Shown here: positions 1 through 64,000 of the stretch, piece after piece | Position numbering within the stretch: the stretch's first letter is position 1 | How the letters are laid out: each line of letters begins with the position of its first letter | NCBI GenBank assembly: GCA_020629635.1 | Contig: JAHDCX010000016.1 | Location: 34,154 to 98,153, forward strand | Source of the DNA: Acidimicrobiales bacterium | Lineage (GTDB): Bacteria; Actinomycetota; Acidimicrobiia; Acidimicrobiales; SHLQ01 | Reading direction: 5' to 3' | Length of the DNA stretch: 64,000 bases | Made by a program: the position numbers and the translations under genes | Notes under the pieces: model-generated | Seen by the model: only the letters and a program-made list of their open reading frames with translations | Told to the model about the DNA's origin: nothing | Database searches by the model: none

Positions 1-455
1 AACTGGAAGAGCAGCATGTAGAAGCTGCGCTGACGTTGTTCGAGCCCGGCCTTGCGGAAGGCGAGCGGATGCCCGACCGCCAGAGCCGCGAGTGAACGAA
101 CCCGGTCAGGGGAGAGCATCGCGGCGAGCCAACATGGCGGGGCACCCCAGTCGTGGCCGACAAGATGGGCCGATTCGATCTCGAGGGCGTCGAGGACCGA
201 CCCGATGTCTGCCATCGCATTGAACACGTGGTAGCCGCCGAGCTCGCCCGGGCGATCCGACTCGCCGAATCCGCGCTGGTCGTAGGTGACCGCCCGATAA
301 CCGGCGTCGATGAGCGCTGTGACCTGCGGACTCCAGACCGCGTGCGTGTCGGGCCAACCGTGCACGAGGACAATGGGGTCGCCGTCGTCGGGCCCATCGA
401 CATGCACCGACAGTTCGACCCCGTCCGCTGCAGCAATTCGTCGAGACACCGTCAT
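1..455 (-). CDS. alpha/beta-fold hydrolase (epoxide hydrolase/dehalogenase-like); 3' part lies outside the window
   Basis: Own translation of the minus strand from ATG at 455: MTVSRRIAAADGVELSVHVDGPDDGDPIVLVHGWPDTHAVWSPQ...AHLVGHDWGAP. It has the HGWP motif and a G-H-D-W-G nucleophile elbow. The frame stays open to position 1, so it is absent from the ORF track. Confidence 0.75.
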   Translation of the reverse strand, partial: MTVSRRIAAADGVELSVHVDGPDDGDPIVLVHGWPDTHAVWSPQVTALIDAGYRAVTYDQRGFGESDRPGELGGYHVFNAMADIGSVLDALEIESAHLVGHDWGAPPCWLAAMLSPDRVRSLAALAVGHPLAFRKAGLEQRQRSFYMLLFQ

Positions 456-519
456 GGGCCGACCCTAGCCACCGCCACTGCGCCAAAGCGCCCCGATCGA
501 TCGTGATCGAGGCGCTGTT

Positions 520-615
520 TGGCGGAGGTGGACGGGAATCGAACCCGCCGTACGGGGATCGCCCGTACCGCCCGCTTTGAAGGCGGGGGAGCCCACCAGG
601 TACTCAGACACCTCC
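520..615 (-). tRNA. selC: tRNA-Sec (anticodon UCA), 96 nt with encoded CCA
   Basis: Minus-strand sequence: GGAGGTGT CT GAGTAC CTGGT GGGCTC C CCCGC CTTCAAA GCGGG CG GTACGGG CGATC CCCGTAC G GCGGG TTCGATT CCCGT CCACCTCC G CCA. The anticodon loop CUUCAAA gives anticodon UCA. The variable arm is long (7-bp stem), the D stem is extended, the acceptor is 7-8 bp and the discriminator is G. selA and selB are present in the same window. Confidence 0.85.
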
Positions 616-1116
616 GCTCGGCAGGGTATCTGCCGCCGGTCGGCGCATCACCACCTGCGTGTCGACGACTGCGAGGCCAGCGCGCTCCATGTTCCGCTGC
701 GACACGGACTCTGGTTCGGCGGTGGCAGCCACCCAGCGACACCCGAGCCGATCTGCAACGGCGATCCGGTGCGCCAGCAACGCCGATTGGGCGCCCCGGC
801 CGCGAGCTGACGGCAGAGTGCCCGCCCCGCCGAACCAGCCGATGTCTTCAACGACGATCAGCGAAGCGGCGGCGACAGGCTCGTCACCGCATCAACCTCC
901 TCGATGCGGATCTGTGGACCGTCAGCCCCCGGATTCGGGGCCCAGCGTCCACAGATCCCACGTGGGTCGGCGGCAAGAACAGCTCGGGGGCAGGCCGGGC
1001 TCCTCGAACAGCTCGATCACCTGTGCCCCATCGAGATGGTTGGCGGTCCGGCGAAGCAGTTCGGCTTCGGAGGCATGCACCTCGTCCACCAACACTTCGC
1101 CGGACCGCTGCTCCAT
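604..1116 (-). pseudogene. GNAT-family N-acetyltransferase ORF interrupted by two in-frame TGA codons (probable pseudogene)
   Basis: A single frame runs from ATG 1116 to TGA 604 (171 codons). The C-terminal half reads GDEPVAAASLIVVEDIGWFGGAGTLPSARGRGAQSALLAHRIAVADRLGCRWVAATAEPESVSQRNMERAGL, which contains the GNAT motif A R-G-R-G. In-frame TGA codons lie at 922-924 and 892-894. The last 12 nt overlap the 5' end of tRNA-Sec. Confidence 0.55.
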
Positions 1117-1125
1117 GGGGGAACG

Positions 1126-3315
1126 CTAGGCGGTCAACGCGTGCTCGCTGGGCGTGGTCGAGCCCTCGCCTTCGAGATCGATCGTCGGAAGCAGACGGTC
1201 GAGCCATCCCGGCAGCCACCAGTTGCGGTCGCCGAGGAGCTTCATCGTGGCGGGCACGAGCACCATCCGAACGATCGACGCGTCGACGAAGATCGCCGTT
1301 GCCAGGCCGAGGCCGAACATCTTCGTGGTGGGGTCGGTGCTGGTCACGAAGCCGAGGAAGACCGAGATCATGATCAGCGCAGCCGACGTGATGACCCGGG
1401 CGGTGCCAGCGAGCCCCTCGATGACCGAGCGATCGTTGTTGCGAGTCTTGTCGTACTCCTCGCGCACCCGGCTGAGCAGGAACACCTCGTAGTCCATCGA
1501 CAGGCCAAAGAGGATGGCGAACATGAACATCGGGATGAACGACACGATCGGCACGGTCGTCTCGAGGCCGATCAGTTCCTTCGCCCATCCCCATTGGAAC
1601 ACCATGACGAGCAGTCCGTAGCTCGCGCCGATCGACAGCAGATTGAGCACTGCCGCCTTGAGCGCGACGAGCGGTGAGCGGAAGACCGCCGTCAGCAAAA
1701 GGAACGAGACGACGATGACGGCCCCGACGAGATAGGGAAGCCGGTCGGTGATGCGATCCGCGATGTCGCCGAATCCGGCGTTGAGTCCGCCGACGTGCGC
1801 AGTCGCCGCACTGTCGGCGAGCACGTCGGGGAAGACGTCGCTGCGAAGTCGGGCAATCGTCTCCGACGTCGCATCATCCTGCGGTGCGGTCGTGGGGATG
1901 GCGATGATGCTCGCCACGCCAGTGGCCGCGTCGACCTCGGGCGGCGCGGCGAACGCGATACCCGGGTCGTCGGTGATCGCCATCGCCAGGTCGCCGGCAA
2001 CCGAAGGATCGTCTGCGAGGTCGACGGCGATGACCAACGGACCGTTCGTGCCCGGGCCGAAGCCCTCGGCAACGAGGTCGTAGGCCCGCCGTTCGGTCCG
2101 CGAGTCGGGCAGGGTGCCTTCGTCCGGAAAGCCGAGCTGCAGCGCGAGCACGGGGGCGGTGAGCGCGAGCAGCAGCCCGGTGACCCCGATCGTGTACGCC
2201 CATGCGTGGTTGGCGACGTGCTGGCCCCACCGGTGCCAGCGGTCGCTGGCAGCGCCGTCGGCCTTCTTGCGTCCGATCGACCACTTGTCGATGCGATGTC
2301 CGACCACCCCGAGGAAGGCGGGGACCAGGGTGATGGCCGCAACGACCATGATCAACACGATGACCGAGGTCGCCACCCCAGCGGCGGTCACGAAGGGCAC
2401 GCCAGACACGGCCAGACCGAGGATGGCGATCACGACGGTGCCGCCGGCGAAGATCACCGCACGTCCGGCCGTCGACACGGCCCGGCCGACCGCGTCGGGC
2501 ACAGCCAATCCCGATTGGAGCAGCTCGCGATGGCGGGTGATCAAGAAGAGCGCGTAGTCGATGCCGACACCGAGGCCGACCATGCTGGCGATCTGCGGAG
2601 CCCACGACGGGATCTCGATGACGTGCGCAACGAGCGACAACGACGACACGCCGACCACGAGTCCGAAGATCGCGACGCCGATCGGCAAACCCATGGCGAT
2701 GATCGAGCCGAAGGCGATCAACAACACGATCACTGCGGCGATCAGCCCGATCATCTCGCCAGTACCCGTCTCGGGTTCTTCGAAGGAGAAGCTCAACTCG
2801 CCGCCCATCTCGACCTGCAACGGTGTTGTCGCCCGAGCCTCGGCGACGGCCTCCTTCAGGGCGTCGAGGTCGGCGATGCTCAGCTCTTCGATCTGCGGGT
2901 ACTGAATGCGCAACAGCGCGATTCGACCGTCGGCAGAAACGGTGCCCCCTGTGGCGCCCGCGGCCGCTTCGCCCGCGGCATCGCTGACGCCGATGACGTT
3001 GTCGAGCGCTTCGATCGATGCTTGGACCTCGCCGAGCGCCTCGGCGGAGCTGGCGTCGTTCACGAAGTCCGCAGCCGGATCGAGTGGCGTCAGCACCACC
3101 TGCGCGGTGAGCCCGCCCGACGTATTGCCTGCCTCGGCGAGCAGATCGGTCGCCTCCTGAGAGTCGAGGCCCGGTACCTCGAATGAGTCTTCGAGCTCGG
3201 CGCCCTGGGTCGCCGCCAAGCCGACCACGAGGGCCGCCGCGACAAACCAGGCGCCGATGACGAGCCACGGTCGGGTCGCCGACCCGTGGCCCAATCGGTA
3301 GAGCAGTGATGACAT
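1126..3315 (-). CDS. MMPL/RND-superfamily membrane transporter (MmpL-like)
   Basis: The product starts MSSLLYRLGHGSATRPWLVIGAWFVAAAL. It has two 6-TM blocks with large extracytoplasmic loops. ATG at 3315 is preceded by GGAGG, whereas the track start at 3375 lacks an RBS. Confidence 0.85.
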   Translation of the reverse strand: MSSLLYRLGHGSATRPWLVIGAWFVAAALVVGLAATQGAELEDSFEVPGLDSQEATDLLAEAGNTSGGLTAQVVLTPLDPAADFVNDASSAEALGEVQASIEALDNVIGVSDAAGEAAAGATGGTVSADGRIALLRIQYPQIEELSIADLDALKEAVAEARATTPLQVEMGGELSFSFEEPETGTGEMIGLIAAVIVLLIAFGSIIAMGLPIGVAIFGLVVGVSSLSLVAHVIEIPSWAPQIASMVGLGVGIDYALFLITRHRELLQSGLAVPDAVGRAVSTAGRAVIFAGGTVVIAILGLAVSGVPFVTAAGVATSVIVLIMVVAAITLVPAFLGVVGHRIDKWSIGRKKADGAASDRWHRWGQHVANHAWAYTIGVTGLLLALTAPVLALQLGFPDEGTLPDSRTERRAYDLVAEGFGPGTNGPLVIAVDLADDPSVAGDLAMAITDDPGIAFAAPPEVDAATGVASIIAIPTTAPQDDATSETIARLRSDVFPDVLADSAATAHVGGLNAGFGDIADRITDRLPYLVGAVIVVSFLLLTAVFRSPLVALKAAVLNLLSIGASYGLLVMVFQWGWAKELIGLETTVPIVSFIPMFMFAILFGLSMDYEVFLLSRVREEYDKTRNNDRSVIEGLAGTARVITSAALIMISVFLGFVTSTDPTTKMFGLGLATAIFVDASIVRMVLVPATMKLLGDRNWWLPGWLDRLLPTIDLEGEGSTTPSEHALTA

Positions 3316-3402
3316 GGTTCCTCCGTCCAAAGGGTTGACGAAGGTCATCGTGAAGAGGCACGGCTCGGCGCACATCGGCGATCCGGCCAGACGTTCTCGC
3401 CC

Positions 3403-3421
3403 GATCGACTACTTGTCGATC
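3403..3421. promoter_or_regulatory. perfect palindrome GATCGAC-n5-GTCGATC in the divergent MmpL / two-component intergenic region
   Basis: Read directly from the sequence: 7-bp arms with a 5-bp spacer. It lies 50 nt upstream of the kinase ATG. An operator role is inference only. Confidence 0.25.
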
Positions 3422-3470
3422 AGCCTTTCGGCCGATCGATCAGGCGACGTGGTTTCCGTATCGTTGATGC

Positions 3471-4643
3471 ATGGCCGCCGCGATCCGTCGACTCTTCAAC
3501 GAGCCGCGACCGGGCGACGTCCCCGGTCGGCATCGGTGGGACTGGCTGTTGGCATTCGGCTTCTGCGTTGCCGTGGCCATCGAGTTGGCGCTGCGAGAAG
3601 CCACCCCGTGGAAACCGCTGCTCATCGCGGTGTGGTCGCCGTTTGCGTTCACGCTGCTGCTCCGCCGCACGCGGCCATTGCTCGCACTCACGATGCTCAT
3701 GGTGCCGCTGACGATCTTCGACATCCTTCTTGCCCGCCTCGATCAGCCACTCCCTGACGTCTACTCCTCAGCGTTTGCCCTGATCCTCGTGTACTCGGTG
3801 TTCCGCTGGGGTTCGGGCACCGAAATGAAGTGGGCGGCGGCCATCCTCACCACCGCGGTGCTCGTCGATGCCGCCGCGGGCTTCGCCTCGATCGGCGACA
3901 TGATCGGCGGGTTCGTCATCCTCGCCGCCACGGCCGAAGCGGGCATCGTCGTCAGACGTCAACGAGGTGTGGTCGAAGCCACCCGCGCCGATGCCCGATC
4001 ACGCGAGCGCGAACAGCTCGCCCGAGAGCTCCACGACACCGTCGCGCATCACATCTCGGCGATCGCCGTCCAAGCCCAGGCGGGACGCGCCGTGTTGGCC
4101 ACCGACCCCGAGCGCGCCACCTCCACGTTCGACGCGATCGAAGAGTCTGCCGCCCGCGCGTTGGCGGAAATGCGGGTCGTCGTCGACGTGCTCCGGAGCG
4201 ACGCACCGTGGGACCCCAGCCGCGGCGTCGACGATCTCGACCGGCTCGGCGTGGGGATGTCTCCGCCGCTCCGCATCGAGCGTCGAGGCGACCTCGATGG
4301 CCTACAACCTCAGGTGGAGGCGGCGATCTATCGGATCGCTCAAGAGTCGGTGACCAACGCGCACAAACACAGCGACTACGCAACCGAAGTCGTCGTCGAG
4401 CTCGACGGCGGGTCCGACCACATTCACCTGACGATCTCGAACGACGGCGCGCCGGTCGCCTTCCGCCCCGACATCGTCACCGGCCACGGACTGGTGGGCA
4501 TGGAAGAACGTGTCGAGCTCCTCGGTGGAACCTTCACCAGTGGACCACGACGAGGCGGTGGCTGGATGGTGGAGGTTCGCCTGCCACGCGATGCACGGCG
4601 AGTCAGCCGAGCGGCCGACGCCTCCTCGGCGGTGGACGCATGA
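3471..4643 (+). CDS. sensor histidine kinase, HisKA_3 (NarL-partner) type
   Basis: N-terminal TM helices are followed by the H-box ELHDTVAHHISAIAVQAQ and then HATPase motifs (QESVTNAHKH, DDG..., GHGLVGMEERV). The stop overlaps the downstream response regulator start (ATGA). Confidence 0.9.
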   Translation: MAAAIRRLFNEPRPGDVPGRHRWDWLLAFGFCVAVAIELALREATPWKPLLIAVWSPFAFTLLLRRTRPLLALTMLMVPLTIFDILLARLDQPLPDVYSSAFALILVYSVFRWGSGTEMKWAAAILTTAVLVDAAAGFASIGDMIGGFVILAATAEAGIVVRRQRGVVEATRADARSREREQLARELHDTVAHHISAIAVQAQAGRAVLATDPERATSTFDAIEESAARALAEMRVVVDVLRSDAPWDPSRGVDDLDRLGVGMSPPLRIERRGDLDGLQPQVEAAIYRIAQESVTNAHKHSDYATEVVVELDGGSDHIHLTISNDGAPVAFRPDIVTGHGLVGMEERVELLGGTFTSGPRRGGGWMVEVRLPRDARRVSRAADASSAVDA

Positions 4644-5296
4644 CGATCCGGGTGCTGGTCGCCGACGACCAGGACCTCATCCGGACTGGTCTCGTGATGA
4701 TCCTCGACGCCCAAGCAGGCATCGAGGTCGTCGGTGAGGCCCGCAATGGAGTCGAAGCGGTCGAGCTCGCCCAACAACTTCGGCCCGACGTGTGTTTGTT
4801 CGACATCCGGATGCCCGAGATGGATGGCGTCGAAGCCACCCGCCGCCTCGCCGGACCCGACGTCGACGATCCGATGGCGGTCGTCGTGATCACCACGTTC
4901 GATCTCGACGAGTACGTCCACGGCGCGCTCAAGGCCGGCGCACGAGGGTTCCTGCTGAAGGAGGCCGGGGCCGAGCTCCTCGTCCAGGCGATCGAAGCGG
5001 CCGCTCGCGGCGACGCCCTCATTGCGCCAAGCATCACCGTCCGGTTGCTGGATGCCTTCGCCGACACGCCCCTCGCCGCTCCCACCCAGCCGGTCGACGC
5101 ACTGACCGAACGAGAAGAGGAGGTGCTCGCCGTTGTCGCGGCAGGCCGGACAAACGCGGAGATCGCCGACGAGCTCTACATCAGCCTGAGCACGGTCAAG
5201 ACCCACCTCGCCAGCCTCATGCAGAAGCTCGGTGCCCGAAATCGTGTCGAGATGGCGATGTGGGCTTATGAGACCGGCCGCGCCAACGCTCGCTGA
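4640..5296 (+). CDS. NarL/LuxR-family response regulator
   Basis: The product starts MTIRVLVADDQDLIRTGL and continues ...DVCLFDIRMPEMDG (receiver domain). The C-terminal HTH reads LTEREEEVLAVVAAGRTNAEIADELYISLSTVKTH. The upstream part of track ORF 3830-5296 is a shadow frame over the kinase. Confidence 0.92.
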   Translation: MTIRVLVADDQDLIRTGLVMILDAQAGIEVVGEARNGVEAVELAQQLRPDVCLFDIRMPEMDGVEATRRLAGPDVDDPMAVVVITTFDLDEYVHGALKAGARGFLLKEAGAELLVQAIEAAARGDALIAPSITVRLLDAFADTPLAAPTQPVDALTEREEEVLAVVAAGRTNAEIADELYISLSTVKTHLASLMQKLGARNRVEMAMWAYETGRANAR

Positions 5297-6273
5297 ACCA
5301 TCGCCGGGTCGGCGTTGCCGCCGCTGATGACACAGATCACCGTGTCGCCCTCGATCTCGTCGGCGTGGAAGAGCGCCGCGGCCAGCGCCACCGCTCCCCC
5401 AGGTTCGGCGGCGATCTTCAACTCCGTGATGGCGACGGCCATCGCGGCCAGTGCTTCGTCATCGGAGACGGCGATGCCCGGCCCGCACAGGCGGCGAATG
5501 ATCGGGAAGGTCAGCTCTCCCGGTGACGGGGTGACGATGGCATCACAGATCGACTGCGGGGTCCCCGCAGGCACCGGCTCGCGGCGGCCCGACTCGATGG
5601 AGCGGCGAACATCGTCCCACCCCATCGGCTCGACAGGGCGCCCCCGAAGGCCGGGCGCATCGGCGGCAAGGGCGAGAGCGATACCGGACGTGAGCCCACC
5701 TCCGCCGCAGCAGACGATCACGTCGGCGGCCTCCACCCCAGCCGCCGTTGCCTGCTCGGCGATCTCCAGACCACACGTTCCCTGCCCGGCCATCACGTGC
5801 GGGTCGTCGTAGGGCCGGATCAGGTGGAGCCCACGTTCGACAGCCAACGTCTCACCGATCGCCTCTCGGCTTTCGCCGCCGGGACGGTCGTAGAGCACGA
5901 CCTCCGCACCGTAGGCGCGCGTGTTGTCGAGCTTGAGTGTCGGAGCGTCGCTGGGCATCACGATCACGGCCTCGACACCGGCGAGGGCAGCCGCCGCGGC
6001 GATTCCCTGCGCATGATTGCCAGACGAGTACGCCAGAACACCTCGGCCCGGATCGACGGCCTGAAGCGCCGTCACGGCCGACCATGCCCCACGGAACTTG
6101 AACGAGCCGGTCCGCTGCAACGACTCCGCCTTGACCAGCACCCGCCGTCCGACACGTTCGTTCAGGAGCCGATGTTCGATCAACGGCGTTCGGACTGCCT
6201 CGCCAGAGATACGAGCCTGCGCCGCTCGAATGTCGTCGACGGTGATCGCCTCGGGGGTCGTTGCGTCAGGCAT
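5266..6273 (-). CDS. PLP-dependent threonine/serine dehydratase (threonine ammonia-lyase family)
   Basis: The N-terminus ITVDDIRAAQARISGEAVRTPL is followed by the PLP-lysine motif KAESLQRTGSFKFRGA and a GGGGL glycine loop. The start is taken at MPDATT (6273); a GTG at 6306 is the alternative. Confidence 0.85.
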   Translation of the reverse strand: MPDATTPEAITVDDIRAAQARISGEAVRTPLIEHRLLNERVGRRVLVKAESLQRTGSFKFRGAWSAVTALQAVDPGRGVLAYSSGNHAQGIAAAAALAGVEAVIVMPSDAPTLKLDNTRAYGAEVVLYDRPGGESREAIGETLAVERGLHLIRPYDDPHVMAGQGTCGLEIAEQATAAGVEAADVIVCCGGGGLTSGIALALAADAPGLRGRPVEPMGWDDVRRSIESGRREPVPAGTPQSICDAIVTPSPGELTFPIIRRLCGPGIAVSDDEALAAMAVAITELKIAAEPGGAVALAAALFHADEIEGDTVICVISGGNADPAMVQRALARPVS

Positions 6274-6294
6274 GCGCCGCACGATACTGAGGGC

Positions 6295-6774
6295 ATGGTT
6301 CGCCACCCCGCTCGGCTCGTGATCCCGATCGCCATCGTGTTCGCGACAGTGCTCGTTTCGCCCGCGTCGGCTGCTCGGCTGCTCTCCAGCTCACCCGTCG
6401 ACGGCGCGCAGCTGTCCGAGCTCGAGGAGGTGTTCCTCGATTTCGATCGAATCATCGTCGACGACGACACCAACCGAATCACCGTTGTGCAGGACGACCG
6501 ACGCATCGAGCTGACGAACTTCACCTTCCCAGCCCCCGAGACGGTGCAGGCGCCCGTCACCGAGATGTTGCTATCCGGAGGTCACACCCTCGAATGGTCG
6601 ATCCTGACGGCGGATGGCGAACGCAACGAAGGCACGCTCGAGTTCACGATCAACGACCCCGGTCAGCGGCTCGCTGGCGGCATCATCGCCGCGTTCTTCA
6701 TCGCTGTAGTGACCGGCGGGATGTTGTTCGCCGTGCGCAGTGCTGATCGTCGACGGCGACCCAACCGAAACTGA
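6295..6774 (+). CDS. CopC-domain-like secreted/membrane-anchored protein
   Basis: A signal peptide (ends ...LVSPASAA) is followed by LLSSSPVDGAQLSELEEVFLDFD...GGHTLEWSILTADGERNEGTLEFTI, which has a CopC-like layout, and then a C-terminal TM helix. The canonical N-terminal His and the DGH motif are not conserved. Confidence 0.55.
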   Translation: MVRHPARLVIPIAIVFATVLVSPASAARLLSSSPVDGAQLSELEEVFLDFDRIIVDDDTNRITVVQDDRRIELTNFTFPAPETVQAPVTEMLLSGGHTLEWSILTADGERNEGTLEFTINDPGQRLAGGIIAAFFIAVVTGGMLFAVRSADRRRRPNRN

Positions 6775-6813
6775 CCGCGTCCGGTCACGTTGGTGTCTGA
6801 CCCCGAAGTGACC

Positions 6814-7977
6814 TCAGACGGCGAGGAGGTCGCGGGCTCCGGTGTCGGAGCTGGGGTGACGCAGCTTCGACATGGCCCGCGCTTCGATCTGGCGAATGCG
6901 CTCACGGGTCAGGTTGAAGTGCTCGCCCACCTCTTCGAGGGTGCGAGGCTCGCCCCGGTCGAGACCGAAGCGGAGCTTCAGGATCTCGCGCTCACGCTCG
7001 TCGAGCGGTGACAGCAGTCGGCTGATCTCCTCGGGAAGCAACGCGGTCGCGGCCACCTCGAAGGGAGAGTCGGCCGAGCGATCCTCGACGACATCGCCGA
7101 GTTCGGCGTCGCCGTCCTCACGGAGCGGCTCCGATAGCGAAAGTGGCTCGGCCGCGAAGCGCAGCGCCTCGGTGACCTTGTCCTCGGGGAGTTCGACTTC
7201 TTTCGACAGCTCCGAAAGCGTCGCCGGGCGGCCCAGCTTCAGCTCCAAGCGGGAGCGGGCCTTCTGGAGTCGGGTGAGGGTGTCGCCGGCGTGAACCGGC
7301 AGACGAATCGTTCGACCCGTGTTCGCGATACCGCGGGTGATCGCCTGGCGGATCCACCACGTGGCATACGTCGAGAACTTGAAGCCCTTCCGCCAGTCGA
7401 ACTTCTCGACGGCGTGCATGAGGCCGAGGTTGCCTTCCTGGATCAGATCGAGGAGTGGCAGACCCGACGCTTGGTACTTCTTCGCGATCGACACGACGAG
7501 ACGAAGGTTCGACTGCACGAAGGTGCGCTCGGCTTCTTCGCCTCGACGGAGGTCCCGGTTCAATTCACGACGCTTTGCGGCGGTGAGATCCGTTCCCGGG
7601 TCGTCGAGGGCCGTGCGGGCCTCGACGCCCTTCTCGATCGCCTGCGCCAGCCGGACCTCATCGTCCTTCGTGAGCAGCGGATACTGCCCAATGTCGGTCA
7701 GATAAAGCCGGACAAGATCTTCTTCATCCCGCTCGACACGCTCTTTCGCCAAGAGGACACCCCATTCTCGACTGGATTCCAGCCCACGTTCGTTGTGGAA
7801 GTGATCGGCATATGGACCACTCCTCGTGAGCAGATGTTTCGACCGACCGATCGCTGTACTGAAGTCAAACCCTACCGATCGCGCGGCCGTCCGGCACCGC
7901 GTCAATGACCGATTTCGATCAGAGGCGTCCAATGCCACGCCCCGTGGCAAATGTGACAGGATGATGTCGAATTTCAA
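6814..7977 (-). CDS. RpoD-family sigma-70 factor (group 1/2)
   Basis: Region 2 reads [59 protein letters not shown]. Region 4 reads [28 protein letters not shown]. The true start is probably internal (in-frame TTG at 7752, giving [18 protein letters not shown]), which would leave a ~250-nt lower-GC leader. Confidence 0.9.
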
Positions 7978-8009
7978 GAACTCGACATTCCTCGACGATC
8001 GAAACGGCC

Positions 8010-9317
8010 ATGCTGAGCGCTGCTGACGCCTCTCACCTCTTACGAAGAGCGGGATTCGGTGGTCGCGCCGCGGAGATCGCGGCGTTCACCGGCCTGACTC
8101 GGGAGGCCGCAGTCGATCGACTCCTCGAACCCTCCGCCACCGACGCGCTCCCGGAGTGGTCGACGTTCGCCGACGAGCGACGAGGCGTCGAGCTGGCCAA
8201 CGTCCGGAATCACTGGATCGATCGAATGATCGCCAGTCCGCCCTCGCTGGCCGAGAAGATGGTGCTCTTCTGGCACGACCACTTCGCCACCGGGTACTCG
8301 GGCGTTCAGCTTCCGCAGCTCATGTGGGACCAGAACGTCATCTTCCGCACGCATGGTCTCGGGTCGTTCCGAGACCTGCTCGGGGCCGCCTCTTATGACG
8401 CGGCAATGCTGCGATGGCTCGACAACCGCACCAACATCGCCGGCCGCGAACAGGAGAACTTCGCTCGCGAACTGATGGAGTTGTTCACCGTCGGGAACGG
8501 CCGCTTCGACGAAACCGACGTCGTCGCCATGGCCCGTGCCTGGACCGGCCACAACGTGGCCGGGCGGGCCGACGGACGTTCCGACTACGACGCAGCCCAG
8601 TACTTGTTCCGCCCGGATCGTCACGACGACGGCGACAAGACCCTCTTCGGCATCACCCGCAACTGGGACGCCGAAGCCACCCTCGACGAGCTCTGTTTCG
8701 GGTCGAAGGCGACGGCAACGGCCGATTACCTGAGTCGCAAACTGTTCGGCTTCTTCGTCCATCGGTCGCCCTCCGAGGAGGTCATCGCATCGCTCGCCAC
8801 GTCGTTTCGGGCGAGTGGTCTCGACATCACCTCGCTGGTCCGAGAGATCCTCCTGCTCGACGAGTTCTGGGATCCGACCACCCGTTACCGGCTCGTCAAG
8901 ACCCCCGCGGAGTACGTCGTCGACCTCTTCCGGCGATGCGAGCTGACGACCGCAGACCACAACGCGCACGCTCGAATGCGCGACATGGGCATGACGCTGT
9001 TCGAGCCGCCGAACGTCGCCGGGTGGGGAGCGAACGGCTACTGGCTCCACAACCGCGCCGCATGGACGAAAGCGAATCTCGGGACCTGGCTCCGGGGTCG
9101 CGCCCCGACGTTTGGCTATCTCCAGGGCCTCGACGGCCTGTCCGCCGAGCAGGTCGTCGACGAGATCCTGATCTTCCTCGGCCTCGTCGAGGTCTCCCCC
9201 CAGTCGCGGGCCCATGTCCGAACCCTCGTCGATCGCCTCCTGCGCGACTACCCGAACTGGCTCAACCGAGAGCCGATCATGATCGGCTTGTCGATCCCGG
9301 AGGTGCAGTGCGCATGA
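8010..9317 (+). CDS. DUF1800 family protein
   Basis: The N-terminus ASHLLRRAGFGG... and the WHDHFAT motif are typical of DUF1800. The gene is ATGA-coupled to a DUF1501 partner, which is the canonical pairing. Confidence 0.8.
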   Translation: MLSAADASHLLRRAGFGGRAAEIAAFTGLTREAAVDRLLEPSATDALPEWSTFADERRGVELANVRNHWIDRMIASPPSLAEKMVLFWHDHFATGYSGVQLPQLMWDQNVIFRTHGLGSFRDLLGAASYDAAMLRWLDNRTNIAGREQENFARELMELFTVGNGRFDETDVVAMARAWTGHNVAGRADGRSDYDAAQYLFRPDRHDDGDKTLFGITRNWDAEATLDELCFGSKATATADYLSRKLFGFFVHRSPSEEVIASLATSFRASGLDITSLVREILLLDEFWDPTTRYRLVKTPAEYVVDLFRRCELTTADHNAHARMRDMGMTLFEPPNVAGWGANGYWLHNRAAWTKANLGTWLRGRAPTFGYLQGLDGLSAEQVVDEILIFLGLVEVSPQSRAHVRTLVDRLLRDYPNWLNREPIMIGLSIPEVQCA

Positions 9318-10708
9318 ACTCACTCATCGAGCGTCGCCGCCTGCTCCAAGCCGCCTTGATCGGCGGCACGGCCGTCGCACTTCCACCGATGGTCCTCGAT
9401 CGCATCGGCGCACAAACCGCCGACGACACCATCCTGCTCACCATCACGCTCGGCGGCGGAAACGACTGGCTCAACACGATTGGCCCGTTCGAGGACCCGA
9501 CGTACCGCGACGCACGTGGCCGCTTGGCAATCAACCCCACCGACGCAGCAGCCGACGACGGCCACTACTTCCACCCGAGCCTCAGCCGTCTCGCCACGCG
9601 GTATCGACGCGGTGAAGTGGCGGTCATTCGTGGTGTCGGCGAACCGCGCATCGACCGAAGCCACTTCTCCAACATGCAACGCTGGATGACTGGCCTGCCC
9701 GACGGTGCCATCTCGTCGACGGGCTGGTTGGGGCGCTGGCTCAACCAGGCCAACGCGGGCGCGTACGGCGGCATCGGCGTCGGTACCAACGGCGTGCCGT
9801 TGCACTTGCGCGGCTCGGCGACTCCCGCCCTCGATCTTCCGAGACGGGCGACGAGCGCGTTCGGCGCCAACGTCACCCGAGTCTCCGATCTGGCACTCAT
9901 CGACGAAGTTCGCCGTCTCCAACAGTCCGGTACGGACTTCGGCGGCTGGGTGGACGCAGTCGCCGAGACGACCGTGACCTCGATCGACTCGGCTCGCACG
10001 CTCGCCGACGCGTTCGACGCAGACCCCCCGGAGGGTGTGCTTCGACAGAACCTCGAGCTCGCGGCACGGATCATCAATCTCGGAGTCGGCACACGGGTGC
10101 TCGGCGTGTTCCACAACGGGTTCGACACCCATAGCCAACAGGTCGGTGCGACGGCGTCGGTGGGTCGTCACGCCGATCTTCTCGACGAGCTCGACCGTGG
10201 CCTCGATTCGTTCTTCCTTGCACTCGACCCGAGCCGAGCGGCCAACGTGGTCGTCATGGTCTTCTCCGAGTTCGGGCGGCGCGTCCGAGCCAACGGATCG
10301 ATGGGGACCGACCACGGCACGGCCGGGCATCTGCTGCTGGTCGGGCGGCGAGTGAACGGCGGCATGTACGGAGAGGCGGTCGACCTCACCTCACTCGATC
10401 GACGCGGAGACGTGGCGGTCCAATTGGATCATCGGCGGGTCTACGCCTCGGTGATCGAGGACTGGCTCGGCAGTGACTCTGGGTCGGTGCTGTCCGGCTC
10501 GTACGCGGCGCTTCCCGGCCTCATCCGCGACGACACCACTGCGCCGGCACCCGAGCCGACCCCACCAGCGGAGGAGCCAGAAACGGACCCCGAACCGCCA
10601 GCATCGGGTCCTCCCTCCCTCAACGATCGGGCGAGCGAAATCCGGGGCCGACGTCGACAGAACCGTCGGGACTATCTCCAGAAGCATTCGCCGCGATTCT
10701 CGACCTGA
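9314..10708 (+). CDS. DUF1501 (sulfatase-fold) protein with Tat signal
   Basis: The Tat signal reads MNSLIERRRLLQAALIGGTAV. DUF1501 motifs follow (...FSEFGRRVRANGSMGTDHGTAG). It carries a Pro/Glu-rich C-terminal tail. The start is ATG 9314; the longer track ORF from 8414 is a shadow extension. Confidence 0.8.
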   Translation: MNSLIERRRLLQAALIGGTAVALPPMVLDRIGAQTADDTILLTITLGGGNDWLNTIGPFEDPTYRDARGRLAINPTDAAADDGHYFHPSLSRLATRYRRGEVAVIRGVGEPRIDRSHFSNMQRWMTGLPDGAISSTGWLGRWLNQANAGAYGGIGVGTNGVPLHLRGSATPALDLPRRATSAFGANVTRVSDLALIDEVRRLQQSGTDFGGWVDAVAETTVTSIDSARTLADAFDADPPEGVLRQNLELAARIINLGVGTRVLGVFHNGFDTHSQQVGATASVGRHADLLDELDRGLDSFFLALDPSRAANVVVMVFSEFGRRVRANGSMGTDHGTAGHLLLVGRRVNGGMYGEAVDLTSLDRRGDVAVQLDHRRVYASVIEDWLGSDSGSVLSGSYAALPGLIRDDTTAPAPEPTPPAEEPETDPEPPASGPPSLNDRASEIRGRRRQNRRDYLQKHSPRFST

Positions 10709-10715
10709 CGAGAGT

Positions 10716-11831
10716 TCAGCAAGCGATGTCGAGGGCGAGCGTCGAACCGCTGCGCTGAGTGGGACTCACGAGCGCATAGGCGATCGAGATCACGCCACAC
10801 TCCGTCGGGGTTCCGACGAGTACGCCATCTCCGGCGCCGACCAGGCCCACTGGAAGCGTGGCCGGGTCGAACTCGACCACGGTGTCGACGCTCACGGAGT
10901 CATTCGCCGTGACATCGACGCGCAGCGCGCGGCCCACCTGGCCCTGTGCCTCATCGGGGACCGCCTTGATCAGCGAGATGATTGGCGTCGGCTCGTCGGT
11001 GGGCGTCTCTGGCTCGGTCGTCGCTGGTGCGGAGGTGACGGCCACGATCGACGAGGTGGGCGCTTCCGTCGACATCGGGGGCAGGGCCGTCGTGGTCGGC
11101 GCCGTCGTTGTCGGGGCCGTCGTGGTGGGCACTTCCGTCGAGCTCGCAACCACCGTGGAATCGCCGGCCGCAGCCACCACCGAAACGTCGGCCTCCGCGG
11201 AGGATGGCGAGGTCAGCCAGAGGCCCCCGGCCAACGCCAGCCCGGCGATCACCAGAGAACCCAAAACGGCGGCCAGGAAGCGGCGGCGAGGCCGATCCTG
11301 CCCACCCTGTTCGACGCTCGAGGTGCCCGCGGCCCGGTCGTCGGATACGACGACAGAGACCGTCTTGCCACGTGCGAGTGCGTCGCACGCTCGTGCGACC
11401 TCGGCTGCGTCGAGGGTGCGCAGTGCCGGGTCGGTCTCGACGCAGATGCCGAGGATGTCACGAAGTGGATCCGGGAGATCAACCCGGTCGATCGCTGCCG
11501 GACCTGCCCGCACGAGCTGTTCCTCACCGACGAGCATTGCGGCGCCGAGCATGCCCAGCGCATAGCGGTCCGAGGCGATCGACGTCCCATCACGGACGAC
11601 CTCGGGGGCGTCGTACGCCGCGACTTCTGGCCCGAATCCCGAATCGTCGGGCCCGACGAGGGAGACTCCGCCGTCGTCGTCGATCAGCACCGAGCGAGGC
11701 GACAACGACAATCCCGCCGAGCCCGCCTCGTGTGCGTGCGCGAGCGCTCCGGCAACACCGGCGAGCGTCGCCGCGGTACGCCGCCACGACATCGGACCGT
11801 CGGCGAGCAGGTCATGGAGCGAGGAGGACAC
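10716..11831 (-). CDS. Ser/Thr-kinase-like membrane protein lacking the N-lobe and the catalytic HRD motif (pseudokinase remnant)
   Basis: The ORF begins at subdomain V-like SLHDLLADGPMSWRR. The catalytic loop is replaced by AHAHEAGSAGLSLSPRSVLIDDDG. No GxGxxG or VAIK motif is present. A TM helix (FLAAVLGSLVIAGLALAGGLWL), a (TTTAP)x3 linker and an extracellular domain follow. Confidence 0.6.
   Translation of the reverse strand: MSSSLHDLLADGPMSWRRTAATLAGVAGALAHAHEAGSAGLSLSPRSVLIDDDGGVSLVGPDDSGFGPEVAAYDAPEVVRDGTSIASDRYALGMLGAAMLVGEEQLVRAGPAAIDRVDLPDPLRDILGICVETDPALRTLDAAEVARACDALARGKTVSVVVSDDRAAGTSSVEQGGQDRPRRRFLAAVLGSLVIAGLALAGGLWLTSPSSAEADVSVVAAAGDSTVVASSTEVPTTTAPTTTAPTTTALPPMSTEAPTSSIVAVTSAPATTEPETPTDEPTPIISLIKAVPDEAQGQVGRALRVDVTANDSVSVDTVVEFDPATLPVGLVGAGDGVLVGTPTECGVISIAYALVSPTQRSGSTLALDIAC
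11086..11130. repeat. 3 x 15-bp imperfect tandem repeat encoding a (TTTAP)3 linker
   Basis: The units are gccgtcgtggtcggc / gccgtcgttgtcggg / gccgtcgtggtgggc. They lie inside the kinase-like CDS. Confidence 0.8.
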
Positions 11832-11864
11832 ACGTGTTCTACGTCGCGCATACCCCGAGCGGAT

Positions 11865-12074
11865 TCACGAAAGTCGAGATTCGATCTCCGGCGCCTCGAG
11901 GTCACGGAGGTCGATCTCGTGGGTGACCGCCTCGATCCGAACGGGGGTGTACTTGAAGCCCGGGATCTTGCTCAGTGGATCGAGCTTGGACGAGGTGAGC
12001 GCGTTGCACTCAGGCCAGTGATAGGGCATGAAGAGCGTGTCGTGACGAAGACCGCGATTCGCCAGCCACGGCAC
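11865..12074 (-). pseudogene. C-terminal remnant (69 aa) of a molybdopterin oxidoreductase (nitrate reductase / formate dehydrogenase type)
   Basis: The sequence DTLFMPYHWPECNALTSSKLDPLSKIPGFKYTPVRIE matches the extreme C-terminus of the molybdopterin dinucleotide-binding domain. There is no room upstream for the ~650 missing residues, because the opposite-strand gene starts at 12118. Confidence 0.6.
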
Positions 12075-12117
12075 GTCGACGCGGGCAGCACCGGCGCTTC
12101 GACGACCTCACCGCCTG

Positions 12118-13020
12118 ATGGCGTGGCGCCTTTGGGGCAAGAAGGTGGTGGTGGTCGGCGGCGGAGCGATCGGCGAGGGCACGGTCGAGACCCTGCTCCG
12201 CAGCGGGGCGAACATCGTCGTCATCGACCCCACACCGTCGGCGCGAATCTGCGAGCTCGCCGAGGCGAACACCCTCACACTGCACCGTCGACTCGCCCGA
12301 CGGCGCGATCTCCGTCACGCCGCCCTCGTCGTCGCCGCGACCGGCGACCACGAAACCAACGGCTGGATCGCCCGCTGGGCGCGACGTTTCGGTGCGATCG
12401 TGAACGCCGTCGACGACCCCGAGCTCTGCGATGTCACCGTTCCCGCAGTCAGTCACGTGGTCCGTCTGAAGGGCGGAGATCCGTTCGTGTTCGGCCGGGG
12501 CTACGAGGAGATCGAGGCGGCAACCCACGCCGGGCTCGACGTCGAGATCGTTCCGGGTCTTTCGTCGTCGATCGCCGCCGCGACGCTGAGCCGAATCCCG
12601 CTGACCGATCGGCGACACGCCGCGAGTTTCACGGTGGTCTCGGGTCATCGAGCGGGCGATGGCGACTACGACTGGGAGTCCTTCGCCCGCGACGACACGA
12701 CGCTGGTCGTACTGATGGCGGCGACGACCGCACGAGGGGTCGCCGAGCGCCTCATCGGCGCGGGACGGCGCGCGGCGACACCTGTCGCCATCATCCACCG
12801 TGCCGGATTCGTTGACGAACAGGTCGAGGTGCTGTCGCTCGCCGAGGTTTCGCTCGTCGGGAGCCCACTCCCGGCACCGAGCGTGATGATCGTGGGCACG
12901 GTGGCCGGTCTCGCCAAGTGCACCCCGCCGCTCCCTGCGTCGGCCACGGCCACGAGTTCGGAGGCCGCAGCTGCGGTGGCGGACGTTCGGACCTCGGCAA
13001 TCAGCGGAAGCCGTTCGTGA
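12118..13020 (+). CDS. siroheme-synthase-derived chimeric ORF (SirC-like NAD domain fused in frame to the C-terminal two-thirds of a uroporphyrinogen-III methyltransferase)
   Basis: The N-terminal part is GKKVVVVGGGAIG...VNAVDDPELCDVTVPAV (precorrin-2 dehydrogenase). It runs directly into VVRLKGGDPFVFGRGYEEIEAA...VPGLSSSIAA...VVSGH (the mid and C-terminal SUMT region). The SUMT N-terminal GAGPGDPxLLT motif and the ferrochelatase half are absent. Confidence 0.65.
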   Translation: MAWRLWGKKVVVVGGGAIGEGTVETLLRSGANIVVIDPTPSARICELAEANTLTLHRRLARRRDLRHAALVVAATGDHETNGWIARWARRFGAIVNAVDDPELCDVTVPAVSHVVRLKGGDPFVFGRGYEEIEAATHAGLDVEIVPGLSSSIAAATLSRIPLTDRRHAASFTVVSGHRAGDGDYDWESFARDDTTLVVLMAATTARGVAERLIGAGRRAATPVAIIHRAGFVDEQVEVLSLAEVSLVGSPLPAPSVMIVGTVAGLAKCTPPLPASATATSSEAAAAVADVRTSAISGSRS

Positions 13021-14692
13021 TCGGCAAACGCCGATCACGGCCAAAGCCCTTGCGGGTCACGCGGGCGCCAAGAGGCGTCTGACGTCGTTTGAATTCCGCA
13101 ATGTCGACCAGTCGGGTGATGCGGGTGGCGACCGCCTCGTCGAAGCCCATCTCGACGAGCTCGGCGAGCGTCCGGTCGCCCTCGATGTAGGCCTCGAGCA
13201 GTGGGTCGAGTTCCTCGTAGGGCGGGAGGCTCTGGTCGTCTCGCTGATCGGGACGGAGCTCGGCTGATGGGGGCTTGGTGATCACGGACTCCGGAATCAC
13301 CTCACGTCCGGCCCGCTCGTTGTAGCGCCGACACAACGCATAGACGTCGAGTTTGTACACGTCCTTGATCACGGCATACGCCCCGGCCGTGTCGCCGTAC
13401 AACGTCGAGTACCCGACGGCCGCTTCGCTCTTGTTTCCGGTCGTGACGACGAGCCAGCCGAACTTGTTGGTCAGCCCCATGAGGATGACCCCCCGGATGC
13501 GTGACTGCAGGTTCTCCTCGGTGAGTCCTTCTTCTCGGCCGGCGAAAGACTCGGCGAACATGTCGAGAAACGCGGCGTGTGCGGGTTCGATCGGGATCGT
13601 CCGGTGCGAGACGCCGAGTCGTTCGGCGAAGTCGACCGCGTCGCTCACCGAGTGGTCGCTCGAATAGCGCGACGGCATGAGGACGCAGTGCACGTTCTCT
13701 GGCCCGAGCGCATCTGCGGCGATCGCCGCCGTGAGCGTGGAGTCGATCCCGCCCGACAGGCCGAGACACACGTCGCTGAACCCGTTCTTGCGGACATAGT
13801 CACGGGTCGCCAGCACGAGCGCATCGTGGAGCTCGTCGAGTTCGTTCACGAGCGGAGCCACCCTCGGCGACGAACCGGCGGCCGTGCGACCCGACGGACC
13901 CGAGACCTCGATGAGCGGAAACCGAGCCTCGACCGGCACGTCTCGTTCGGCGACCGGAACATCGACGACGAGGAGCTCCTCCGCGCAATGCGCGGCCCTC
14001 GCAAGCACGGCACCATCGGCATCGAGCACGAACGACGAGCCGTCGAAGACCAGCTCGTCCTGGCCACCGACCTGGTTGCCATACACGAGCGGAACACCTC
14101 GAGACTCGGCAACCCGGGCAGCCATCTCGGCCTGGCGGACCTCGACCTTGCGTCGGTAGTACGGGGAGGCGTTCATGTTGACGATCACCTGCGCCCCGCC
14201 GTCGGCGAGCTGCGGGATCGGCCCACCGGCGATCCATCCGTCCTCACAGATCGACATGCCCACCCGAACGCCGGCGATCTCGTGCAGATGCATTGGCTCG
14301 CTGCCCGCCACGAACACGCGTTGTTCGTCGAACACGCCGTAGTTGGGCAACGCCCGCTTGTGATACGTCGAGCGAACCTCGCCACCGTGGACGACGGCGA
14401 GCGCGTTGAACGCCACGCCATCGCCCCCGTCGGCGAACCCGATCACCGCAGCGCAATCGCCCGTCAGGTCCGCCGCGAGCTCGACGAGGACTCGCCGGTT
14501 CTCCGCGACGAACCCTGGCTTCAGCAACAGGTCCTCGGGCGGATAGCCACTGATCGTCAGCTCCGGAAAGAGGGCGAGATCGGCCCCTTCACGTTCGGCG
14601 TCGGCCATCCACGTCCGAACCAGATCTGCGTTGCCCTGCAGGTCGCCGACCGTGGTGTTGATCTGACAGATGGCGACACGTAACACGGACAC
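13001..14692 (-). CDS. nadE: glutamine-dependent NAD+ synthetase
   Basis: The N-terminal nitrilase/CN-hydrolase domain reads LRVAICQINTTVGDLQGN...LFPELTISGYPPEDL. The C-terminal NAD synthase domain carries the LGLSGGIDS P-loop. The start is GTG. Confidence 0.92.
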   Translation of the reverse strand: MSVLRVAICQINTTVGDLQGNADLVRTWMADAEREGADLALFPELTISGYPPEDLLLKPGFVAENRRVLVELAADLTGDCAAVIGFADGGDGVAFNALAVVHGGEVRSTYHKRALPNYGVFDEQRVFVAGSEPMHLHEIAGVRVGMSICEDGWIAGGPIPQLADGGAQVIVNMNASPYYRRKVEVRQAEMAARVAESRGVPLVYGNQVGGQDELVFDGSSFVLDADGAVLARAAHCAEELLVVDVPVAERDVPVEARFPLIEVSGPSGRTAAGSSPRVAPLVNELDELHDALVLATRDYVRKNGFSDVCLGLSGGIDSTLTAAIAADALGPENVHCVLMPSRYSSDHSVSDAVDFAERLGVSHRTIPIEPAHAAFLDMFAESFAGREEGLTEENLQSRIRGVILMGLTNKFGWLVVTTGNKSEAAVGYSTLYGDTAGAYAVIKDVYKLDVYALCRRYNERAGREVIPESVITKPPSAELRPDQRDDQSLPPYEELDPLLEAYIEGDRTLAELVEMGFDEAVATRITRLVDIAEFKRRQTPLGARVTRKGFGRDRRLPITNGFR

Positions 14693-14714
14693 ATGACAAG
14701 GTTACGAGCGCGAA

Positions 14715-14751
14715 ACGGGGAGCGGTGCTTCCCGCGCGCTCCGCTCCCCGT
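14715..14751 (-). terminator. hairpin downstream of glnII (11-bp stem ACGGGGAGCGG/CCGCTCCCCGT, 15-nt loop)
   Basis: Read directly from the sequence, 74 nt after the glnII stop. It is followed on the minus strand by only UUCG, so the U-tract is weak. A second small hairpin, CGGCC-GCGA-GGCCG, sits closer to the stop. Confidence 0.45.
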
Positions 14752-14824
14752 CCGCACGCAGCCGAAGCGGCGTGCTAATTCGTCATGTTACGGCCTCGCG
14801 GCCGCAGTTGTACCTGTCGTTGGA

Positions 14825-15838
14825 TCAGGCGAGTGCGGCGCCGACCGTGTCGAGCATCAGCGCAGCGACCGTGTACGGGTCGGCGTTGGCGTTGGGGCGA
14901 CGATCTTCGATGTAGCCCTTGCCGTCCTGCTTGACCTGCCACGGAATACGGATCGACGCACCGCGATCGGACACGCCGTAGCTGAACTGGTCGAAACGCT
15001 GCGTCTCGTGCTCGCCGGTGAGGCGGTCTTCGATGCCCACGCCGTAGCCCGCGAGGTGCTTGGCAGGGACACCCTCGGCGCCCAGTGCCTCGCATGCCTT
15101 CTCGATGGGCTCATAGCTCTCGCGCATCGCCGCGGTTGAGAAGTTGGTGTGCATGCCTGCACCGTTCCAGTCGCCCTTCATCGGCTTGGCGTCGATCGAC
15201 ACCTCGATGTCGAACATCTCGCCGGCGCGATACAGCAGGTAACGAGCGAGCCAGAGGTGGTCGCCGACCTCGAGAGGGCCGGCCGGGCCGATCTGGAACT
15301 CCCACTGGCCGGGCATGACCTCGGCGTTGGTGCCCGAGATCTTGAGGCCCGCGGCGATGCACCAGTCGGTGTGCTGCTCGACGAGCTCACGGCCGGCGAT
15401 GCGGAGTGCGCCGACGCCGCAGTAGTACGGACCCTGCGGGCCAGGATACCCGTTGGGCGGGAAGCCGAACGGCCACTTCGTCTCGGGATCGAGGAGCGTG
15501 TACTCCTGCTCGAGGCCGTACCAGGCGTCCTGGTCGCCGTACTTCTCGACGGCCGCACGGGTGGCGGCACGCGAGTTCGTCGGGTGCGGCGAAAGATCGG
15601 AGGTCAGCAACGTCTCGCACATGACGAGGATGTTGTCGCCGCCACGAATCGGGTCCGGGCACTGGAAGACCGGCTGCAGAACGACGTCGGAGTTGTCGCC
15701 TGTGGCCTGGTTGGTGCTCGATCCGTCGAAGCCCCAGATGCCGGGCTCCTCGCCGTCGGCGAGAATCTTCGTCTTCGAACGCAGCTCTGCCGTCGGCTCC
15801 GTGCCGTCGATCCAGATGTATTCGGCTCGGTAAGTCAT
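14825..15838 (-). CDS. glnII: glutamine synthetase type II (eukaryote-like GSII)
   Basis: The N-terminus MTYRAEYIWIDGTEPTAELRSKTK...WGFDGSSTNQA and the GPYYCGVG motif are GSII hallmarks. ATG 15838 is preceded by AGGAG. The track ORF start at 16045 is an upstream extension. Confidence 0.92.
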   Translation of the reverse strand: MTYRAEYIWIDGTEPTAELRSKTKILADGEEPGIWGFDGSSTNQATGDNSDVVLQPVFQCPDPIRGGDNILVMCETLLTSDLSPHPTNSRAATRAAVEKYGDQDAWYGLEQEYTLLDPETKWPFGFPPNGYPGPQGPYYCGVGALRIAGRELVEQHTDWCIAAGLKISGTNAEVMPGQWEFQIGPAGPLEVGDHLWLARYLLYRAGEMFDIEVSIDAKPMKGDWNGAGMHTNFSTAAMRESYEPIEKACEALGAEGVPAKHLAGYGVGIEDRLTGEHETQRFDQFSYGVSDRGASIRIPWQVKQDGKGYIEDRRPNANADPYTVAALMLDTVGAALA

Positions 15839-15971
15839 GTCCGAGTTTCTCCTTGCTGTGGTGATCGGAATCGGCAAGGGCGATGCCGATTCCGTTTTTG
15901 GGGTATCCACGGACCGACGGCTGTGGCGGCCACGACGGACGCTGGCGACCGTAGCTGCGGGTGCCGGACGC

Positions 15972-16005
15972 GCGTGAACCCACACTGTTAACGCCGCGTG
16001 AACCC
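15972..16005. promoter_or_regulatory. candidate GlnR-box region: 11-bp direct repeat CGCGTGAACCC x2 (24-bp period) flanking GTTAAC
   Basis: The region sits in the divergent glnII/glnA intergenic space. It contains three xxAAC half-sites (TGAAC 15975-79, TTAAC 15988-92, TGAAC 15999-16003). The latter two have 11-nt C-to-C spacing, as in the actinobacterial GlnR a-site-n6-b-site arrangement. The function is inferred. Confidence 0.35.
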
Positions 16006-16049
16006 GATCGACCGTCAAATGGCCGCCTCGACGTACGGCTGCCACGCTT

Positions 16050-17384
16050 GTGTCGATGGAACCCCAGGAGAACTACGTGCTGCGCACCGTCGAGGAGCGC
16101 GGCGTACGCCTCATTCGGCTCTGGTTCACCGACGTTCTCGGCCAGCACAAGTCGGTCGCGATCTCGCCAGCCGAGTTGGAGAAGGTGTTCGAGGAGGGAC
16201 TCCAATTCGACGGGTCCTCGATCGACGGCTTCAGCCGGGTCCAGGAGTCGGACGTGTTGGCCAAACCCGACGCCCGGACCTTCGAGCTGCTTCCGTGGGC
16301 GCGGTCGCACGAGCCGTCAGGACTCATGTTCTGCGACATCGAACGACTCGACGGTTCGCCCTTCGACGGGGATCCACGGCAGGTGCTGCGACGCAACCTC
16401 AAACGGGCGCACGACGCCGGGTTCACGTTCTTCGTCGCTCCCGAGATCGAGTTCTTCTACTTCGGTTCTGACGATCCCACGACGCCGCCTCAGCCCATCG
16501 ATCAGGCGAGCTACTTCGATCTGACCACCGCCGACGTCGCCTCGGATCTCCGCAAGACGACGCTTCACATGCTCGAAGCGCTGTCGATCCCCATCGAATA
16601 CAGCTTTCACGAGGACAGCCCCAGCCAGCACGAGATCGACCTGCAGTACACCGAGGCGCTCGCGATGGCCGACTCGATCATGACGTTCCGGCTCGTCGTC
16701 AAGAAGGTCGCCCAGGAGCGCGGCATCCACGCCACCTTCATGCCCAAGCCCCTCGACGGCGTCCAGGGGTCGGGCATGCACACGCACATGTCGCTGTGGA
16801 AGGACGGCGAAAACGCGTTCTTCTCGGCCGATCACGAGTACGGCCTCTCGGACACGGCGCAGGCGTTCATCGCCGGCACGCTCCGCCACGCCCGCGAGAT
16901 CACGGCCGTCACCAATCAGTTGATCAACTCCTACAAGCGCCTCAACGACGGGCTCGAAGCCCCTCGGTACGTCTCGTGGGCCCGCAACAACCAGTCGACC
17001 CTCGTGCGGGTCCCAGTGACCAAGCCGAACAAACCGCGAGCGACGAGGATCGAATACCGGGCCGCTGACCCCGCGTGCAATCCGTACCTCTTCTTCTCCG
17101 TGGTGTTGGCTGCAGGCATGAAGGGCATCAAAGAGGGCTACGAGCTCCAGCCAGAAACGACGGTGAACCTCTTCGACCGCAAGAGCGCTGCCACCGCTGG
17201 CGTCGAAACGCTCCCCCGTTCGCTCGACGAAGCACTTGCCGAGATGGAGAAGAGCGAACTGGTCCGAGATGCGCTCGGCGATCACATCTTCGAGTGGTTC
17301 CTCCGAAACCGCCAGGCCGAGTGGGACGAGCATTCTCGCCAGGTGACCCCGTTCGAGCTCCAGCGCTACTTCACTCGTTGGTGA
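16050..17384 (+). CDS. glnA: glutamine synthetase type I, GlnA2-like
   Basis: The N-terminus EPQENYVLRTVEERGVRLIRLWFTDVLGQHKSVAISPAELE closely resembles mycobacterial GlnA2. The length is 444 aa. The start is GTG 16050 or ATG 16056. Confidence 0.9.
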   Translation: MSMEPQENYVLRTVEERGVRLIRLWFTDVLGQHKSVAISPAELEKVFEEGLQFDGSSIDGFSRVQESDVLAKPDARTFELLPWARSHEPSGLMFCDIERLDGSPFDGDPRQVLRRNLKRAHDAGFTFFVAPEIEFFYFGSDDPTTPPQPIDQASYFDLTTADVASDLRKTTLHMLEALSIPIEYSFHEDSPSQHEIDLQYTEALAMADSIMTFRLVVKKVAQERGIHATFMPKPLDGVQGSGMHTHMSLWKDGENAFFSADHEYGLSDTAQAFIAGTLRHAREITAVTNQLINSYKRLNDGLEAPRYVSWARNNQSTLVRVPVTKPNKPRATRIEYRAADPACNPYLFFSVVLAAGMKGIKEGYELQPETTVNLFDRKSAATAGVETLPRSLDEALAEMEKSELVRDALGDHIFEWFLRNRQAEWDEHSRQVTPFELQRYFTRW

Positions 17385-17388
17385 TCTG

Positions 17389-18066
17389 ATGGCATCGGTA
17401 CTGATTCACCCCGAACCCATCGGCAACGGCCTGACCCGTGTGCTCGACATGTTGGGCCTCGCCTGGAAGGCGATCCCCAACGCCCAGGGCGCGCTCGACG
17501 CTGCTCCCACCGGTGGCTGGAACGGCGCGGTCGTCACCGTCGACGGCGACCCCCAGGTTGCGTTCGACCTGGCTCGGTCTCTCCGTGCCGTGGACGAAGC
17601 CGACACCCGTATCCTCTTTCTTGTGGGCGCTGATCTGCTCCCGGAGCTCGCCGACAACACCGACTTGTTCGACGACTTCTGCCTGACGCCGTTTCATCCC
17701 GCCGAGCTCGAGGCACGACTCGAGCACCTTCTGCGGCGTTCGGATCCTGGCGGCGAGTCGGCCGTCATCTCGTACGGCCCCCTGCGGCTGAATGTCGAGA
17801 CGTACCAGGCGATGGTCGACGGACGGGCGCTCGACCTGACGTACATGGAGTACGAGCTGCTCCGCTATCTGGCCGCCCAACCGGGCAAGGTCTTCAGTCG
17901 AGAGATCCTGCTGTCCGAGGTGTGGGGCTACGACTATTACGGCGGCGCCCGGACGGTCGACGTGCACATCCGTCGCCTCCGCTCGAAGCTGGGCGAGGAG
18001 CACGCCAGCCTGATCTCGACGGTCCGCTCGGTCGGCTACCGCCTCGGCACAGCCCGTTGGGGCTGA
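17389..18066 (+). CDS. glnR: GlnR-type orphan OmpR-family nitrogen response regulator
   Basis: The C-terminal wHTH reads LDLTYMEYELLRYLAAQPGKVFSREILLSEVWGYDYYGGARTVDVHIRRLRSKLGEEHASLISTVRSVGYRL, which is near-identical in pattern to Streptomyces GlnR. The receiver is atypical and lacks the N-terminal acidic pair (VLIHPEP). No cognate kinase is adjacent, and the gene sits beside glnA/glnII. Confidence 0.85.
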   Translation: MASVLIHPEPIGNGLTRVLDMLGLAWKAIPNAQGALDAAPTGGWNGAVVTVDGDPQVAFDLARSLRAVDEADTRILFLVGADLLPELADNTDLFDDFCLTPFHPAELEARLEHLLRRSDPGGESAVISYGPLRLNVETYQAMVDGRALDLTYMEYELLRYLAAQPGKVFSREILLSEVWGYDYYGGARTVDVHIRRLRSKLGEEHASLISTVRSVGYRLGTARWG

Positions 18067-18125
18067 ACATCACCGCCCGCTGGGGCTGACTTCATCGAAG
18101 TGCTGGGGTGCCCGATACTGGGTAC

Positions 18126-19100
18126 ATGACGATTGTCTGGCGGATGGTGCTCGGATTCGGGTTGGCTGCGCTGCTTGCAGCATGTGGGTCCGAACCCGAC
18201 GAGGTTCTCGTCATCGAGGATCAGCCGACGTTTCCCGCTGCTGACGAAACCGTCAGCGAGAACTTCGGCTCTGAGGACGACAGCGCGTCCACGCCGACGC
18301 CCGAGACCACCGACTTGCTGCTTCCGGACGGGAGCATGTGGTGGGTGACTCGGATCGACGGCGTGGTCCAGACGACTCCACGACCGAGCATGATCTTCCG
18401 CGAGGACACCGTCACGGTCGCATTCGATGGCTGCGAGGCCGAATACGACTTGTTCCGAAGTGAGCGATCAATCGAGTTGTTCGGCGATGGCGAACCGTGT
18501 CACGAGGTCGGCGGAGTCGTGCGCGAAGGTCCGTGGGGCGTGTCCGTCGGCGAACGCGGTGCCGTGTACCTCGCACTCGACGGTGTGCGCGTCGTGCTCG
18601 AAAAGGTCGTGTCCGAGTCCGATCCACCTGCGGGCGGTTGGTCCATCGAGAGTCTTCTCGAACGGCGAGGAGGCGAGCTCTTCTTCGAGCCGGTCTTCCG
18701 AGGCGAGGGCGTGCGCAACTCAGGCGACGAGCAACGACCCGTGGTCGTGATGTCCATCGTCAATATTCTTTCTGATGTCGGCCCGGTCGTACTGGCCGTA
18801 CATGCACCGCGAGATCGATTCGACGTCGAATCGATCTGCCTGACAACAGCCCGGGGCGTTCTCGAGGAGACCGAGTCGGGTTGGTCGGTCTCCGACGAGC
18901 TCGCCGATGCAGAACAGCAAGCCCGCTTCGATTCGGAGCTGTCGGACATCGAGGTGCGCTGCGAATACGACGACCCACAGTGGATCGACGAACTGCTGGC
19001 GGGCACCTTTGACTTGCGGGTCTGGGCCGACGGCTTGTTGATCGAGGGGCAGAGTGGCGAGGTCGTCGAGTTTGCGCCATTCGAGTGGTTCAACAACTGA
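18126..19100 (+). CDS. lipoprotein of unknown function
   Basis: The signal peptide with lipobox reads MTIVWRMVLGFGLAALLAACGS. The mature part is acidic. A weak META/HslJ-like pattern (WWVTRIDG...VAFDGCEAEY) is low confidence. Confidence 0.6.
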   Translation: MTIVWRMVLGFGLAALLAACGSEPDEVLVIEDQPTFPAADETVSENFGSEDDSASTPTPETTDLLLPDGSMWWVTRIDGVVQTTPRPSMIFREDTVTVAFDGCEAEYDLFRSERSIELFGDGEPCHEVGGVVREGPWGVSVGERGAVYLALDGVRVVLEKVVSESDPPAGGWSIESLLERRGGELFFEPVFRGEGVRNSGDEQRPVVVMSIVNILSDVGPVVLAVHAPRDRFDVESICLTTARGVLEETESGWSVSDELADAEQQARFDSELSDIEVRCEYDDPQWIDELLAGTFDLRVWADGLLIEGQSGEVVEFAPFEWFNN

Positions 19101-19125
19101 TCGCGATTGACACTACGTTTCGGCC

Positions 19126-20760
19126 ATGATCCGCGAGATGAATCTGGCGTCGGTGTGGGAACGGGTCGCCGACCTCCAAGGCGACGCACTCGCGCTGCAC
19201 CACGGCGGTGTCGATCGGACGTGGTCCGAGTACGACGATCGTGCCGCGCGCTTCGGCGCTGCGCTCGCTCACCACGGCGTCGGGGTCGGGAACAACGTCG
19301 CCCTCGCGCTCTACAACGGCAACGAATACCTCGAGGCACAGTTCGGGGCATTCAAGGTGCGGGCGGCACCGTGCAACGTCAACTACCGGTACACGCCGAG
19401 CGAGCTGCGGTACCTGGTCGACAACAGCGACTCAGCCGCCGTGGTGTTCGACGCGGCGCTCGCCGACCGCTTCGACCAGATCGTAGGCTCGCTCCCCGAC
19501 GTTCGCCTGTGGGTGCAGGTCGGTCGCGGCCCCGTGCCTTCCTGGGCGACGGAGTGGGAGACGCTGCTGGCCGGCGTGGACCCCGCGGCCCGGATCGACC
19601 GGTCGGGCGATGACCTGTGGATCCTCTACACCGGCGGAACCACCGGTCATCCCAAGGGGGTGATGTGGCCGCACGAACACCTCGTCGCACTCTGCGGGCG
19701 AACGTTCGACGCGCTGAAGGTCACGGTGCCCGAGCGACTCGATGACGTTGCGCCCGCAGTGTCGGCCATCGCCGCGATGCGAAAGACGCCGCGCCAACTC
19801 GCCGCATCGCCATTGATGCATGGCACCGCCAACATCGGCTCGCTCATGACCCACACGGCTGGCGGCGCCGTGGTCACCTTGACCGGCCGCAGCTTCGACG
19901 CCGCCGAGCTGTGGAGGCTCGCCGAGTCGACGTCGTGCACGACGATGTCGATCGTCGGCGACGTGTTCGGCCGTCCAATGGTGGACGAGCTCGACGCCCG
20001 CGAGGGACGCGGCGAGCCGGTCGACCTTTCTGCGCTCCGCAACATCACCTCGTCGGGGGTCATGTGGAGCCAACCGATCAAGGACCGCCTCCTCGCGCAT
20101 TCGCTGCGACAGGGTGGACGTCTGAGCCTCTTCGACTCTCTCGGATCGAGTGAGGGCGTCGGCTTTGGGGGCAAGACGTCGAAGCCCGGCGACGACACGA
20201 CCACGGCGCGCTTCACCCTGGGCCCCAACGCTGCCGTATTCACCGACGACGGAGTGCGAGTCGAACCGGGGTCCGGCGAGCGGGGATTGCTCGCCGTCGG
20301 CGGCCCCATTCCGGTCGGGTACTACGGTGACCCCGCCAAGAGCGCAGAAACGTTTCGCGAGATCGGCGGTCGGCGCTGGTCGATACCGGGCGATTGGGCC
20401 ACCGTCGATGCAGATGGGGAGATCACGCTGCTCGGGCGGGGTTCGGTGTCGATCAACACCGGTGGCGAGAAGGTCTACCCCGAAGAGGTCGAAGAGGCGC
20501 TCAAGCTGCTCGACGCCGTCACGGACGCAACGGTGGTCGGCGTCCCCGACCCGCAGTGGGGCGCCGCAGTCACGGCGGTGATCTCGCTCGCCGACCCTTC
20601 GGTGAGCGACGCGGACCTGCTCGATCAACTGCGCCGATCGCTTGCGGGTTACAAGGTGCCGAAACGGTTCGTGCGTGTCGACCGGGTCTTTCGGAGCCCG
20701 AACGGGAAAGCCGACTATCGCTGGGCGACCGAAACAGCCGAGGCAGCGATCACGTCGTGA
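19126..20760 (+). CDS. AMP-dependent acyl-CoA synthetase/ligase
   Basis: The AMP-binding motif is LYTGGTTGHPKGV. The later motifs are ...GDWATVDADGEITLLGRGS and YKVPK. Confidence 0.88.
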   Translation: MIREMNLASVWERVADLQGDALALHHGGVDRTWSEYDDRAARFGAALAHHGVGVGNNVALALYNGNEYLEAQFGAFKVRAAPCNVNYRYTPSELRYLVDNSDSAAVVFDAALADRFDQIVGSLPDVRLWVQVGRGPVPSWATEWETLLAGVDPAARIDRSGDDLWILYTGGTTGHPKGVMWPHEHLVALCGRTFDALKVTVPERLDDVAPAVSAIAAMRKTPRQLAASPLMHGTANIGSLMTHTAGGAVVTLTGRSFDAAELWRLAESTSCTTMSIVGDVFGRPMVDELDAREGRGEPVDLSALRNITSSGVMWSQPIKDRLLAHSLRQGGRLSLFDSLGSSEGVGFGGKTSKPGDDTTTARFTLGPNAAVFTDDGVRVEPGSGERGLLAVGGPIPVGYYGDPAKSAETFREIGGRRWSIPGDWATVDADGEITLLGRGSVSINTGGEKVYPEEVEEALKLLDAVTDATVVGVPDPQWGAAVTAVISLADPSVSDADLLDQLRRSLAGYKVPKRFVRVDRVFRSPNGKADYRWATETAEAAITS

Positions 20761-20761
20761 C

Positions 20762-20935
20762 TCACGCCCAGGGATTGGCCTCGGAGATCTCCAGGAGCTC
20801 CGAGTCGGCGTGGTCGTTGTCGACCGAGTTCTTGGCTGCGCTCCCCAGCACGGCTGCAAGCACGGCACCGCTCATGATGATCGCCACCGGGAAGACGACC
20901 AGCAAGAGCACGACGATGATGATGCCTCCGACCAT
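20762..20935 (-). CDS. small (57 aa) membrane protein, unknown function
   Basis: The product is MVGGIIIVVLLLVVFPVAIIMSGAVLAAVLGSAAKNSVDNDHADSELLEISEANPWA. It has high GC3 and fits exactly between neighbouring genes. Confidence 0.45.
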   Translation of the reverse strand: MVGGIIIVVLLLVVFPVAIIMSGAVLAAVLGSAAKNSVDNDHADSELLEISEANPWA

Positions 20936-20965
20936 GGGTGCGAGCGTAGCGGTTACGCTCACGCC

Positions 20966-21310
20966 ATGAGCAAGCCTGTCGGTCCTTACACACCTCTCGT
21001 CCGCGCCGGCGACACCTTGTACGTGTCCGGCCAGCTCGGCCTCTTGGACGGCGCACTGGTCGAGGGCATCGACGCCCAGGTGCGACAAGCGGTCGCCAAC
21101 ATTGCGGCGCTCCTGGACGCAGAGGGCGCAACGCTCTCGAACGTCGTCAAGACGACGGTCCTGCTCGATTCGATCGACGACTACGCCGCCATGAACACGG
21201 CCTACACCGAATCCTTCGGTGATCACCGCCCGGCACGTGCGGCATTTGCCGTCGACGCACTCCCGCTCGGCGGCATGGTCGAGATCGAAGCGGTCGCCTA
21301 CGTGGGCTGA
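20966..21310 (+). CDS. ridA: RidA/YjgF family reactive-intermediate deaminase
   Basis: The sequence MSKPVGPYTPLVRAGDTLYVSGQLG...VKTTVLLDSIDDYAAMNTAY...PARAAFAVDALPLGGMVEIEAVA is a typical YjgF pattern. Confidence 0.88.
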   Translation: MSKPVGPYTPLVRAGDTLYVSGQLGLLDGALVEGIDAQVRQAVANIAALLDAEGATLSNVVKTTVLLDSIDDYAAMNTAYTESFGDHRPARAAFAVDALPLGGMVEIEAVAYVG

Positions 21311-21765
21311 TGTCGCGATCCCGTCGATCGCAGTGGATCAACGCCGCGCTCTTCGCCGCGGCCGGGATCCTGCTTCTGCTCTTCAGCCGCGCCGAGAGCT
21401 TCGCCGAGTCGGTGCTCTTCCCTATTCTGCTGCTCGGCGTCGCCGTTGCCTCCAGCCCAGTGCTGAAACGACGGTCGGTGAGCCACGCCGCCGCACTCGA
21501 ATCCGACGCAGACGTCGTCGTCTACCACCGGCCGGGGTGCACGTACTGCATTCGGCTCAAGGCGTCGCTCGGCGGCCGGGCTCATGGGGCGACGTGGGTG
21601 GACATCTGGGAGGACGAGGCGGCCGCAGTGTACGTCCGGTCGGTCAACGAAGGCGACGAAACCGTGCCGACCGTGGTGATCGACGGGGTAGCGCACACGA
21701 ACCCTCCGCCGTCGATGGTGAAGGCCCGACTCGCCGGCGCGTCGCGTCCGTTCAGGCGGCGGTGA
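21310..21765 (+). CDS. membrane-anchored glutaredoxin/mycoredoxin-like protein (CTYC)
   Basis: Two N-terminal TM helices are followed by VVVYHRPGCTYCIRLK...ETVPTVVIDG (glutaredoxin/NrdH fold motifs). The start overlaps the ridA stop (TGATG). Confidence 0.75.
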   Translation: MSRSRRSQWINAALFAAAGILLLLFSRAESFAESVLFPILLLGVAVASSPVLKRRSVSHAAALESDADVVVYHRPGCTYCIRLKASLGGRAHGATWVDIWEDEAAAVYVRSVNEGDETVPTVVIDGVAHTNPPPSMVKARLAGASRPFRRR

Positions 21766-23089
21766 GGCTGCTGGCTCGTTGGCGGGCGAGGTGAAGCTCG
21801 TAGGCGACTCGAATGGGATGATCGTGTTCGAGGTCGTCGACGAGGGTGGGGTCGAAGTCGTCGTCGGGTTCCCAATCGACCGGTGTTTCCCATTGGCCTC
21901 GACTGGTGTCATTGCCGCGCCACCCGTTGTCGGCGCCGCAGGCGGGTCGTACCGAATCAAGGCGTGTGTGTTGTGTGTGGGAGTAGGGGTCGATGTGATC
22001 GGCGTGGAGCCATTCGAACGGTGCATCACACACCGGGTTTGCACATCTGCCGTTCGTGGCGACCAGGGTGGCATCTCGCATCCAGTCGGGGACTCGCCGC
22101 GAATCGATCGACACGTCGATCGCCCGGCCTTTCGCGTCGTAGACGAGTCTTCGGAACTGCGCCGTGGCTGTCGCGGCCAGCGCGTAGATCGGGTGGATCG
22201 GGGTGCCGTCGATCATCTCGCATTTCGAGTCGATGTGGTTCCGGTCCAAATGCGGGAAGTCGTTGGCGACGGGATCGGCGAGCCATTGGAGCGTGTCTTC
22301 GTAGACGCGTTGGCTCATCACGATGTTGACCCGTGGCCGGGCGAAGGTCCCATTGGGTCGTGCGGCGCCGCGACCGATGAGGTTCATCACGGCGTGCAGG
22401 GTGCGTCGACGCAACGAGTTGGAGACGCCGGCGTTGTCTTCGGTGGTCTTGATGCGCGCGATCTCGTCATTGACTGGGCCCATGAGCGCTGCGGCCTGCA
22501 GCGGGTCGAGGAGGCCCGAGATTCTGGTGCGGCCATCAGGCAGTGGTGTGACGGTGAGTCCGGTGGCGGCTTGTTGGTGTCGTGGTTCGGCACCGTCGGG
22601 GTCGGCGCCCAGCAACCATTCGGCGATGACGGCGTCGAGGTCCCGGAAGTGGCAGGACGTGCACCATTCCACGAACAGATGTTGGTGTTCGATCATCTGC
22701 GCGTGAACGCGTGGGTTGTGAGCGAGCCGGATCTTGTCGACATGCGCCGTTGTCAATGCGCCGGACGCATAGGCATCCGCAATGATCGGGAAATCGTTCA
22801 GCCATCTGCCGATCCGCACATCGAAACGGGTGTCGGCCGGGTCGGCGTGGGTGCGTGACGCGACATGGTTCGCGGTATTGCGCTGATCATTCAACGCTCC
22901 AACGTCGACCGCGTCAGCAGCCATCACCGCCGCAACTCGCACCGCGCCCAATTTGGCGGTCAACCGTGTCAATGCGGCGACTCGGTCGGAGCGTTCTGAT
23001 ACGGACAAACACCCCAGAACCGTTTCGGCGCAGGCGTCGAGGACTTCCTCGAGTGCCTCGATATCTGCGCCGATTTCCATGAGGTCCAT
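21752..23089 (-). CDS. DUF222 + HNH endonuclease domain protein (REP13E12-like selfish-gene family)
   Basis: The N-terminal DUF222-like region reads SERSDRVAALTRLTAKLGAVRVAAV...YASGALTTAHVDKI. The C-terminal HNH reads CANPVCDAPFEWLHADHIDPYSHTQHTRLDSVRPACGADN. Its GC is lower than the flanks. The start is taken at MDLMEIG, since the track start lies in an AT-rich spacer. Confidence 0.8.
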   Translation of the reverse strand: MDLMEIGADIEALEEVLDACAETVLGCLSVSERSDRVAALTRLTAKLGAVRVAAVMAADAVDVGALNDQRNTANHVASRTHADPADTRFDVRIGRWLNDFPIIADAYASGALTTAHVDKIRLAHNPRVHAQMIEHQHLFVEWCTSCHFRDLDAVIAEWLLGADPDGAEPRHQQAATGLTVTPLPDGRTRISGLLDPLQAAALMGPVNDEIARIKTTEDNAGVSNSLRRRTLHAVMNLIGRGAARPNGTFARPRVNIVMSQRVYEDTLQWLADPVANDFPHLDRNHIDSKCEMIDGTPIHPIYALAATATAQFRRLVYDAKGRAIDVSIDSRRVPDWMRDATLVATNGRCANPVCDAPFEWLHADHIDPYSHTQHTRLDSVRPACGADNGWRGNDTSRGQWETPVDWEPDDDFDPTLVDDLEHDHPIRVAYELHLARQRASSLTAA

Positions 23090-23248
23090 TATATCGAACA
23101 CTAGTTCGCTCTTCAATGTTTTGAAGTTGATTTTCCAACAGTTCTGGAATCGTTTGATCGTGCGAGCCTGGCGCATTTCCCCGGAGGTTTGACCCCTTTC
23201 CGCAAGTTCATCCTGTCACCCCTGCGGCATTCATCGCCTCGGCCAGGA

Positions 23249-23587
23249 CTATCCATCCGGACCGGCATCGAAGGGTTCGGCCCATGGAACACAGGACGCG
23301 TCCGTTGGACCGTCGACGAACTCGATCTCGACTCCATCAGCAGAAAAGAGCACTCGGCCAGGCTCGATCTCACTCACCCTGCCGGTGACTTCCCCAAGCT
23401 CGAGCCACTCATCAGGAAGATTATTGCTCTCGCCAGGAGTCAAGCCCCAGCGCTTGATGCCATCGCGAAGCGTCGAACCATTGCGGCATTCGTCATCGAT
23501 TGAGACCGTCGGGACTGTTGCGCAGCCCGTCATGCAGACCACGGTCGCCAGCACCGCACACCTCAGAGCTCGGCAGCTGATCATCAT
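23249..23587 (-). CDS. small lipoprotein, unknown function
   Basis: The signal peptide with lipobox reads MMISCRALRCAVLATVVCMTGCAT. The gene lies in a lower-GC stretch. Confidence 0.5.
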   Translation of the reverse strand: MMISCRALRCAVLATVVCMTGCATVPTVSIDDECRNGSTLRDGIKRWGLTPGESNNLPDEWLELGEVTGRVSEIEPGRVLFSADGVEIEFVDGPTDASCVPWAEPFDAGPDG

Positions 23588-23612
23588 CTGTTCACGACTA
23601 CGCCCGGTCTTG

Positions 23613-25151
23613 TCAATCCGTGCCCCAGACCGGCGGCCAACCGGCCGAACGCCATGCGCTGAGGACCGTCGCCGCGAACACCGCATCGCCAACCGGCACG
23701 GGAGCTCCGTCGGACGGTTCGATCTCGACCTCGACGTGCGGCATGTCCGAGGATCGAAGCACACCGAAGCTGCGGATGGTCAGGTCGTGCACGGTGCCGT
23801 CTGCGTCGACGGTCAGCCGCTCGCTTCGGACGAGGCCGAGCCCCATGTGTACCGCACCGATCACATAGCTCCGCAGCGTCGTCTCGTCGAGCGGCGACCC
23901 GGCGTCGACGACCACATGCACCTGCTCGTCGGCAACGCGCACGCGGGCGCGTCCGCCGTCCGGCAGAACGACCTCGTCGGCGCCGTCGCCGTTCGGCTCG
24001 CTCACCGACGCCACGAGCGCGAGTGCTTCGGTCCAACCGGCCCCCCGAATCGATGCCGAGGTCGGTGGGCCGACGACCTCGACCTCCTCGACCTCCAGCG
24101 ACGGGGCAACTCGGTGAATCAGCTCAGCGAGTCCATCGGTCTGAGCGACCCGCAGGACGCCGGTGCCATCGGCACGAACGCCTCCGGCGACTGGCGGACG
24201 CTTCGCTCCCATCCGGACGCTGTCCTCACGCGACAAGACGACCACCACCGGCCGCGTGTGACGATCCGCGAGCGCGCGTGCTGCCTCGCCCAGCGACGGG
24301 TCGGTCTTTGCCCCGAACGCGCCACCGTTGGCCACCGGGCTCGAGGGAACTCCCCCCGGTTCGCACCACACCGTCTCGGTCTCGAGAAACGCTGGCTCCA
24401 CCCAGTGGGTGCGCAGTGTTCGCACCCACTCGCCGTCGGGAAGCTCGAGTGGCGGTTCGGGCGACGCCGTCGTCCGGCGCCCCTGGACCTTTCCGCTGGC
24501 CGACCGCGCTTCCGTCAGGGTCTCGGCCACGACCCACCCGTTCGATCCGTCCGGAACGGCGAACAACGCGCCACTCGGGATCGTGTCGGCCGAGAAGCCA
24601 CCAGCCCCGAACACGACCGCGGCGCCCACACGTTGATCAACTCCGCCCTCGAGCGATGCACGTTGCGCCGCAGCCGACGATGGCGACACGGTCACCGAAA
24701 CGCCAGAAACCTTCTGGGCGTACGCCTCGACGATCGTCTGCCAACCGGTGCACCGGCACAGATGTGCGGCGAGCGCATTGTGGATCTTCGGATCATCTGC
24801 GGCGATGCCCTTGTGCTCGGCGGCGGCCAAACGACAGACGATCCCCGGCGTGCAGAAGCCGCACTGACTCCCACCGGTCGCAAGAAGTGCGTCTGCCCAG
24901 GCGACCTTCTCCTCGTCCGGCAGGCCATCCGCCGTGACAACCTCGCGCCCGTCGATGCGCCGAACCGGGGTCACACACGACACCCGGGGCTGGCCGTCGA
25001 CCAGCACGGTGCAACATCCGCATTGGCCCTGGGGGGCGCAGCCGTCCTTCGCCGCCGTCGAACCGACCTGCCATCGAAGCACGTCGAGCAGCGTCGCTGA
25101 CGCGTCGTCGACGACGACCGTCTGCCCATCGACTCTGATCTCGATCGCCAT
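23613..25151 (-). CDS. fusion of a [2Fe-2S] CoxS/XdhC-small-subunit-like domain with a shortened xanthine-dehydrogenase-family molybdopterin-binding-like domain
   Basis: The N-terminal part reads MAIEIRVDGQ...GCAPQGQCGCCTVLVDG...GSQCGFCTPGIV...HLCRCTGW (two 2Fe-2S motifs). The C-terminal ~360 aa carry GGAFGAK, RPVVVVLSREDSVRMG, IRGAGWTE and YVIGAVHMGLGL motifs. GAGGAGG precedes ATG 25151. Confidence 0.7.
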   Translation of the reverse strand: MAIEIRVDGQTVVVDDASATLLDVLRWQVGSTAAKDGCAPQGQCGCCTVLVDGQPRVSCVTPVRRIDGREVVTADGLPDEEKVAWADALLATGGSQCGFCTPGIVCRLAAAEHKGIAADDPKIHNALAAHLCRCTGWQTIVEAYAQKVSGVSVTVSPSSAAAQRASLEGGVDQRVGAAVVFGAGGFSADTIPSGALFAVPDGSNGWVVAETLTEARSASGKVQGRRTTASPEPPLELPDGEWVRTLRTHWVEPAFLETETVWCEPGGVPSSPVANGGAFGAKTDPSLGEAARALADRHTRPVVVVLSREDSVRMGAKRPPVAGGVRADGTGVLRVAQTDGLAELIHRVAPSLEVEEVEVVGPPTSASIRGAGWTEALALVASVSEPNGDGADEVVLPDGGRARVRVADEQVHVVVDAGSPLDETTLRSYVIGAVHMGLGLVRSERLTVDADGTVHDLTIRSFGVLRSSDMPHVEVEIEPSDGAPVPVGDAVFAATVLSAWRSAGWPPVWGTD

Positions 25152-25194
25152 GCCGACCTCCTCGCGACGGCTTGCGACGATACCGTGCAGCCCG

Positions 25195-26115
25195 ATGCCC
25201 CCCATCGTCCCACGTCACTCGCCACGTCTCTCGCGCCGGTCGGTCCTCATGGGCGGACTCACGACTGCCGCCCTGGTGGCGTGCGGCGGCTCCGAGCCAT
25301 CCGGCGACACGCTCGTCCTCGGAGGCGAAGCCTCGACCACCCCGAGCCGGCTCGCCGTCCGTTTCCCCGACGGATTCCGGACGCCCAGCATGGCGGCGGT
25401 CGACAGCGGTCCGCAGCGCTTCCCGTTCATCATCTTTGCCGACGACGGCTTTCCGCTCGTCACCGACGCTCCCGAGACCATCGACATCGAGCTCCTCTTT
25501 GACGGCGAATCGATCGCGGTCGAGACCGTCGAACGGCACGGTGCGGGTCAATTCACCCCGTACTACCCGCTCGTCTTCACCCCCGGGCAGGTGGGCAGCT
25601 ACGTCGCACGGGCGGAGTTCAGTGATCTGGACGTCGAGTTCCGGGTCGAAGCACGCGTCGACGTGCCACTCCTCCAGGTCGGCGACAAGCTCCCCGTCTT
25701 CGACACGCCGACGTTCGACGACCTCCGAGGCGTCGAACTGCTCTGCACCCGAACGGACCCGTGCCCGTTCCACGAAGTCACACTCACCGAAGCGCTCAGC
25801 AACGGCAAGCCGACCGCCCTGTTGATCGCCACTCCGGCGTTCTGCCAGACCGACGTGTGCGGGCCGTCGGTCGAGTTCTTGATCGAGACCGCAGCCGACC
25901 GCGACGACATCAACGTGATCCACGCGGAGGTGTTCGCCGAGGATCCCAACACGATCGAGGGTGGGGGGCTGCCCGAACTCGCACCATTGCTCACCGAGAT
26001 GGCGATGACCTTCGAGCCCTCGCTCTTCGTCACCGATGCGTCAGGAACGATCGTCGACGCCCGCCACTACGCCATCGACCGCCGAGAATTCAGCGAAGCT
26101 CTCGCCAAGATCTAA
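25195..26115 (+). CDS. Tat-signal lipoprotein, possible thioredoxin-fold protein
   Basis: The signal reads MPPIVPRHSPRLSRRSVLMGGLTTAALVACGG (RR motif plus lipobox). The C-terminal part has LLIATPAFCQTDVCGP and DPCPFH cysteine motifs. The family is not recognised with certainty. Confidence 0.5.
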   Translation: MPPIVPRHSPRLSRRSVLMGGLTTAALVACGGSEPSGDTLVLGGEASTTPSRLAVRFPDGFRTPSMAAVDSGPQRFPFIIFADDGFPLVTDAPETIDIELLFDGESIAVETVERHGAGQFTPYYPLVFTPGQVGSYVARAEFSDLDVEFRVEARVDVPLLQVGDKLPVFDTPTFDDLRGVELLCTRTDPCPFHEVTLTEALSNGKPTALLIATPAFCQTDVCGPSVEFLIETAADRDDINVIHAEVFAEDPNTIEGGGLPELAPLLTEMAMTFEPSLFVTDASGTIVDARHYAIDRREFSEALAKI

Positions 26116-26121
26116 CCGAGG

Positions 26122-26267
26122 GGGCCTCCGGCAATCCGCAGCGCGAGCCTTTTGCGAGCCTGCGGCGCAAAACAGCATCGATCCGGCTACGCCGGGCGAT
26201 GCGGGCAAGGGCCTCCGGCAATCCGCAGCGCGAGCCTTTTGCGAGCCTGCGGCGAAGAACAGCATCG
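26122..26267. repeat. two copies of a 59-bp intergenic repeat (57/59 identical), 87-bp period
   Basis: Copy 1 spans 26122-26180 and copy 2 spans 26209-26267. The unit is gggcctccggcaatccgcagcgcgagccttttgcgagcctgcggcg[c/a]a[a/g]aacagcatcg. Each copy contains CCGCAG...CTGCGG arms around an internal GCGAGCC-TTTT-GCGAGCC direct repeat. Confidence 0.9.
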
Positions 26268-26291
26268 CTGACTCGCCTCTGGCGAGTCAGC
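26267..26291. terminator. perfect hairpin GCTGACTCGCC-TCT-GGCGAGTCAGC between convergent genes
   Basis: The stem is 11 bp and the loop 3 nt. It overlaps the stop codon of the erpA-like gene and directly follows repeat copy 2. There is no clear U-tract. Confidence 0.5.
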
Positions 26292-26607
26292 TGAAGCTGG
26301 AGCCGCAGCCGCAGGTGCGCTGCGCGTTGGGGTTGTTGATCTTGAACCCGGTCTCCTGGATCGTGTCCGTGTAATCCAGGGTGGCACCGACGAGCATCTG
26401 GGCGCTCGACGGATCGCAGATCAACTTGACGTCGCCGTAGGCTTCGGTGAGGTCGTCGGAGGCGACCTCGGAGTCGAAGAACATTTCGTAGCTGAATCCG
26501 GAGCATCCACCTGGTCGGACGGCGACGCGAAGCGCCAGGCCAGCTTCGTCTTCGGCCTGGATCAGTTCGGCGACCTTGGTCGTTGCAGCATCGGTCAACG
26601 TGATCAT
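26287..26607 (-). CDS. erpA: HesB/IscA/ErpA-family iron-sulfur cluster insertion protein
   Basis: The product starts MITLTDAATTKVAELI, continues ...LRVAVRPGGCSGFSYEM and ends with the C-terminal CGCGSSF motif. Confidence 0.9.
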   Translation of the reverse strand: MITLTDAATTKVAELIQAEDEAGLALRVAVRPGGCSGFSYEMFFDSEVASDDLTEAYGDVKLICDPSSAQMLVGATLDYTDTIQETGFKINNPNAQRTCGCGSSFS

Positions 26608-26738
26608 CGGATCCTCTTCTCGGGTGGACGGTGGGAGCAGCATCGATACAGCCAGCTCTCAGATGTCGATTGTATCGGTCGGCACAACCGTCAAGTCGAG
26701 CCGATTATGCCCAGGGGTCGGCTCGGTACACTTCGCGC

Positions 26739-27917
26739 ATGAGCGATGCACGTCCGACACCCGAAGACCTGATGGGTGTGCTCCGCGGGGTGATCGACCC
26801 CGAGCTCGGGTCCAACATCGTCGAACTCGGCATGGCCAAGTCGGCGTCCGTCGACGACGAGGGCATCGCACGAATCACGATCGCCTTGACGACGTCGGGG
26901 TGCCCGCTGCGGGCCCAGATCCAAAAGGACGTCCGAGCACGGGTGTTGAGCCTTCCGGGCGTGGAGCGGGTGAAGATCAACTGGACCGAACTCAGCCAGG
27001 ACGAGAAGGCCGAGGTGATGAAGGTCGCCCGGTTCAATGTCAGCCAGAACGCACCCGACACTGCGGTGCCATCGACCACCCGTTGCGTGCTGATCGCGAG
27101 CGGGAAGGGCGGGGTCGGCAAGTCGTCGGTCACGGCAAATCTGGCTGCTGCGCTGGCGATTCGTGGCCATCGGGTCGGCGTGCTCGATGCAGACATCTGG
27201 GGATACTCGATCCCTCGCCTCCTGGGCGTCGATGGCCGGTTGCAAGGGTCGAAAGAGAGCGGTCAGATCGAACCGCACGTCGTGTCGATGGGTGCGGGCG
27301 AACTCGAGATCGTCTCGATGGGATTCCTGGTCGACTCCGACGACACGGCCCTCATGTGGCGTGGCCTCATGCTGAACCGGGCGGTTCAGCACTTTCTGCA
27401 GGACGTGCAGTGGGGCGACCTCGACTACCTGTTGATCGACATGCCTCCGGGCACGGGCGACGTCCAGATGGGCCTGGCGAAGATGCTTCCCCATGCCGAG
27501 ATGCTCGTCGTCACGACACCGTCGACGTTGGCCCAAACGGTCGCGGTCCGCGTCGCCAACATGGGACGCAACAACTACCTGCGGGTGGTGGGCGTGATCG
27601 AGAACATGAGCGGCTTCGTGGACGACTCCGGGCGCCGTCACGACGTCTTCGGCGAAGGTGGAGGTCAGGCGCTCGCCGATCAGATCGACGCGCCCCTCAT
27701 CGGCCAGGTCCCGCTCGACCGGTCGGTCGTCGACGGCGCAGACTCCGGGACTCCCGCCGTGCTCGGCCCGGGTCCCGGCGCGGACGAACTTCGGTCGATC
27801 GCGGAGCAGATCCGAACCGAGTTGATTCCGCCCGTCGACATGTCGGGCTGCTCGACGCGCATCATCGATCAGGCGATGGCGAACCTCGCCGAGATGGACG
27901 CGGCAGAATCCGCCTGA
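26739..27917 (+). CDS. apbC: Mrp/ApbC/NBP35-family Fe-S cluster carrier ATPase with N-terminal DUF59 domain
   Basis: The DUF59 part reads VIDPELGSNIVELGM...TTSGCPL. The deviant Walker A reads IASGKGGVGKSSVTANLA. DMPPGTGD and CxxC-region motifs follow. Confidence 0.9.
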   Translation: MSDARPTPEDLMGVLRGVIDPELGSNIVELGMAKSASVDDEGIARITIALTTSGCPLRAQIQKDVRARVLSLPGVERVKINWTELSQDEKAEVMKVARFNVSQNAPDTAVPSTTRCVLIASGKGGVGKSSVTANLAAALAIRGHRVGVLDADIWGYSIPRLLGVDGRLQGSKESGQIEPHVVSMGAGELEIVSMGFLVDSDDTALMWRGLMLNRAVQHFLQDVQWGDLDYLLIDMPPGTGDVQMGLAKMLPHAEMLVVTTPSTLAQTVAVRVANMGRNNYLRVVGVIENMSGFVDDSGRRHDVFGEGGGQALADQIDAPLIGQVPLDRSVVDGADSGTPAVLGPGPGADELRSIAEQIRTELIPPVDMSGCSTRIIDQAMANLAEMDAAESA

Positions 27918-27971
27918 CCGTTGGCGTGGGGACCGTTGGCGTGGGGTCAGGCCCCAACGCAACGACGTGGG

Positions 27972-28157
27972 TCAGCGGCGACGCTTCGTCTTGGCGGTTG
28001 CTGCCTGATACGCCGCGAGCCGATCCTTGATCGGGTCCGCGTTCAACGGCATCTCGTGCATTCCCACCATGCCAACCGTGGCGTTGCTCGTCCGGGTGGT
28101 GGCATCGCGGCGGACCTGTCCGGTCCGTTGTTCGTAGGTGTGATCGAAGAGGCCCAT
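27972..28157 (-). CDS. small (61 aa) hypothetical protein
   Basis: The product is MGLFDHTYEQRTGQVRRDATTRTSNATVGMVGMHEMPLNADPIKDRLAAYQAATAKTKRRR. GC3 is acceptable but no family is recognised, so it may not be a real gene. Confidence 0.3.
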   Translation of the reverse strand: MGLFDHTYEQRTGQVRRDATTRTSNATVGMVGMHEMPLNADPIKDRLAAYQAATAKTKRRR

Positions 28158-28267
28158 GGCCGGTTCCCTTGGTTCCGTCGACGGGCCGTCCGCCGAGGTG
28201 TCCGAGAGAACGGCGCGCCCCTCCGCCGTCTTGAGTCCACGAAACACGATCGGAACAATTGCCCGCG

Positions 28268-28768
28268 TCAGGCGAGTTCGGGTGGGTCCTTCGACACGTC
28301 CTCGATGTCGGCATCCGCCGGCGCTCGTCGCCCACTCACGTCCTGGGCGCCGAACCTCGACCCCGGGGCGGTGCCGAACCGTTGGCCGAAGCCCGTGGCG
28401 CGGACTTCGAGCCGCCGTTGAAAGAACGCAATCACCGGCGGACGGAACACCGCCCGGATCGGCGGGATCAACAAGGCCAGACCGACCGCGTCGGTCAGGA
28501 AGCCGGGCGTCAACATCAGCGCAGAGGCAAAGAAGATCATCGCGCCGTCGGCAAGGTCGTTCGTCGGCACCCGCGCCGACCGAAGCGCCGTCCGGACCCG
28601 GTCGATGACGCCGAGTCCTTCGCGCCGGACGAGCCAGGCCCCCGCCAGGCTGACACCGATCACGAGCACGATGGTCGGCAACCACCCGATCCCGCCGGCG
28701 ACCTGGGTGATGAGAAAGATCTCGAGCACCGGCACCACGATGAAGGCGATGAACAGATAGGCGAACAC
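28268..28768 (-). CDS. fxsA: FxsA family membrane protein
   Basis: The sequence VFAYLFIAFIVVPVLEIFLITQVAGGIGW...LMLTPGFLTDAVGLALLIPPIR matches the FxsA signature. A GTG start at 28768 is chosen; the longer track ORF overlaps the upstream GNAT gene. Confidence 0.75.
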   Translation of the reverse strand: MFAYLFIAFIVVPVLEIFLITQVAGGIGWLPTIVLVIGVSLAGAWLVRREGLGVIDRVRTALRSARVPTNDLADGAMIFFASALMLTPGFLTDAVGLALLIPPIRAVFRPPVIAFFQRRLEVRATGFGQRFGTAPGSRFGAQDVSGRRAPADADIEDVSKDPPELA

Positions 28769-28784
28769 GACGTCGAGCGTACGC

Positions 28785-29312
28785 CTACGAGACGGCGGCT
28801 GGCGGGCGGTGGCGCCACAGGTGCGCCGTGCCGTAGCGGTAGGCGATCTCGCCTTCGTTCGTCGCGCCCATCCGCTCGGCGACTCGAGCAGACGGGGTGT
28901 TGTCGAGCGCGATGACGCTGACTGCGGTCTCCCAGCCGAACAGGTCGTAGGCGGCCTCGAGACTTCGCAGACCCGCTTCGGTCGCGTATCCCTTGCCGTG
29001 GTGGGCAGGCAGCAGAGCCCACGTGAGCTCGGGCTCGGGCCACGCCTCGGGATACCAGCAACCCGCAAGTCCGACATACTCCCCGGACGCCTTCTCCTCG
29101 AGCGCCCACGGCCCGAAGCCCCGCAGCGCCCAATGGCCTGGATAGGCGGCGAACTTGCGCCACGCCTCTTCGCGGTTGCACGGACCCCCGTAGAACGACG
29201 AGACGTCGTCGGCGTAGAACGCCGCCATCGGTTCGAAGTCACTCGGGAGAAAGCCTCGAAGGATCAGGCGCTCGGTCTCGAGGGTCGGAGGGGTCAACGC
29301 TGGCTCAGCCAC
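28785..29312 (-). CDS. GNAT N-acetyltransferase (RimJ/RimL-like)
   Basis: The pattern is TERLILRGFLPSDFEPMAAFY...HHGKGYATEA...NTPSARVAERMG. Confidence 0.85.
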   Translation of the reverse strand: MAEPALTPPTLETERLILRGFLPSDFEPMAAFYADDVSSFYGGPCNREEAWRKFAAYPGHWALRGFGPWALEEKASGEYVGLAGCWYPEAWPEPELTWALLPAHHGKGYATEAGLRSLEAAYDLFGWETAVSVIALDNTPSARVAERMGATNEGEIAYRYGTAHLWRHRPPAAVS

Positions 29313-29386
29313 CCTGCAACAGTAGAGCGACAGACGTTGACGGCCCGGTGCTCAGATCCGGGCCGTGATCGACCGATCGGAACATC

Positions 29387-30706
29387 GTGAGTGACGCACT
29401 GATCAATTCACTCGAGACCGCGCTCGCCACCCAGCCGGGCGACATGGCGTTGCGCGCCCACCTCGCCGATCTCCACGAGCAGGCCGGCAACGCCGAGCGT
29501 GCGTGGGAGTTGGCGACGGAGGGACTCCGGACGGCGCCAGCCGATGTCGACTTGCTCGACGTCGCCGTCCGCGCGGGATCGACGATCGGCGCCCCGGAGA
29601 CCGACGGGTATCGAACCGTCCTCGCCGCGCTTCGACCCGGGGACGGCACGGCTTCTCACTCGACGACGCCACCACCACCTGCGCCGCCGGCGCCCCCGAC
29701 CCCTCCGTCTCACGCGACACCCCCGCCCGCACCCGTGCCGGTCGCGGGCGGCTACTCGCCGACGCCCGACAGTCCGGACGAGCTGTTCGACATGTGGGAT
29801 GGCACCGACGCCGCCCCCGAACCCGAGATCGGGGAGATCTCGCGCGAACGCATCCGGCTGAGCGACGTCGGCGGCATGGAGAACGTCAAGCAGCGACTCG
29901 AGATGAGCTTCCTGGCCCCGATGCGCAACCCCGAGATGCAGGTCGCATTCGGCAAGTCGATGCGCGGCGGGCTCCTGCTCTGGGGGCCCCCGGGCTGCGG
30001 CAAAACCCACATCGCCAAGGCGGTGGCCGGCGAGCTGGAAGCGAACTTCTATCACGTCGGGTTGTCGGACGTGCTCGACATGTGGATTGGCAGCTCGGAG
30101 AAGAACATCACCGCGATGTTCGAAGTCGCACGCCGCAACTCGCCGTGCGTGCTGTTCTTCGACGAGGTCGACGCGATCGGCCAGAAGCGCACCCACCTCC
30201 GCGGAGGCGGCGGCGCGATGCGCAACGTCGTCAACCAGCTCCTCCAGGAGATGGACGGCGCCTCGAGCGACAACGAAGGCCTGTTCATCCTCGCCGCCAC
30301 GAACCACCCCTGGGACGTCGACTCGGCGCTGCTCCGACCGGGTCGACTCGACCGCATGCTCCTCGTTCTCCCGCCTGACGCGCCAGCGCGCGAAGCCATC
30401 CTCGCCCATGCACTCCGGGGCAAGCCCGTCGACCGCCTCGATCTCCCCAAGCTCGCCAAGGCGACCGACGGCCTCACGGGCGCCGATCTCATGCTCGTGA
30501 TCGATCAGGCGACCGAAGTCGCCATGGTCGATTCGATCGACTCGGGAACCATCCGACCGATCTCGATGAAGGATCTCCTCGCCGCCGCCAAGACCGTCAA
30601 GCCGAGCCACGGCCCGTGGACGGAAGCGGCGCGCAACGTCGCGCTCTTCAGCAACGATTCGGGCATGTACGACGACCTTCTGGTCTGGCTCAAGACGAAG
30701 CGGTGA
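29387..30706 (+). CDS. AAA+ ATPase with N-terminal TPR/MIT-like helical region and a Pro-rich linker
   Basis: Walker A is GPPGCGKT and Walker B is VLFFDEVD. The SRH reads ATNHPWDVDSALLRPGRLD. The N-terminal ~70 aa are helical, followed by the linker TTPPPPAPPAPPTPPSHATPPPAPVP. There is a single AAA cassette and a C-terminal helix. The start is GTG. Confidence 0.85.
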   Translation: MSDALINSLETALATQPGDMALRAHLADLHEQAGNAERAWELATEGLRTAPADVDLLDVAVRAGSTIGAPETDGYRTVLAALRPGDGTASHSTTPPPPAPPAPPTPPSHATPPPAPVPVAGGYSPTPDSPDELFDMWDGTDAAPEPEIGEISRERIRLSDVGGMENVKQRLEMSFLAPMRNPEMQVAFGKSMRGGLLLWGPPGCGKTHIAKAVAGELEANFYHVGLSDVLDMWIGSSEKNITAMFEVARRNSPCVLFFDEVDAIGQKRTHLRGGGGAMRNVVNQLLQEMDGASSDNEGLFILAATNHPWDVDSALLRPGRLDRMLLVLPPDAPAREAILAHALRGKPVDRLDLPKLAKATDGLTGADLMLVIDQATEVAMVDSIDSGTIRPISMKDLLAAAKTVKPSHGPWTEAARNVALFSNDSGMYDDLLVWLKTKR

Positions 30707-31428
30707 CCGAGTCCGGCGCCGCACTCGAACGGGCATGGGCGCTCGTCAGCGCCGGACGCAGTGCCGAGGCCCGCACCGAGATCGACCGAGGACTCTCGAC
30801 CGACCCCGAGAACGCCGGGCTGCTCCACGTGCTCTCGATCGTCGTGGAGGCGATACTGAGCGATCCCGCCGCCGTACCGACGTTGGGGAAGCCGGGTCGT
30901 CTCGCCCAGGCGCGCAGGGTCGCCGATGCGGCGCTTCAACTCGGGCCCGATCAGGCGATCAGCCATGTTGCGGCCGCCAAGGTCTCCCTCGCCGAAGGCA
31001 CGCCACAACGGGCGCTCGGCGAAGCCGAACGGGCACTCCAGCTCGAACCCAACAACTCGGTCGGCCATCAGGTTCGGGGCCTCGCCCTCCAGTTGCTCGG
31101 AAAGACGAAGGGGCCGGCGACGCCTTCGTCGCCGCTGCCCGCGCCGAACCCACCTCGGACACCAGTCGCGGTCTTCTTCAGGAAACTCGCATCGGGGCGG
31201 GGTCGAGAAGTCGGCTTCATTGGCGCCATCGCGGCGGGCATCCTGATCCGCGGCGGCGGGCGGGGGCTGGCAAATCTCGGTGTGCCGGGCTGGCTCGTGC
31301 TGGTCTTCGCGGTTGTCGTGATCGTCGGCTACTTCTGGTGGCTCCGGCGGACGCGTCGCGCGCTGGCCACCAACGAGCTGAGCGACGAGGCCCGTCGGAT
31401 CGTCGAAGCCGACCGCAAGCTCCGGTAG
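30703..31428 (+). CDS. TPR-repeat protein with C-terminal transmembrane anchor
   Basis: The GTG start overlaps the AAA stop (GTGA). TPR-like helices (RALGEAERALQLEPNNSVGHQVRGLAL) are followed by two TM segments (FIGAIAAGILI..., WLVLVFAVVVIVGYFWW). Confidence 0.65.
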   Translation: MTESGAALERAWALVSAGRSAEARTEIDRGLSTDPENAGLLHVLSIVVEAILSDPAAVPTLGKPGRLAQARRVADAALQLGPDQAISHVAAAKVSLAEGTPQRALGEAERALQLEPNNSVGHQVRGLALQLLGKTKGPATPSSPLPAPNPPRTPVAVFFRKLASGRGREVGFIGAIAAGILIRGGGRGLANLGVPGWLVLVFAVVVIVGYFWWLRRTRRALATNELSDEARRIVEADRKLR

Positions 31429-31448
31429 GCGGGCCTACCCTTGGACGC

Positions 31449-32723
31449 GTGACGGAGCGCCCGCCATCGGTCGACGCCCTTGCTCGGTCCCTGGCCGAGT
31501 CAGGACTGCCGCATCCTGTGCTCGTCGACATTGCCCGGGAGGCCATCGCCAGCGGCGATCACACCGTCGCCTCCGACCTCGTCGAGACGTTCCGACGGAC
31601 GACGCTCCAGCGGGTGGTGAACGGCACCGGGACCCTTCTCCACACAAACCTCGGGAGAGCGCCACACGGCGTGCACCAGGAACCAGGGTTCCGAAACCTC
31701 GAGCTCGACCTCGAGACTGGCGAACGCGGCTCGAGGCAATCCCATGCGCCCCGGCTGCTCGCGAAGCTCTGCGGGGCCGAGGCGGCGATCGTCGTCAACA
31801 ACTGCGCGTCGGCCGTGATGTTGATCCTCGCCGCGCTCGCCCGTGATCGTGGCGTGGTCGTCTCCCGAGGCGAACTCGTCGAGATCGGCGGCGGATTCCG
31901 GGTGCCCGAGGTGATGGAACAATCCGGCGCACGACTCGTCGAGGTCGGCACGACCAACCGCACTCGCCGCTCCGACTTCGCTCGGGCGATCGAGAACCCG
32001 GCAAACGACGTCGCGTTGGCGATGCAAATCCATCAGTCGAACTATCGGATCACGGGATTCACCGAGATGCCGTCGACCGCGGCGCTCGCCGACCTTGGCG
32101 TGCCGCTCGTTTCTGACATCGGATCGGGACTGCTCGACGCTGCATGCCCATGGCTCGACGGTGGGCCTCCGTCGTGGCTGGCCGACGAACCGGCCGCCCG
32201 ACAGACCCTGGCGGCCGGCGCTCAGCTGGTGGCATTCTCCGGAGACAAGCTTCTGGGCGGACCGCAGGCGGGCATCATCGCCGGCGATGCCGAACTCGTT
32301 TCTGCGTGCGCTCGCCATCCACTGGCTCGGGCACTTCGTCCAGGCGGGTTGGTGCTCGGCGCCCTTCAGGATCTCGCCATGACCTATCTGCATCGCGACG
32401 GCCAGGCGATTCCGTTCTGGCGGATGGCGACGGTCTCGGTCGATGAGCTCCGTCGCCGAGCCGATGCGGTGGTCGCCGCGTGCCCGAACGTCGATCTGGC
32501 CGTCGTGGAGACGATGGCGGTCCCGGGCGGAGGCACGCTCCCCACCGTCGAGATCCCGTCGATCGGCCTCTCGCTCCACGGCGACCGGCGTGCCGAGCTT
32601 CGAGCCGCGGCGACTCCCGTCATGGCGCGGATCGCGGAAGACACGACCGTCTGCGACCTGCGCACGATCGACCCCTCTGATGATGGGTTGATCGCCGACG
32701 CGATGGGCACGCTCGCCTCGTGA
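31449..32723 (+). CDS. selA: L-seryl-tRNA(Sec) selenium transferase
   Basis: Motifs seen are VVNGTGTLLHTNLGRA, NNCASAVMLIL and FSGDKLLGGPQAGII (PLP lysine). The GTG start is at 31449, and the stop overlaps the selB start (GTGA). Confidence 0.9.
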   Translation: MTERPPSVDALARSLAESGLPHPVLVDIAREAIASGDHTVASDLVETFRRTTLQRVVNGTGTLLHTNLGRAPHGVHQEPGFRNLELDLETGERGSRQSHAPRLLAKLCGAEAAIVVNNCASAVMLILAALARDRGVVVSRGELVEIGGGFRVPEVMEQSGARLVEVGTTNRTRRSDFARAIENPANDVALAMQIHQSNYRITGFTEMPSTAALADLGVPLVSDIGSGLLDAACPWLDGGPPSWLADEPAARQTLAAGAQLVAFSGDKLLGGPQAGIIAGDAELVSACARHPLARALRPGGLVLGALQDLAMTYLHRDGQAIPFWRMATVSVDELRRRADAVVAACPNVDLAVVETMAVPGGGTLPTVEIPSIGLSLHGDRRAELRAAATPVMARIAEDTTVCDLRTIDPSDDGLIADAMGTLAS

Positions 32724-34444
32724 GTCACGTCGTCTCCACGGCCGGCCACGTCGATCATGGCAAGTCGACCCTCGTCCGGGCGCTCACGGGTACCGACCCG
32801 GACCGTTTCGCTGAGGAGAAGGCCCGGGGCCTCACGATCGATCTGGGCTTCGCATCGGCCAAGCTTCCCTCTGGCCGCGTCCTGTCGCTCGTCGATGTGC
32901 CGGGACACATCCGGTTTTTGAAGAACATGCTCGCCGGCGTCGGTGCAGTCGACGCGTGCCTGTTCGTCGTCGACGCGAACGAGGGCTGGAAGCCGCAAAC
33001 CGAGGAGCACCTCCGGATCCTGCAGCTCCTCGGTGTCCGTCATGGCGTCGTCGCCCTCACCAAGATCGGACTCGCCGACGCAGATCTGCTCGAACTCGCC
33101 CGCCTCGACATCGCCGAAAGAACCGAGGGCACCTTCCTCGAGGATGCGCCGGTGATCGGTGTCGATTCGATCGACGGAACCGGTCTCGACGAACTCCGAA
33201 CCGAACTCGACGGCCTGCTCGATCGAACCCCCGATGCCGCCGATCGCGGGACCCCGCGACTGTGGATCGACCGGGCGTTCTCGGCAAAGGGATCCGGCAC
33301 GGTGGTGACCGGCACCCTCACCGGTGGGCGGGTGCGAGTCGACGATGAGCTCGTGTTGTTGCCCCAGCGGCGAAGCGTTCGTGTCCGCGCCCTGCAGAGC
33401 CTGCACGCCGAACGCACGAAGGTCGGGCCCGGCAACCGGACCGCCATCAACCTCGCCGGGGTCTCCCACGACGAGCTCGCTCGCGGCGATGTGCTCGTCC
33501 GCTCGGGGGAGTGGTTCGAGACAGCCACATTCGACGGCTCGCTGACCGTTCTCGATTCGCTGGATCACGAGGTCTCTCGGCGTGGAGCACACCTGCTCTA
33601 TCTCGGCGCCGGCGAACACGCCGTCCGCGTCCGGATTCTCGGCCCGTCGACCATCGCTCCTGGCACCACCGGAAACATCCGAGTCCATCTCCCGCACGCG
33701 CTGCCGCTCCTTCCGGGCGATCGCTTCATCCTGCGTGAGGCAGGACGAGCCGAGACGATCGGCGGCGGTGAGGTGCTCGATGTCGATCCGCAGGTCCGAG
33801 CAAGCGAGGCGACGCCGGATCGCTCGGTCGACCGCGTGATCTCCGAACGGGGCTGGGTGGACGTCGACGAGCTCGCATTGCTGACCGGTGAGCAGCGCGA
33901 ACCTGATGTCGGTCGGTGGGCTGTCGATCCTGGTGTCCTCACCCAGGCCGTGACCGACCTCCGAGCGAGAATCGACGAGGCCGGCCCCCTCGGTCTGGAT
34001 CTGGCCGTTCTGGACGAACAGGAACGAGCCACCATCGAGCTGCTCGGCGACGTCACGACCGACGCCGGACGGATCAAGACGGCCGACGCGTCCGACGTGC
34101 TCGCGGACCACCCCTGGGTCGACGCCCTCCGTCGCGGCGGCTTCGTGCCGCCAGACCCCGAGGGCGTCGACGCCGGCGAAGTGCGAGAGCTTGTCCGGCG
34201 AGGGAGTGTCGTCGCCATCGATGGCGTGCACTACGCACCCGAGACGATCGACGCCGCAGCTCGGCTACTGGCGCAGATGCTCGCCGATGCCCCCGATGGA
34301 GTGACGGTCTCGGAGGTGCGTCAGGCAATGGGCAACACGCGCAAGCACGCGATGCCGTTGCTCGCCCGCCTCGACGAGACCGGAATGACTCGACGGCGCG
34401 GCGATGTTCGAATCGCCGGGCCGCGGCTTCCGGAGCCGAGCTGA
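32720..34444 (+). CDS. selB: selenocysteine-specific translation elongation factor
   Basis: The G-domain reads VVSTAGHVDHGKSTLVRALTG...DVPGH...TKIGL. The long C-terminal extension ends with a winged-helix-like SECIS-binding region (RKHAMPLLARLDETGMTRR). Confidence 0.9.
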   Translation: MSHVVSTAGHVDHGKSTLVRALTGTDPDRFAEEKARGLTIDLGFASAKLPSGRVLSLVDVPGHIRFLKNMLAGVGAVDACLFVVDANEGWKPQTEEHLRILQLLGVRHGVVALTKIGLADADLLELARLDIAERTEGTFLEDAPVIGVDSIDGTGLDELRTELDGLLDRTPDAADRGTPRLWIDRAFSAKGSGTVVTGTLTGGRVRVDDELVLLPQRRSVRVRALQSLHAERTKVGPGNRTAINLAGVSHDELARGDVLVRSGEWFETATFDGSLTVLDSLDHEVSRRGAHLLYLGAGEHAVRVRILGPSTIAPGTTGNIRVHLPHALPLLPGDRFILREAGRAETIGGGEVLDVDPQVRASEATPDRSVDRVISERGWVDVDELALLTGEQREPDVGRWAVDPGVLTQAVTDLRARIDEAGPLGLDLAVLDEQERATIELLGDVTTDAGRIKTADASDVLADHPWVDALRRGGFVPPDPEGVDAGEVRELVRRGSVVAIDGVHYAPETIDAAARLLAQMLADAPDGVTVSEVRQAMGNTRKHAMPLLARLDETGMTRRRGDVRIAGPRLPEPS

Positions 34445-34467
34445 TCTGATGCTGGGAACGGCCGCCC

Positions 34468-34722
34468 TCAGAGCAGGGCGCGGCGCTCGTTCTCGCTCAT
34501 GCCTCCCCACACGCCGTGGGGTTCGCGGATCTCCAGGGCGTACTCGCGGCACTCGTTGAGCACCGGGCATTCCCGGCAGATCTCTTTGGCGCGGGCCTCT
34601 CGCGCCATCTTCTCTCGCTTGCGTTCGGTCGTGGTCGGTGGGAAGAAGACCGCGCCGAGCGGGCCCCGGCACGCAGCCTGGTCCTGCCACCCAATGCCAC
34701 CGATGTCGTGTTGAACCGCCAA
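34468..34722 (-). CDS. whiB: WhiB-family (Wbl) Fe-S transcription factor
   Basis: There are four Cys (C-x29-C-x2-C-x5-C: AACRG...ICRECPVLNEC) and a GVWGG turn. Confidence 0.92.
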   Translation of the reverse strand: MAVQHDIGGIGWQDQAACRGPLGAVFFPPTTTERKREKMAREARAKEICRECPVLNECREYALEIREPHGVWGGMSENERRALL

Positions 34723-34852
34723 ATTTCCTCCTCGAAGGGCGATTCGACCCCTCCGAAGCGAACCTAGGCGCGTGGTGTGACAGGCGACAAGGGGTGCTCC
34801 GGAAAGCCCCCGATGTTTGCCGGGCGTTCATCCAACGCCCATCCGCCGACGA

Positions 34853-36265
34853 TCAGACGGATTCTGCGGGCTCCGCGTCGGTCTCTGAGCCACGACGCCG
34901 CTCCCGATAGTCGATCGCTCCGCCCGTTTCGGGTTCGACCTCGAGGAGCAGGCCATCGACTTCGACGACCCGCGCCCGATCACCCGCCATGATCGGTGTC
35001 GCTCGATTGGTTCGGGCACGCCACGGCGCACCGCGCATCGTCACGACACCTTCGGGGTCGACGTCTTCGACCACGTCGCCGATCTCGCCGATCATCCACT
35101 CGCGACCGATCGTCGGCGTGGAGAACCGGGTGCGGACCATGGCCGGCATGCCCGACAGCATCGCCATCAAGACGCCGATGATCCCGACGACGAGGGGCAG
35201 CCATCCAATGGAGTGGTCCGGGTACAGGGCAAGCGACCCGATGATCAAGAACAGGACGCCGACCCCGCTCCAGAACGCCTGAATGCCCGACTGCACGTCG
35301 ATCGCAAACCCGACAAAGGCGATCACGAGCAGCGCAACCGCCCACCAACGAGCGTCGAGAATGGCCAAGCCGTAGCTCCCGGCGAGGAAGCTGCCCGCAC
35401 CGATCACCCCGGCGACGCCAACGCCCGCGGTGTAGAGCTCGAACACGAGCAGGCCGAGGCCGATCACGAACAGCAGATACGCCACCGCCGGCGAGGCGAA
35501 CGTGTGGAACTGCTGATCGAGCAACGGGAGCGTGATGAAACGAGTCGCCGTGCTCGGCACCCGCGTCGGGTCGGCGTCATCGGCCAGGAACGAACCGTTC
35601 GGGAGTTCTTCTCCGGGCCCGACGACCGTGAAATCAAACTCGGGGAGGTCGAGGAGGTGGTTGAGCAGGGCCGGCGCGTCCTGAATCGGCAGGTCTCCGT
35701 CGTTGGCACCGATCTGCAGGAGATCCTCGTAGCCAACGATCGCACCGTCGAATCCGCCGGCCAGAACCGTACCGAGGGGACCGATGGCCGCATCGTCGAT
35801 GATCTGCGGTCCGAAGTCGCCGATCTCCGAGCCCGGGGAGATGCCGATCCGGCTTGCCGCGAGAGCCAGCTGACCGGCCCCACCACGGGCTGCGCCGTTG
35901 TTGGCCTGGCCGAGCCACACCGACACCGGCACCTCGAACTCGCGGATTCGGAGAGCCAGGGCCGCGAGCTCGTCGTCGGCGATCGCATGACCGTCGCTCT
36001 CCATCTGGAGCACCACGGCACGAGCGCCCGAGGCAGCGGATTCGTCCAAACTCCGATCGATGAAGTCCGCCATGACCGGATCGATCAGGCCGGTCACTTC
36101 GATCACGTCGACGAAACCAGCCGGTCCGAGGTCGAGTCGCCCATCGTCCTGCGCACCCGCGGGAGAAACCGCCATGATGAGAGTCCCCGTCAACAAGGCG
36201 AACGCGCCAAGAAGGCGTGCCCACGCCGAGGATCCTCCACGTGACCGATCGATTCGATGTCCCAT
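34853..36265 (-). CDS. nfeD: NfeD-family membrane-bound ClpP-class serine protease
   Basis: A signal peptide is followed by a ClpP-like domain (VIEVTGLIDPVMADFIDRSL...VVLQMESDG), multiple TM helices and a C-terminal OB domain (GAPWRARTN...GDRARVVEVDGLLLEVEP). The start at MGHRIDRS would overlap the divergent ArsA-like start region by 25-49 nt. Confidence 0.8.
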   Translation of the reverse strand: MGHRIDRSRGGSSAWARLLGAFALLTGTLIMAVSPAGAQDDGRLDLGPAGFVDVIEVTGLIDPVMADFIDRSLDESAASGARAVVLQMESDGHAIADDELAALALRIREFEVPVSVWLGQANNGAARGGAGQLALAASRIGISPGSEIGDFGPQIIDDAAIGPLGTVLAGGFDGAIVGYEDLLQIGANDGDLPIQDAPALLNHLLDLPEFDFTVVGPGEELPNGSFLADDADPTRVPSTATRFITLPLLDQQFHTFASPAVAYLLFVIGLGLLVFELYTAGVGVAGVIGAGSFLAGSYGLAILDARWWAVALLVIAFVGFAIDVQSGIQAFWSGVGVLFLIIGSLALYPDHSIGWLPLVVGIIGVLMAMLSGMPAMVRTRFSTPTIGREWMIGEIGDVVEDVDPEGVVTMRGAPWRARTNRATPIMAGDRARVVEVDGLLLEVEPETGGAIDYRERRRGSETDAEPAESV

Positions 36266-38163
36266 TCCCACTCCTGATCGTCGCCGGAAAAGGCGGCGTC
36301 GGAAAGACGGTACTGACTGCGACCCTCGGCCGCGCTGCCGCAGCGGAGGGTCATCGGACACTGCTCATCGAAATCGGTGGTCAACGCCAACTCCCGCCGC
36401 TGCTTCGTCACGATCTCTCCGGTGTCACGTTCCACGACGACCAGCCCACGATGATCCGCAAGAACGTCGGGTGGGAGTCGATCAGCGCCGACCGCCTCCT
36501 GGCGGGCTGGCTCGCGGGAAAGAACATGGGAATGATCGCGAGTCGCCTCGAGAAGTCGGGCGCGCTTGCGGTGATCGCCACGTCCGTACCCGGCATCAAA
36601 GACGTGTTGTTGCTCGGTCATGTTCGCGGCGCCCTCGATTCGGGCGTGTGGGATCGCGTCATCATCGACGGGCCGGCGTCGGGGCGGGCCCGAGAGATGC
36701 TTCGTGCATCGAAGCAGGTTGCCGAGACGGCGCTCGAAGGGCCCATCCACGATCAGGGGACCCGGGCTCATGCGTTGTTGACCGATCACGAGCGATCGGC
36801 GATCGTGCTCGTCACCACGGCCGAGGAGACACCGGTCAACGAAACGATCGAGACCGCCTTCGACGTCGAGGACGATCCCGGAATTCGCCTCGCTGGCGTG
36901 ATCGTGAACCGGGTCTTTCCTCCCGATGCTCCGCCGAAGGCCCTCGACGGCCACCCCGGCCACACCCGCCTCGTCACTCGCCACGACGGCGAACGCCAGG
37001 CCATCGACCGCCTCACAACCGAGCTACCGGTGTCGCAGATGCACCTGCCCGAGCTCGCCGGTGGGGTGGTCGGTCCGAAGGCGGTCGAGTCCCTCATGAC
37101 GGGCGATCCGCAGGAGCCGCCGAAGGCACTCAAGGAGGTCGGCCTCAAGACCGCTCCTGCGCCGTCCGTCGACGACACGGACGTGATCGTCACCGTCGGC
37201 ACCGGCGGCGTCGGCAAGACCTCGGTCGGCGCGGCCCTCGCCGTGCGACATGCGATCGACGGCCGACGCGTCGCCCTCATCACGGTCGATCCCGCACGGC
37301 GACTTGCCGATGCGCTCGGGCTCGACGCCCTTTCGAACGACCTGACGGCTGTCGAGGTGCCCGGTGCCAAAGGCTCTCTCCACGCCACGATGCTCGACGC
37401 CGCGGCGACGTTCGAACGGGTGATCCGCCGCGACGGCACCCCCCAACAGGCCGAAGCGATCCTCGAGTCGAAGTTCGCTGTCGCGATGATGAACGAACTC
37501 TCCGGCATGACCGAATACATGGCCGTCGAACGGCTCTCCGAGCTGCATACCAACGACGACATCGATCTCGTGGTGGTGGATACGCCACCGTCGGCCGATG
37601 CGTTGGCGTTCCTGGACGCCCCCAACCTTCTCGGTCGACTGCTCGACAACCGCGTCTATCGATTCCTCGTGCACGGCAGACAGAAATCGATCCTCGGTCG
37701 CACGCTCGGTCCGGTCGTCGAACAACTCATCTCCACCGTCGGCGGATCCGTGGTGCGCGACGCCGTCGAGTTCTTCAAGAGCTTCGACGGCCTCGAGAAC
37801 GGCTTTCGGGAGCGCAGCGACACGATCCATGCGCTGCTGCGATCCGACCGAGCCTCATTCGTGGTGATTGCGTCGGCGTCGGGGACGTCGCTCGAGCAGG
37901 CGGCGCGATTCGTCGGCGATCTCCGAGACGCCGACGTCGAACCGGGTCTCACGATCGTCAACCGCTGCACTCCGGAATTCGAGCCGGTCGAGGGCACCGG
38001 ACACGAACTGATCGACCACTTTCGGATCGCCCGATGGATGGAACGGCGCCGAATGTCGACCTGGACCCGAGACACCGGCATTGGGCTGCGCACGATCGAC
38101 GAACTCGCCGAACCCGTCGCCAGCCTCGACGGCGTGCTCGAACTCGCCGCCCAGCTTCGCTGA
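36217..38163 (+). CDS. tandem (fused) ArsA/GET3-like P-loop ATPase
   Basis: Two halves each carry a deviant Walker A: LLIVAGKGGVGKTVLTATL and IVTVGTGGVGKTSVGAALA. This resembles the pair of adjacent anion-transporter-ATPase-like genes next to whiB4 in mycobacteria, but here as one ORF. The start is GTG 36217 or 36241. Confidence 0.8.
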   Translation: MPTPRILHVTDRFDVPFPLLIVAGKGGVGKTVLTATLGRAAAAEGHRTLLIEIGGQRQLPPLLRHDLSGVTFHDDQPTMIRKNVGWESISADRLLAGWLAGKNMGMIASRLEKSGALAVIATSVPGIKDVLLLGHVRGALDSGVWDRVIIDGPASGRAREMLRASKQVAETALEGPIHDQGTRAHALLTDHERSAIVLVTTAEETPVNETIETAFDVEDDPGIRLAGVIVNRVFPPDAPPKALDGHPGHTRLVTRHDGERQAIDRLTTELPVSQMHLPELAGGVVGPKAVESLMTGDPQEPPKALKEVGLKTAPAPSVDDTDVIVTVGTGGVGKTSVGAALAVRHAIDGRRVALITVDPARRLADALGLDALSNDLTAVEVPGAKGSLHATMLDAAATFERVIRRDGTPQQAEAILESKFAVAMMNELSGMTEYMAVERLSELHTNDDIDLVVVDTPPSADALAFLDAPNLLGRLLDNRVYRFLVHGRQKSILGRTLGPVVEQLISTVGGSVVRDAVEFFKSFDGLENGFRERSDTIHALLRSDRASFVVIASASGTSLEQAARFVGDLRDADVEPGLTIVNRCTPEFEPVEGTGHELIDHFRIARWMERRRMSTWTRDTGIGLRTIDELAEPVASLDGVLELAAQLR

Positions 38164-38276
38164 ATCAGCCCTCGTCGAGGGCAGCGATTGCCTCAACCAC
38201 ACCCGCTCTCGCGTGCTGCGCACGCGGGCCGCTCGGGCCCCGGCAATCAGCCCTCGTCGAGGGCAGCGATTGCCTC
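38163..38276. repeat. 32-bp exact direct duplication (38163-38194 and 38245-38276) of the 3' end of the STAS gene
   Basis: aatcagccctcgtcgagggcagcgattgcctc occurs twice, 82 bp apart. Copy 2 encodes EAIAALDEG-stop of the STAS protein. Copy 1 starts at the last base of the ArsA-like stop codon. Confidence 0.9.
38208..38228. terminator. GC hairpin CGCGTGC-TGC-GCACGCG between convergent genes
   Basis: The core stem is a perfect 7 bp, extendable to 9 with one G-U pair. There is no U-tract. It lies between the two 32-bp repeat copies. Confidence 0.35.
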
Positions 38277-38591
38277 TTGCGCCGATTCGCAGACGGGGAC
38301 GATGCGATCGAAGCCGGTGGTGTGGAGCAGGCGGTTGAGCCCTGCGGTCGTCGAGATCACCGCAACGTCGCCATCACCTTCACGCACACGACGAATACCG
38401 CCGATCAGCGCACCGAGACCCGCCGAATCCATGAACGGCACCTCGGACAGGTCGATCAGCAGGCGCGAGACGTTGTCGAGGCCGGACAGCGCGTCACGGA
38501 ACTCGCCCACGGTGTAGGCATCGACCTCACCGACGAGGCGGCACACGTGATGCGACTGGTCGGCGGCCTGTTCGATGTTGATCTCGAGCAT
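38247..38591 (-). CDS. STAS-domain anti-sigma-factor antagonist (SpoIIAA-like)
   Basis: The sequence LIDLSEVPFMDSAGLGALIG fits the STAS fold pattern with the phosphorylatable DSAG motif. Confidence 0.85.
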   Translation of the reverse strand: MLEINIEQAADQSHHVCRLVGEVDAYTVGEFRDALSGLDNVSRLLIDLSEVPFMDSAGLGALIGGIRRVREGDGDVAVISTTAGLNRLLHTTGFDRIVPVCESAQEAIAALDEG

Positions 38592-38631
38592 GGGTGCTAC
38601 AGGTTAGCCCACCCCGGCTAGCCTCCACCTC

Positions 38632-39018
38632 ATGTCGCCTGCCTCGGACACCGCCCCTGCGGTCCTGCTCGCCACCGATGCGGACTGGATCTTCGACGAA
38701 GTCGCCGCCGCGCTCGGCGGAACCCACGATGTTCACCGGGTCCGCGAAGGCAGCCAGGTGAGTCGTGCGGTCACCCGTGTCGAACCAGAGCTCGTCATCC
38801 TCGATCTCCAGATCGGCAACATGGGGGGCGTCGCCACATCGCTGCTCCTGAAGCAGGAAGCGCGAGCCGGGCGACTTCCGGACACGCCGGTCATGTTGCT
38901 GCTCGATCGTGAGGCCGACGAGTTCCTTGCGAGCACCTCCGACGCCGACGGTTGGATCACCAAGCCACTCAACGCTCTGGCGCTTCGCCGACAGGCGCAG
39001 AATCTCCTCGACGCCTGA
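38632..39018 (+). CDS. stand-alone receiver-domain (CheY-like) protein
   Basis: Receiver features are VLLATDADW, ELVILDLQIGNMGG (acceptor Asp) and GWITKPL (conserved Lys). Confidence 0.75.
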   Translation: MSPASDTAPAVLLATDADWIFDEVAAALGGTHDVHRVREGSQVSRAVTRVEPELVILDLQIGNMGGVATSLLLKQEARAGRLPDTPVMLLLDREADEFLASTSDADGWITKPLNALALRRQAQNLLDA

Positions 39019-39045
39019 CCGCGGCGGGCGAACCGCTTCTATACT
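39016..39045 (+). promoter_or_regulatory. candidate promoter for tRNA-Pro (TGACCG-n18-TATACT)
   Basis: A strong -10-like TATACT at 39040-39045 lies 17 nt upstream of the tRNA 5' end, and the -35-like hexamer is weak. This is pattern-based only. Confidence 0.3.
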
Positions 39046-39061
39046 GCGAGAGCTTGCTACA

Positions 39062-39135
39062 CGGGCAGTGGCGCAGGTTGGTAGCGCGCCTCGTTCGGGA
39101 CGAGGAGGTCGTGGGTTCAAATCCCGCCTGCCCGA
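39062..39135 (+). tRNA. tRNA-Pro (anticodon CGG)
   Basis: The cloverleaf is: acceptor CGGGCAG/CTGCCCG; D arm GCGC-AGGTTGGTA-GCGC; anticodon arm CCTCG-TTCGGGA-CGAGG; T arm GTGGG-TTCAAAT-CCCGC; discriminator A. CCA is not encoded. Confidence 0.9.
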
Positions 39136-39156
39136 CTCCTGACCCCGAGCGCGCCG

Positions 39157-40149
39157 TCAGCCGCCGTAGTGGTCGATCGAGTCCTTCCCGGTTCGCATCT
39201 GATCGATGGCGTTCTGCGCGTCGGCGATCGCATGCTCGAGGCGCTCGATCACGAGCGCTCGGTCGGCAAACGGCAACGTCTCGACCAGATCGTTCAAACG
39301 ACCGGCGCTTCGCCACGCCGCCATCTTCGCCCACTCGGTGAACAACACGTCGTGGTCGTCGATGGCCATCAGGTCGACGGAACGGCTTTGTTCGTCCCGA
39401 CTCGTGTCGAGCGCAACGTAACCGTTGACCATCGAGATCCGCTCGCACAACTCGTCGAGCGGACCAGCTCGGTGCACGACCATGTCGCCGTGCAGCGCAA
39501 TCGCCCAACCCGGTCCACCGAAATCGGGCGCCACCGTCCGCTCCGGAGGTGGCGTGAGACCTGCGGCCGCGAGCTCGGCGGCCTCATGCTTGGTCCCGAC
39601 GAAGTACTCGAACCGTCCGCCCGCAACGGTGGCCGGATCGGTCACGGACATCACGAAATCGAGCGGCAACGTGTCGTGATGCCATTTGTCGATCCCGACC
39701 TCGATCCTCGACGGCGAATAGTTGAGATGCCCGAGGTGCAGGGGCATCGGATGGGACGCCACCGGGATCCCGTAGATCGCCGAAAGGTGTTCGGTGACGT
39801 GCGAACTGGTGCAGAGGTCCCGGAGCCAGCGGCTTCGATAGCAGCCTCCTCTCACCATGTTCTCGATGCGGTCGCCAGCCGGCTTGACGAACGCCTGCAA
39901 CCGCCGAGCGGTTTCCAACATGATCGCGGCGCCCTCGTCGCTCAGGACCCGAAACGGCGACGACGCGGCCACCGGTGTCGCTTTCGATGCGATCTCTTCG
40001 GCCGAGTAGCCGAGATCCGCGAGCTGGACGATCGTGGACGGCGCCTCCAGTTGAAGGTGGAGGTCCGGCGAGAACTCGGGCTCGCCATCGAGCCACGCAT
40101 AACCCGCAGGTTGGCTGGTGGGGAACGGAACGGCGACGCTCATCGCCAT
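39157..40149 (-). CDS. hypothetical protein, possible Fe(II)/2-oxoglutarate oxygenase (TauD/TfdA-like facial triad candidates)
   Basis: The ORF is 330 aa with good GC3. KWHHDTLPLDFV (H-x-D) and the distal ALHGDMVVHRAG motif suggest a cupin/2OG fold. The family is not securely recognised. Confidence 0.4.
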   Translation of the reverse strand: MAMSVAVPFPTSQPAGYAWLDGEPEFSPDLHLQLEAPSTIVQLADLGYSAEEIASKATPVAASSPFRVLSDEGAAIMLETARRLQAFVKPAGDRIENMVRGGCYRSRWLRDLCTSSHVTEHLSAIYGIPVASHPMPLHLGHLNYSPSRIEVGIDKWHHDTLPLDFVMSVTDPATVAGGRFEYFVGTKHEAAELAAAGLTPPPERTVAPDFGGPGWAIALHGDMVVHRAGPLDELCERISMVNGYVALDTSRDEQSRSVDLMAIDDHDVLFTEWAKMAAWRSAGRLNDLVETLPFADRALVIERLEHAIADAQNAIDQMRTGKDSIDHYGG

Positions 40150-40161
40150 ACGATCTCATCG

Positions 40162-40548
40162 ATGGAGCACGAACCCAAAGCATGCGGCTCCTGCGGCCGC
40201 CGCATCGAGTGGCGTGCCAAGTGGGCCTCGAACTGGGACGACGTCCGCTGGTGCAGCGAGGCGTGTCGTCGTCGGAAGGTCACCCGTGTCGACGACGCCC
40301 TGGAAGCGGCGATTCTCGAACTGCTGAGTCGCCGCGCCCGCGATGCCACGATCTGCCCGTCCGAAGCTGCTCGGATCGTGTCGGACGATGCGCTCGTCGA
40401 AGACTGGCGCGAGCTGATGGAGCCGGCACGTCGAGCGGCTCGACGGTTGGTGGCACGGGACCTCGTGGTCATCACCCAGAAGGGCCGGGTCGTGGATCCG
40501 TCGACCGCCAAGGGACCCATTCGGATTCGGGCACAGTCGACGCCATGA
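40162..40548 (+). CDS. DUF2256 zinc-ribbon + DUF3253 fusion protein
   Basis: The DUF2256 part reads CGSCGRRIEWRAKWASNWDDVRWCSEACRRRK. The DUF3253 part reads ICPSEAARIV...ITQKGRVVDPSTAKGPIRIR. Confidence 0.7.
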   Translation: MEHEPKACGSCGRRIEWRAKWASNWDDVRWCSEACRRRKVTRVDDALEAAILELLSRRARDATICPSEAARIVSDDALVEDWRELMEPARRAARRLVARDLVVITQKGRVVDPSTAKGPIRIRAQSTP

Positions 40549-41531
40549 GCATCGACGGACTTCTTGCGTCGATCTCGGCCGCCGCAGGATCGCCCCTCGC
40601 GTGGGCTCGTCCGCCTCAACCGCTGACCGGCGGATTCTGGGCGGAGATGTGGAAGGTCCGTCTCGAAGGTTCGGCTGATCTGGCCGACCGAGACCTCGTC
40701 GCCCGCGTGATGCCCGATCCCGAGGTCGCCATCCGAGAGATCATCGTGCAGCAGGCTGCGGCCGACGCGGGCGTCGCCACGCCCGCCGTTCGACTGAGCG
40801 GGGGCGAGGATCGCTGGATCGCGCAACGCTGGATGCTGATGGACTTCGTCGACGGATCGCCACTCGTCGGCGATCTCGATCCGCGTCGCCTCGCCGGCAC
40901 ACTGCCCGCCCTCATCCGCGACCTCCCGACTCGGCTCGCCGAGACCACCGCTCAGCTCCATGATGTCGACACGACAGGCGTCTCGGCCAGACTCCAGGTC
41001 GTCGACGACATCGATGAGCTCATGTTTCGGATCCGTGCCCGCGCCGAAGCCGTCGGGGCCAGTCAACTCGTCGAGCGGGGTCGCACCCTTCGGGCCGCCC
41101 GGCCCCCGACAGAACGTGCCGCGCTGTGCCACGGGGACATCCATCCGCTCAACGTCTTGATCGACGGGGCCGACACGACGCTGCTCGACTGGTCGACTGG
41201 TCGTCTCGCCCACCCGGCGTATGACCTTGCGTACACGTCGATGTTGGTGGCGAATCCGCCGCTCGATGCCCCCGGGCCGTTGCAGTGGTTGCTCACTGGC
41301 GCCGGCCGTCGAGTCGCTCAGCGGTTCATGAACGAATACGAGTCCCGTTGCGGTCGGATCGACCCGGAACAGATGGCGTGGTTCGGCGATCTTCACGCAT
41401 GGAGAATGCTCGGTGAGATCGCCACCTGGCGGGCAACCGGCTCCCTGGAAGACCATCGCGGACACCCGTTCTTGCAGATGGAGCACCGGCTCACGACGAG
41501 GCTCTTCGGATCCGCAGGTCGTCGACGCTGA
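40545..41531 (+). CDS. aminoglycoside/choline-kinase-type phosphotransferase family protein
   Basis: The Brenner motif LCHGDIHPLNVLID and DWS are present. The start overlaps the upstream stop (ATGA). Confidence 0.8.
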   Translation: MSIDGLLASISAAAGSPLAWARPPQPLTGGFWAEMWKVRLEGSADLADRDLVARVMPDPEVAIREIIVQQAAADAGVATPAVRLSGGEDRWIAQRWMLMDFVDGSPLVGDLDPRRLAGTLPALIRDLPTRLAETTAQLHDVDTTGVSARLQVVDDIDELMFRIRARAEAVGASQLVERGRTLRAARPPTERAALCHGDIHPLNVLIDGADTTLLDWSTGRLAHPAYDLAYTSMLVANPPLDAPGPLQWLLTGAGRRVAQRFMNEYESRCGRIDPEQMAWFGDLHAWRMLGEIATWRATGSLEDHRGHPFLQMEHRLTTRLFGSAGRRR

Positions 41532-42642
41532 CGATCTCTTCGCGATACGGGATCCGAAGCCACCCGAGGAACCGCAGGGCACCCGAAAGCACGCCGGCGC
41601 CGACCACCGCCACGGCGATGACGATGAGCAGGCCGGCCAGCTGCGCGAAGAGCTGGTCGATGCCTGCACCGTCGACCAGGCCAACGTCAGGAGCAAGTGC
41701 GCCGGGAGCCAGCAACCCGATCGCTCCTGCGACTCCGAACGAGCCTGCGACCCCGACCGGATCGTCGATTCGAATACGGCCCAGCACCCAGAACCCGACA
41801 AGCGCTCCGGCGCCGCCCGCCACGCCCACGGCGAAGGGCGTCCACCAGACTCCGTCGAGTCCCGCCATTGGCACAGAGGCAACGACCCCACCCAGGAGCC
41901 CCCGTACCGCTGAGGTCGACCCGACTCGCCCTGATCCCAGGGCACCGACCAGCGCGCCGGTCACGGCTCCGGCAGCACCGGCGACCAGGCCAGCCTCGAC
42001 CACACCCACGAGCGACTCGGCGTCAGGCGGTATCGAGGCGACCAGCAACCCTCCCGACGCCGCAACGGCGATTGCCGGCCCGACAAGTCCTGCAGCCGCA
42101 ACGGCGAGCGGGACAGACGACCCCGGGACGACTCGGGCCTGTCCACGGCCGCCGAAGCGACCCAGTCGCGGTCCGGTCATCGCCGAGACCACCAGGGCTC
42201 CCCATCCCGAAGCCGTCAAGAGCGCGCCCGTTCCCCCGGGGTCGACAAAGCCGCGGCCCGCGGCATCGATCGAGGCGAGGACGCCGCGTTCGAGCGCGTG
42301 AAGCAGCCCGGGTATCAACAACGCTCCGCAGGAGGCACCGATCGCCAGATGTGCGGTCGTTCGGAGTCGTTCGGCGGCTCCCGCCGAAACCACGGTCGCG
42401 GCGAGGGCCGCCATCGCCGCCGACTGCAGAACGACGTCATCGTCGACGCCCCGAATGAGTCGCTCAACCAGAACCGCCCCAAGCACGCCAGCGGCAGCAC
42501 CTACGAGATGACCGCCGGTGCCCGACATCACGGAACGCCGGCGACACAGCCCGACGATGATGACGAGAAGACCGGCGAAAGCGACGACATGGGAGATCGC
42601 GACGACGGCACGCCAGAGAGTCTCGGCGTCGCGGCTCACCAC
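41491..42642 (-). CDS. divergent ammonium-transporter (Amt)-like membrane protein lacking the twin-His pore residues
   Basis: The protein is polytopic. FVDPGGTGALLTASGWGALVVSAMTGPRLGRF aligns with AmtB LDFAGGTVVHINAAIAGLVGAYLIGKRVGF. IDDPVGVAGSFGVAGAIGLLAPG aligns with VDDPCDVFGVHGVCGIVGCIMTG. Both pore His positions and the GWFGFNAGS motif are replaced. Confidence 0.6.
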   Translation of the reverse strand: MVSRDAETLWRAVVAISHVVAFAGLLVIIVGLCRRRSVMSGTGGHLVGAAAGVLGAVLVERLIRGVDDDVVLQSAAMAALAATVVSAGAAERLRTTAHLAIGASCGALLIPGLLHALERGVLASIDAAGRGFVDPGGTGALLTASGWGALVVSAMTGPRLGRFGGRGQARVVPGSSVPLAVAAAGLVGPAIAVAASGGLLVASIPPDAESLVGVVEAGLVAGAAGAVTGALVGALGSGRVGSTSAVRGLLGGVVASVPMAGLDGVWWTPFAVGVAGGAGALVGFWVLGRIRIDDPVGVAGSFGVAGAIGLLAPGALAPDVGLVDGAGIDQLFAQLAGLLIVIAVAVVGAGVLSGALRFLGWLRIPYREEIVSVDDLRIRRASS

Positions 42643-42742
42643 TCCAGTTCACCGCAATCCCGACACGAATGCCCTGCCCGGCGACGCAGGATTTGGGGAA
42701 CGTAGGGCATCAACGCCCCGCGCTCGATGCCGATGGGAACCG

Positions 42743-45643
42743 GTGAATTCACCGGCTCGGCCGCGCCTCGGTCTGCTTCGACGTATCGGCATCGGGACGC
42801 GCCTCGTCGCGCTCGTGCTACTCCCGGTCGTCGCGCTGGCCGTCGTGGCCACCCTGCTCGCCGCCAGAGACGTCTCTTCGATCGAGGAACTCCGGGAGTT
42901 CCGCCGCGCGGCCGACACCGCAACCCGGACGATTCAGGGAATCGACGCGATTCAGCACGAACGCCACGAACTCGTCGACGGGATCGAGCTGACCCGGTCC
43001 CCCGAGGTGGCGCTCGACATCCACCCCGATCCCGACCGCCGATCCGACCAGGAGCGTCGTCTCGTCGAACGGCTCGACACCGCTCGTGGGCACGCCGCCA
43101 ACGGCTCGGTTCAGAACGCCATCGCGGCCTACTCGACCGTCGTCGATCTCCTCCACGCCGACGCTCGGCGCACGCTCGCCAACGCCCCGGACACCGCCAC
43201 CCGACAATGGTCCGAGTCCATGTTGTCGATCAGCACCGCGCTCGAGGGACAGCTGCTCGAAGACCTCGCGATTCGGACGGGTGCCAGTTCGACCGAGACC
43301 GTTCGGCATCACACGACCTCCGCCGATGCGCTCGACCGTTTCACCGACGTCGCGAGCCGGACGGTGATCGATCGCCTGGAGGCCCTGACGTTGTCGGACT
43401 CGTGGCGGCGCTTGTCGGCCGCCCGACAAGGTTCCGTCACCCGTGGGACGACGATCGACGGGTCCGTGTGGGCTCTCGATGCCCGACATGCATCGGCGAC
43501 GCTTCGCACCATCCGGTTCGAGGTTGCGGTCGACGGGCTGACCCAACTGACGGACTCGATCGCAGACCGCCAGACTCGGCTACTCGGCCTGGCTGCGGTC
43601 GCTGCGGTCTTCGCTGCTGTCCTGCTCGCCTCGCTCGTTCTGCTTCGCCGATCGATCGTGCGGCCGCTGCAGACCCTCACCGTCGCGGCGACGAGACTTT
43701 CGAGAGGAGAGGCCACCGAGATCGACGATCGGGGTCGCGACGAGATCGGCGCCGTCGGCCGTGCCCTGGCCGAGCTCTCCGAGACGATGCATCGTCTCTG
43801 GGCCGACGTCGACGAGATCCAGCGATCGCTCGAACACGGCCAGTTCGACGAGCGCATCGAGACCATCGACCTCGAAGGCGACTGGCTCCGGCTGGCCGAC
43901 ACCATGAACGCAACGCTCGACACCGGCGAGCAGCACACCAGCTCGGTCCAGGCCGAGCTCCGTCGCCGGACCATTCTCGGCGAACTCAGCGAGGCGGCGA
44001 TCCGTGGGGAGACAAGCCAGACGATCACCTCGGTCCTGCTGAGGACATTGCCCCGTGCCGTGCGCGGCTCACACGTGCACCTCCACGCGCATCCAAGCGG
44101 TCCGCCGCGTTTCGATCTGGGCGTCCCCCTCGAACCGAGCATCTCTGCGCTCGACCTTCCGACCCGGGCGCAGGCGCTCGCGGTCGACCTCGGGACGACC
44201 ACCGGAATCGCCGGCCTCGTCGACTTCGGTGATGGTCCGCCAGCGGTCCTCGTGCTCGCCTTTGGCGACGAACACCCGCAGCAGACCGAACCGTTGCTCG
44301 GTCTGGTCGAAACGGCCTGCCGGCTGCTCGCTCAGGCGCATCGGCGACAGGCTGCGGAGTTCTCGGCCAGCTACAACCTCGAACACGACCCGCTGACCGG
44401 GCTGCGCAATGTGACCGGTCTTCGCAGCTGGTTCTCGGAGCACGGCAACGTCGGCAACTGGTCGTTGGTCGGGGTGCATCCGCTCCGCCTCGACGACCTC
44501 GACAGTTCATTCGGTCGACGCAGCCGCGACATCGTCCTGTCGATCATCGCCGGCCGTCTGCGAGGCATCGACCACGCCGAGCTGGTCGTTCGCACCGACG
44601 ACCCCGAGTTCGTGTTGGTCGTTCCTGTCGAGCGGGCAGAAGACGCCGCCCATGACGTCCTCGAACTTCTTGCTCGCCCGATCGCGCTCGAAGCCGGACA
44701 GATGCACGTCGACGTGACCGTCGGAGTCGCTCGGGTCGAGAAGAACGTGACCGACGCGCTCACCGACGTTTCGGCGGCGGCACGCTTTTCTCACGGTCGG
44801 AGCAGCGAGATCGTCACCTTCGACGAATCGCATCGCTCCGAAGTGCGTCGGCGCACCGAGATCGCCCAGTGGCTTGAGGCCGCAATCACCAACGGTGACC
44901 TTCGAGTCGAGTTCCAACCGGTCGTCAACGCCCGAACCCGTCGGACCGAGGGCTACGAGTGTCTCGTTCGGGGAGACCGAGACGGCGTTGCGGTGTCTCC
45001 GGGAGAGTTCATTCCCATCGCCGAAGAGACCGACCTCATTCTCGCCATCGGCGAGTTCACCCTCGGAGAGGCCTGCCAGGCGCTGCCCTTCCTGCCGGGC
45101 GACGACCCCTACGTGGCCATCAACCTCTCACCGGTCGAGTTGAGCTCACCAGGCCTGGTCGAACGGATCGACCAGGTGTTGGCGACTTCTGCCGTCGACC
45201 GGCGTCGCATCGTGTTCGAAGTCACCGAAGGTGCCGCCACCAGCGCCGACGACATCGCCCTTCTCGAACGCATCGCCGAACTCGGGGTCCGTATCGCCAT
45301 CGACGACTTCGGAACCGGACACTCGAATCTCGCTCAGCTCAATGCGCTGCCCGCATCGATCCTCAAGCTGGACCGAAGCCTTGTCACCCCGATCGTCGAC
45401 GATCCGGGAGCGTCGGCCATCGTCGAGAAGACCATCGAGATGGCCCACAAGCTCGGGATGAGCGTGATCGGCGAGGGCGTCGAGACCGAAGCCGAACTGC
45501 GCCGACTCGTGCGTCTCCGGTGCGACCGCATCCAGGGCTGGCTGACCGGCCGGCCCGCGCCGCTCGCCGATCTCGTCGAGGTGCGGATCGATCGCCCGCC
45601 GACGGCGATCCGGCTGGCGCCCGCCGTCGAGGCCGAATCGTGA
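42743..45643 (+). CDS. membrane signalling protein: NIT-like sensor - TM - HAMP - GAF-like - degenerate GGDEF - EAL (c-di-GMP phosphodiesterase)
   Basis: The GTG start at 42743 gives an N-terminal TM (GTRLVALVLLPVVALAVVATLL). A periplasmic helical domain (IDAIQHERHELV) follows, then a second TM and HAMP (IVRPLQTLTVAATRLSRGE...). The GGDEF site reads RTDDPEF. The EAL domain has ECLVR, NLSP, EVTE, DDFGTG, KLDRS, EGVETE and QGW. Confidence 0.8.
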   Translation: MNSPARPRLGLLRRIGIGTRLVALVLLPVVALAVVATLLAARDVSSIEELREFRRAADTATRTIQGIDAIQHERHELVDGIELTRSPEVALDIHPDPDRRSDQERRLVERLDTARGHAANGSVQNAIAAYSTVVDLLHADARRTLANAPDTATRQWSESMLSISTALEGQLLEDLAIRTGASSTETVRHHTTSADALDRFTDVASRTVIDRLEALTLSDSWRRLSAARQGSVTRGTTIDGSVWALDARHASATLRTIRFEVAVDGLTQLTDSIADRQTRLLGLAAVAAVFAAVLLASLVLLRRSIVRPLQTLTVAATRLSRGEATEIDDRGRDEIGAVGRALAELSETMHRLWADVDEIQRSLEHGQFDERIETIDLEGDWLRLADTMNATLDTGEQHTSSVQAELRRRTILGELSEAAIRGETSQTITSVLLRTLPRAVRGSHVHLHAHPSGPPRFDLGVPLEPSISALDLPTRAQALAVDLGTTTGIAGLVDFGDGPPAVLVLAFGDEHPQQTEPLLGLVETACRLLAQAHRRQAAEFSASYNLEHDPLTGLRNVTGLRSWFSEHGNVGNWSLVGVHPLRLDDLDSSFGRRSRDIVLSIIAGRLRGIDHAELVVRTDDPEFVLVVPVERAEDAAHDVLELLARPIALEAGQMHVDVTVGVARVEKNVTDALTDVSAAARFSHGRSSEIVTFDESHRSEVRRRTEIAQWLEAAITNGDLRVEFQPVVNARTRRTEGYECLVRGDRDGVAVSPGEFIPIAEETDLILAIGEFTLGEACQALPFLPGDDPYVAINLSPVELSSPGLVERIDQVLATSAVDRRRIVFEVTEGAATSADDIALLERIAELGVRIAIDDFGTGHSNLAQLNALPASILKLDRSLVTPIVDDPGASAIVEKTIEMAHKLGMSVIGEGVETEAELRRLVRLRCDRIQGWLTGRPAPLADLVEVRIDRPPTAIRLAPAVEAES

Positions 45644-46893
45644 GCCGAACGCGCCGCCTCACGGCAATCGTGGCCGTCGCCGCATCACTGCTCTCTGCCT
45701 GCTCCGTCGACCCACCCGAGAGTCTTGCGGCGGTCGAGACCACGCCGACCGCACGATCGGTCCTGCGGGTCGCCACCTACGACAACGCTCCGCTCGACCA
45801 CGCACTCACCGCGTGGGAGCGAGACCACCCGACCGTTCGCGTGGAAGTCCTCGAGTCCGACATCGCCACCCACCACGCCGCCATCGTCGAGGGCACCCTC
45901 GAGGCCGACCTCGTCGCGATCGATGCGCACTGGCTCGCCGGAATCCGCCAGGATCACGAGCTGTTCGTCGATACGGCCGACTCGCTCGGACCGATCACCC
46001 CCACCGACGCGCCCGACCACATCGCTGCCCAAGTCGTCGTCGACGAGCACGTCTGGGCCCGTCCTGCCTCGGTGGGCGGCCTGGTGTTGGCGACCCGATC
46101 CGATCTCGTTGATGTCGCCGCCTTGGCCGGATCGGACGTGGACACCTGGTGCGACCTCATTCGCACGGGTGACACCTGGGTGTCCGCCAATGAACTCCGC
46201 TTCCTGCCATCGGTCGAGCCGATGTTCCGAGCGGTCATCGACCAGCGACCCGTCGACGCCGACCACGCGCTCACCGGACCCGACGGCAACGCCGCCATTG
46301 TCGACAATCCTGCTGTCGAGCTCGCCTGGGATCTGTCACTCCTCGCCCTCGGGCACCCACCGATGTTCGGTGATCCGTGCGAAGGGTGGGAGGGCGGACG
46401 CATCGCCGGCAATCTCCCCCGCTTCAGCGCACCGTGGACCGAAGCCCTCGCCGAGGGGTCGTTCGCCGCGACGCTCGTGCCTGCGTGGGCACTCGAACGG
46501 CTCGAGACCGGAACCGGATCCACGCAATCGATCTGGACCCACCATCACGTACCCGGGAGTGGAGGCGACCGCGGCGGCACATCGTGGGCGATACCCGCGG
46601 CCGGCAACCGGGCCGACCTGGCCGAGGACCTCCTGAGCTGGCTGACGTCGCCCACCCAGCAAGCGCTCGCCTGGCGCCAAGCCGGCGACCTCCCCGCAGA
46701 AGCAGGCCTTCGTGGCGACGTGGCGGCCGGGCCGCTCGCCGCTTCGGTCGAGTCCGTCCGCGCCATTCCAGGCCCGCACGACCGTGCAATCGTCGAGATT
46801 CTGACAACAGCACTCGAACGGATCGAAGCCGGCAACGCAGAGCCGGCCGATGCGTGGGAAGACGCACTGTTCCGAATCAGGCGACTCGACTGA
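45640..46893 (+). CDS. orphan ABC-type extracellular solute-binding lipoprotein (family 1-like)
   Basis: The GTG start overlaps the EAL gene stop (GTGA). The signal with lipobox reads RRLTAIVAVAASLLSACS. The layout is SBP-like. No permease or ATPase genes are adjacent. Confidence 0.65.
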   Translation: MSRTRRLTAIVAVAASLLSACSVDPPESLAAVETTPTARSVLRVATYDNAPLDHALTAWERDHPTVRVEVLESDIATHHAAIVEGTLEADLVAIDAHWLAGIRQDHELFVDTADSLGPITPTDAPDHIAAQVVVDEHVWARPASVGGLVLATRSDLVDVAALAGSDVDTWCDLIRTGDTWVSANELRFLPSVEPMFRAVIDQRPVDADHALTGPDGNAAIVDNPAVELAWDLSLLALGHPPMFGDPCEGWEGGRIAGNLPRFSAPWTEALAEGSFAATLVPAWALERLETGTGSTQSIWTHHHVPGSGGDRGGTSWAIPAAGNRADLAEDLLSWLTSPTQQALAWRQAGDLPAEAGLRGDVAAGPLAASVESVRAIPGPHDRAIVEILTTALERIEAGNAEPADAWEDALFRIRRLD

Positions 46894-46915
46894 CCGGGCA
46901 CTACCTTGTGAAGTC

Positions 46916-49900
46916 ATGCTCAAGCGTCTGACTCCACAGCAGATCGTCCTCGGTCTGGGCATCGCCATCGCCACGGTCACGGTCCTCTCGGGGATCGCCG
47001 CCGAAGTCTTCGCGTTCAAGAACGACAACGACCAGCACCGGGTGGTGTTCGCGAACATTCCCGACATCTTCCGGCTGATCTTCTACACGGTGCTTCCGGT
47101 CCTGATCGTGTACGGCGCCTGGATGTTCTCGCTCCGCATCAAGAACTGGCGACGTGGTGGCCCAGACAATCGGGCCACGACCTCCAAGAACGCAGGCGAG
47201 CGGCTCAAGGACCTCCGATCAGGCCTGTACATGCAGACCCTGCTGCGCGAGCCGGGCGCCGGCCTCATGCACTCGATGATGTACTTCAGCTTCATCGTGC
47301 TGCTCGGCGTCACCACCACGCTCGAGATCGATCATCAGCTCCCGGAGTCACTCAAATTCCTTCACGGTGGCACCTACAAGGGCTATGCGTTCGTCGGCGA
47401 TCTTGCCGGTCTGATCTTCACGATCTCGATCGTGTGGGCGATCCTGCGCCGCTACGGCCCTCGTGCGATGCGGCCGTACCGCATCCGCATCAAGTCCAAG
47501 CCCGAGCACGCCATGATCCTCGCCACGTTCCTGGCGATCGGCGTGACCGGCTTCGGTGCCGAGATGTTCCGAATCGCTCTCGAGGGCGAGGCGCTCGGCG
47601 AACTCCCCGAGTACGAGCGGTGGAGCTTTGTCGGCTACCCGCTCGCGACCCTCGTCGAAGGCAGCGACAACCTCTCCGGGTGGCACCAGTTCTGGTGGGT
47701 CTTCCACGTTCTGTCGTTCATCGCGTTCTTGATCATGTTGCCGATCACGATGCTTCGCCACATCTTCACCTCGCCGCTCAACATGTACCTCGGGCACAAG
47801 GACCGCCCGAAGGGCGCCATGAAGGCCATGCCCAACCTCATGGAGACCGAGCTCGAGACCTTCGGCGCCTCGACCATCGAAGACTTCACCTGGAAGCAGC
47901 TCCTCGACACCGACTCGTGCACGATGTGCGGCCGCTGCACGAGCGTGTGCCCGGCGCACCACACCGGCAAGCCGCTCGACCCCCGAGAGATCGTGCTCAA
48001 GACCGGCGAGGTCATGGCCCGCACCGGCGACCCCCAGGTGTCGCCTCCGATCGGCGTCGACGGCGAGATCACGGTTCCGGCCAACTGGATGTTCGACCGG
48101 GTCACCTCCGAAGAGCTCTGGGCGTGCACCTCGTGTCGCGCGTGCGATGAGATCTGTCCCGTCAACATCGAGATCCTCGACAAGATCCTCGACATGCGCC
48201 GGTACCTGTCGCTGATGGAGTCGGACTTCCCGACCGAGCTCGGCAACGCCTACCGAGGCATGGAGAACCAGATGAACCCCTGGGCGATGTCCCAGGGCGA
48301 GCGCGCCGACTGGGTCGTCGACGACTCGGTCACGGTGATCGACGGCTCCGACCCGCTCGAAGCCGAGTACCTGTACTGGGTTGGTTGCGCCGGCTCCTTC
48401 GACGACAAGAACAAGAAGGTCAGTCAAGCGCTTGCGACCCTCCTGAATCGCGCCGACGTCAGCTACGCAATCCTCGGTCCCGCAGAGAACTGCACTGGCG
48501 ACTCCGCCCGGCGGACCGGCAACGAATACATCTTCCAGATGCTCGCGATGCAGAACATCGAAGTGCTCAACGGCATGGGCGTGAAGAAGATCATCACCCA
48601 GTGCCCGCACTGCTTCAACACGCTTGCCAACGAGTACCCGCAGCTCGGCGGGCACTACGAGGTCATCCACCACAGTGAGTTCCTCGCCGAACTCGTCGAT
48701 GACGGCCGCCTCGACATGACCAACGCCAACCTCGCGGAGCGGATCGTCTACCACGACGCCTGCTACCTGGGCCGGCACAACGACGTCTACATGGCGCCCC
48801 GCAAGGTCATCGGAGCGCTGGGCGGCGTCCAGGTGCTCGAGGCCGAGCGGAGCGGCAACAAGAGCATGTGTTGTGGTGCCGGCGGCGGTCGCTTCTGGAT
48901 GGAGGAGACGACCGGCAAGGACGTCAACGTCGACCGCTCGCAACAGCTGTTGGCCACCGGTGCGAGCCGGATCGCGACGGCTTGCCCGTTCTGTTACGTG
49001 ATGATCGACGACGGGGTAAAGGGTCAGGGCGTCGACGAGGACGAGGTCCAGGTCGCCGACATCGCGATTCACATGCTCGAAGCGCTCGAACGCGGTGACC
49101 AGCTCGCCACGCAGGATCTGTTGACGCCGACGATCGGCGAGACGATGGTGAGCTTCGGCGAGCGCACGCCGACCGGCCGAAACCACGATGTCGATCGCTC
49201 CGGAGCCGCAGCCACCAGCGCGTCGGCGACCGCAGTACTCGAGCCCACCGACACCGGGACCATCGACACCGAGGCCATCGACACCGACGTCACGAAAGCA
49301 CTCGAAACGACCCCGGAGATCGAGGTCATCGAGGACGATCCGGCGGTGGAGACGGAGATCGAGGATCCGGCGGAGGTCGAGGCCACCACCGACATCGAAC
49401 CCGACGTCGAGGTTGCGCCGACCACCGAGGCCGAGGCGGAGGTCGGACTGACCACCGACGAGCCGGCTCTCGCCGCGGATGAGGCCGCGGTCGAAGAGAC
49501 GGCGAGCCCAGACTCCGCCGAGGCGGAGGCTTCTGCGGACGCGGACAGCGAGACCGCCGTCGCCGCGGATGTTGATGTTGATGCTGATGTTGATGCCGCG
49601 ACCGCGGTCCCGGCGACTCCCGAGCTCGGCACCGATGACCTCACCGAGATCAACGGGATCGGCACGGCGATGGACTCGATGCTGAACGACCTCGGCATCG
49701 TCAACTTCGACCAGGTCGCCGCAATGGACGACGACTACCGGGGTCGCCTCGACGCCTATCTCGATTTCGACGGGCGTATCAGCCGCGATGACTGGTCGGG
49801 CCAGGCCCGAACGCTCGCCACCCAGCGACCAAGCAAGGGCGACGCATTGCCCGACATTCCCGAGCGGGAGATCGTCGAGGTCGACACATCCATCGCGAAC

Positions 49901-50224
49901 GCGTTCGCCGGTACGGGTGCGATCGACACGGGTGACACCGCCGAGTGGCGGACCGTCGAGCCCGACGACCTCAAGGTGATCAAGGGCATCGGGCCAAAGC
50001 TCGAGGCACTACTCCACGAGATCGGCGTTCGAACCTACGAACAGATCGCCGCATTCCCCACGGAGTACATCCTGGGGCTCAACGAGTTCTTGTCGTTCAG
50101 CGGTCGGATCGAACGTGACAACTGGGTGGGACAGGCCGTCGAGCTCGCTCGTACGCGGCCTGCCAAGACGTCGTCGCTCCCGCCGATCCCCGACGAGACC
50201 CCCGACAACGCCACCGCGCAGTAG
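46916..50224 (+). CDS. membrane-anchored HdrD/GlpC-like (Fe-S)-binding reductase with acidic linker and tandem C-terminal HhH-like repeats
   Basis: An N-terminal ~6 TM domain is followed by two ferredoxin motifs (CTMCGRCTSVCP, CTSCRACDEICP) and two CCG-type Cys-rich domains (VGCAGSF..CPHCFNT; HDACYLG..MCCGAGGG..ACPFCY). An Asp/Glu/Thr/Ala-rich region comes next. The C-terminus has two ~62-aa repeats (DDLTEINGIGTAMDSMLNDLGIVNFDQVAAM...GRISRDDWSGQARTLA and DDLKVIKGIGPKLEALLHEIGVRTYEQIAAF...GRIERDNWVGQAVELA). Confidence 0.85.
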   Translation: MLKRLTPQQIVLGLGIAIATVTVLSGIAAEVFAFKNDNDQHRVVFANIPDIFRLIFYTVLPVLIVYGAWMFSLRIKNWRRGGPDNRATTSKNAGERLKDLRSGLYMQTLLREPGAGLMHSMMYFSFIVLLGVTTTLEIDHQLPESLKFLHGGTYKGYAFVGDLAGLIFTISIVWAILRRYGPRAMRPYRIRIKSKPEHAMILATFLAIGVTGFGAEMFRIALEGEALGELPEYERWSFVGYPLATLVEGSDNLSGWHQFWWVFHVLSFIAFLIMLPITMLRHIFTSPLNMYLGHKDRPKGAMKAMPNLMETELETFGASTIEDFTWKQLLDTDSCTMCGRCTSVCPAHHTGKPLDPREIVLKTGEVMARTGDPQVSPPIGVDGEITVPANWMFDRVTSEELWACTSCRACDEICPVNIEILDKILDMRRYLSLMESDFPTELGNAYRGMENQMNPWAMSQGERADWVVDDSVTVIDGSDPLEAEYLYWVGCAGSFDDKNKKVSQALATLLNRADVSYAILGPAENCTGDSARRTGNEYIFQMLAMQNIEVLNGMGVKKIITQCPHCFNTLANEYPQLGGHYEVIHHSEFLAELVDDGRLDMTNANLAERIVYHDACYLGRHNDVYMAPRKVIGALGGVQVLEAERSGNKSMCCGAGGGRFWMEETTGKDVNVDRSQQLLATGASRIATACPFCYVMIDDGVKGQGVDEDEVQVADIAIHMLEALERGDQLATQDLLTPTIGETMVSFGERTPTGRNHDVDRSGAAATSASATAVLEPTDTGTIDTEAIDTDVTKALETTPEIEVIEDDPAVETEIEDPAEVEATTDIEPDVEVAPTTEAEAEVGLTTDEPALAADEAAVEETASPDSAEAEASADADSETAVAADVDVDADVDAATAVPATPELGTDDLTEINGIGTAMDSMLNDLGIVNFDQVAAMDDDYRGRLDAYLDFDGRISRDDWSGQARTLATQRPSKGDALPDIPEREIVEVDTSIANAFAGTGAIDTGDTAEWRTVEPDDLKVIKGIGPKLEALLHEIGVRTYEQIAAFPTEYILGLNEFLSFSGRIERDNWVGQAVELARTRPAKTSSLPPIPDETPDNATAQ

Positions 50225-50260
50225 GAAGCGTCGGGGGTCAGACCCCGAACCTGCAGCACG

Positions 50261-51520
50261 TCAGGGGGTTGCGCCCTGGGGGGAACGCTCGATTCCCCGC
50301 GTGGCGAGGGCCGCGGCCACGGCGAAGCATGCGGCGCCCAGGACGAGGGTCACTCGGATCGAGGTGAGCTCGGCGATCACGCCAAGGGTCAGACCCCCGA
50401 CGAGTTCGCCAAACACGGCTGCCTGGCCCACGAGCGAATGCACGGTGGCCCGTACCTCGCTCGGCGCATCTCGATTGGTCCAACTCTCGAGCACGGGAAA
50501 GAACGCCTCACGGGACGAGTCCTGAAGCAGGTAGCCGAACCCGATCGCCAGAGCCGCAGTGGTGGCCGCCATGACCATGCCACCCACGACCGCAATCACG
50601 ATCAGCGTCGTGGCCAGACGGGCGACTCCGACGCCATCCTGCAATCGGCGGCTGACCTGGAGGTTGAGCAGGATGCCGCCAATTGCGATCACGACAAACA
50701 GCACGCCGAGCGAAACCATCGACGAATCGTCCGCTGGCGTGCTGTCGAGGAAGTACTTGTAGCCGAGCCGGTCGTACGCCTCGGCGCCAACGTCGATCGC
50801 GACCGCCACGGCCAGGATGACCCGCAGGCGGGGTCGGCCCGATATCGCGGCGAGTCCGGACCGGAGCGTCGAGAGGAAGTCGGCCTCCTCGTCAGCGTCT
50901 CGGCCGGCGACGAAGTGGTCTTCGCGCATCACGAACACGTAGTAAAGCGCGATCGAGGTGTGCATGGCCGCCGCGACGAGCAGGGCGATCCGGACCGAGG
51001 AAAGCTCGGCGAGGACGATCGTGAGCACGAGGAAGAACAGCCCGATCCCGATGCCAACCCGGTGCTTCAGAAGGAGGAGCTGCTCGACCTCCTCGTCGAA
51101 CGCATCTTCGTCGAACGAATCCTCATCGATCTGGCGGTGTCCCTTGAGCTCGTCGGTGAGCCAGGCGACATCCGCGCCGCTCCGAAAGGTCCAGCCGATC
51201 CCGGCCATTGCCTGAGCGGGAAGGATGATCCAGTAGTTCTCGCTCATCCCCGACCAGAAGAAGCTGAGTCCCATGACGACTTGAGCGATGATCAGCGAGC
51301 GCTTCCGTCCGTGAAGGTCGGCGACGACGCCTGTTGGCGTCTCGGCAATCAGCACCGCAACGAGCAGCACCGTGCCGAGGAGGGCGAGCTGGAGTTCGCC
51401 GAGTTGAAGGTCGTCGATCCACCAGACGATGAGTGCGAGCCAGACGCTCCACTCGACACCCTCCGCCAGGGCGCCTCCCCGAACGAAGACTCGTGCGGGG
51501 TCATATGTCGCCGGGGTCAC
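50261..51520 (-). CDS. MFS transporter
   Basis: There are 12 predicted TM segments and the motif ETPTGVVADLHGRKRS (MFS motif A-like). The GTG start at 51520 overlaps the dcd stop (GTGA). The upstream part of the track ORF overlaps dcd in another frame. Confidence 0.75.
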   Translation of the reverse strand: MTPATYDPARVFVRGGALAEGVEWSVWLALIVWWIDDLQLGELQLALLGTVLLVAVLIAETPTGVVADLHGRKRSLIIAQVVMGLSFFWSGMSENYWIILPAQAMAGIGWTFRSGADVAWLTDELKGHRQIDEDSFDEDAFDEEVEQLLLLKHRVGIGIGLFFLVLTIVLAELSSVRIALLVAAAMHTSIALYYVFVMREDHFVAGRDADEEADFLSTLRSGLAAISGRPRLRVILAVAVAIDVGAEAYDRLGYKYFLDSTPADDSSMVSLGVLFVVIAIGGILLNLQVSRRLQDGVGVARLATTLIVIAVVGGMVMAATTAALAIGFGYLLQDSSREAFFPVLESWTNRDAPSEVRATVHSLVGQAAVFGELVGGLTLGVIAELTSIRVTLVLGAACFAVAAALATRGIERSPQGATP

Positions 51521-52080
51521 TCGAAGTTCTTCCAGTACTGACTGGGCCTCGGGCCGACCTGTCCTTGGTACTTCGAGCCGATCACGCCCGAACCGTACGG
51601 GTTGTCGGCGGGGGTGGTCATCGCCATGAACGACACCTGGCCGACCTTCATACCCGGGTAGAGCGTGATCGGAAGACTGGCGACGTTGGACAATTCGAGG
51701 GTGATCTGACCGTCCCACCCGGCATCGACGAATCCTGCGGTCGAGTGAATGAGGAGGCCGAGGCGACCCAGGCTCGACTTGCCCTCGAGTCGAGCGACGA
51801 GGTCGTCGGGCAGCGCAAGTCGCTCGAGTGTCGATCCGAGGACGAACTCACCCGGATGCAGGATGAAGGGATCGTCGTCGCTCGCCTCAACCGGTTCGGT
51901 GAGGTCGGTGAGGTCTTCCTTCACGTCGATCAGACCACGCGTGTGGTTGCGGAACACGAGAAACCGGTGATCGAGACGAACGTCGACCGACGAGGGTTGC
52001 ACGGCCCGCTCGTCGAGCGGATCGATCGTGATGGTGCCCGCCGCGAGATGCTCGCGGATCGTCCGGTCGGAGAGGATCAC
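51517..52080 (-). CDS. dcd: dCTP deaminase (possibly bifunctional dCTP deaminase/dUTPase as in mycobacteria)
   Basis: The sequence MILSDRTIREHL...VQPSSVDVRLD...LEGKSSLGRLGLLIHSTAGFVDAGWDGQITLEL matches dCTP deaminase. Confidence 0.92.
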   Translation of the reverse strand: MILSDRTIREHLAAGTITIDPLDERAVQPSSVDVRLDHRFLVFRNHTRGLIDVKEDLTDLTEPVEASDDDPFILHPGEFVLGSTLERLALPDDLVARLEGKSSLGRLGLLIHSTAGFVDAGWDGQITLELSNVASLPITLYPGMKVGQVSFMAMTTPADNPYGSGVIGSKYQGQVGPRPSQYWKNFE

Positions 52081-52174
52081 GAGGCGACGCTATCGACCGG
52101 CCGGTGGTGAACAAACGCGAAAGGTCTCACCGGGCGCGGCCCTCGCCGCACCGAAGGTCTCTACCGTGGCCGGC

Positions 52175-52783
52175 ATGGCTTCTCGATCGATCGGATTCGC
52201 CGTGCTCGTCGCCCTCGTGGCCGTCGGCGCGTGGGCGGTACTCAGCAACGACGACACGTCCGAGACCGTGCAGACCGACGAACCGTCCACGACGACCACC
52301 ACCGAGCCGTTCCCCGAACCCGAGAACCTCGGTCCACGGCTCGATCTCGTCAATCTTGACGGCTGGCTCAACACCGACGCCACGAGCATCGACGACTTCG
52401 ACGGGAAGGTGCTCGTGGTCGAGATGTGGACGTTCGGCTGTAGCAACTGCAAGGCCCGAATTCCCCACAACCAGGATCTCTACGCAGCGCACTCACGAGA
52501 CGACTTCGAGATGATCGGCGTGCACGCGCCGGAGTTCTCCTACGAAGCAGAGATCCCAAACATCGAGGAGGCCGTCGAGCGCCTCGGCGTGACCTGGCCG
52601 GTCGCCATCGACACGGAGAAGACGAACTTCAGAGCGTGGCAGGACGGCGGTCGGCGATTCTGGCCCCGAACCTTCGTGATCGACCAGGACGGCGACGTCC
52701 GCTACGACCACATCGGCGAAGGGCGCTACCAGGAGCTTGCTGACACGGTCGAGTGGCTCATCGAGAATCCGCCGACCACCTGA
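52175..52783 (+). CDS. TlpA/ResA-like membrane-anchored thiol:disulfide oxidoreductase (CSNC)
   Basis: An N-terminal TM anchor is followed by the thioredoxin fold KVLVVEMWTFGCSNCKARIP...GVHAPEFSYE. Confidence 0.8.
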   Translation: MASRSIGFAVLVALVAVGAWAVLSNDDTSETVQTDEPSTTTTTEPFPEPENLGPRLDLVNLDGWLNTDATSIDDFDGKVLVVEMWTFGCSNCKARIPHNQDLYAAHSRDDFEMIGVHAPEFSYEAEIPNIEEAVERLGVTWPVAIDTEKTNFRAWQDGGRRFWPRTFVIDQDGDVRYDHIGEGRYQELADTVEWLIENPPTT

Positions 52784-53379
52784 TGTTCAAGCTCTTCGGC
52801 GAGGGCATCGAGAGTCTTCGCCTCCCGTGCAGCTGGCCGGTGCTGTTGATCGGAACAGGACTCGCACTCCTCGGCCGGCGTCGTCCGGTGGCAACGACGG
52901 TCGCCTTCGTCACGACGGCGGGACTCGTCGCGTTTCTCCGATTCGGAGGCTGGTGGGTCGAGACGCCCCAAGGCGCAACCCAAGTGATCGTCGGCCTCGC
53001 CCTCGGCATGGCCGCGTGGGGAGCCTGGCGCGTCGATCGTCTCGCCGGGGACGTGGCGCTCTCCGCCTTCGTCGGCGCGGTCGCCGTCTCGACCTGGATT
53101 CCGTGCGTCGGGCCTCATCTGGGCGAGCTGCTCAACACCGCCCGGGTTGACCCGTGGAGCCAGCTACCGGGCACCATCGCCTTCATGGTCGGCCTGACCA
53201 TCCCGTTCGCGATCGTCACGGCCCTGGCCGCCACCGCGCCGCCGTCGCTGGTCCCGGCACTGCGGGATCGCCGGGTGGTGGCCGCAGGGATGGTCGTCCT
53301 GGTTCTCGTGAGTGCGACCATGGCCATCACCGTCTTCGACGACCTCTCCTCCGAGCTCGCCCGCCGTTCGACCTTCTGA
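52783..53379 (+). CDS. ccdA: CcdA/DsbD-family thiol-disulfide electron-transfer membrane protein
   Basis: The start overlaps the tlpA-like stop (TGATG). There are 6 TM segments with the two conserved Pro-Cys motifs (LRLPCSWP, TWIPCVGP). Confidence 0.7.
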   Translation: MFKLFGEGIESLRLPCSWPVLLIGTGLALLGRRRPVATTVAFVTTAGLVAFLRFGGWWVETPQGATQVIVGLALGMAAWGAWRVDRLAGDVALSAFVGAVAVSTWIPCVGPHLGELLNTARVDPWSQLPGTIAFMVGLTIPFAIVTALAATAPPSLVPALRDRRVVAAGMVVLVLVSATMAITVFDDLSSELARRSTF

Positions 53380-53456
53380 GCCGTCCCCCGAAATGGACGC
53401 TCTGTGGCTCATGACCCGCGCCATGATGCCGATGGTGAGGGGACCGAGGAGGTGTC

Positions 53457-53975
53457 ATGCGGTTTCTCTCGCCGAAAGTGCCCGCTGGGCGACTCGAATT
53501 CGTGTTTCTTCAGATCGCCTTCGTGGCGGTCCTCTTTGTCAGCTATTCACTCGTGCTGGACCTCAGCCTGCTCATCGACAACGGCGTGACACCACGTCGC
53601 ATCCTCGCATCGGGATTCGGCGACGCCATCGGATCGGGAGAACTCGTCTACGACGAGTGGCAGGTGGCCGGCTTCATGCTGATTGCCTTCGCCGTGCTCG
53701 GGCTCAACGTGATCACCGTGATGCGACGACTGACAGACATCGACAAGAGCTACGCCTGGCTCGTGATCTGGTTCTTGCCGATCTTCGGAACTGGCCTCTT
53801 CCTCTACCTCGCGATGAAGCCGGGGATCGCCCGCATGATGGTCTCGCCGTATGGCAAGAACGCCCTCGACCCCCAGAGTTGGATCAAACCCGGCACGAGC
53901 GGGCCGAAGAGCGGCCTGACCTGGGAGGGACGCGACATCACGCTTCCCGGCGACGACGAGTCCCGCGCCGCCTGA
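53457..53975 (+). CDS. DUF805 family membrane protein
   Basis: The motif VMRRLTDIDKSYAWLVIWFLPIFGTGLFLYL is the DUF805 signature. GAGGAGG precedes the ATG. Confidence 0.7.
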   Translation: MRFLSPKVPAGRLEFVFLQIAFVAVLFVSYSLVLDLSLLIDNGVTPRRILASGFGDAIGSGELVYDEWQVAGFMLIAFAVLGLNVITVMRRLTDIDKSYAWLVIWFLPIFGTGLFLYLAMKPGIARMMVSPYGKNALDPQSWIKPGTSGPKSGLTWEGRDITLPGDDESRAA

Positions 53976-54034
53976 CGCCATTTTCTGCATGACCTGAACG
54001 GTCGGAGCAACCGGAGAACTGGTAGAACGGCCCG

Positions 54035-55711
54035 GTGGACGAGCGGGCGCCATGGACACGACGACGGTTTCTTGGAGCGGGACTCGGTCTCGCGGCTGCG
54101 GCATGCAGCGGAGATGGCGAGTCGGCGGGGTCAGACCCGACGACGACCACCGGCGCACCCGATCCCACCACCACGACGACGACAACCGCCGCCGAGCGGA
54201 CACTCGTTGCGTCTCCCCCGTGGGAGGGTCCGACCCCGTTCGGCCTCGGCGTGGCGTCTGGCGACCCCGACCAGTCCTCCGTGGTGCTGTGGACACGGCT
54301 GATCGTTGACCCGCTCAGCTCGGACCGCATCGAGTTCGGCGAGGTCGACCTCGCCGTGGACGTCGCGCTCGACCCGGCATTCCAGGACCTGCTGTCGTCC
54401 GAGACCATCACCGCACGGGCGGAAGAGGGCCACAGTGTCCACCATCTCGCGTCGGGACTCGCACCCGACACATGGGTCCACTATCGATTCCGGGTCGGAA
54501 CCCACGAGTCACCGGTCGGTCGAGCTCGGACGACGCCCGCGGCCACCGGGACGCCGCTCCGGTTCGGCTTCTCGAGCTGTCAGAACTGGGAGAGCGGCGC
54601 CTACGGCGCGCATCGGCATCTCGCCGAAGCAGACCTGGACCTGATGATCTGGCTCGGCGACTACATCTACGAATACGGGCCCGGCAACCAGGGAGTCGTC
54701 GCCTCCGCCGGCCTTCGCGAGCACAACAGTCCCGAGATCACCGATCTCGAGGCCTATCGGGACCGGTACGCCCTCTATCGAAGCGACCCGCACCTTCAGG
54801 CGAGTCATGCGGCTCGGCCCTGGCTCGTCATCTGGGACGACCACGAGATCGACAACGATCACGCGGGGCGTGTCCCCGAGGACGATCAATCCGAAGCGAC
54901 GTTTCTCGCTCGCCGCCGTGCGGCCCACCAGGCGTGGTGGGAACACATGCCCGTCCGACTCCCCGCGCCGACGGGCGACGTGTTCGAGATCCACCGACGG
55001 ATCGACTGGGCCGATCTCGCATCGATCCACATGCTCGACGGTCGTCAATATCGGGCGGACCAGCCAACCGATGGCGAGCCCGTCGAACTGCCTGGCGTTG
55101 GTGATCTCGGACTGCGGCGACTCGGGCCAACCGCCCTCGACGCGTCGCACTCGATGCTCGGAGCCGAACAGGAAGCGTGGCTGCTCGACGGGGTGACCGC
55201 GAGCTCCGCGACGTGGAACGTGCTCGGCAATCAGGTCTACATGCACGGCCTCGACGCGTTTCCGGGCGACGCTCCCGCAACCAACACCGACACGTGGGAC
55301 GGCTATCACGCCAATCGTGTTCGCCTGCTCGAATCGCTCGTCGCCGCCGACCCGGGCAACCTGATCGTGCTGACCGGGGACTTCCATTCGTCGACCGCTG
55401 CCGACCTGCGCACCGACCCGTTCGACCGGTCGCTGCCCGTCGTCGCCACCGAGTTCATGGCACCGGCCATCAGCTCCCGGTTCCCGGCACAACTCGTCGA
55501 CCTCGCCCCGCTCGTCCTGGGCTTCAATCCGCAGGTCCGTCACTTCGATCCGGCCAACGGGTTCATGACCTGTGTGGTCACGCCCGAGTCGTGGACGACG
55601 ACGCTTCACACCCTCGTCGACGTCACCGATGAGCAGAGCGAGCTGCGAGAGGCGGCCGTGTTCACCGTTGCGGCCGGAACACCCGGGATCGGCACGGTCG
55701 AGGTCCGGTGA
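54035..55711 (+). CDS. phoD: PhoD-family alkaline phosphatase/phosphodiesterase (Tat-exported lipoprotein)
   Basis: The Tat motif TRRRFLGAGLGLAAAACSG is followed by FGLGVASGDPDQSSVVLWTRL, WLGDYIYE and WDDHE. Confidence 0.9.
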   Translation: MDERAPWTRRRFLGAGLGLAAAACSGDGESAGSDPTTTTGAPDPTTTTTTTAAERTLVASPPWEGPTPFGLGVASGDPDQSSVVLWTRLIVDPLSSDRIEFGEVDLAVDVALDPAFQDLLSSETITARAEEGHSVHHLASGLAPDTWVHYRFRVGTHESPVGRARTTPAATGTPLRFGFSSCQNWESGAYGAHRHLAEADLDLMIWLGDYIYEYGPGNQGVVASAGLREHNSPEITDLEAYRDRYALYRSDPHLQASHAARPWLVIWDDHEIDNDHAGRVPEDDQSEATFLARRRAAHQAWWEHMPVRLPAPTGDVFEIHRRIDWADLASIHMLDGRQYRADQPTDGEPVELPGVGDLGLRRLGPTALDASHSMLGAEQEAWLLDGVTASSATWNVLGNQVYMHGLDAFPGDAPATNTDTWDGYHANRVRLLESLVAADPGNLIVLTGDFHSSTAADLRTDPFDRSLPVVATEFMAPAISSRFPAQLVDLAPLVLGFNPQVRHFDPANGFMTCVVTPESWTTTLHTLVDVTDEQSELREAAVFTVAAGTPGIGTVEVR

Positions 55712-55754
55712 GGTGACCTAAAGTCGGGGGCGTTCCGACGATGGGGGGGTCACG

Positions 55755-57008
55755 ATGTTGAACGAAGGGCACCGTCCGCGGGTGCTGTCGATGGTGCTCG
55801 CTGGTGGCGAAGGCAAGCGACTCATGCCGCTCACCGCCCAACGCGCCAAACCCGCCGTGCCCTTCGGAGGCCGCTATCGCCTCATCGACTTCGCGATCTC
55901 GAACCTCGTCAACTCGGGGTACCGCAAGATCGTCGTGCTCACCCAGTACAAGTCGCACAGTCTCGATGTGCACATCTCCCGAACGTGGAAGCTGTCGAGC
56001 GAGCTCGGCAGCTACGTCACGACGGTCCCGGCACAGATGCGGAGAGGACCACAGTGGTTCATGGGGTCGCTCGACGCGATCTACCAGAACTTCAACCTCA
56101 TCGACGACGAACGGCCCGAGCACATCGTCGTCTTCGGCGCCGATCACATCTACCGGATCGATGCCCGCCAGATGCTCGATGCGCATCTGGAAAGCGGTGG
56201 AGGCGCGACCGTTGCCGGCATACGTGTGCCCCGGTCCGAGTCGTCACAGTTCGGGGTGATCACCGTCGGCGCCGACTCGCCTCGAATTCTCGACTTCCAG
56301 GAGAAGCCCGTCGATGCGGTCGGCTTGCCGGACTCCCCCGACGAGGTGCTTGCGTCCATGGGCAACTACATCTTCTCGACCGAACTCCTCATGGACATGG
56401 CCAGCGAGGACGCCGGCAACGAGCAGTCGAAACACGACATCGGTGGCGACCTGATCCCGCGCCTCGTCGAGCGGGGTGACGCAAACGTCTACGACTTCAC
56501 GACCAACGTCGTGCCGGGCGAGACCGACGGCAATCGGCACTACTGGCGAGATGTCGGAACGCTCGACAGCTACTTCGAGGCGAATCTCGACCTGGTGCAG
56601 CCCGAACCGATCTTCGATCTCTACAACCCGCTGTGGCCGATCTTCTCCTACAGCCGGAACCTGCCCCCGGCGAAGTTCGTCGCCGACTGGCGATCCGGCG
56701 ACCCGGGCGTGAAGAACTCGGTCGTGTCCGCAGGGGTGATCGTCTCCGGAGCTCGAGTCAGCAACTCGGTGCTCTCGGTCGGCGCCCACATCCATCACGG
56801 GGCGGACCTGGAGAACGTCGTCATCCTCGACGATGTGGAGGTGGGGCCGAACGCCGTGCTTCGGAACTGTGTGGTCGACAAGAACGTGAAGATCGAGGAT
56901 GGCGCGCAGATCGGTGTCGATCTCGACGCCGACGCGTCGAAGTACACCGTCAGTGCCGGTGGGGTGGTCGTGATTCCGAAGGCGCAGGCGATCGCGCCTC
57001 CAGTCTGA
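55755..57008 (+). CDS. glgC: glucose-1-phosphate adenylyltransferase
   Basis: The N-terminus reads VLSMVLAGGEGKRLMPLTAQRAKPAVPFGGRYRLIDFAISNLVNSG. A C-terminal left-handed beta-helix region follows. Confidence 0.93.
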   Translation: MLNEGHRPRVLSMVLAGGEGKRLMPLTAQRAKPAVPFGGRYRLIDFAISNLVNSGYRKIVVLTQYKSHSLDVHISRTWKLSSELGSYVTTVPAQMRRGPQWFMGSLDAIYQNFNLIDDERPEHIVVFGADHIYRIDARQMLDAHLESGGGATVAGIRVPRSESSQFGVITVGADSPRILDFQEKPVDAVGLPDSPDEVLASMGNYIFSTELLMDMASEDAGNEQSKHDIGGDLIPRLVERGDANVYDFTTNVVPGETDGNRHYWRDVGTLDSYFEANLDLVQPEPIFDLYNPLWPIFSYSRNLPPAKFVADWRSGDPGVKNSVVSAGVIVSGARVSNSVLSVGAHIHHGADLENVVILDDVEVGPNAVLRNCVVDKNVKIEDGAQIGVDLDADASKYTVSAGGVVVIPKAQAIAPPV

Positions 57009-57014
57009 GTCGCG

Positions 57015-57461
57015 TCAGGGCTCGACGATCTCGTCCACCTGGACGATCACGTCGCCGGCGTCGTCTCGGACCACTCTCGAGCGAACGACGGTCGATCCGT
57101 CCGTTACCTCGAGGAGCAGCACGTCGTCGACGACCGTCGCCTCCCCGCTCCATCCCTCGTGAAGGTCTATGGCGACGACGGCCAGCTCCGGGCCGTCCGA
57201 GACAACGTCGACGAACCCAAGGCCCATGACGGCAACCCGATGCTCAACGAGACCGTCGGGCCACGTCGTTGTCGTCGTCGACGACGGCTCGCTCGTGCGT
57301 GCGACAGCCAACACGGTGCTCGTGGTCGAGGCGGTCGCCCCCGCCTGCGGTGTCTCCGAGGCTCCGGGCAACGGACTCGTCGCGACGATGACCGTCGCTG
57401 CGAAGACCGGCACGGCAGCGAGTGCAGCCACTCGATTGCGCCGCAGCCGTCGAACGTCCAT
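57015..57461 (-). CDS. secreted protein of unknown function
   Basis: The signal reads MDVRRLRRNRVAALAAVPVFAATVIVATSP. A Thr/Ser-rich linker and a beta-rich acidic domain follow. The start could also be at 57518. Confidence 0.5.
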   Translation of the reverse strand: MDVRRLRRNRVAALAAVPVFAATVIVATSPLPGASETPQAGATASTTSTVLAVARTSEPSSTTTTTWPDGLVEHRVAVMGLGFVDVVSDGPELAVVAIDLHEGWSGEATVVDDVLLLEVTDGSTVVRSRVVRDDAGDVIVQVDEIVEP

Positions 57462-57585
57462 GAAACCCAGATCGGCGGACGTGTGCACCGTCATGAGCGC
57501 TCGGGACCAACATCCCAACCTGGGTCTCCGGCATCATTGGTGACAGCTCGGGAACCACGACACCCGACGCGTCGTACCAAACTCT

Positions 57586-57876
57586 ATGCACGCCAATGAG
57601 ACCACCGCCCGAAACCACCGCCGACCCAACCGCCGCACACTCGGGGTGCTCGCCGCAACCGCTCTCGCCGCCACGACGGTGGGAGCGATGAGTCTTGCGG
57701 CCGCTTCCGAAGGCGAACCCAAGCCCAACAGCCCGATCGTCGAGGAGTCATCCGAGCGCCCCGTCAACGAGATCGTGCTCGAGGTCGTGGAGCTCGCCGT
57801 CGACGGTGCGCCATTCGACCTACCGATCCTGCACGAAGACATGGGCGAAGACTGCCCGGCGTGCGGCATGGGCTGA
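57586..57876 (+). CDS. candidate RiPP precursor peptide: signal-peptide-bearing 96-aa protein ending CPACGMG
   Basis: The product is MHANETTARNHRRPNRRTLGVLAATALAATTVGAMSLAAAS|EGEPKPNSPIVEESSERPVNEIVLEVVELAVDGAPFDLPILHEDMGEDCPACGMG. Its only two Cys lie in the last 7 residues. The stop is 1 nt before the ATG of the DUF692 gene. Confidence 0.6.
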   Translation: MHANETTARNHRRPNRRTLGVLAATALAATTVGAMSLAAASEGEPKPNSPIVEESSERPVNEIVLEVVELAVDGAPFDLPILHEDMGEDCPACGMG

Positions 57877-57877
57877 C

Positions 57878-58726
57878 ATGGTCCAGTTCGGCGTGTCCGT
57901 CATGCCCGAACCTGCTTTTGCGGCAGCCTCCCTTGCGCTCTTCGAGGAAGGCCTGATCGAGGTGATCGAGTGGAGCTTCGACCTTGGTTGGGGCGCTGCG
58001 GGAGTGCCCACCTTCGTGGACGCATTGCTTGCGGACTACGAATCGACGGGGGATCTCGTTGGTCACGGCGTGTCGTTCTCCGCGCTCAGCGGCGCCTGGA
58101 CCCCACACCACGAATGGTGGCTCGAGCGCCTCCGCCGCGAGGTCGAGGAACGTTCGTATCGCCACATCTCCGAGCACTTCGGGTTCATCGGCGCTGGTCG
58201 GTTCAGCTTCGCCGCACCACTCCCCGTGCCCTTTCACCGCGACGTCGTCGAACTGGGACGAGAGCGACTGGGGCGACTCGCCGAGGCGGCTGGTCGCCCG
58301 ATCGGGCTGGAGAACCTGGCGACGTCGTTCGGCGTCGACGACGGACGCAACCAGGGTGCATTCCTCGAGGCTCTCCTACAGCCAGTGGACGGATTCGTGG
58401 TGCTCGATCTCCACAACCTGTGGTGTCAATCCCTCAATCTCGATCTCGATGCGATGGCGCTCGTCGACTCGTACCCGCTGGATCGGGTCCGGGAGATCCA
58501 CGTGAGCGGTGGGTCCTGGCATCCGGGTGGCCGGCGGCTGCGACGCGACACCCACGACAACCTCGTGCCCGACGAAGTCCTCGAACTCCTCCAAGCGGTG
58601 ATCCGCCGCTGCCCCGACCTCGAGGTCGTGATCCACGAGCGACTCGGGACGAGCTTGAGCGACGTCACGACGCACGACGCCTATCGTGGCGACGTGAGAC
58701 GTGTCGCCGATGTGGTGCAGGGATGA
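57878..58726 (+). CDS. DUF692 / MNIO-family (MbnB-like multinuclear non-heme iron oxidative) enzyme
   Basis: The ordered motifs are HGVSFSALSG, HISEHFGF, IGLENLA, VVLDLHNLWC, VREIHVSGG, RRDTHDNLVPDEV and VVIHERL. These correspond to the DUF692 TIM-barrel metal-ligand pattern. Confidence 0.8.
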   Translation: MVQFGVSVMPEPAFAAASLALFEEGLIEVIEWSFDLGWGAAGVPTFVDALLADYESTGDLVGHGVSFSALSGAWTPHHEWWLERLRREVEERSYRHISEHFGFIGAGRFSFAAPLPVPFHRDVVELGRERLGRLAEAAGRPIGLENLATSFGVDDGRNQGAFLEALLQPVDGFVVLDLHNLWCQSLNLDLDAMALVDSYPLDRVREIHVSGGSWHPGGRRLRRDTHDNLVPDEVLELLQAVIRRCPDLEVVIHERLGTSLSDVTTHDAYRGDVRRVADVVQG

Positions 58727-58911
58727 AGAACGAGTCCCTCGACCGCTATCAATCCACACTGCTCGACATCCTCTACACCACCGCGCAGCCCACAGCCGAG
58801 CAGATCCGTGAGGCTGCCGGGCCCTTCGCGGAGGACCTCGGCGAACTCGACGCCGACCTGCTCGCGGTCGCTGCGGAGCTCACTCGGACCTGGGGGCGTC
58901 TCACCAGTTGA
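58723..58911 (+). CDS. 62-aa acidic helical protein, possible minimal MNIO partner (DUF2063/MbnC-role) protein
   Basis: It is ATGA-coupled to the MNIO gene and TTGA-coupled to the next gene. The product is MKNESLDRYQSTLLDILYTTAQPTAEQIREAAGPFAEDLGELDADLLAVAAELTRTWGRLTS. The partner role is inferred from position only. Confidence 0.45.
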   Translation: MKNESLDRYQSTLLDILYTTAQPTAEQIREAAGPFAEDLGELDADLLAVAAELTRTWGRLTS

Positions 58912-59615
58912 GTGCTTCGCCGATCCTCTTGGTGATGGCGATGCACGCCGAATCCGACCCGATTCGCTCCCGTCTCGACCTGCAGCCAGCCGGTTCGCCC
59001 GAGCTGTGGCCGAGCATCGAGTGGTTCGCCTCTGACGACGAGTCGATCGTGCTCGCCCGCAACGGGCGCGACCCCGGTCACGGCGTCGATGCCATCGGAA
59101 CCGGACCGGCCACGATCACCACGCTTCTCTCGGTCCAACGCTGGCAGCCGCGCTGGATCGTGAGTGCGGGGACGGCAGGTGGCTTCAATGCACGTGGCGG
59201 ACACGTGGGACAAGTCATCGTGGCCGACGGGCCCGTCATCCATCACGATCGGCGCATCCCGCTCCCGGGCTTCGACCAGCTCGCACGCGGCGGACACCCG
59301 TCGGCAGATCTTCGGGACGTCGCGACCCGCCTCGGCTTCGTCAGCGGTCCGTGTTCGACGGGCGACAGCTTGGATGCGCCACCGGCCGACATCGAGGCGA
59401 TGGCCGCCCATGGCACGCTGGCAAAGGACATGGAGGCCGCAGCGGTCGCCGGGGTCGCCGACCGCTTGGGTGTTCGGTTCACCGCGTGCAAGGTCATCAC
59501 CGACATCGTCGACGGCGAGATCGCAACGGCGGAGGAGTTCCGGGCGAACCTGGCGACTGCCTCGGCAGTCCTCGCCGATGCCGTCCCGGCCTTATTGGCC
59601 GACTTACCCGCCTGA
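58908..59615 (+). CDS. MTA/SAH nucleosidase-like protein (PNP_UDP_1 family)
   Basis: Motifs are ILLVMAMHAES, IVSAGTAGGF, STGDSL, KDMEAAAVA and KVITDIV, which parallel E. coli MtnN. The start is TTG. Confidence 0.7.
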   Translation: MSASPILLVMAMHAESDPIRSRLDLQPAGSPELWPSIEWFASDDESIVLARNGRDPGHGVDAIGTGPATITTLLSVQRWQPRWIVSAGTAGGFNARGGHVGQVIVADGPVIHHDRRIPLPGFDQLARGGHPSADLRDVATRLGFVSGPCSTGDSLDAPPADIEAMAAHGTLAKDMEAAAVAGVADRLGVRFTACKVITDIVDGEIATAEEFRANLATASAVLADAVPALLADLPA

Positions 59616-59954
59616 TCGCTCCGGGATCACCCGAACCCCGAACTCGTTGCCATCCGGGTCGATCAATCGAACCAATGGGCCAGCGTCGGTCTCGTCGGGC
59701 CGGATCGCACCGCGGTCGACCAGCCTCGCAACATCGTCGGCGGCGCCGCTGAGCATCAGCTGCAACCGTTGATGCGAGCTGAGGTGGTCGACCATCTCGA
59801 AGATGATGCCTGGACCCGTGGCGATCTTCGGGCAGATCCGGAATTCGGCCGGCCGATCGTCGACCACCGTCCACCCCAGAGCTTCTGCCCACCAGCGTCC
59901 GAGTGCGACAGGATCGACGGCATCGATGACGAGGTCCTCCCACGAGAGGCTCAT
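59604..59954 (-). CDS. VOC/glyoxalase-bleomycin-resistance family protein
   Basis: The pattern is LVIDAVDPVALGRWWAEALGW...LIDPDGNEFGV. Confidence 0.7.
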   Translation of the reverse strand: MSLSWEDLVIDAVDPVALGRWWAEALGWTVVDDRPAEFRICPKIATGPGIIFEMVDHLSSHQRLQLMLSGAADDVARLVDRGAIRPDETDAGPLVRLIDPDGNEFGVRVIPERSGG

Positions 59955-60364
59955 CGGGCGCCAGCCTGGCGAACGGAATGCGCAATGTAGGCCTGCGCCG
60001 CGGCGAGCGGGCCGTACAGCACGACCAAGGCGGCTGCGCCGGTCAGGATCGACAGCACCGCCATTGACGCATCGACCAGCGCGTGGGCAGCGGCGATGAT
60101 CATGAGGCGGTCGAGCCGCTCCTGCATCGCCCAGATCACCTGACCCGCGATCAGCAGGAGTCCGGCGACGAAGACGACCGCCAGGAGGGCCAAACCGACG
60201 CCTCCCCGATCACCACCCGCGCCTGCGTCGCCGTCGACGAAGAGCGAACCGAGGGTCACCGTCGCGACGCCGACCAGCCAGCCAAAGGCCTTCAGCCCCG
60301 AGACCATCCAGATGAGCGTCGCGGTCTTCGGCGGTATGTCCGACGACGCGACGGGCGATCCCAT
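59951..60364 (-). CDS. integral membrane protein, unknown function
   Basis: There are four hydrophobic segments. Its stop overlaps the start of the downstream (minus-strand) VOC gene by 4 nt. Confidence 0.5.
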   Translation of the reverse strand: MGSPVASSDIPPKTATLIWMVSGLKAFGWLVGVATVTLGSLFVDGDAGAGGDRGGVGLALLAVVFVAGLLLIAGQVIWAMQERLDRLMIIAAAHALVDASMAVLSILTGAAALVVLYGPLAAAQAYIAHSVRQAGAR

Positions 60365-60439
60365 GACCGGTCGAGGCTACTATCGGGCCTCCACGGCGGG
60401 TCGAACGTGACACGTTCGACGAGTCCCAAGGGAGCGCAC

Positions 60440-61012
60440 ATGGGTGCAGGACGAATGATCGGTTCGATGGTCGGGGCCTTCGGAGGTCGGGCCATCGGCG
60501 GAATGCTCGGAGGGTCGACCGGCCGAATGGTGGGCAGCCTTTTGGGCTCGATGCTCGGGGGCCGCGGGATGGGCGGCGGCCTGGGTTCGATGGGCGGTGG
60601 CCTCGGTGGCTTGCTCGGCGGACTCGGTGGCGGCGGCGATGCCGAGCCGGCCGCTCCGCAAATGGACGACGCCGAAGCCATGATCCTCCTCCAAGCGATG
60701 ACGAACGCCGCGAAGGCCGACGGCGAAGTCGATCAGGCCGAAGTCGACGCCATCATCGAACGCGCCGGTGACCTCGACGAGGACGAGAAGGCGCTGCTCC
60801 GCCACGAACTTGCCTCGCCGCTCGATCTCGATGCATTCATCGACTCCGTTCCGTCCGGCATGGAGGCCGACGTGTACACGGCGTCCCTCCTGCCGATCGA
60901 GGTCGACACCGCCGCCGAGATGCAATACCTGCAAGACCTCGCGGATGGCCTCGGCATGCGAAGCGACGATGTCGACAAGATCCACGAAGCGCTGGGAGTC
61001 CCTCGCTCATGA
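60440..61012 (+). CDS. TerB-like / DUF533 family protein with Gly/Met-rich N-terminus
   Basis: The Gly-rich N-terminus reads GGMLGGSTGRMVGSLLGSMLGGRGMGGGLG. The TerB-like region reads ILLQAMTNAAKADGEVDQAEVDAIIE...EMQYLQDLADGLGM. Confidence 0.65.
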   Translation: MGAGRMIGSMVGAFGGRAIGGMLGGSTGRMVGSLLGSMLGGRGMGGGLGSMGGGLGGLLGGLGGGGDAEPAAPQMDDAEAMILLQAMTNAAKADGEVDQAEVDAIIERAGDLDEDEKALLRHELASPLDLDAFIDSVPSGMEADVYTASLLPIEVDTAAEMQYLQDLADGLGMRSDDVDKIHEALGVPRS

Positions 61013-62004
61013 AGGTTGGGGTGATCGGCGGCGGGAGCTGGGGCACAACCGTGGCTCACCTCTGCGCGCACAATGCGGACACCTCGCTGTGGGCCCGCCG
61101 AGACGACGTCGTCGACTCGATCAACGCCGATCACCGCAACGCTCGGTACCTGCCGACCTATGACCTTCACGAGTCGCTTTCGGCCTCGACCGACATGGAA
61201 GCGGTCGCCGCCGATGCCGAGGTGATCGTGATGGGCGTGGCTTCGGCAGGCTTCGATTCGACCTTGTCCCAGCTCACGCCGATCATCGGCGACGGCGTGC
61301 CGATCGTGTCGCTGGCCAAGGGTCTCGATCGCGAGTCGGGGCGTCGCATGACCGAGCTGATCGCTGACGCCCTCCCCGACCGCCCGGTCGGTGTGCTGAC
61401 GGGCCCAAATCTCGCGAAGGAGATCCTGGCGGGTCATGCGGCGGCGTCGGTCGTCGCGTTCGAGGACGTCTCCGTGGCTCAGGAGCTGCAGCCGCTGTTC
61501 GTGAACGATCTCTTTCGGGTGTACACCAACCCCGATCTCATCGGGTGTGAGCTCGGCGGCGCGCTGAAGAACGTGATCGCGGTCGCGGCGGGTATGGCCG
61601 ATGGGCTGGGTACCGGCGACAACACCCGGGCCGCGGTGATCACCCGCGGCCTCGCCGAGCTGACTCGGCTCGGCATGGCGATGGGCGGTGAGCTGCCGAC
61701 GTTCATGGGACTGGCCGGTATGGGCGACCTCGTGGCGACCTGTATCTCTCCGCAGTCTCGCAATCGGACCGTCGGTGAGGAGCTCGGCAAGGGTCGCACG
61801 CTCGACGAGATCATCGCCGAAATGAACCAGGTGGCCGAGGGAGTGAAGAGCGCACCCGTCGTCGCCGAGCTCGGCCGGACACACGGCGTCGAACTACCCA
61901 TCTGCGAAGAGGTCTGCGCCGTCGTCCAGGAAGGCCGATCAGCCGAAGAGGCGTACCGCGGCCTCCTTCGCCGCCCCCAACAAGGCGAACTCACCCGCCA
62001 CTAA
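61009..62004 (+). CDS. gpsA: NAD(P)H-dependent glycerol-3-phosphate dehydrogenase
   Basis: Motifs are MKVGVIGGGSWGTTVA, NARYLP, GALKNVIAVAAG and GDLVATC. Confidence 0.93.
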   Translation: MKVGVIGGGSWGTTVAHLCAHNADTSLWARRDDVVDSINADHRNARYLPTYDLHESLSASTDMEAVAADAEVIVMGVASAGFDSTLSQLTPIIGDGVPIVSLAKGLDRESGRRMTELIADALPDRPVGVLTGPNLAKEILAGHAAASVVAFEDVSVAQELQPLFVNDLFRVYTNPDLIGCELGGALKNVIAVAAGMADGLGTGDNTRAAVITRGLAELTRLGMAMGGELPTFMGLAGMGDLVATCISPQSRNRTVGEELGKGRTLDEIIAEMNQVAEGVKSAPVVAELGRTHGVELPICEEVCAVVQEGRSAEEAYRGLLRRPQQGELTRH

Positions 62005-62006
62005 CC

Positions 62007-62091
62007 ATGGGGTCAAGTCTGACATAGCAAGAGGTTGCCGAGGTTCGGGGCACCTGGCCAGAACCTCTTGCTATGTCAGACTTGACCCCAT
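62007..62091. repeat. 30-bp perfect inverted repeat with 25-nt spacer filling the gap between convergent genes
   Basis: The left arm is ATGGGGTCAAGTCTGACATAGCAAGAGGTT (62007-62036). The right arm is AACCTCTTGCTATGTCAGACTTGACCCCAT (62062-62091). The arms are noticeably AT-richer than the genome. Confidence 0.9.
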
Positions 62092-63426
62092 TCAGCGGAG
62101 TTCGGCGACGGCGTTGAGGACGCCGGCCGAGGCGTGCCGGAGACCCTTCGTCGAGTCGTAGTCGCTGGTGATGCCGAAGTAGACAGTGTCTTCGAGCGAC
62201 ATCGCCGCCATGGCGATCTGCACTCGGCCGGCCAGCGGCACGACCGGGTACGCCTCGACCATCGGGTAGCCAAGGACTTCGACAGTCTTCTCTGGACCGG
62301 GCACATTGATCGCCACCGTGTCGACGGCACGACGTGAACGCGTTTCGAGCATCGTCGATCGCACGCCCTGCGCAAGGATGCTCGGCGCAACGAAGTCCTC
62401 TTGGCGGCGGAGCATCCTTCCGGCGATCGCTCCGGTCTTCAGTGCCCCCGAGCTCGTCTGTTCGTAAATCGAGGTGAGTCGGGCGACGGGATCGGGTTCG
62501 GCGATCGGGAGTTCGCCGGTGAGTGTGGTGACCTGGCCGGAGAGACCGCCGCTGGCGGCACCCACCGACAGCGGCACAATGGCGCTGATCGTCTCGGGCA
62601 GCGGCTTGCCGTTCTCGGCGAGGTACGCACGAATGCCGCCGGCGACGGCAGCGAGGATGACGTCCGTGGTCGAGCAGCCATGGGCTTTCCGCACCGCTCG
62701 CAGATCGTCGAGCGGAACCGCAGCGGACTGCCACTTGCGATGCGGTCCGACGGCCTGACCGAGCCCGTTCGGGTCGCGGGCGTCGGCAAGATCGAGGCCG
62801 AGACGTCGCAGGAACCGGAACGGCTTGTTGACGAGACCACGTACCGCCAAGAAGCTCTCGACCGGATCGAAGGCGAGGTCGGTCACCGCGTCGGTCAGAA
62901 GGGCACGCTGACCGGGAAGCGGTTGGGGCATGCGATCCCCCACGTTGACGTGCGCGTCGATGTCGTCGGCGAGCACACCGATCAGGTCCGCTCCAGACAC
63001 CCCATCGATGATTGCGTAGTGGACCTTCGAGACGATCGCCCACCGCTTCTTCGGGAGATTCGACACCATCCAGAGTTCCCACAGCGGCTTGCCGCGGTCG
63101 AGGCGTTGGGAAAGCATCCGACTGACGAACGCGTTGAGGGGGTCACGGGTCTTGCGGCCCGGCAGGGCCGTGTGACGCACGTGGAATTCGATCGAGAAGT
63201 TCGGGTCGTCGACCCACACCGGACGTTCGATGTCGAGCGGCACCTCGAGCAGTCGTTGGCGATATCGCGGGATCAACTTGATCCGCTCGGCCACCCGTTC
63301 GACGACATCGTCGAAGCTCGGCTCCTTGCCTTCGAACACCGCAATGGTGAGGCCGTGCGCCGCCGTGACGTCGTCTTCGAGGGCGAGGATGGCCGCGTCC
63401 TTCGGCGTCATCCGTTCCATCGTCAC
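62092..63426 (-). CDS. wax ester synthase/diacylglycerol acyltransferase (WS/DGAT)
   Basis: The N-terminus reads MTPKDAAILALED. The active-site variant is HYAIIDGVSG (HHxxxDG family). The length is 444 aa. Confidence 0.88.
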   Translation of the reverse strand: MTMERMTPKDAAILALEDDVTAAHGLTIAVFEGKEPSFDDVVERVAERIKLIPRYRQRLLEVPLDIERPVWVDDPNFSIEFHVRHTALPGRKTRDPLNAFVSRMLSQRLDRGKPLWELWMVSNLPKKRWAIVSKVHYAIIDGVSGADLIGVLADDIDAHVNVGDRMPQPLPGQRALLTDAVTDLAFDPVESFLAVRGLVNKPFRFLRRLGLDLADARDPNGLGQAVGPHRKWQSAAVPLDDLRAVRKAHGCSTTDVILAAVAGGIRAYLAENGKPLPETISAIVPLSVGAASGGLSGQVTTLTGELPIAEPDPVARLTSIYEQTSSGALKTGAIAGRMLRRQEDFVAPSILAQGVRSTMLETRSRRAVDTVAINVPGPEKTVEVLGYPMVEAYPVVPLAGRVQIAMAAMSLEDTVYFGITSDYDSTKGLRHASAGVLNAVAELR

Positions 63427-64000
63427 GACGCCTTGCCGCGAGGTTGCGCGTCACCATCAGCGGGCGATGCGGTCTGTCCTTCGGCGGCGGCGCGGCGCAG
63501 GATGTCGAGCTCTTCGCCGAGTTGCGATTCGGTCATCGCCGCACGAGACGCGCTGGACGTCTGGAGGACGACGTTCACGATCCGAGTCGGATCCATGAGG
63601 GTCGGGCCCATCGCACGCGCCTCTTCGAGGCTCGGCTCGAGCACGAGGACCTTGTGGCCAGCCTCGCGGAGCTTGTCGATCTCGCGTTGGACCTGATTGC
63701 GCCAATAGAGCCGCAACGATCCGTTGAAGGTCATCCAGCCCTTGGTGTAGCTGTTCACCGACATGGGTGCCACGAGGACGACCAGGTCAAGGTCGCGATC
63801 GAGGAGGAGGTCGGCGTTGGTGGGCGAATGCACTCCGCCGTCGACGTAGCGGAAGCCGTTGATGCGGACCGGTCGGAAGAAGCCGGGAATGGCCGAGCTC
63901 GCTTCGACGGCGGTACCGACGTCGATGTCGGTCCGGTCCTTGCCGAAGACGACCCGCTCCGAGTCTTCGAGACGGACCGTCGTGACCAACAGCTCGTCGT
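63423..64000 (-). CDS. patatin-like phospholipase; 5' part lies outside the window
   Basis: The pattern is AVEASSAIPGFFRPVRINGFRYVDGGV (patatin catalytic Asp DGG motif). The frame is open to the window edge. Its stop overlaps the WS/DGAT start (GTGA). Confidence 0.75.
   Translation of the reverse strand, partial: DELLVTTVRLEDSERVVFGKDRTDIDVGTAVEASSAIPGFFRPVRINGFRYVDGGVHSPTNADLLLDRDLDLVVLVAPMSVNSYTKGWMTFNGSLRLYWRNQVQREIDKLREAGHKVLVLEPSLEEARAMGPTLMDPTRIVNVVLQTSSASRAAMTESQLGEELDILRRAAAEGQTASPADGDAQPRGKAS

Follow-up and report, generated by a model that had tools for sequence, protein, structure and literature searches.

What can an ammonium transporter homologue be kept for once the residues that handle ammonium have gone? 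The question is raised by a degenerate Amt gene (dAmt) in the stretch of 64,000 nucleotides of an Acidimicrobiales genome that was analysed here and is referred to below as the window. Few features of the Amt/Mep/Rh family are as strongly conserved as the twin histidines of the pore. A clade that is without them and has lost its recruitment site, gate and sensor pocket as well, but appears to be under selection, can be seen as a natural experiment on the uses of an ammonium-blind Amt scaffold. A first-pass annotation had described an Amt-family membrane protein lacking both pore histidines and the NH4+-recruitment motifs, and had proposed a sensor rather than a transporter, linked to an adjacent signalling gene. 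We looked for a missing match to the family profile PF00909, for histidines that reappear on correct gapping, and for a lack of conserved linkage, and found none of the three; the proposed sensing of ammonium fares less well.

Fold and pore residues

The dAmt coding sequence (41491..42642, minus strand) starts with GTG and specifies 383 amino acids with 11 predicted transmembrane (TM) helices. Sequence comparison and structure prediction together make the product a member of the Amt/Mep/Rh superfamily by descent, with a predicted Amt fold. It matches PF00909 with E=1.7e-23 (83.5 bits; gathering cut-off 23.2) over profile positions 87-392, and scores 87.5 bits with the NCBIfam 'amt' model TIGR00836, below that model's cut-off of 343.3 bits. 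The AF2 model has 11 helices (pLDDT 93.1, pTM 0.92), and Foldseek places it at TM-scores of 0.78-0.84 to Af-Amt1, AmtB, Sd-Amt1 and Ks-Amt5, with the RhAG-RhCE complex 7uzq also among the fold matches; the best sequence matches in the PDB are sensor Amts (6eu6/8qj3; phmmer). All the motifs quoted in the annotation can be read in the translation (GFVDPGGTGALLTASGW, GPRLGRFGG, GPAIAVAASGG, RIDDPVGVAGSFGVAGAIG). The C-terminus is short: the chain stops 10-15 residues past the conserved E..(G/S)(L/V)D motif, and domain search and alignment found no further domain or fused cytoplasmic transducer after TM11. Of the features on the cytoplasmic side, the loops and the E..GLD motif remain and the distal HGE.AY part has gone.

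Pore residues were read in three independent alignments: phmmer against 6eu6/8qj3, and two MAFFT alignments, one of 17 sequences that include E. coli AmtB (its numbering verified with PDB 2ns1) and one of 77 sequences. All three (3/3) give residues other than His at both positions, H168 being replaced by L142 (codon 42217-42219) and H318 by F302 (codon 41737-41739), and gapping recovers no histidine. W148 of the periplasmic S1 site reads E118, F103 reads Q73 and F107 reads M77, and the Phe gate is lost; the stretch at 191-200, equivalent to W212/F215/S219, contains zero aromatics and no aromatic-plus-Ser arrangement, its register varying between alignments. The structural Asp160 is retained as D134 (codon 42241-42243). 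At the N1/N2 sensor pocket, the signature QX6EX15NX2D[F/T]X54-60TX2[S/T] reads F, I, H, G, A, T, S.

dAmt is one of 26 sequences that form a monophyletic clade, whose members come from a single Acidimicrobiales genus and from metagenomes. No member keeps H318, where 24 have Phe, and one keeps H168, where Phe stands in 16 of the 26; Asp160 is kept in 24/26. W148, S219, F107 and F215 are unconserved, other pore-lining and vestibule residues differ widely among members, and none of the 26 has the Q/E/N/D residues of the N1/N2 signature, which are present in both canonical Amts of the same genome. Chance loss is excluded, since 49 of the 51 other Amt homologues in the 77-sequence alignment, the genome's own two paralogues included, retain the whole residue set. 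Nor does that alignment show in dAmt an unbroken selectivity path leading to the His pair.

Engineered proteins indicate what such changes should mean. Double-His variants of AmtB and Mep2 lose transport of ammonia and methylamine, AmtB H168F and H318F retain the fold, and Glu at the first position is the only common natural variant named (PMC3647058). The E. coli variants H168F, H318F and H168A/H318A (PDB 2npc-2npk series) are substituted at the same positions as the clade, with a fold insensitive to the change and, in the double-His variant, conduction of neither ammonia nor methylamine (PMC3647058). They are, however, laboratory point mutants with the rest intact, whereas the dAmt changes are natural and clade-fixed, with the recruitment and gating apparatus lost as well. 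For known Amt receptors, the N1/N2 site and the periplasmic S1 site are the defining features (PMC11152129). Because the twin-His pair, S1, the Phe gate and N1/N2 are all lost, dAmt is, on its residues, neither an ammonium transporter nor a receptor of the Ks-Amt5/Sd-Amt1 type. Its pore would be lined and plugged by hydrophobic residues, from which, together with the published mutants, we infer that it neither conducts ammonium nor can sense it in the manner of those receptors. The annotation's expectation that conduction by the known mechanism is abolished is thus upheld at the level of sequence. Its suggestion of an ammonium sensor is not: S1 and N1/N2 are absent, neither is conserved in the clade, and the linkage it relied on can be explained by synteny, as described below.

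A hydrophobic pore could in principle have acquired another substrate. Selection for Phe at position 318 and its frequency at 168 would fit a 'twin-Phe' channel for some small uncharged molecule, perhaps a gas, instead of NH4+, and an unrelated pair of Amts, P0064 and P0078, also carries twin Phe, so this state recurs in nature. Such a channel is nevertheless very unlikely: among the E. coli twin-His variants tested earlier, H168E alone moved methylamine (cited in PMC3647058), a pair of Phe rings should occupy the lumen, and within the clade residues elsewhere in the pore lining and the vestibule differ widely, with the lowest conservation on the periplasmic side.

A non-conducting subunit might also be kept for the company of conducting ones. 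Human RhD and RhCE are non-transporting members of the Amt/Mep/Rh family that have lost pore residues and persist as membrane components, where they sit with RhAG; inactive subunits likewise affect plant AMT1 trimers. By family analogy dAmt probably forms trimers, and two canonical Amts are encoded elsewhere in the genome, so that it could enter heterotrimers with them and tune their activity. The retained fold, the many glycine packing positions kept in the clade and the match to 7uzq are all consistent with this. We consider it most improbable even so, as there is no linkage or visible co-regulation with the canonical amt genes, and divergence from the two paralogues is very high (about 30% identity). 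The Rh precedent is also an imperfect one, being eukaryotic, from the Rh branch of the family, and a defined heterotrimer with RhAG.

Gene order and descent

Upstream of dAmt, a divergent intergenic region of 100 bp (42643..42742) leads to a gene for a membrane signalling protein (the EAL gene; 42743..45643, plus strand), at the distance and in the orientation that the annotation gave. It is followed on the plus strand by the gene for an orphan solute-binding lipoprotein (SBP; 45640..46893; PF13416, LSAC lipobox), whose start overlaps the EAL-gene stop (GTGA) and which comes next after the EAL gene in 18 of 24 congeners, and then by a gene for an HdrD-like Fe-S/CCG-domain membrane protein (46850..50224, plus strand), which serves as synteny anchor. 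Within the genus the series runs HdrD-like, SBP, EAL and finally, on the other strand, dAmt.

Elsewhere in the order, the best-matching Amts are canonical. In 16 of 25 genomes they lie at most 2.2 kb from the HdrD-like orthologue, divergently in 15, and in one (G037) glnK follows the canonical amt beside the HdrD-like gene. The operon of the NIT-like-HAMP-GGDEF-EAL protein and SBP is genus-specific and lies between dAmt and the HdrD-like gene. One degenerate Amt (P0036) stands 171 bp from the HdrD-like gene and has no adjacent EAL gene. The resulting series, from amt-glnK beside the HdrD-like gene, through a degenerate Amt beside it, to an EAL-SBP operon placed between the two, is unusually clear, which makes the order of events testable. 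Judged by position, this series shows dAmt as the descendant of the order's canonical amt(-glnK) next to the HdrD-like gene, with the canonical amtB-glnK locus as its positional, and probably also its phylogenetic, ancestor. The dAmt locus differs from that ancestor in the loss of the pore residues and of glnK: no glnK/PII gene is present at the locus, and the genome's single PII gene is on another contig, unlinked to dAmt and beside a MIP-channel gene.

Trees agree with this descent to the extent that an AU test does not reject grouping of dAmt with the order's Amt clade (p=0.376), the long branch being unplaced by the tree itself. Two other origins were set aside. A recent duplication of one of the genome's own canonical Amts was discarded, and positional orthology with the syntenic amt, with which the AU value is no more than compatible, was preferred. 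Descent from fused sensor Amts was suggested by the hit list, in which the nearest matches outside the clade include many Amts that carry a fused GGDEF-EAL, histidine-kinase or MCP module, but in the tree the clade falls outside the fused-sensor clade.

Selection and decay

With ammonium handling gone, the gene might no longer do anything. It could be a functionless relic, redundant after the two other Amts and the departure of glnK, that stays open through slow decay in a GC-rich genome. Its tempo of change is in keeping with this. The substitution rate is the highest among all genes compared. In the fastest-evolving lineage, the window's own (G000/G003), dAmt is 44% identical, against 87% for a canonical Amt, 79% for a neighbouring gene and 66% for the EAL gene, and its dN/dS is about 0.46 with dS saturated. 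GC3 has fallen to 0.74, compared with 0.86-0.88 in canonical amt genes, and the protein has drifted to a composition in which Ala, Gly, Val and Leu make up 62%, both compatible with weak constraint. Several lineages have deleted the periplasmic TM2-TM3 loop, and the gene has been lost independently at least twice within the genus.

Against decay stands the state of the reading frames. All 18 of the 18 full-length orthologues read are intact, as is the window's own dAmt, and every indel is in frame at 56-69% protein divergence; apparent stops inside some orthologues were, on reading, either the genes' own final stop codons or places where the alignment overran. Four close pairs give dN/dS of about 0.12-0.26, values that are rough because dS is saturated in every pair. 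Twenty-one residues are invariant in the clade, with GPRxGxxG, DDPxG, AER and R..R....E among the invariant motifs, Phe at position 318 is 92% conserved, and the AF2 fold is confidently packed. An RBS-like GGTGAA about 7 nt upstream of the GTG start aligns with a TTCACC block conserved in most of 16 species. No sigma-70-like promoter or terminator was found around dAmt, and inspection by eye of the aligned dAmt/EAL intergenic regions of the 16 species showed no repeat resembling a GlnR box. The intact frames, the dN/dS values and the conserved residues argue that dAmt is still kept by purifying selection, and a relic is to be regarded as unlikely, though as the likeliest of the rival readings. 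Should no partner ever be found, the gene would stand as a record of the slow decay of a redundant membrane protein in a GC-rich genome.

Constraint is unevenly spread through the protein. Conservation in the clade is 0.638 on the cytoplasmic side and 0.531 on the periplasmic side (p=3e-5), and positions conserved in canonical Amts are retained at 22/33 in the inner part, 6/21 in the middle and 10/23 in the outer part. Cytoplasmic loops are the best-conserved part of canonical Amts too, and their retention in dAmt may reflect the needs of folding and not a binding surface.

The history that best accommodates these observations would begin in the ancestor of the genus-level clade, where the second pore histidine became Phe, a change common to the clade as a whole. 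Losses of the first histidine, of the NH4+ site on the periplasmic face, of the Phe gate and of the N1/N2 pocket would have followed; glnK would have left the locus, with ammonium uptake covered by the two other canonical Amts. The product would still fold as an 11-helix Amt subunit, on which purifying selection would fall chiefly at the cytoplasmic loops and the C-terminal stub. Since selection would act mainly on that side, the retained role would most plausibly be that of a membrane scaffold or regulatory subunit dead for transport. We give an even chance to this account as a whole, in which dAmt is a degenerate descendant of the syntenic canonical amt retained for what its cytoplasmic face does.

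Candidate partners

The leading candidate clients of such a scaffold are the product of the divergent EAL gene and the cell's single PII protein. The former is laid out as TM, periplasmic domain, TM, HAMP, linker, GGDEF and EAL. It has a HAMP match, a weak GGDEF match (27.8 bits) to a degenerate domain whose site reads DDPEF, and a strong EAL match (207.6 bits) with catalytic motifs intact, and is predicted to be a c-di-GMP phosphodiesterase. The annotation's architecture of NIT-HAMP-GGDEF-EAL is sound for HAMP and EAL, and holds for GGDEF in degenerate form. Its NIT domain has only indirect support in this protein, which has no Pfam match to PF08376 even at E<=1; the helical periplasmic domain of about 250 aa is NIT-like, and PF08376 does match 4 of 16 orthologues (best E=8.5e-9). 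AF2 and Foldseek applied to the sensor region returned weak NarQ sensor-TM-HAMP matches alone (E>=0.055), which are not counted as evidence.

Linkage of the two genes is conserved. They are adjacent and divergent in 17 of 24 congeners, with gaps of about 60-450 bp, and are paired likewise in the metagenomic lineage P0029; in one congener they are 7 kb apart and in one the pair is broken at a contig edge. The EAL gene occurs without dAmt in five congeners. Linkage is thus restricted to one genus-level clade, with exceptions both ways, and the link between the genes is at most suggestive; inherited synteny can explain the adjacency, because the EAL-SBP operon sits between the HdrD-like gene and the amt position.

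Known Amt receptors offer the nearest model for a functional pair. Sd-Amt1 of Shewanella denitrificans and Ks-Amt5 of 'Ca. Kuenenia stuttgartiensis' are Amt-like ammonium receptors (PDB 8qj3/8qj4 and 6eu6; PMC11152129, PMC5764959). They resemble dAmt in reusing the Amt fold outside assimilation and are its best PDB matches in sequence and fold, and in Sd-Amt1 the Amt module is linked via HAMP to c-di-GMP metabolism. Wiring of Amt to c-di-GMP, which the annotation thought would be new for a degenerate Amt, is already known in fused form. In both receptors S1, Phe gate, twin-His pair and N1/N2 pocket are present and a transducer is fused to the Amt module, whereas dAmt has lost those sites and stands alone beside a separate EAL phosphodiesterase with a sensor domain of its own.

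A split version of Sd-Amt1 could be imagined, in which dAmt is a dedicated co-sensor that binds ammonium or another ligand and signals through membrane contacts to the NIT-like-HAMP-EAL protein. The conserved adjacency, the sensor Amts as best PDB matches, the many Amt-transducer fusions among near matches outside the clade and the nitrogen-related NIT-like domain in some orthologues of the partner would all favour it. Yet S1, gate, twin-His and N1/N2 are lost and vary freely, so that no conserved ligand site is visible in the clade, which is also not nested among the fused sensors. The operon's position already accounts for the adjacency, each gene occurs without the other (dAmt in P0036, the EAL gene in the five congeners), and the phosphodiesterase comes with a periplasmic domain and a binding protein of its own. 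A co-sensor of this kind is, on balance, doubtful.

The scaffold reading can be made more specific, at the cost of some probability. A dAmt trimer could act as a docking platform on the cytoplasmic side that relays intracellular nitrogen status, for example through PII, to the EAL phosphodiesterase and the binding protein. We hold this version to be a long shot. If true, the arrangement would mirror the fused Amt receptors in split form and without ligand sensing by the Amt part, and would join the sensing of external nitrogen oxyanions or solutes with internal nitrogen status in setting c-di-GMP levels. Transporter homologues beside separate membrane signalling proteins have precedents in the 'trigger transporters', UhpC with UhpB and LysP with CadC. 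Those keep their substrate sites and their interactions are demonstrated experimentally, whereas dAmt has no visible conserved ligand site. Any partner that is found would extend the repertoire of Amt-based signalling beyond ligand-binding receptors.

The wider surroundings had been described as rich in nitrogen-control genes. The window does contain two glutamine synthetase genes (14825-16045 and 16050-17384) and an OmpR-type GlnR-like gene (17389-18066); they lie some 24 kb from dAmt and so say little about it. Two closer genes were considered as conserved neighbours and discarded. An APH-family kinase gene (40500-41531) converges on dAmt and overlaps its 3' end, an arrangement that is not conserved, and the gene for a 330-aa protein of unknown family (39157-40149) is downstream and co-directional in about six species only.

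Pore residues and membership of the degenerate Amt clade

The 383-residue product of the minus-strand ORF at 41491-42642 (dAmt, for degenerate Amt) matches PF00909 well above threshold (E=1.7e-23, 83.5 bits, profile positions 87-392); against NCBIfam's curated "amt" model it scores 87.5 bits, far under the 343.3-bit cut-off. With 41 aligned sequences as input, AlphaFold2 gives a confident model (mean pLDDT 93.1, pTM 0.92, 11 long helices), which superposes on the structures of Af-Amt1, E. coli AmtB, Sd-Amt1 and Ks-Amt5 with TM-scores of 0.78-0.84. The protein is short mainly through deletion of the periplasmic TM2-TM3 loop and truncation of the C-terminal tail; no helices are missing.

The first-pass annotation described an Amt-family protein that had lost both pore histidines and the NH4+-recruitment motifs, and three alignments bear this out (phmmer against 6eu6 and 8qj3; MAFFT with 17 and with 77 sequences). 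In E. coli AmtB numbering, verified against PDB 2ns1, the twin histidines H168 and H318 are replaced by L142 and F302, while F103, F107 and W148 become Q73, M77 and E118; the W212/F215/S219 stretch reads GPAIAVAASGG, without an aromatic residue, and D160 is retained as D134. Amt-like ammonium receptors are defined by the N1/N2 signature QX6EX15NX2D[F/T]X54-60TX2[S/T] (PMC11152129), at whose positions dAmt has F, I, H, G, A, T and S, having lost the four polar ligands. The two other Amt paralogues of the same genome have all of these residues, the N1/N2 signature included. AmtB and Mep2 mutants in which both histidines are replaced no longer transport ammonia or methylamine, and the H168F and H318F variants retain the fold (PMC3647058). 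Among the twin-His variants examined before that paper, H168E alone could still carry methylamine, and the paper gives a first-position Glu as the sole common natural variant (PMC3647058). From these residues and the published mutant data, we infer that dAmt is neither an ammonium transporter nor a receptor of the Ks-Amt5/Sd-Amt1 type.

Among 40 related genomes searched, full-length relatives of dAmt (31-44% identity) occur in most species of the genus; outside it there were canonical Amts only and no degenerate ones. A full HMMER scan of 1.84 billion representatives added about 12 members (366-411 aa); below these the scores fall abruptly and the hits are Amts that are ordinary or fused to other domains. 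The source names of two clade members point to Acidimicrobiales metagenome bins. The 26 dAmt sequences form one clade in the maximum-likelihood tree (SH-aLRT 99-100). H318 is lost from all of them (Phe 24 times, Cys and Tyr once each), a single metagenomic member (P0029) keeps H168, where Phe is the commonest substitute (16/26), and only four keep W148, three of these being the earliest-branching subclade. Since H318 is lost in every member, H168 is still kept in one and W148 in four, H318F appears to be the founding change of the clade, with the other losses later.

A second, unrelated natural "twin-Phe" pair (H168F and H318F) lies outside the clade, in P0064 (metagenomic contig, L037:4635-6200) and P0078 (L040). 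Both retain W148, and P0064 also F107 and S219. Both pore histidines have therefore been lost more than once, and the place of P0064 in a P-II-amt operon, in a lineage different from that of dAmt, shows that pore-dead Amts can persist beside PII.

The phosphodiesterase locus and the descent of dAmt

The divergent signalling gene (EAL gene, 42743-45643, plus strand) encodes two transmembrane segments flanking a helical domain of ~250 aa, followed by HAMP, a linker, GGDEF and EAL. The GGDEF site reads DDPEF here and GEPEF, GQPDF, GDPEF or TKPDF in relatives; the EAL catalytic motifs are intact in 10/10 orthologues, and the product is predicted to be a c-di-GMP phosphodiesterase. Pfam NIT is matched in 4 of 16 orthologues (best E=8.5e-9) and gives no match in the window's own product, a fold search with the modelled sensor region returned weak NarQ-fragment matches only, and none of 150 other genomes from the order has an orthologue of the N-terminal sensor part. 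The EAL gene ends in a TGA that overlaps, as GTGA, the GTG start of the next gene (SBP, 45640-46893, plus strand). SBP encodes an orphan solute-binding lipoprotein (PF13416, LSAC lipobox) with no adjoining ABC transporter genes; it comes after the EAL gene in 18 of the 24 congeners and evolves fast (28-50% identity).

All 25 genomes of the genus carry the EAL gene. Among the 24 relatives, dAmt is adjacent and divergent to it in 17 and 7 kb away in one; in another a contig end probably divides the locus, and in five dAmt is absent with the EAL gene present. Four of these five have a common rearrangement, in which an aminotransferase gene is part of the context, and are without SBP as well; the fifth retains SBP. 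Beyond SBP lies an HdrD-like Fe-S/CCG gene (46850-50224) with orthologues throughout the order, and in 16 of 25 genomes of other families the best clade-profile Amt is found at most 2.2 kb from it, divergently in 15 of the 16. All are canonical Amts, with glnK following amt in one genome. Because canonical amt adjoins the HdrD-like gene across the order, and gene order in the genus runs HdrD-like gene, SBP, EAL gene and then dAmt on the other strand, dAmt descends by position from an ordinary amt, and the EAL-SBP operon now stands between these former neighbours. In P0036, the clade member that has diverged most, 171 bp separate dAmt from the HdrD-like gene and no EAL gene adjoins, and P0029, with H168 still present, is paired with an EAL gene. 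In an AU test, a tree uniting dAmt with the Amt clade of the order was not rejected (delta lnL 5.2, p=0.376); the maximum-likelihood tree gave no placement of the long dAmt stem.

Conserved adjacency is thus weaker evidence of functional coupling between dAmt and the phosphodiesterase than first appears, because it is seen in one genus-level clade only, inherited synteny accounts for it, and each partner also occurs without the other beside it. That dAmt is a true co-sensor of the phosphodiesterase we regard as unlikely.

In one genome of another family, the syntenic canonical amt beside the HdrD-like gene is tandem-duplicated (L043, G160:C1:1219300-1222038).

Selection, constraint and possible role

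Across genomes that are mostly draft bins, every orthologous dAmt ORF that was read is intact; the "stops inside" reported by genome search are terminal stop codons or alignment overrun, and all indels are in frame at a protein divergence of 56-69%. Values of dN/dS (Nei-Gojobori, protein-guided codon alignments) are rough, with dS saturated, at 0.12-0.26 for dAmt and 0.07-0.13 for the EAL gene in the four closest species pairs, and 0.46 and 0.26 in the window's own lineage. Among genes compared with the nearest congener (G003), dAmt evolves fastest (44% identity, against 50% for SBP, 66% for the EAL gene, 79% for the 330-aa neighbour at 39157-40149 and 87% for canonical Amt). Its GC3 (0.74) is below that of the canonical amt genes (0.86-0.88), 62% of its residues are Ala, Gly, Val or Leu, and most species share a GGTGAA element ~7 nt before the start codon. 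On these comparisons dAmt is probably not a dead gene and is under real but relaxed purifying selection; a functionless relic is unlikely, though a little less so than a co-sensor.

Mapped on the predicted topology, clade conservation is higher in cytoplasmic loops and inner helix thirds (0.638) than in periplasmic loops and outer thirds (0.531; Mann-Whitney p=3e-5); canonical Amts show no significant contrast of this kind (p=0.18). Positions conserved at 85% or more in canonical Amts are kept by the clade at 22/33 inner, 6/21 middle and 10/23 outer sites. Invariant residues cluster in GPRxGxxG (TM5-6 loop), DDPxG (TM9-10 loop), AER (TM3-4), the RRRSV variant of the TM1-2 loop and R..LR....E.VGLD where the C-terminal region begins. 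The same loops are the best-conserved part of ordinary Amts too, and some of this pattern may therefore come from the needs of folding alone. Because constraint is retained on the cytoplasmic face, dAmt may serve as a membrane scaffold or regulatory subunit, a role to which we give about an even chance; candidate clients are the phosphodiesterase, whose gene has its control region in common with dAmt, and PII. Other readings are a channel with a changed substrate and a modulator within heterotrimers, each of which is more doubtful still than a co-sensor.

The genome has one PII gene only (GlnK/GlnB-type), unlinked to any of its three Amt genes. Outside the window, at G000 contig C13:153644-154853, it directly follows a co-oriented channel gene of the MIP/aquaporin family, an unusual pairing.

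Other genes of the region

The 330-aa protein (39157-40149, minus strand) has no Pfam family and is well conserved within the genus, at 62-79% identity. Its gene directly follows dAmt on the same strand in ~6 species, with start/stop overlap in one; in the window two opposite-strand genes separate them. An APH-family phosphotransferase gene (40500-41531, plus strand) is convergent with dAmt, the 3' ends overlapping by 41 bp, and has a small DUF2256+DUF3253 protein encoded upstream (about 40174-40548). The HdrD-like membrane protein (46850-50224, plus strand) carries 4Fe-4S and two CCG domains and an acidic, low-complexity C-terminal extension of ~400 aa with helix-hairpin-helix-like repeats; its core is 66-95% identical in 34/34 genomes checked, from 23 genera of the order.

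Farther off, a glutamine-dependent NAD synthetase gene (13001-14692) precedes a divergent glutamine synthetase pair (14825-16045 and 16050-17384), whose minus-strand copy is a partial GS-domain match; after the pair comes an OmpR-type, GlnR-like regulator (17389-18066) in which no receiver domain could be detected. The organism is implied to make selenoproteins by a gene for a SelB-type selenocysteine elongation factor (32720-34444, plus strand), and tRNA-Pro(CGG) (39062-39136, plus strand) lies between a response-regulator gene and the 330-aa gene.

Follow-up and report, generated by a model that had tools for sequence, protein, structure and literature searches.

The CPxCGxG motif defines the ChrH/DybH/MelH subfamily of MNIO enzymes (PMC13056109; PNAS 2026). 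The sequence CPACGMG is the signature core of ChrA, or chryseobasin, precursors, and modification of ChrA includes a SAM-derived S-methyl group (PMC10214503; 2023). Related enzymes make a macrocycle and a hydantoin on the ChrA motif, and most characterised members of the family give unmethylated products (PMC13056109). Enzymes of the subfamily have an extra C-terminal helical bundle of ~7-8 kDa, which is either fused or a separate protein. MelH depends for its activity on the published separate subunit, MelHc, and the two co-purify. This split architecture, an MNIO followed by an Hc subunit, has previously been reported for Cyanobacteria (PMC13056109).

Here, we describe a locus from an Acidimicrobiales genome, contained in a 64-kb stretch of DNA (64,000 nucleotides; hereafter, the window). 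The locus is very likely a minimal RiPP cassette of the chryseobasin type, made up of ORF1 to ORF3, and belongs to the ChrH/DybH/MelH MNIO subfamily. A fourth gene, ORF4, is a neighbour belonging to the chromosomal backbone. The features are listed below.

57002 to 58919, no strand: segment of 1.9 kb, inserted here (or deleted in the related locus L092), which holds a 167-aa ORFan and ORF1 to ORF3.
57015 to 57518, minus strand: 167-aa ORFan inside the insert, in divergent orientation, with an RR motif, a TM anchor and a Thr/Ser-rich linker.
57586 to 57876, plus strand: ORF1, 96 aa, ChrA-like precursor peptide, assigned from sequence features, motif and upstream conservation.
57878 to 58726, plus strand: ORF2, 282 aa, MNIO catalytic subunit of the ChrH/DybH/MelH subfamily, split form without the C-terminal domain.
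58723 to 58911, plus strand: ORF3, 62 aa, separately encoded C-terminal helical-bundle subunit, MelHc equivalent.
58908 to 59615, plus strand: ORF4, 235 aa from TTG, plant-type 5'-methylthioadenosine nucleosidase, a backbone housekeeping gene outside the cassette.

A preliminary description of this DNA noted four closely spaced ORFs and a CPACGMG tail preceding the ORF1 stop codon. All are present. The ORF1 stop codon and the ORF2 ATG are separated by 1 nt, ORF2 and ORF3 overlap by ATGA, and the ORF3/ORF4 junction is a TTGA overlap. The tight coupling of ORF1 to ORF3 stands. The GC3 values of all four ORFs are of coding type (0.78-0.81). Scans of positions 56900-60000 for promoters and terminators found none.

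ORF2 matches PF05114 (DUF692) with an E-value of 1e-32. In alignments A1 and A2, the ligand-motif residues H63, E99/H100, E145, D177/H179/N180, H208, D224/H226/D227 and E254 are invariant. The LEN, LDLHN, HxxGG and DxHD motifs align to TglH, HS_1138 and MbnB. The initial identification of the locus as an MNIO (DUF692) RiPP operon is upheld. Among NCBIfam models, MNIO_ChrH gave the best score (296 bits, model positions 4-283 of 363), compared with 97 bits for BufB, 79 for HvfB, 47 for ApyH and 21 for MbnB. The MNIO_ChrH score is below the curated equivalog cutoff of that model (NF050165, 600 bits). In a calibration of the model, two Chryseobacterium enzymes scored 671 and 706 bits, followed by proteins from Chitinophaga (400), Hymenobacter (376) and Hydrococcus (357), and by the split enzymes of Melainabacteria (298 and 316). 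Only the Chryseobacterium proteins pass 600 bits. Hence, the cutoff marks a genus-level orthologue rather than the subfamily. ORF2 is 42-52% identical to the MNIOs of Chryseobacterium, Chitinophaga, Hymenobacter and Melainabacteria; the published identity between ChrH and DybH is 40% (PMC13056109). Hymenobacter and Chitinophaga are genera with experimentally active homologues. Taken together, sequence comparison places ORF2 in the ChrH/DybH/MelH subfamily, closer to ChrH than to the other characterised MNIO types.

No solved structure of a ChrH-family member was detectable by sequence. In an AF2 model, ORF2 forms a TIM barrel with TglH and MbnB as its best fold matches (TM-score 0.72-0.78, normalised to target). 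The model was built on an artificial ORF2-ORF3 fusion lacking the natural linker, and its packing of the helical bundle is only indicative.

ORF1 begins with a predicted signal peptide (aa 1-40; 57586-57705). This comprises a basic N-terminus (HRRPNRRTLG), a hydrophobic stretch (aa 18-40) and the sequence AAA/S (aa 38-41), at which signal peptidase I is predicted to cleave. An acidic spacer follows, and the predicted mature part has 14 D+E compared with 2 K+R. The core, CPACGMG, occupies aa 90-96 (57853-57873), immediately precedes the stop codon and holds the only two Cys residues of ORF1. The residues around the core are enriched in His, Met, Asp and Cys. The earlier reading of a precursor with a signal peptide and a C-terminal Cys pair as the predicted target is retained. 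Two further statements about ORF1 are not. The core was said to look different, but is the very motif conserved in ChrA/chryseobasin precursors, and fits the CPxCGxG pattern of the subfamily. The signal peptide was said to recall bufferins; signal-bearing precursors are already described for the ChrH/DybH/MelH subfamily. The ORF1 tail matches the NCBIfam model ChrA_rel_RiPP weakly (E 0.051). ORF1 matched no Pfam family, and so not DUF2282, and contains no EGKCG motif.

The motif is conserved beside ORF2 homologues, as the preliminary description proposed to check. ORFs ending in CPACG[ML]G lie directly upstream of the MNIO gene in all Acidimicrobiales relatives. More broadly, 58 of 80 related loci have an ORF on the strand of the MNIO gene that ends in C[PA]xCGxx and lies within 800 nt upstream of it. 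Elsewhere in those loci, a search of all six frames found one. Hence, the tail is not a chance feature. ORF1 has no lipobox Cys, and no precursor among the seven from Acidimicrobiales has one in its signal region; a lipobox is present in many precursors from Bacteroidota and Planctomycetota. Therefore, ORF1 is not a lipidated DAG-RiPP.

ORF3 had been viewed as an unusually short partner protein of the MbnC, TglI or DUF2063 type. The data point instead to a split Hc domain. ORF3 can be aligned with the C-terminal domain of fused relatives, where Q292, L296, V331, L335, W339 and G340 (fusion numbering) are invariant, including the segment VAAELTRTWG. In BLASTP searches it matched residues 309-362 of the fused protein P0018 (E 2e-7), and tblastn placed matches directly downstream of, or within, the MNIO gene in 20 loci. 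Across 80 species, an Hc HMM detected a separate ORF after 39 of the 41 short MNIOs. The same HMM matches ORF3 with an E-value of 1.6e-20, ORF3 being one of the 15 sequences from which it was built. ORF3 forms three helices in the confident AF2 fusion model (pLDDT 83-90). Alone, ORF3 has no match in Pfam or NCBIfam, and neither ORF1, ORF3 nor their neighbours match DUF2063 or DUF2282 in those databases. With an artificial ORF2+ORF3 fusion, the ChrH-model match reaches only position 292. The C-terminus of that model is too specific to Chryseobacterium, so the homology of ORF3 is shown via the fused Acidimicrobiales relatives. The Hc HMM, for its part, did not detect the C-terminal domains of Bacteroidota and matched the Chryseobacterium C-terminus only with an E-value of 0.012. 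The alignments thus identify ORF3 as the C-terminal helical bundle of the family, separately encoded and equivalent to MelHc. By analogy with the single published case, MelH/MelHc, ORF3 would be needed for ORF2 activity.

The trio of precursor, MNIO and Hc genes recurs with unrelated flanks in related loci. Six Acidimicrobiales MAGs are the closest genomes and form one clade together with the window, and both split and fused enzymes are present in this clade. Outside Bacteroidota, the survey of 80 species shows the split MNIO with Hc to be the common arrangement, present in Verrucomicrobiota, Planctomycetota, Myxococcota, Omnitrophota, Chlamydiales, Acidobacteriota and Acidimicrobiales. A full-text literature search for MNIO with Acidimicrobiia returned no paper. 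The comparison covered the main texts of PMC10214503 and PMC13056109. Three observations are modestly new in this light: an Acidimicrobiales (Actinomycetota) clade that those main texts do not cover, precursors in this clade with RR-containing signal peptides and no lipobox, and the occurrence of split and fused enzymes within one Acidimicrobiales clade.

We used blastn to compare the window with the related locus L092. Positions 55757-57001 of the window correspond to 4717-5961 of L092, and positions 58920-59587 to 5986-6653. Where the window has the 1.9-kb segment (57002 to 58919), L092 has 24 bp. Parsimony over three genomes favours insertion here rather than deletion in L092. The cassette would then have been inserted directly upstream of ORF4, and would now supply the first four codons of that gene, including the start. 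We rejected a mobile-element signature for the insert. It has no flanking terminal direct or inverted repeats, and its GC content (0.661) shows no anomaly relative to the flanks (0.649 and 0.676).

The 167-aa ORF inside the insert was also considered as a cluster gene, and rejected. Its codon-position GC is of coding type (0.70/0.52/0.80). Among 5.8 billion proteins it matched only its own sequence, it gave no tblastn match in any related locus and no match in Pfam or NCBIfam, and it was found near no other cassette. A small membrane protein neighbouring the cassette had no Pfam match. Searching the 64-kb window by tblastn with ChrI, ChrE and ChrP (proteins of locus L042) gave a best E-value of only 0.57.

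ORF4 matches PF01048 (E 1.9e-21) and aligns with Arabidopsis MTAN1 (AtMTAN1; PDB 2h8g) over residues 4-224, including the N-terminal strand (E 2.9e-39). Dual MTA/SAH nucleosidases match ORF4 far more weakly than does AtMTAN1, whose annotation is MTA nucleosidase. The Arabidopsis enzyme has poor activity on SAH. The NCBIfam model for bacterial MTAN scored 40 bits, under its cutoff of 74. In Acidimicrobiaceae and Planctomycetota, homologues of ORF4 carry the annotation 5'-methylthioadenosine nucleosidase. A public gene call starts ORF4 at the ATG at position 58935, giving 226 aa, which would remove the first beta-strand. Because the alignment to MTAN1 begins at residue 4 (SPILLVMAMHAES), and relatives keep the first strand, the TTG at 58908 is the better start. 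Hence, the ORF3/ORF4 overlap is probably real. Given this start/stop overlap, and the first four codons from the insert, translation of ORF4 is probably coupled to the cassette. ORF4 could be co-expressed through the tight TTGA coupling.

The overlap does not establish membership of the pathway, which the preliminary description had suggested for ORF4. The gene order in L092 is GlgC-MTAN-Glyoxalase-DUF533-GpsA, with no MNIO gene, and in L093 it is MTAN-DUF533-GpsA. Hence, a conserved backbone gene occupies the same slot in both loci without the cassette. The 5 kb on each side of the MNIO gene contained no ORF4 homologue in the 80 species loci or in three closer metagenomic loci. ORF4 as conserved cargo was rejected on these grounds. 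The remark that an MTA nucleosidase is atypical of MNIO clusters holds. ORF4 is a housekeeping MTA nucleosidase of the chromosomal backbone, outside the cassette.

Published homologues suggest how the three-gene cassette may work. ORF1 would be the precursor. In the cytoplasm, ORF2, as a tri-iron MNIO, would form a heterodimer with the small helical ORF3, the MelHc-like split C-terminal domain. ChrH as isolated had 1.9 Fe per monomer. By analogy with the enzymes of PMC10214503 and PMC13056109, the complex would oxidise the C-terminal CPACGMG by four electrons. Rearrangement of the second Cys would produce an imidazolidinedione (hydantoin) ring and a macrocycle joined to the first Cys through a thioaminal. 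Extrapolating from homologues that are 42-52% identical, the expected product would be lighter by 4 Da, or heavier by 10 Da if S-methylated as in ChrA. The N-terminal signal peptide would then direct export, with signal peptidase I cutting after AAA40. The released product may be a soluble, non-lipidated acidic peptide of ~56 aa with a modified C-terminus.

The route of export bears on a more elaborate proposal. The Acidimicrobiales clade might represent a distinct chryseobasin variant, in which Tat export follows cytoplasmic modification and yields a soluble acidic product; in this genome, MTAN coupling might also support SAM-dependent S-methylation. An RR pair before an Ala/Gly/Thr-rich h-region occurs in 6 of the 7 Acidimicrobiales precursors, compared with 4 of 66 precursors from other phyla (Fisher p 8e-6). 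None of the Tat-signal HMMs from Pfam and TIGR matched ORF1, whereas they did match the PhoD control in the window (E 0.03-0.04). For L007 and L010, they gave only sub-threshold Tat-family matches. We regard this variant as speculative and rather unlikely. If true, Actinomycetota would gain its first member of the family, which might also be the first RiPP to depend on Tat.

A related proposal concerns ORF4. The ChrH-type cassette might have recruited the adjacent MTA nucleosidase, such that coupled MTA/SAH removal favours SAM-dependent S-methylation and a ChrA-like product of +10 Da. The SAM-derived S-methyl group of ChrA (PMC10214503), the overlap of the ORF4 start with the ORF3 stop, and the four codons donated by the insert are in line with this, and the origin of the methylation is stated as unresolved in PMC13056109. 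However, among the 80 species loci and three closer metagenomic loci the adjacency exists only in this genome, and the nucleosidase gene holds the same backbone slot without a cassette in L092 and L093. The best structural homologue, AtMTAN1, is annotated as MTA nucleosidase, with dual MTA/SAH enzymes far weaker matches, and most characterised products of the family are unmethylated (PMC13056109). Recruitment is therefore improbable.

Less probable still is the interpretation first put forward, of a novel four-gene RiPP/metallophore pathway with an unprecedented 62-aa partner, a nucleosidase-like tailoring or support enzyme and a new Cys-derived metal-binding motif. In its favour, the four ORFs are coupled in translation, the core is surrounded by an enrichment of His, Met, Asp and Cys, and the family has no assigned physiological function (PMC13056109). 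Conversely, published work already covers the CPACGMG core, the MNIO subfamily and the separate small subunit. ORF4 is absent from the 80 species loci and the nearest metagenomic relatives, and has the same backbone position in a relative without the cassette. The preliminary description said that novelty would need a database search; that search removes most of it, and the novel pathway is largely refuted. Least probable of all is a bufferin/oxazolin-like copper-chelating RiPP, with Cys converted to thiooxazole or oxazolone-thioamide on a Sec-exported peptide: the precursor has a signal peptide, as bufferins do, and ORF2 has secondary matches to BufB and HvfB, but these (97 and 79 bits, against cutoffs of 310 and 360) are far under the 296 bits for ChrH, there is no DUF2063 partner, ORF1 lacks DUF2282 and EGKCG, and the core is the ChrA motif on which related enzymes form a macrocycle and hydantoin.

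The minimal chryseobasin-type cassette extends the host range of the ChrH/DybH/MelH family, so far described from Gram-negative phyla only, to Acidimicrobiales (Actinomycetota). It leaves the understanding of the family chemistry unchanged. Since the ORF1 precursor is short, soluble and non-lipidated, it should lend itself well to experiments on what the CPxCGxG macrocycle does and how Hc contributes. There is also a lesson for annotation: a tight start/stop overlap is no proof of pathway membership, a housekeeping MTAN here having apparently taken its start codon from an inserted cassette.

Comparison with known systems places each component. ORF4 resembles AtMTAN1 (PDB 2h8g) over its full length, N-terminal strand included, and differs in that its start codon appears to be supplied by the inserted cassette. 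The DybA/DybH DAG-RiPPs of Bacteroidota (PMC13056109) share the minimal pairing of precursor and MNIO, the lack of a classical partner, the CPxCGxG core and the precursor signal peptide. However, DybA-type precursors have a lipobox Cys and are lipidated, whereas ORF1 and all Acidimicrobiales precursors have no lipobox, and DybH is fused where ORF2 and ORF3 are split. The ChrA/ChrH/ChrI system of Chryseobacterium (PMC10214503) has an identical terminal CPACGMG, the same MNIO subfamily and a precursor of similar size with two Cys residues. ChrH is a fused enzyme of ~365 aa, in contrast to the split ORF2/ORF3, and ORF2 shares 43-44% identity with the Chryseobacterium enzymes and scores under the equivalog cutoff. 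The chr operon also encodes ChrI (a DUF1772 membrane protein), the ChrE epimerase and the M42 peptidase ChrP, which have no homologues in the window.

MelA1/MelH/MelHc of Candidatus Melainabacteria (PMC13056109) differs in its precursor, MelA1 being a 34-kDa TPR protein and ORF1 a 96-aa peptide with, unlike the MelA1 system, an RR-containing signal peptide. The hosts also differ, a monoderm-lineage actinobacterium here and Cyanobacteriota/Melainabacteria there, and ORF2 is 45-48% identical to the Melainabacteria MNIOs. The organisation is the same in both. An MNIO core of ~280 aa is followed by a small helical subunit encoded by its own gene, the precursor starts with a secretion signal and carries CPACGMG at its C-terminus, no ChrI-like partner is present, and the ChrH-model scores are alike (298-316 bits for the Melainabacteria enzymes and 296 for ORF2).

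The preliminary description placed four tightly joined ORFs at this locus. All four were re-found as described, and so were the 1-nt gap and the ATGA and TTGA overlaps between them. These ORFs, and two neighbouring genes considered below, are as follows.

54035-55711, +, PhoD-family phosphatase, with a lipobox-like AAAC after its twin-arginine signal (WTRRRFLGAGLGLAAAACSG)
57015-57518, -, 167-aa ORFan
57586-57876, +, ORF1, precursor peptide of 96 aa, ending ...HEDMGEDCPACGMG and then the stop codon
57878-58726, +, ORF2, MNIO (DUF692) enzyme of 282 aa, starting 1 nt past the ORF1 stop codon
58723-58911, +, ORF3, helical protein of 62 aa, overlapping ORF2 by ATGA
58908-59615, +, ORF4, MTA nucleosidase (MTAN) of 235 aa from TTG, overlapping ORF3 by TTGA

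GC3 is of the coding type in ORF1, ORF2, ORF3 and ORF4 alike (0.78-0.81). The only two cysteines of ORF1 both lie inside the terminal HEDMGEDCPACGMG. In a public gene call, ORF4 starts at ATG 58935. Since the alignment of ORF4 with Arabidopsis AtMTAN1 starts at residue 4 (SPILLVMAMHAES), and relatives keep the first beta-strand, TTG 58908 is the better start.

ORF2 matches PF05114 (E 1e-32). Among NCBIfam MNIO models, MNIO_ChrH is by far the best (296 bits, model positions 4-283 of 363), compared with BufB (97), HvfB (79), ApyH (47) and MbnB (21). The iron-ligand motifs are invariant across the ORF2 family and line up with those of solved MNIOs. In an AlphaFold2 model, the top structural matches of the ORF2 barrel are TglH, MbnB and HS_1138. 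The NCBIfam ChrH cutoff is 600 bits. In our calibration set, this was passed by the Chryseobacterium enzymes alone (671 and 706 bits); those from Hymenobacter (376), Chitinophaga (400), Melainabacteria (298 and 316) and Hydrococcus (357) fell below it. Active members of the family are known experimentally from Hymenobacter, Chitinophaga and Melainabacteria (PMC13056109). Hence ORF2, with 296 bits, ranks with MelH as a member of the subfamily and is not a ChrH equivalog.

Common to all members of the ChrH/DybH/MelH subfamily is an additional C-terminal bundle of helices, of ~7.8 kDa (here Hc). In Cyanobacteria, this is a separate protein, MelHc, which co-purifies with MelH and is needed for activity (PMC13056109). 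Close relatives of ORF2 fall into two length classes, of ~283 and ~365 aa. Concatenated ORF2 and ORF3 align end to end with the long forms; ORF3 pairs with the C-terminal domain of these, across the YQ..LL and VAAELTRTWG motifs, which are invariant, and with residues 309-362 of the fused-form relative P0018 (BLASTP, E 2e-7). Using tblastn, ORF3 matches were found in 20 loci of several phyla, either directly 3' of the MNIO gene or within it. In a one-genome-per-species survey with a domain HMM, 39 of 41 short MNIOs had a separate Hc ORF no more than ~40 nt downstream, and the domain was detected within 15 long MNIOs. The AlphaFold2 model of ORF2 with ORF3 is confident (pLDDT 88, pTM 0.80) and folds ORF3 as three helices. 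ORF3 is the C-terminal helical domain of the family, encoded apart from ORF2. The 62-aa protein is thus not the novel partner that had been proposed, its equivalent in Cyanobacteria having been published as MelHc. Across our 80 species loci, this split arrangement is the majority form outside Bacteroidota; its hosts are Verrucomicrobiota, Planctomycetota, Myxococcota, Omnitrophota, Chlamydiales, Bdellovibrionales, Vicinamibacteria and Acidimicrobiales.

The same 80 species-representative loci were searched for precursors. In 58 loci, the 800 nt upstream of the MNIO gene contain a same-strand ORF ending C[PA]xCGxx-stop, and in 50 of these the motif is no more than 110 nt from the MNIO start. 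Elsewhere in the 80 loci, in all six frames, the motif occurs once. Several loci have two tandem precursors. Acidimicrobiales MAGs make up the six nearest genomes (57-69% identity), and in each of them the precursor ends in CPACG[ML]G. An NJ tree, which carries no bootstrap values, groups them with the window in a single clade, divided into a split subclade, where the window lies, and a fused subclade. Genes flanking the trio differed at every locus inspected. Therefore, the conserved unit is precursor-MNIO-Hc. In the nearest relatives that carry the cassette, the trio is bordered by small membrane proteins with multiple passes: a 156-aa protein without a Pfam match (L003 5170-5640, +), and proteins of 138 aa (L003 7123-7539, -) and 144 aa (L088 4192-4626, -) with weak DUF4345 matches. 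Unlike L003 and L088, the window has no such counterpart adjoining the cassette.

ORF4 is a PNP_UDP_1 protein of the plant MTA nucleosidase type (AtMTAN1 match, E 2.9e-39), and many homologues in Acidimicrobiaceae and Planctomycetota carry the annotation MTA nucleosidase. No homologue was found within 5 kb on either side of the MNIO gene in the 80 loci, or in three closer metagenomic relatives. In GCA_020629375.1 (L092), which lacks the cassette, the orthologue is 77% identical and the gene order, PhoD-GlgC-MTAN-Glyoxalase-135aa-DUF533-GpsA, is that of the window minus the cassette; a second relative also has the order MTAN-DUF533-GpsA. Collinearity at the DNA level runs through GlgC (to 57001) and resumes in MTAN (from 58920), and window positions 57002-58919 stand where GCA_020629375.1 has 24 bp. 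ORF4 is homologous to the L092 MTAN only from codon 5 onwards, so the four codons that open it, TTG included (58908-58919), come from the cassette. Translation of a housekeeping MTAN has thereby been coupled to that of a RiPP operon. ORF4 does not belong to the cassette, and the four-gene pathway suggested earlier falls with it.

Neither terminal repeats nor a GC anomaly was found for the 1.9-kb insert. Besides ORF1-3, it holds the ORFan, which is divergent from ORF1. This has an RR motif with a TM anchor, a Thr/Ser-rich linker, a beta-rich C-terminus and coding-like composition (GC3 0.80). Among 5.8 billion proteins it matched only itself, and it was not found near other cassettes.

Two further elements lie in the window. 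A perfect 28-bp inverted repeat (GGGGTCAAGTCTGACATAGCAAGAGGTT) with a 25-nt loop (62009-62089; hairpin -67 kcal/mol, z = -10) separates the genes for GpsA and WS/DGAT, which are convergent. Rfam holds no match for it, and it occurs at two L092 sites with 96% identity, where flanking genes are ~79% identical. It has the look of either a palindromic element repeated in this lineage specifically or a terminator acting in both directions. A selenocysteine tRNA gene (524-615, -; Rfam RF01852, 65 bits) implies that selenoproteins are made by this member of the Acidimicrobiales.

The tail of ORF1 is a weak match to the NCBIfam model "chryseobasin-related MNIO class RiPP peptide". Many subfamily precursors have signal peptides, either lipoprotein-type ("DAG-RiPPs") or, on the 34-kDa MelA1, a secretion signal (PMC13056109). 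ORF1 has no lipobox Cys and so is not a DAG-RiPP. An RR ahead of an Ala/Gly/Thr-rich h-region occurs in 6/7 Acidimicrobiales versus 4/66 other-phyla precursors (Fisher p 8e-6), a comparison confounded by high-GC Arg richness. Curated Tat-signal HMMs matched the window PhoD, used as positive control, but not ORF1; two fused-subclade precursors gave sub-threshold Tat-family similarities only. Some Planctomycetota precursors are ~260-aa proteins with clear RR signals (L052, L066). We suggest that ORF2 pairs with ORF3 as a heterodimeric tri-iron oxidase. Acting in the cytoplasm, this would macrocyclise CPACGMG and form the hydantoin in a four-electron reaction. Modified ORF1 may then be exported and cut after AAA40, which would leave an acidic peptide of ~56 aa.

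ChrA precursors share a conserved CPACGMG at the C-terminus; once converted by ChrH, this motif contains a macrocycle, an imidazolidinedione and thioaminals and is S-methylated (PMC10214503). The core is thus not novel: what was observed at this locus stands and its interpretation holds in part, but the reading as a new core, partner and four-gene pathway does not. The wider subfamily was defined in a 2026 PNAS paper; CPxCGxG is conserved throughout, most members yield an unmethylated -4 Da product, and ChrI is dispensable (PMC13056109). Queries with ChrI, ChrE and ChrP of a Chryseobacterium locus found no homologue in the 64-kb window. The phyla named are Bacteroidota, Cyanobacteriota, Myxococcota and Planctomycetota, all Gram-negative (PMC13056109); "Actino" is absent from the text of that paper, and our literature search found no paper on MNIO and Acidimicrobiia together. 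The locus is a member of the ChrH/DybH/MelH family in a new phylum, with minor variations.
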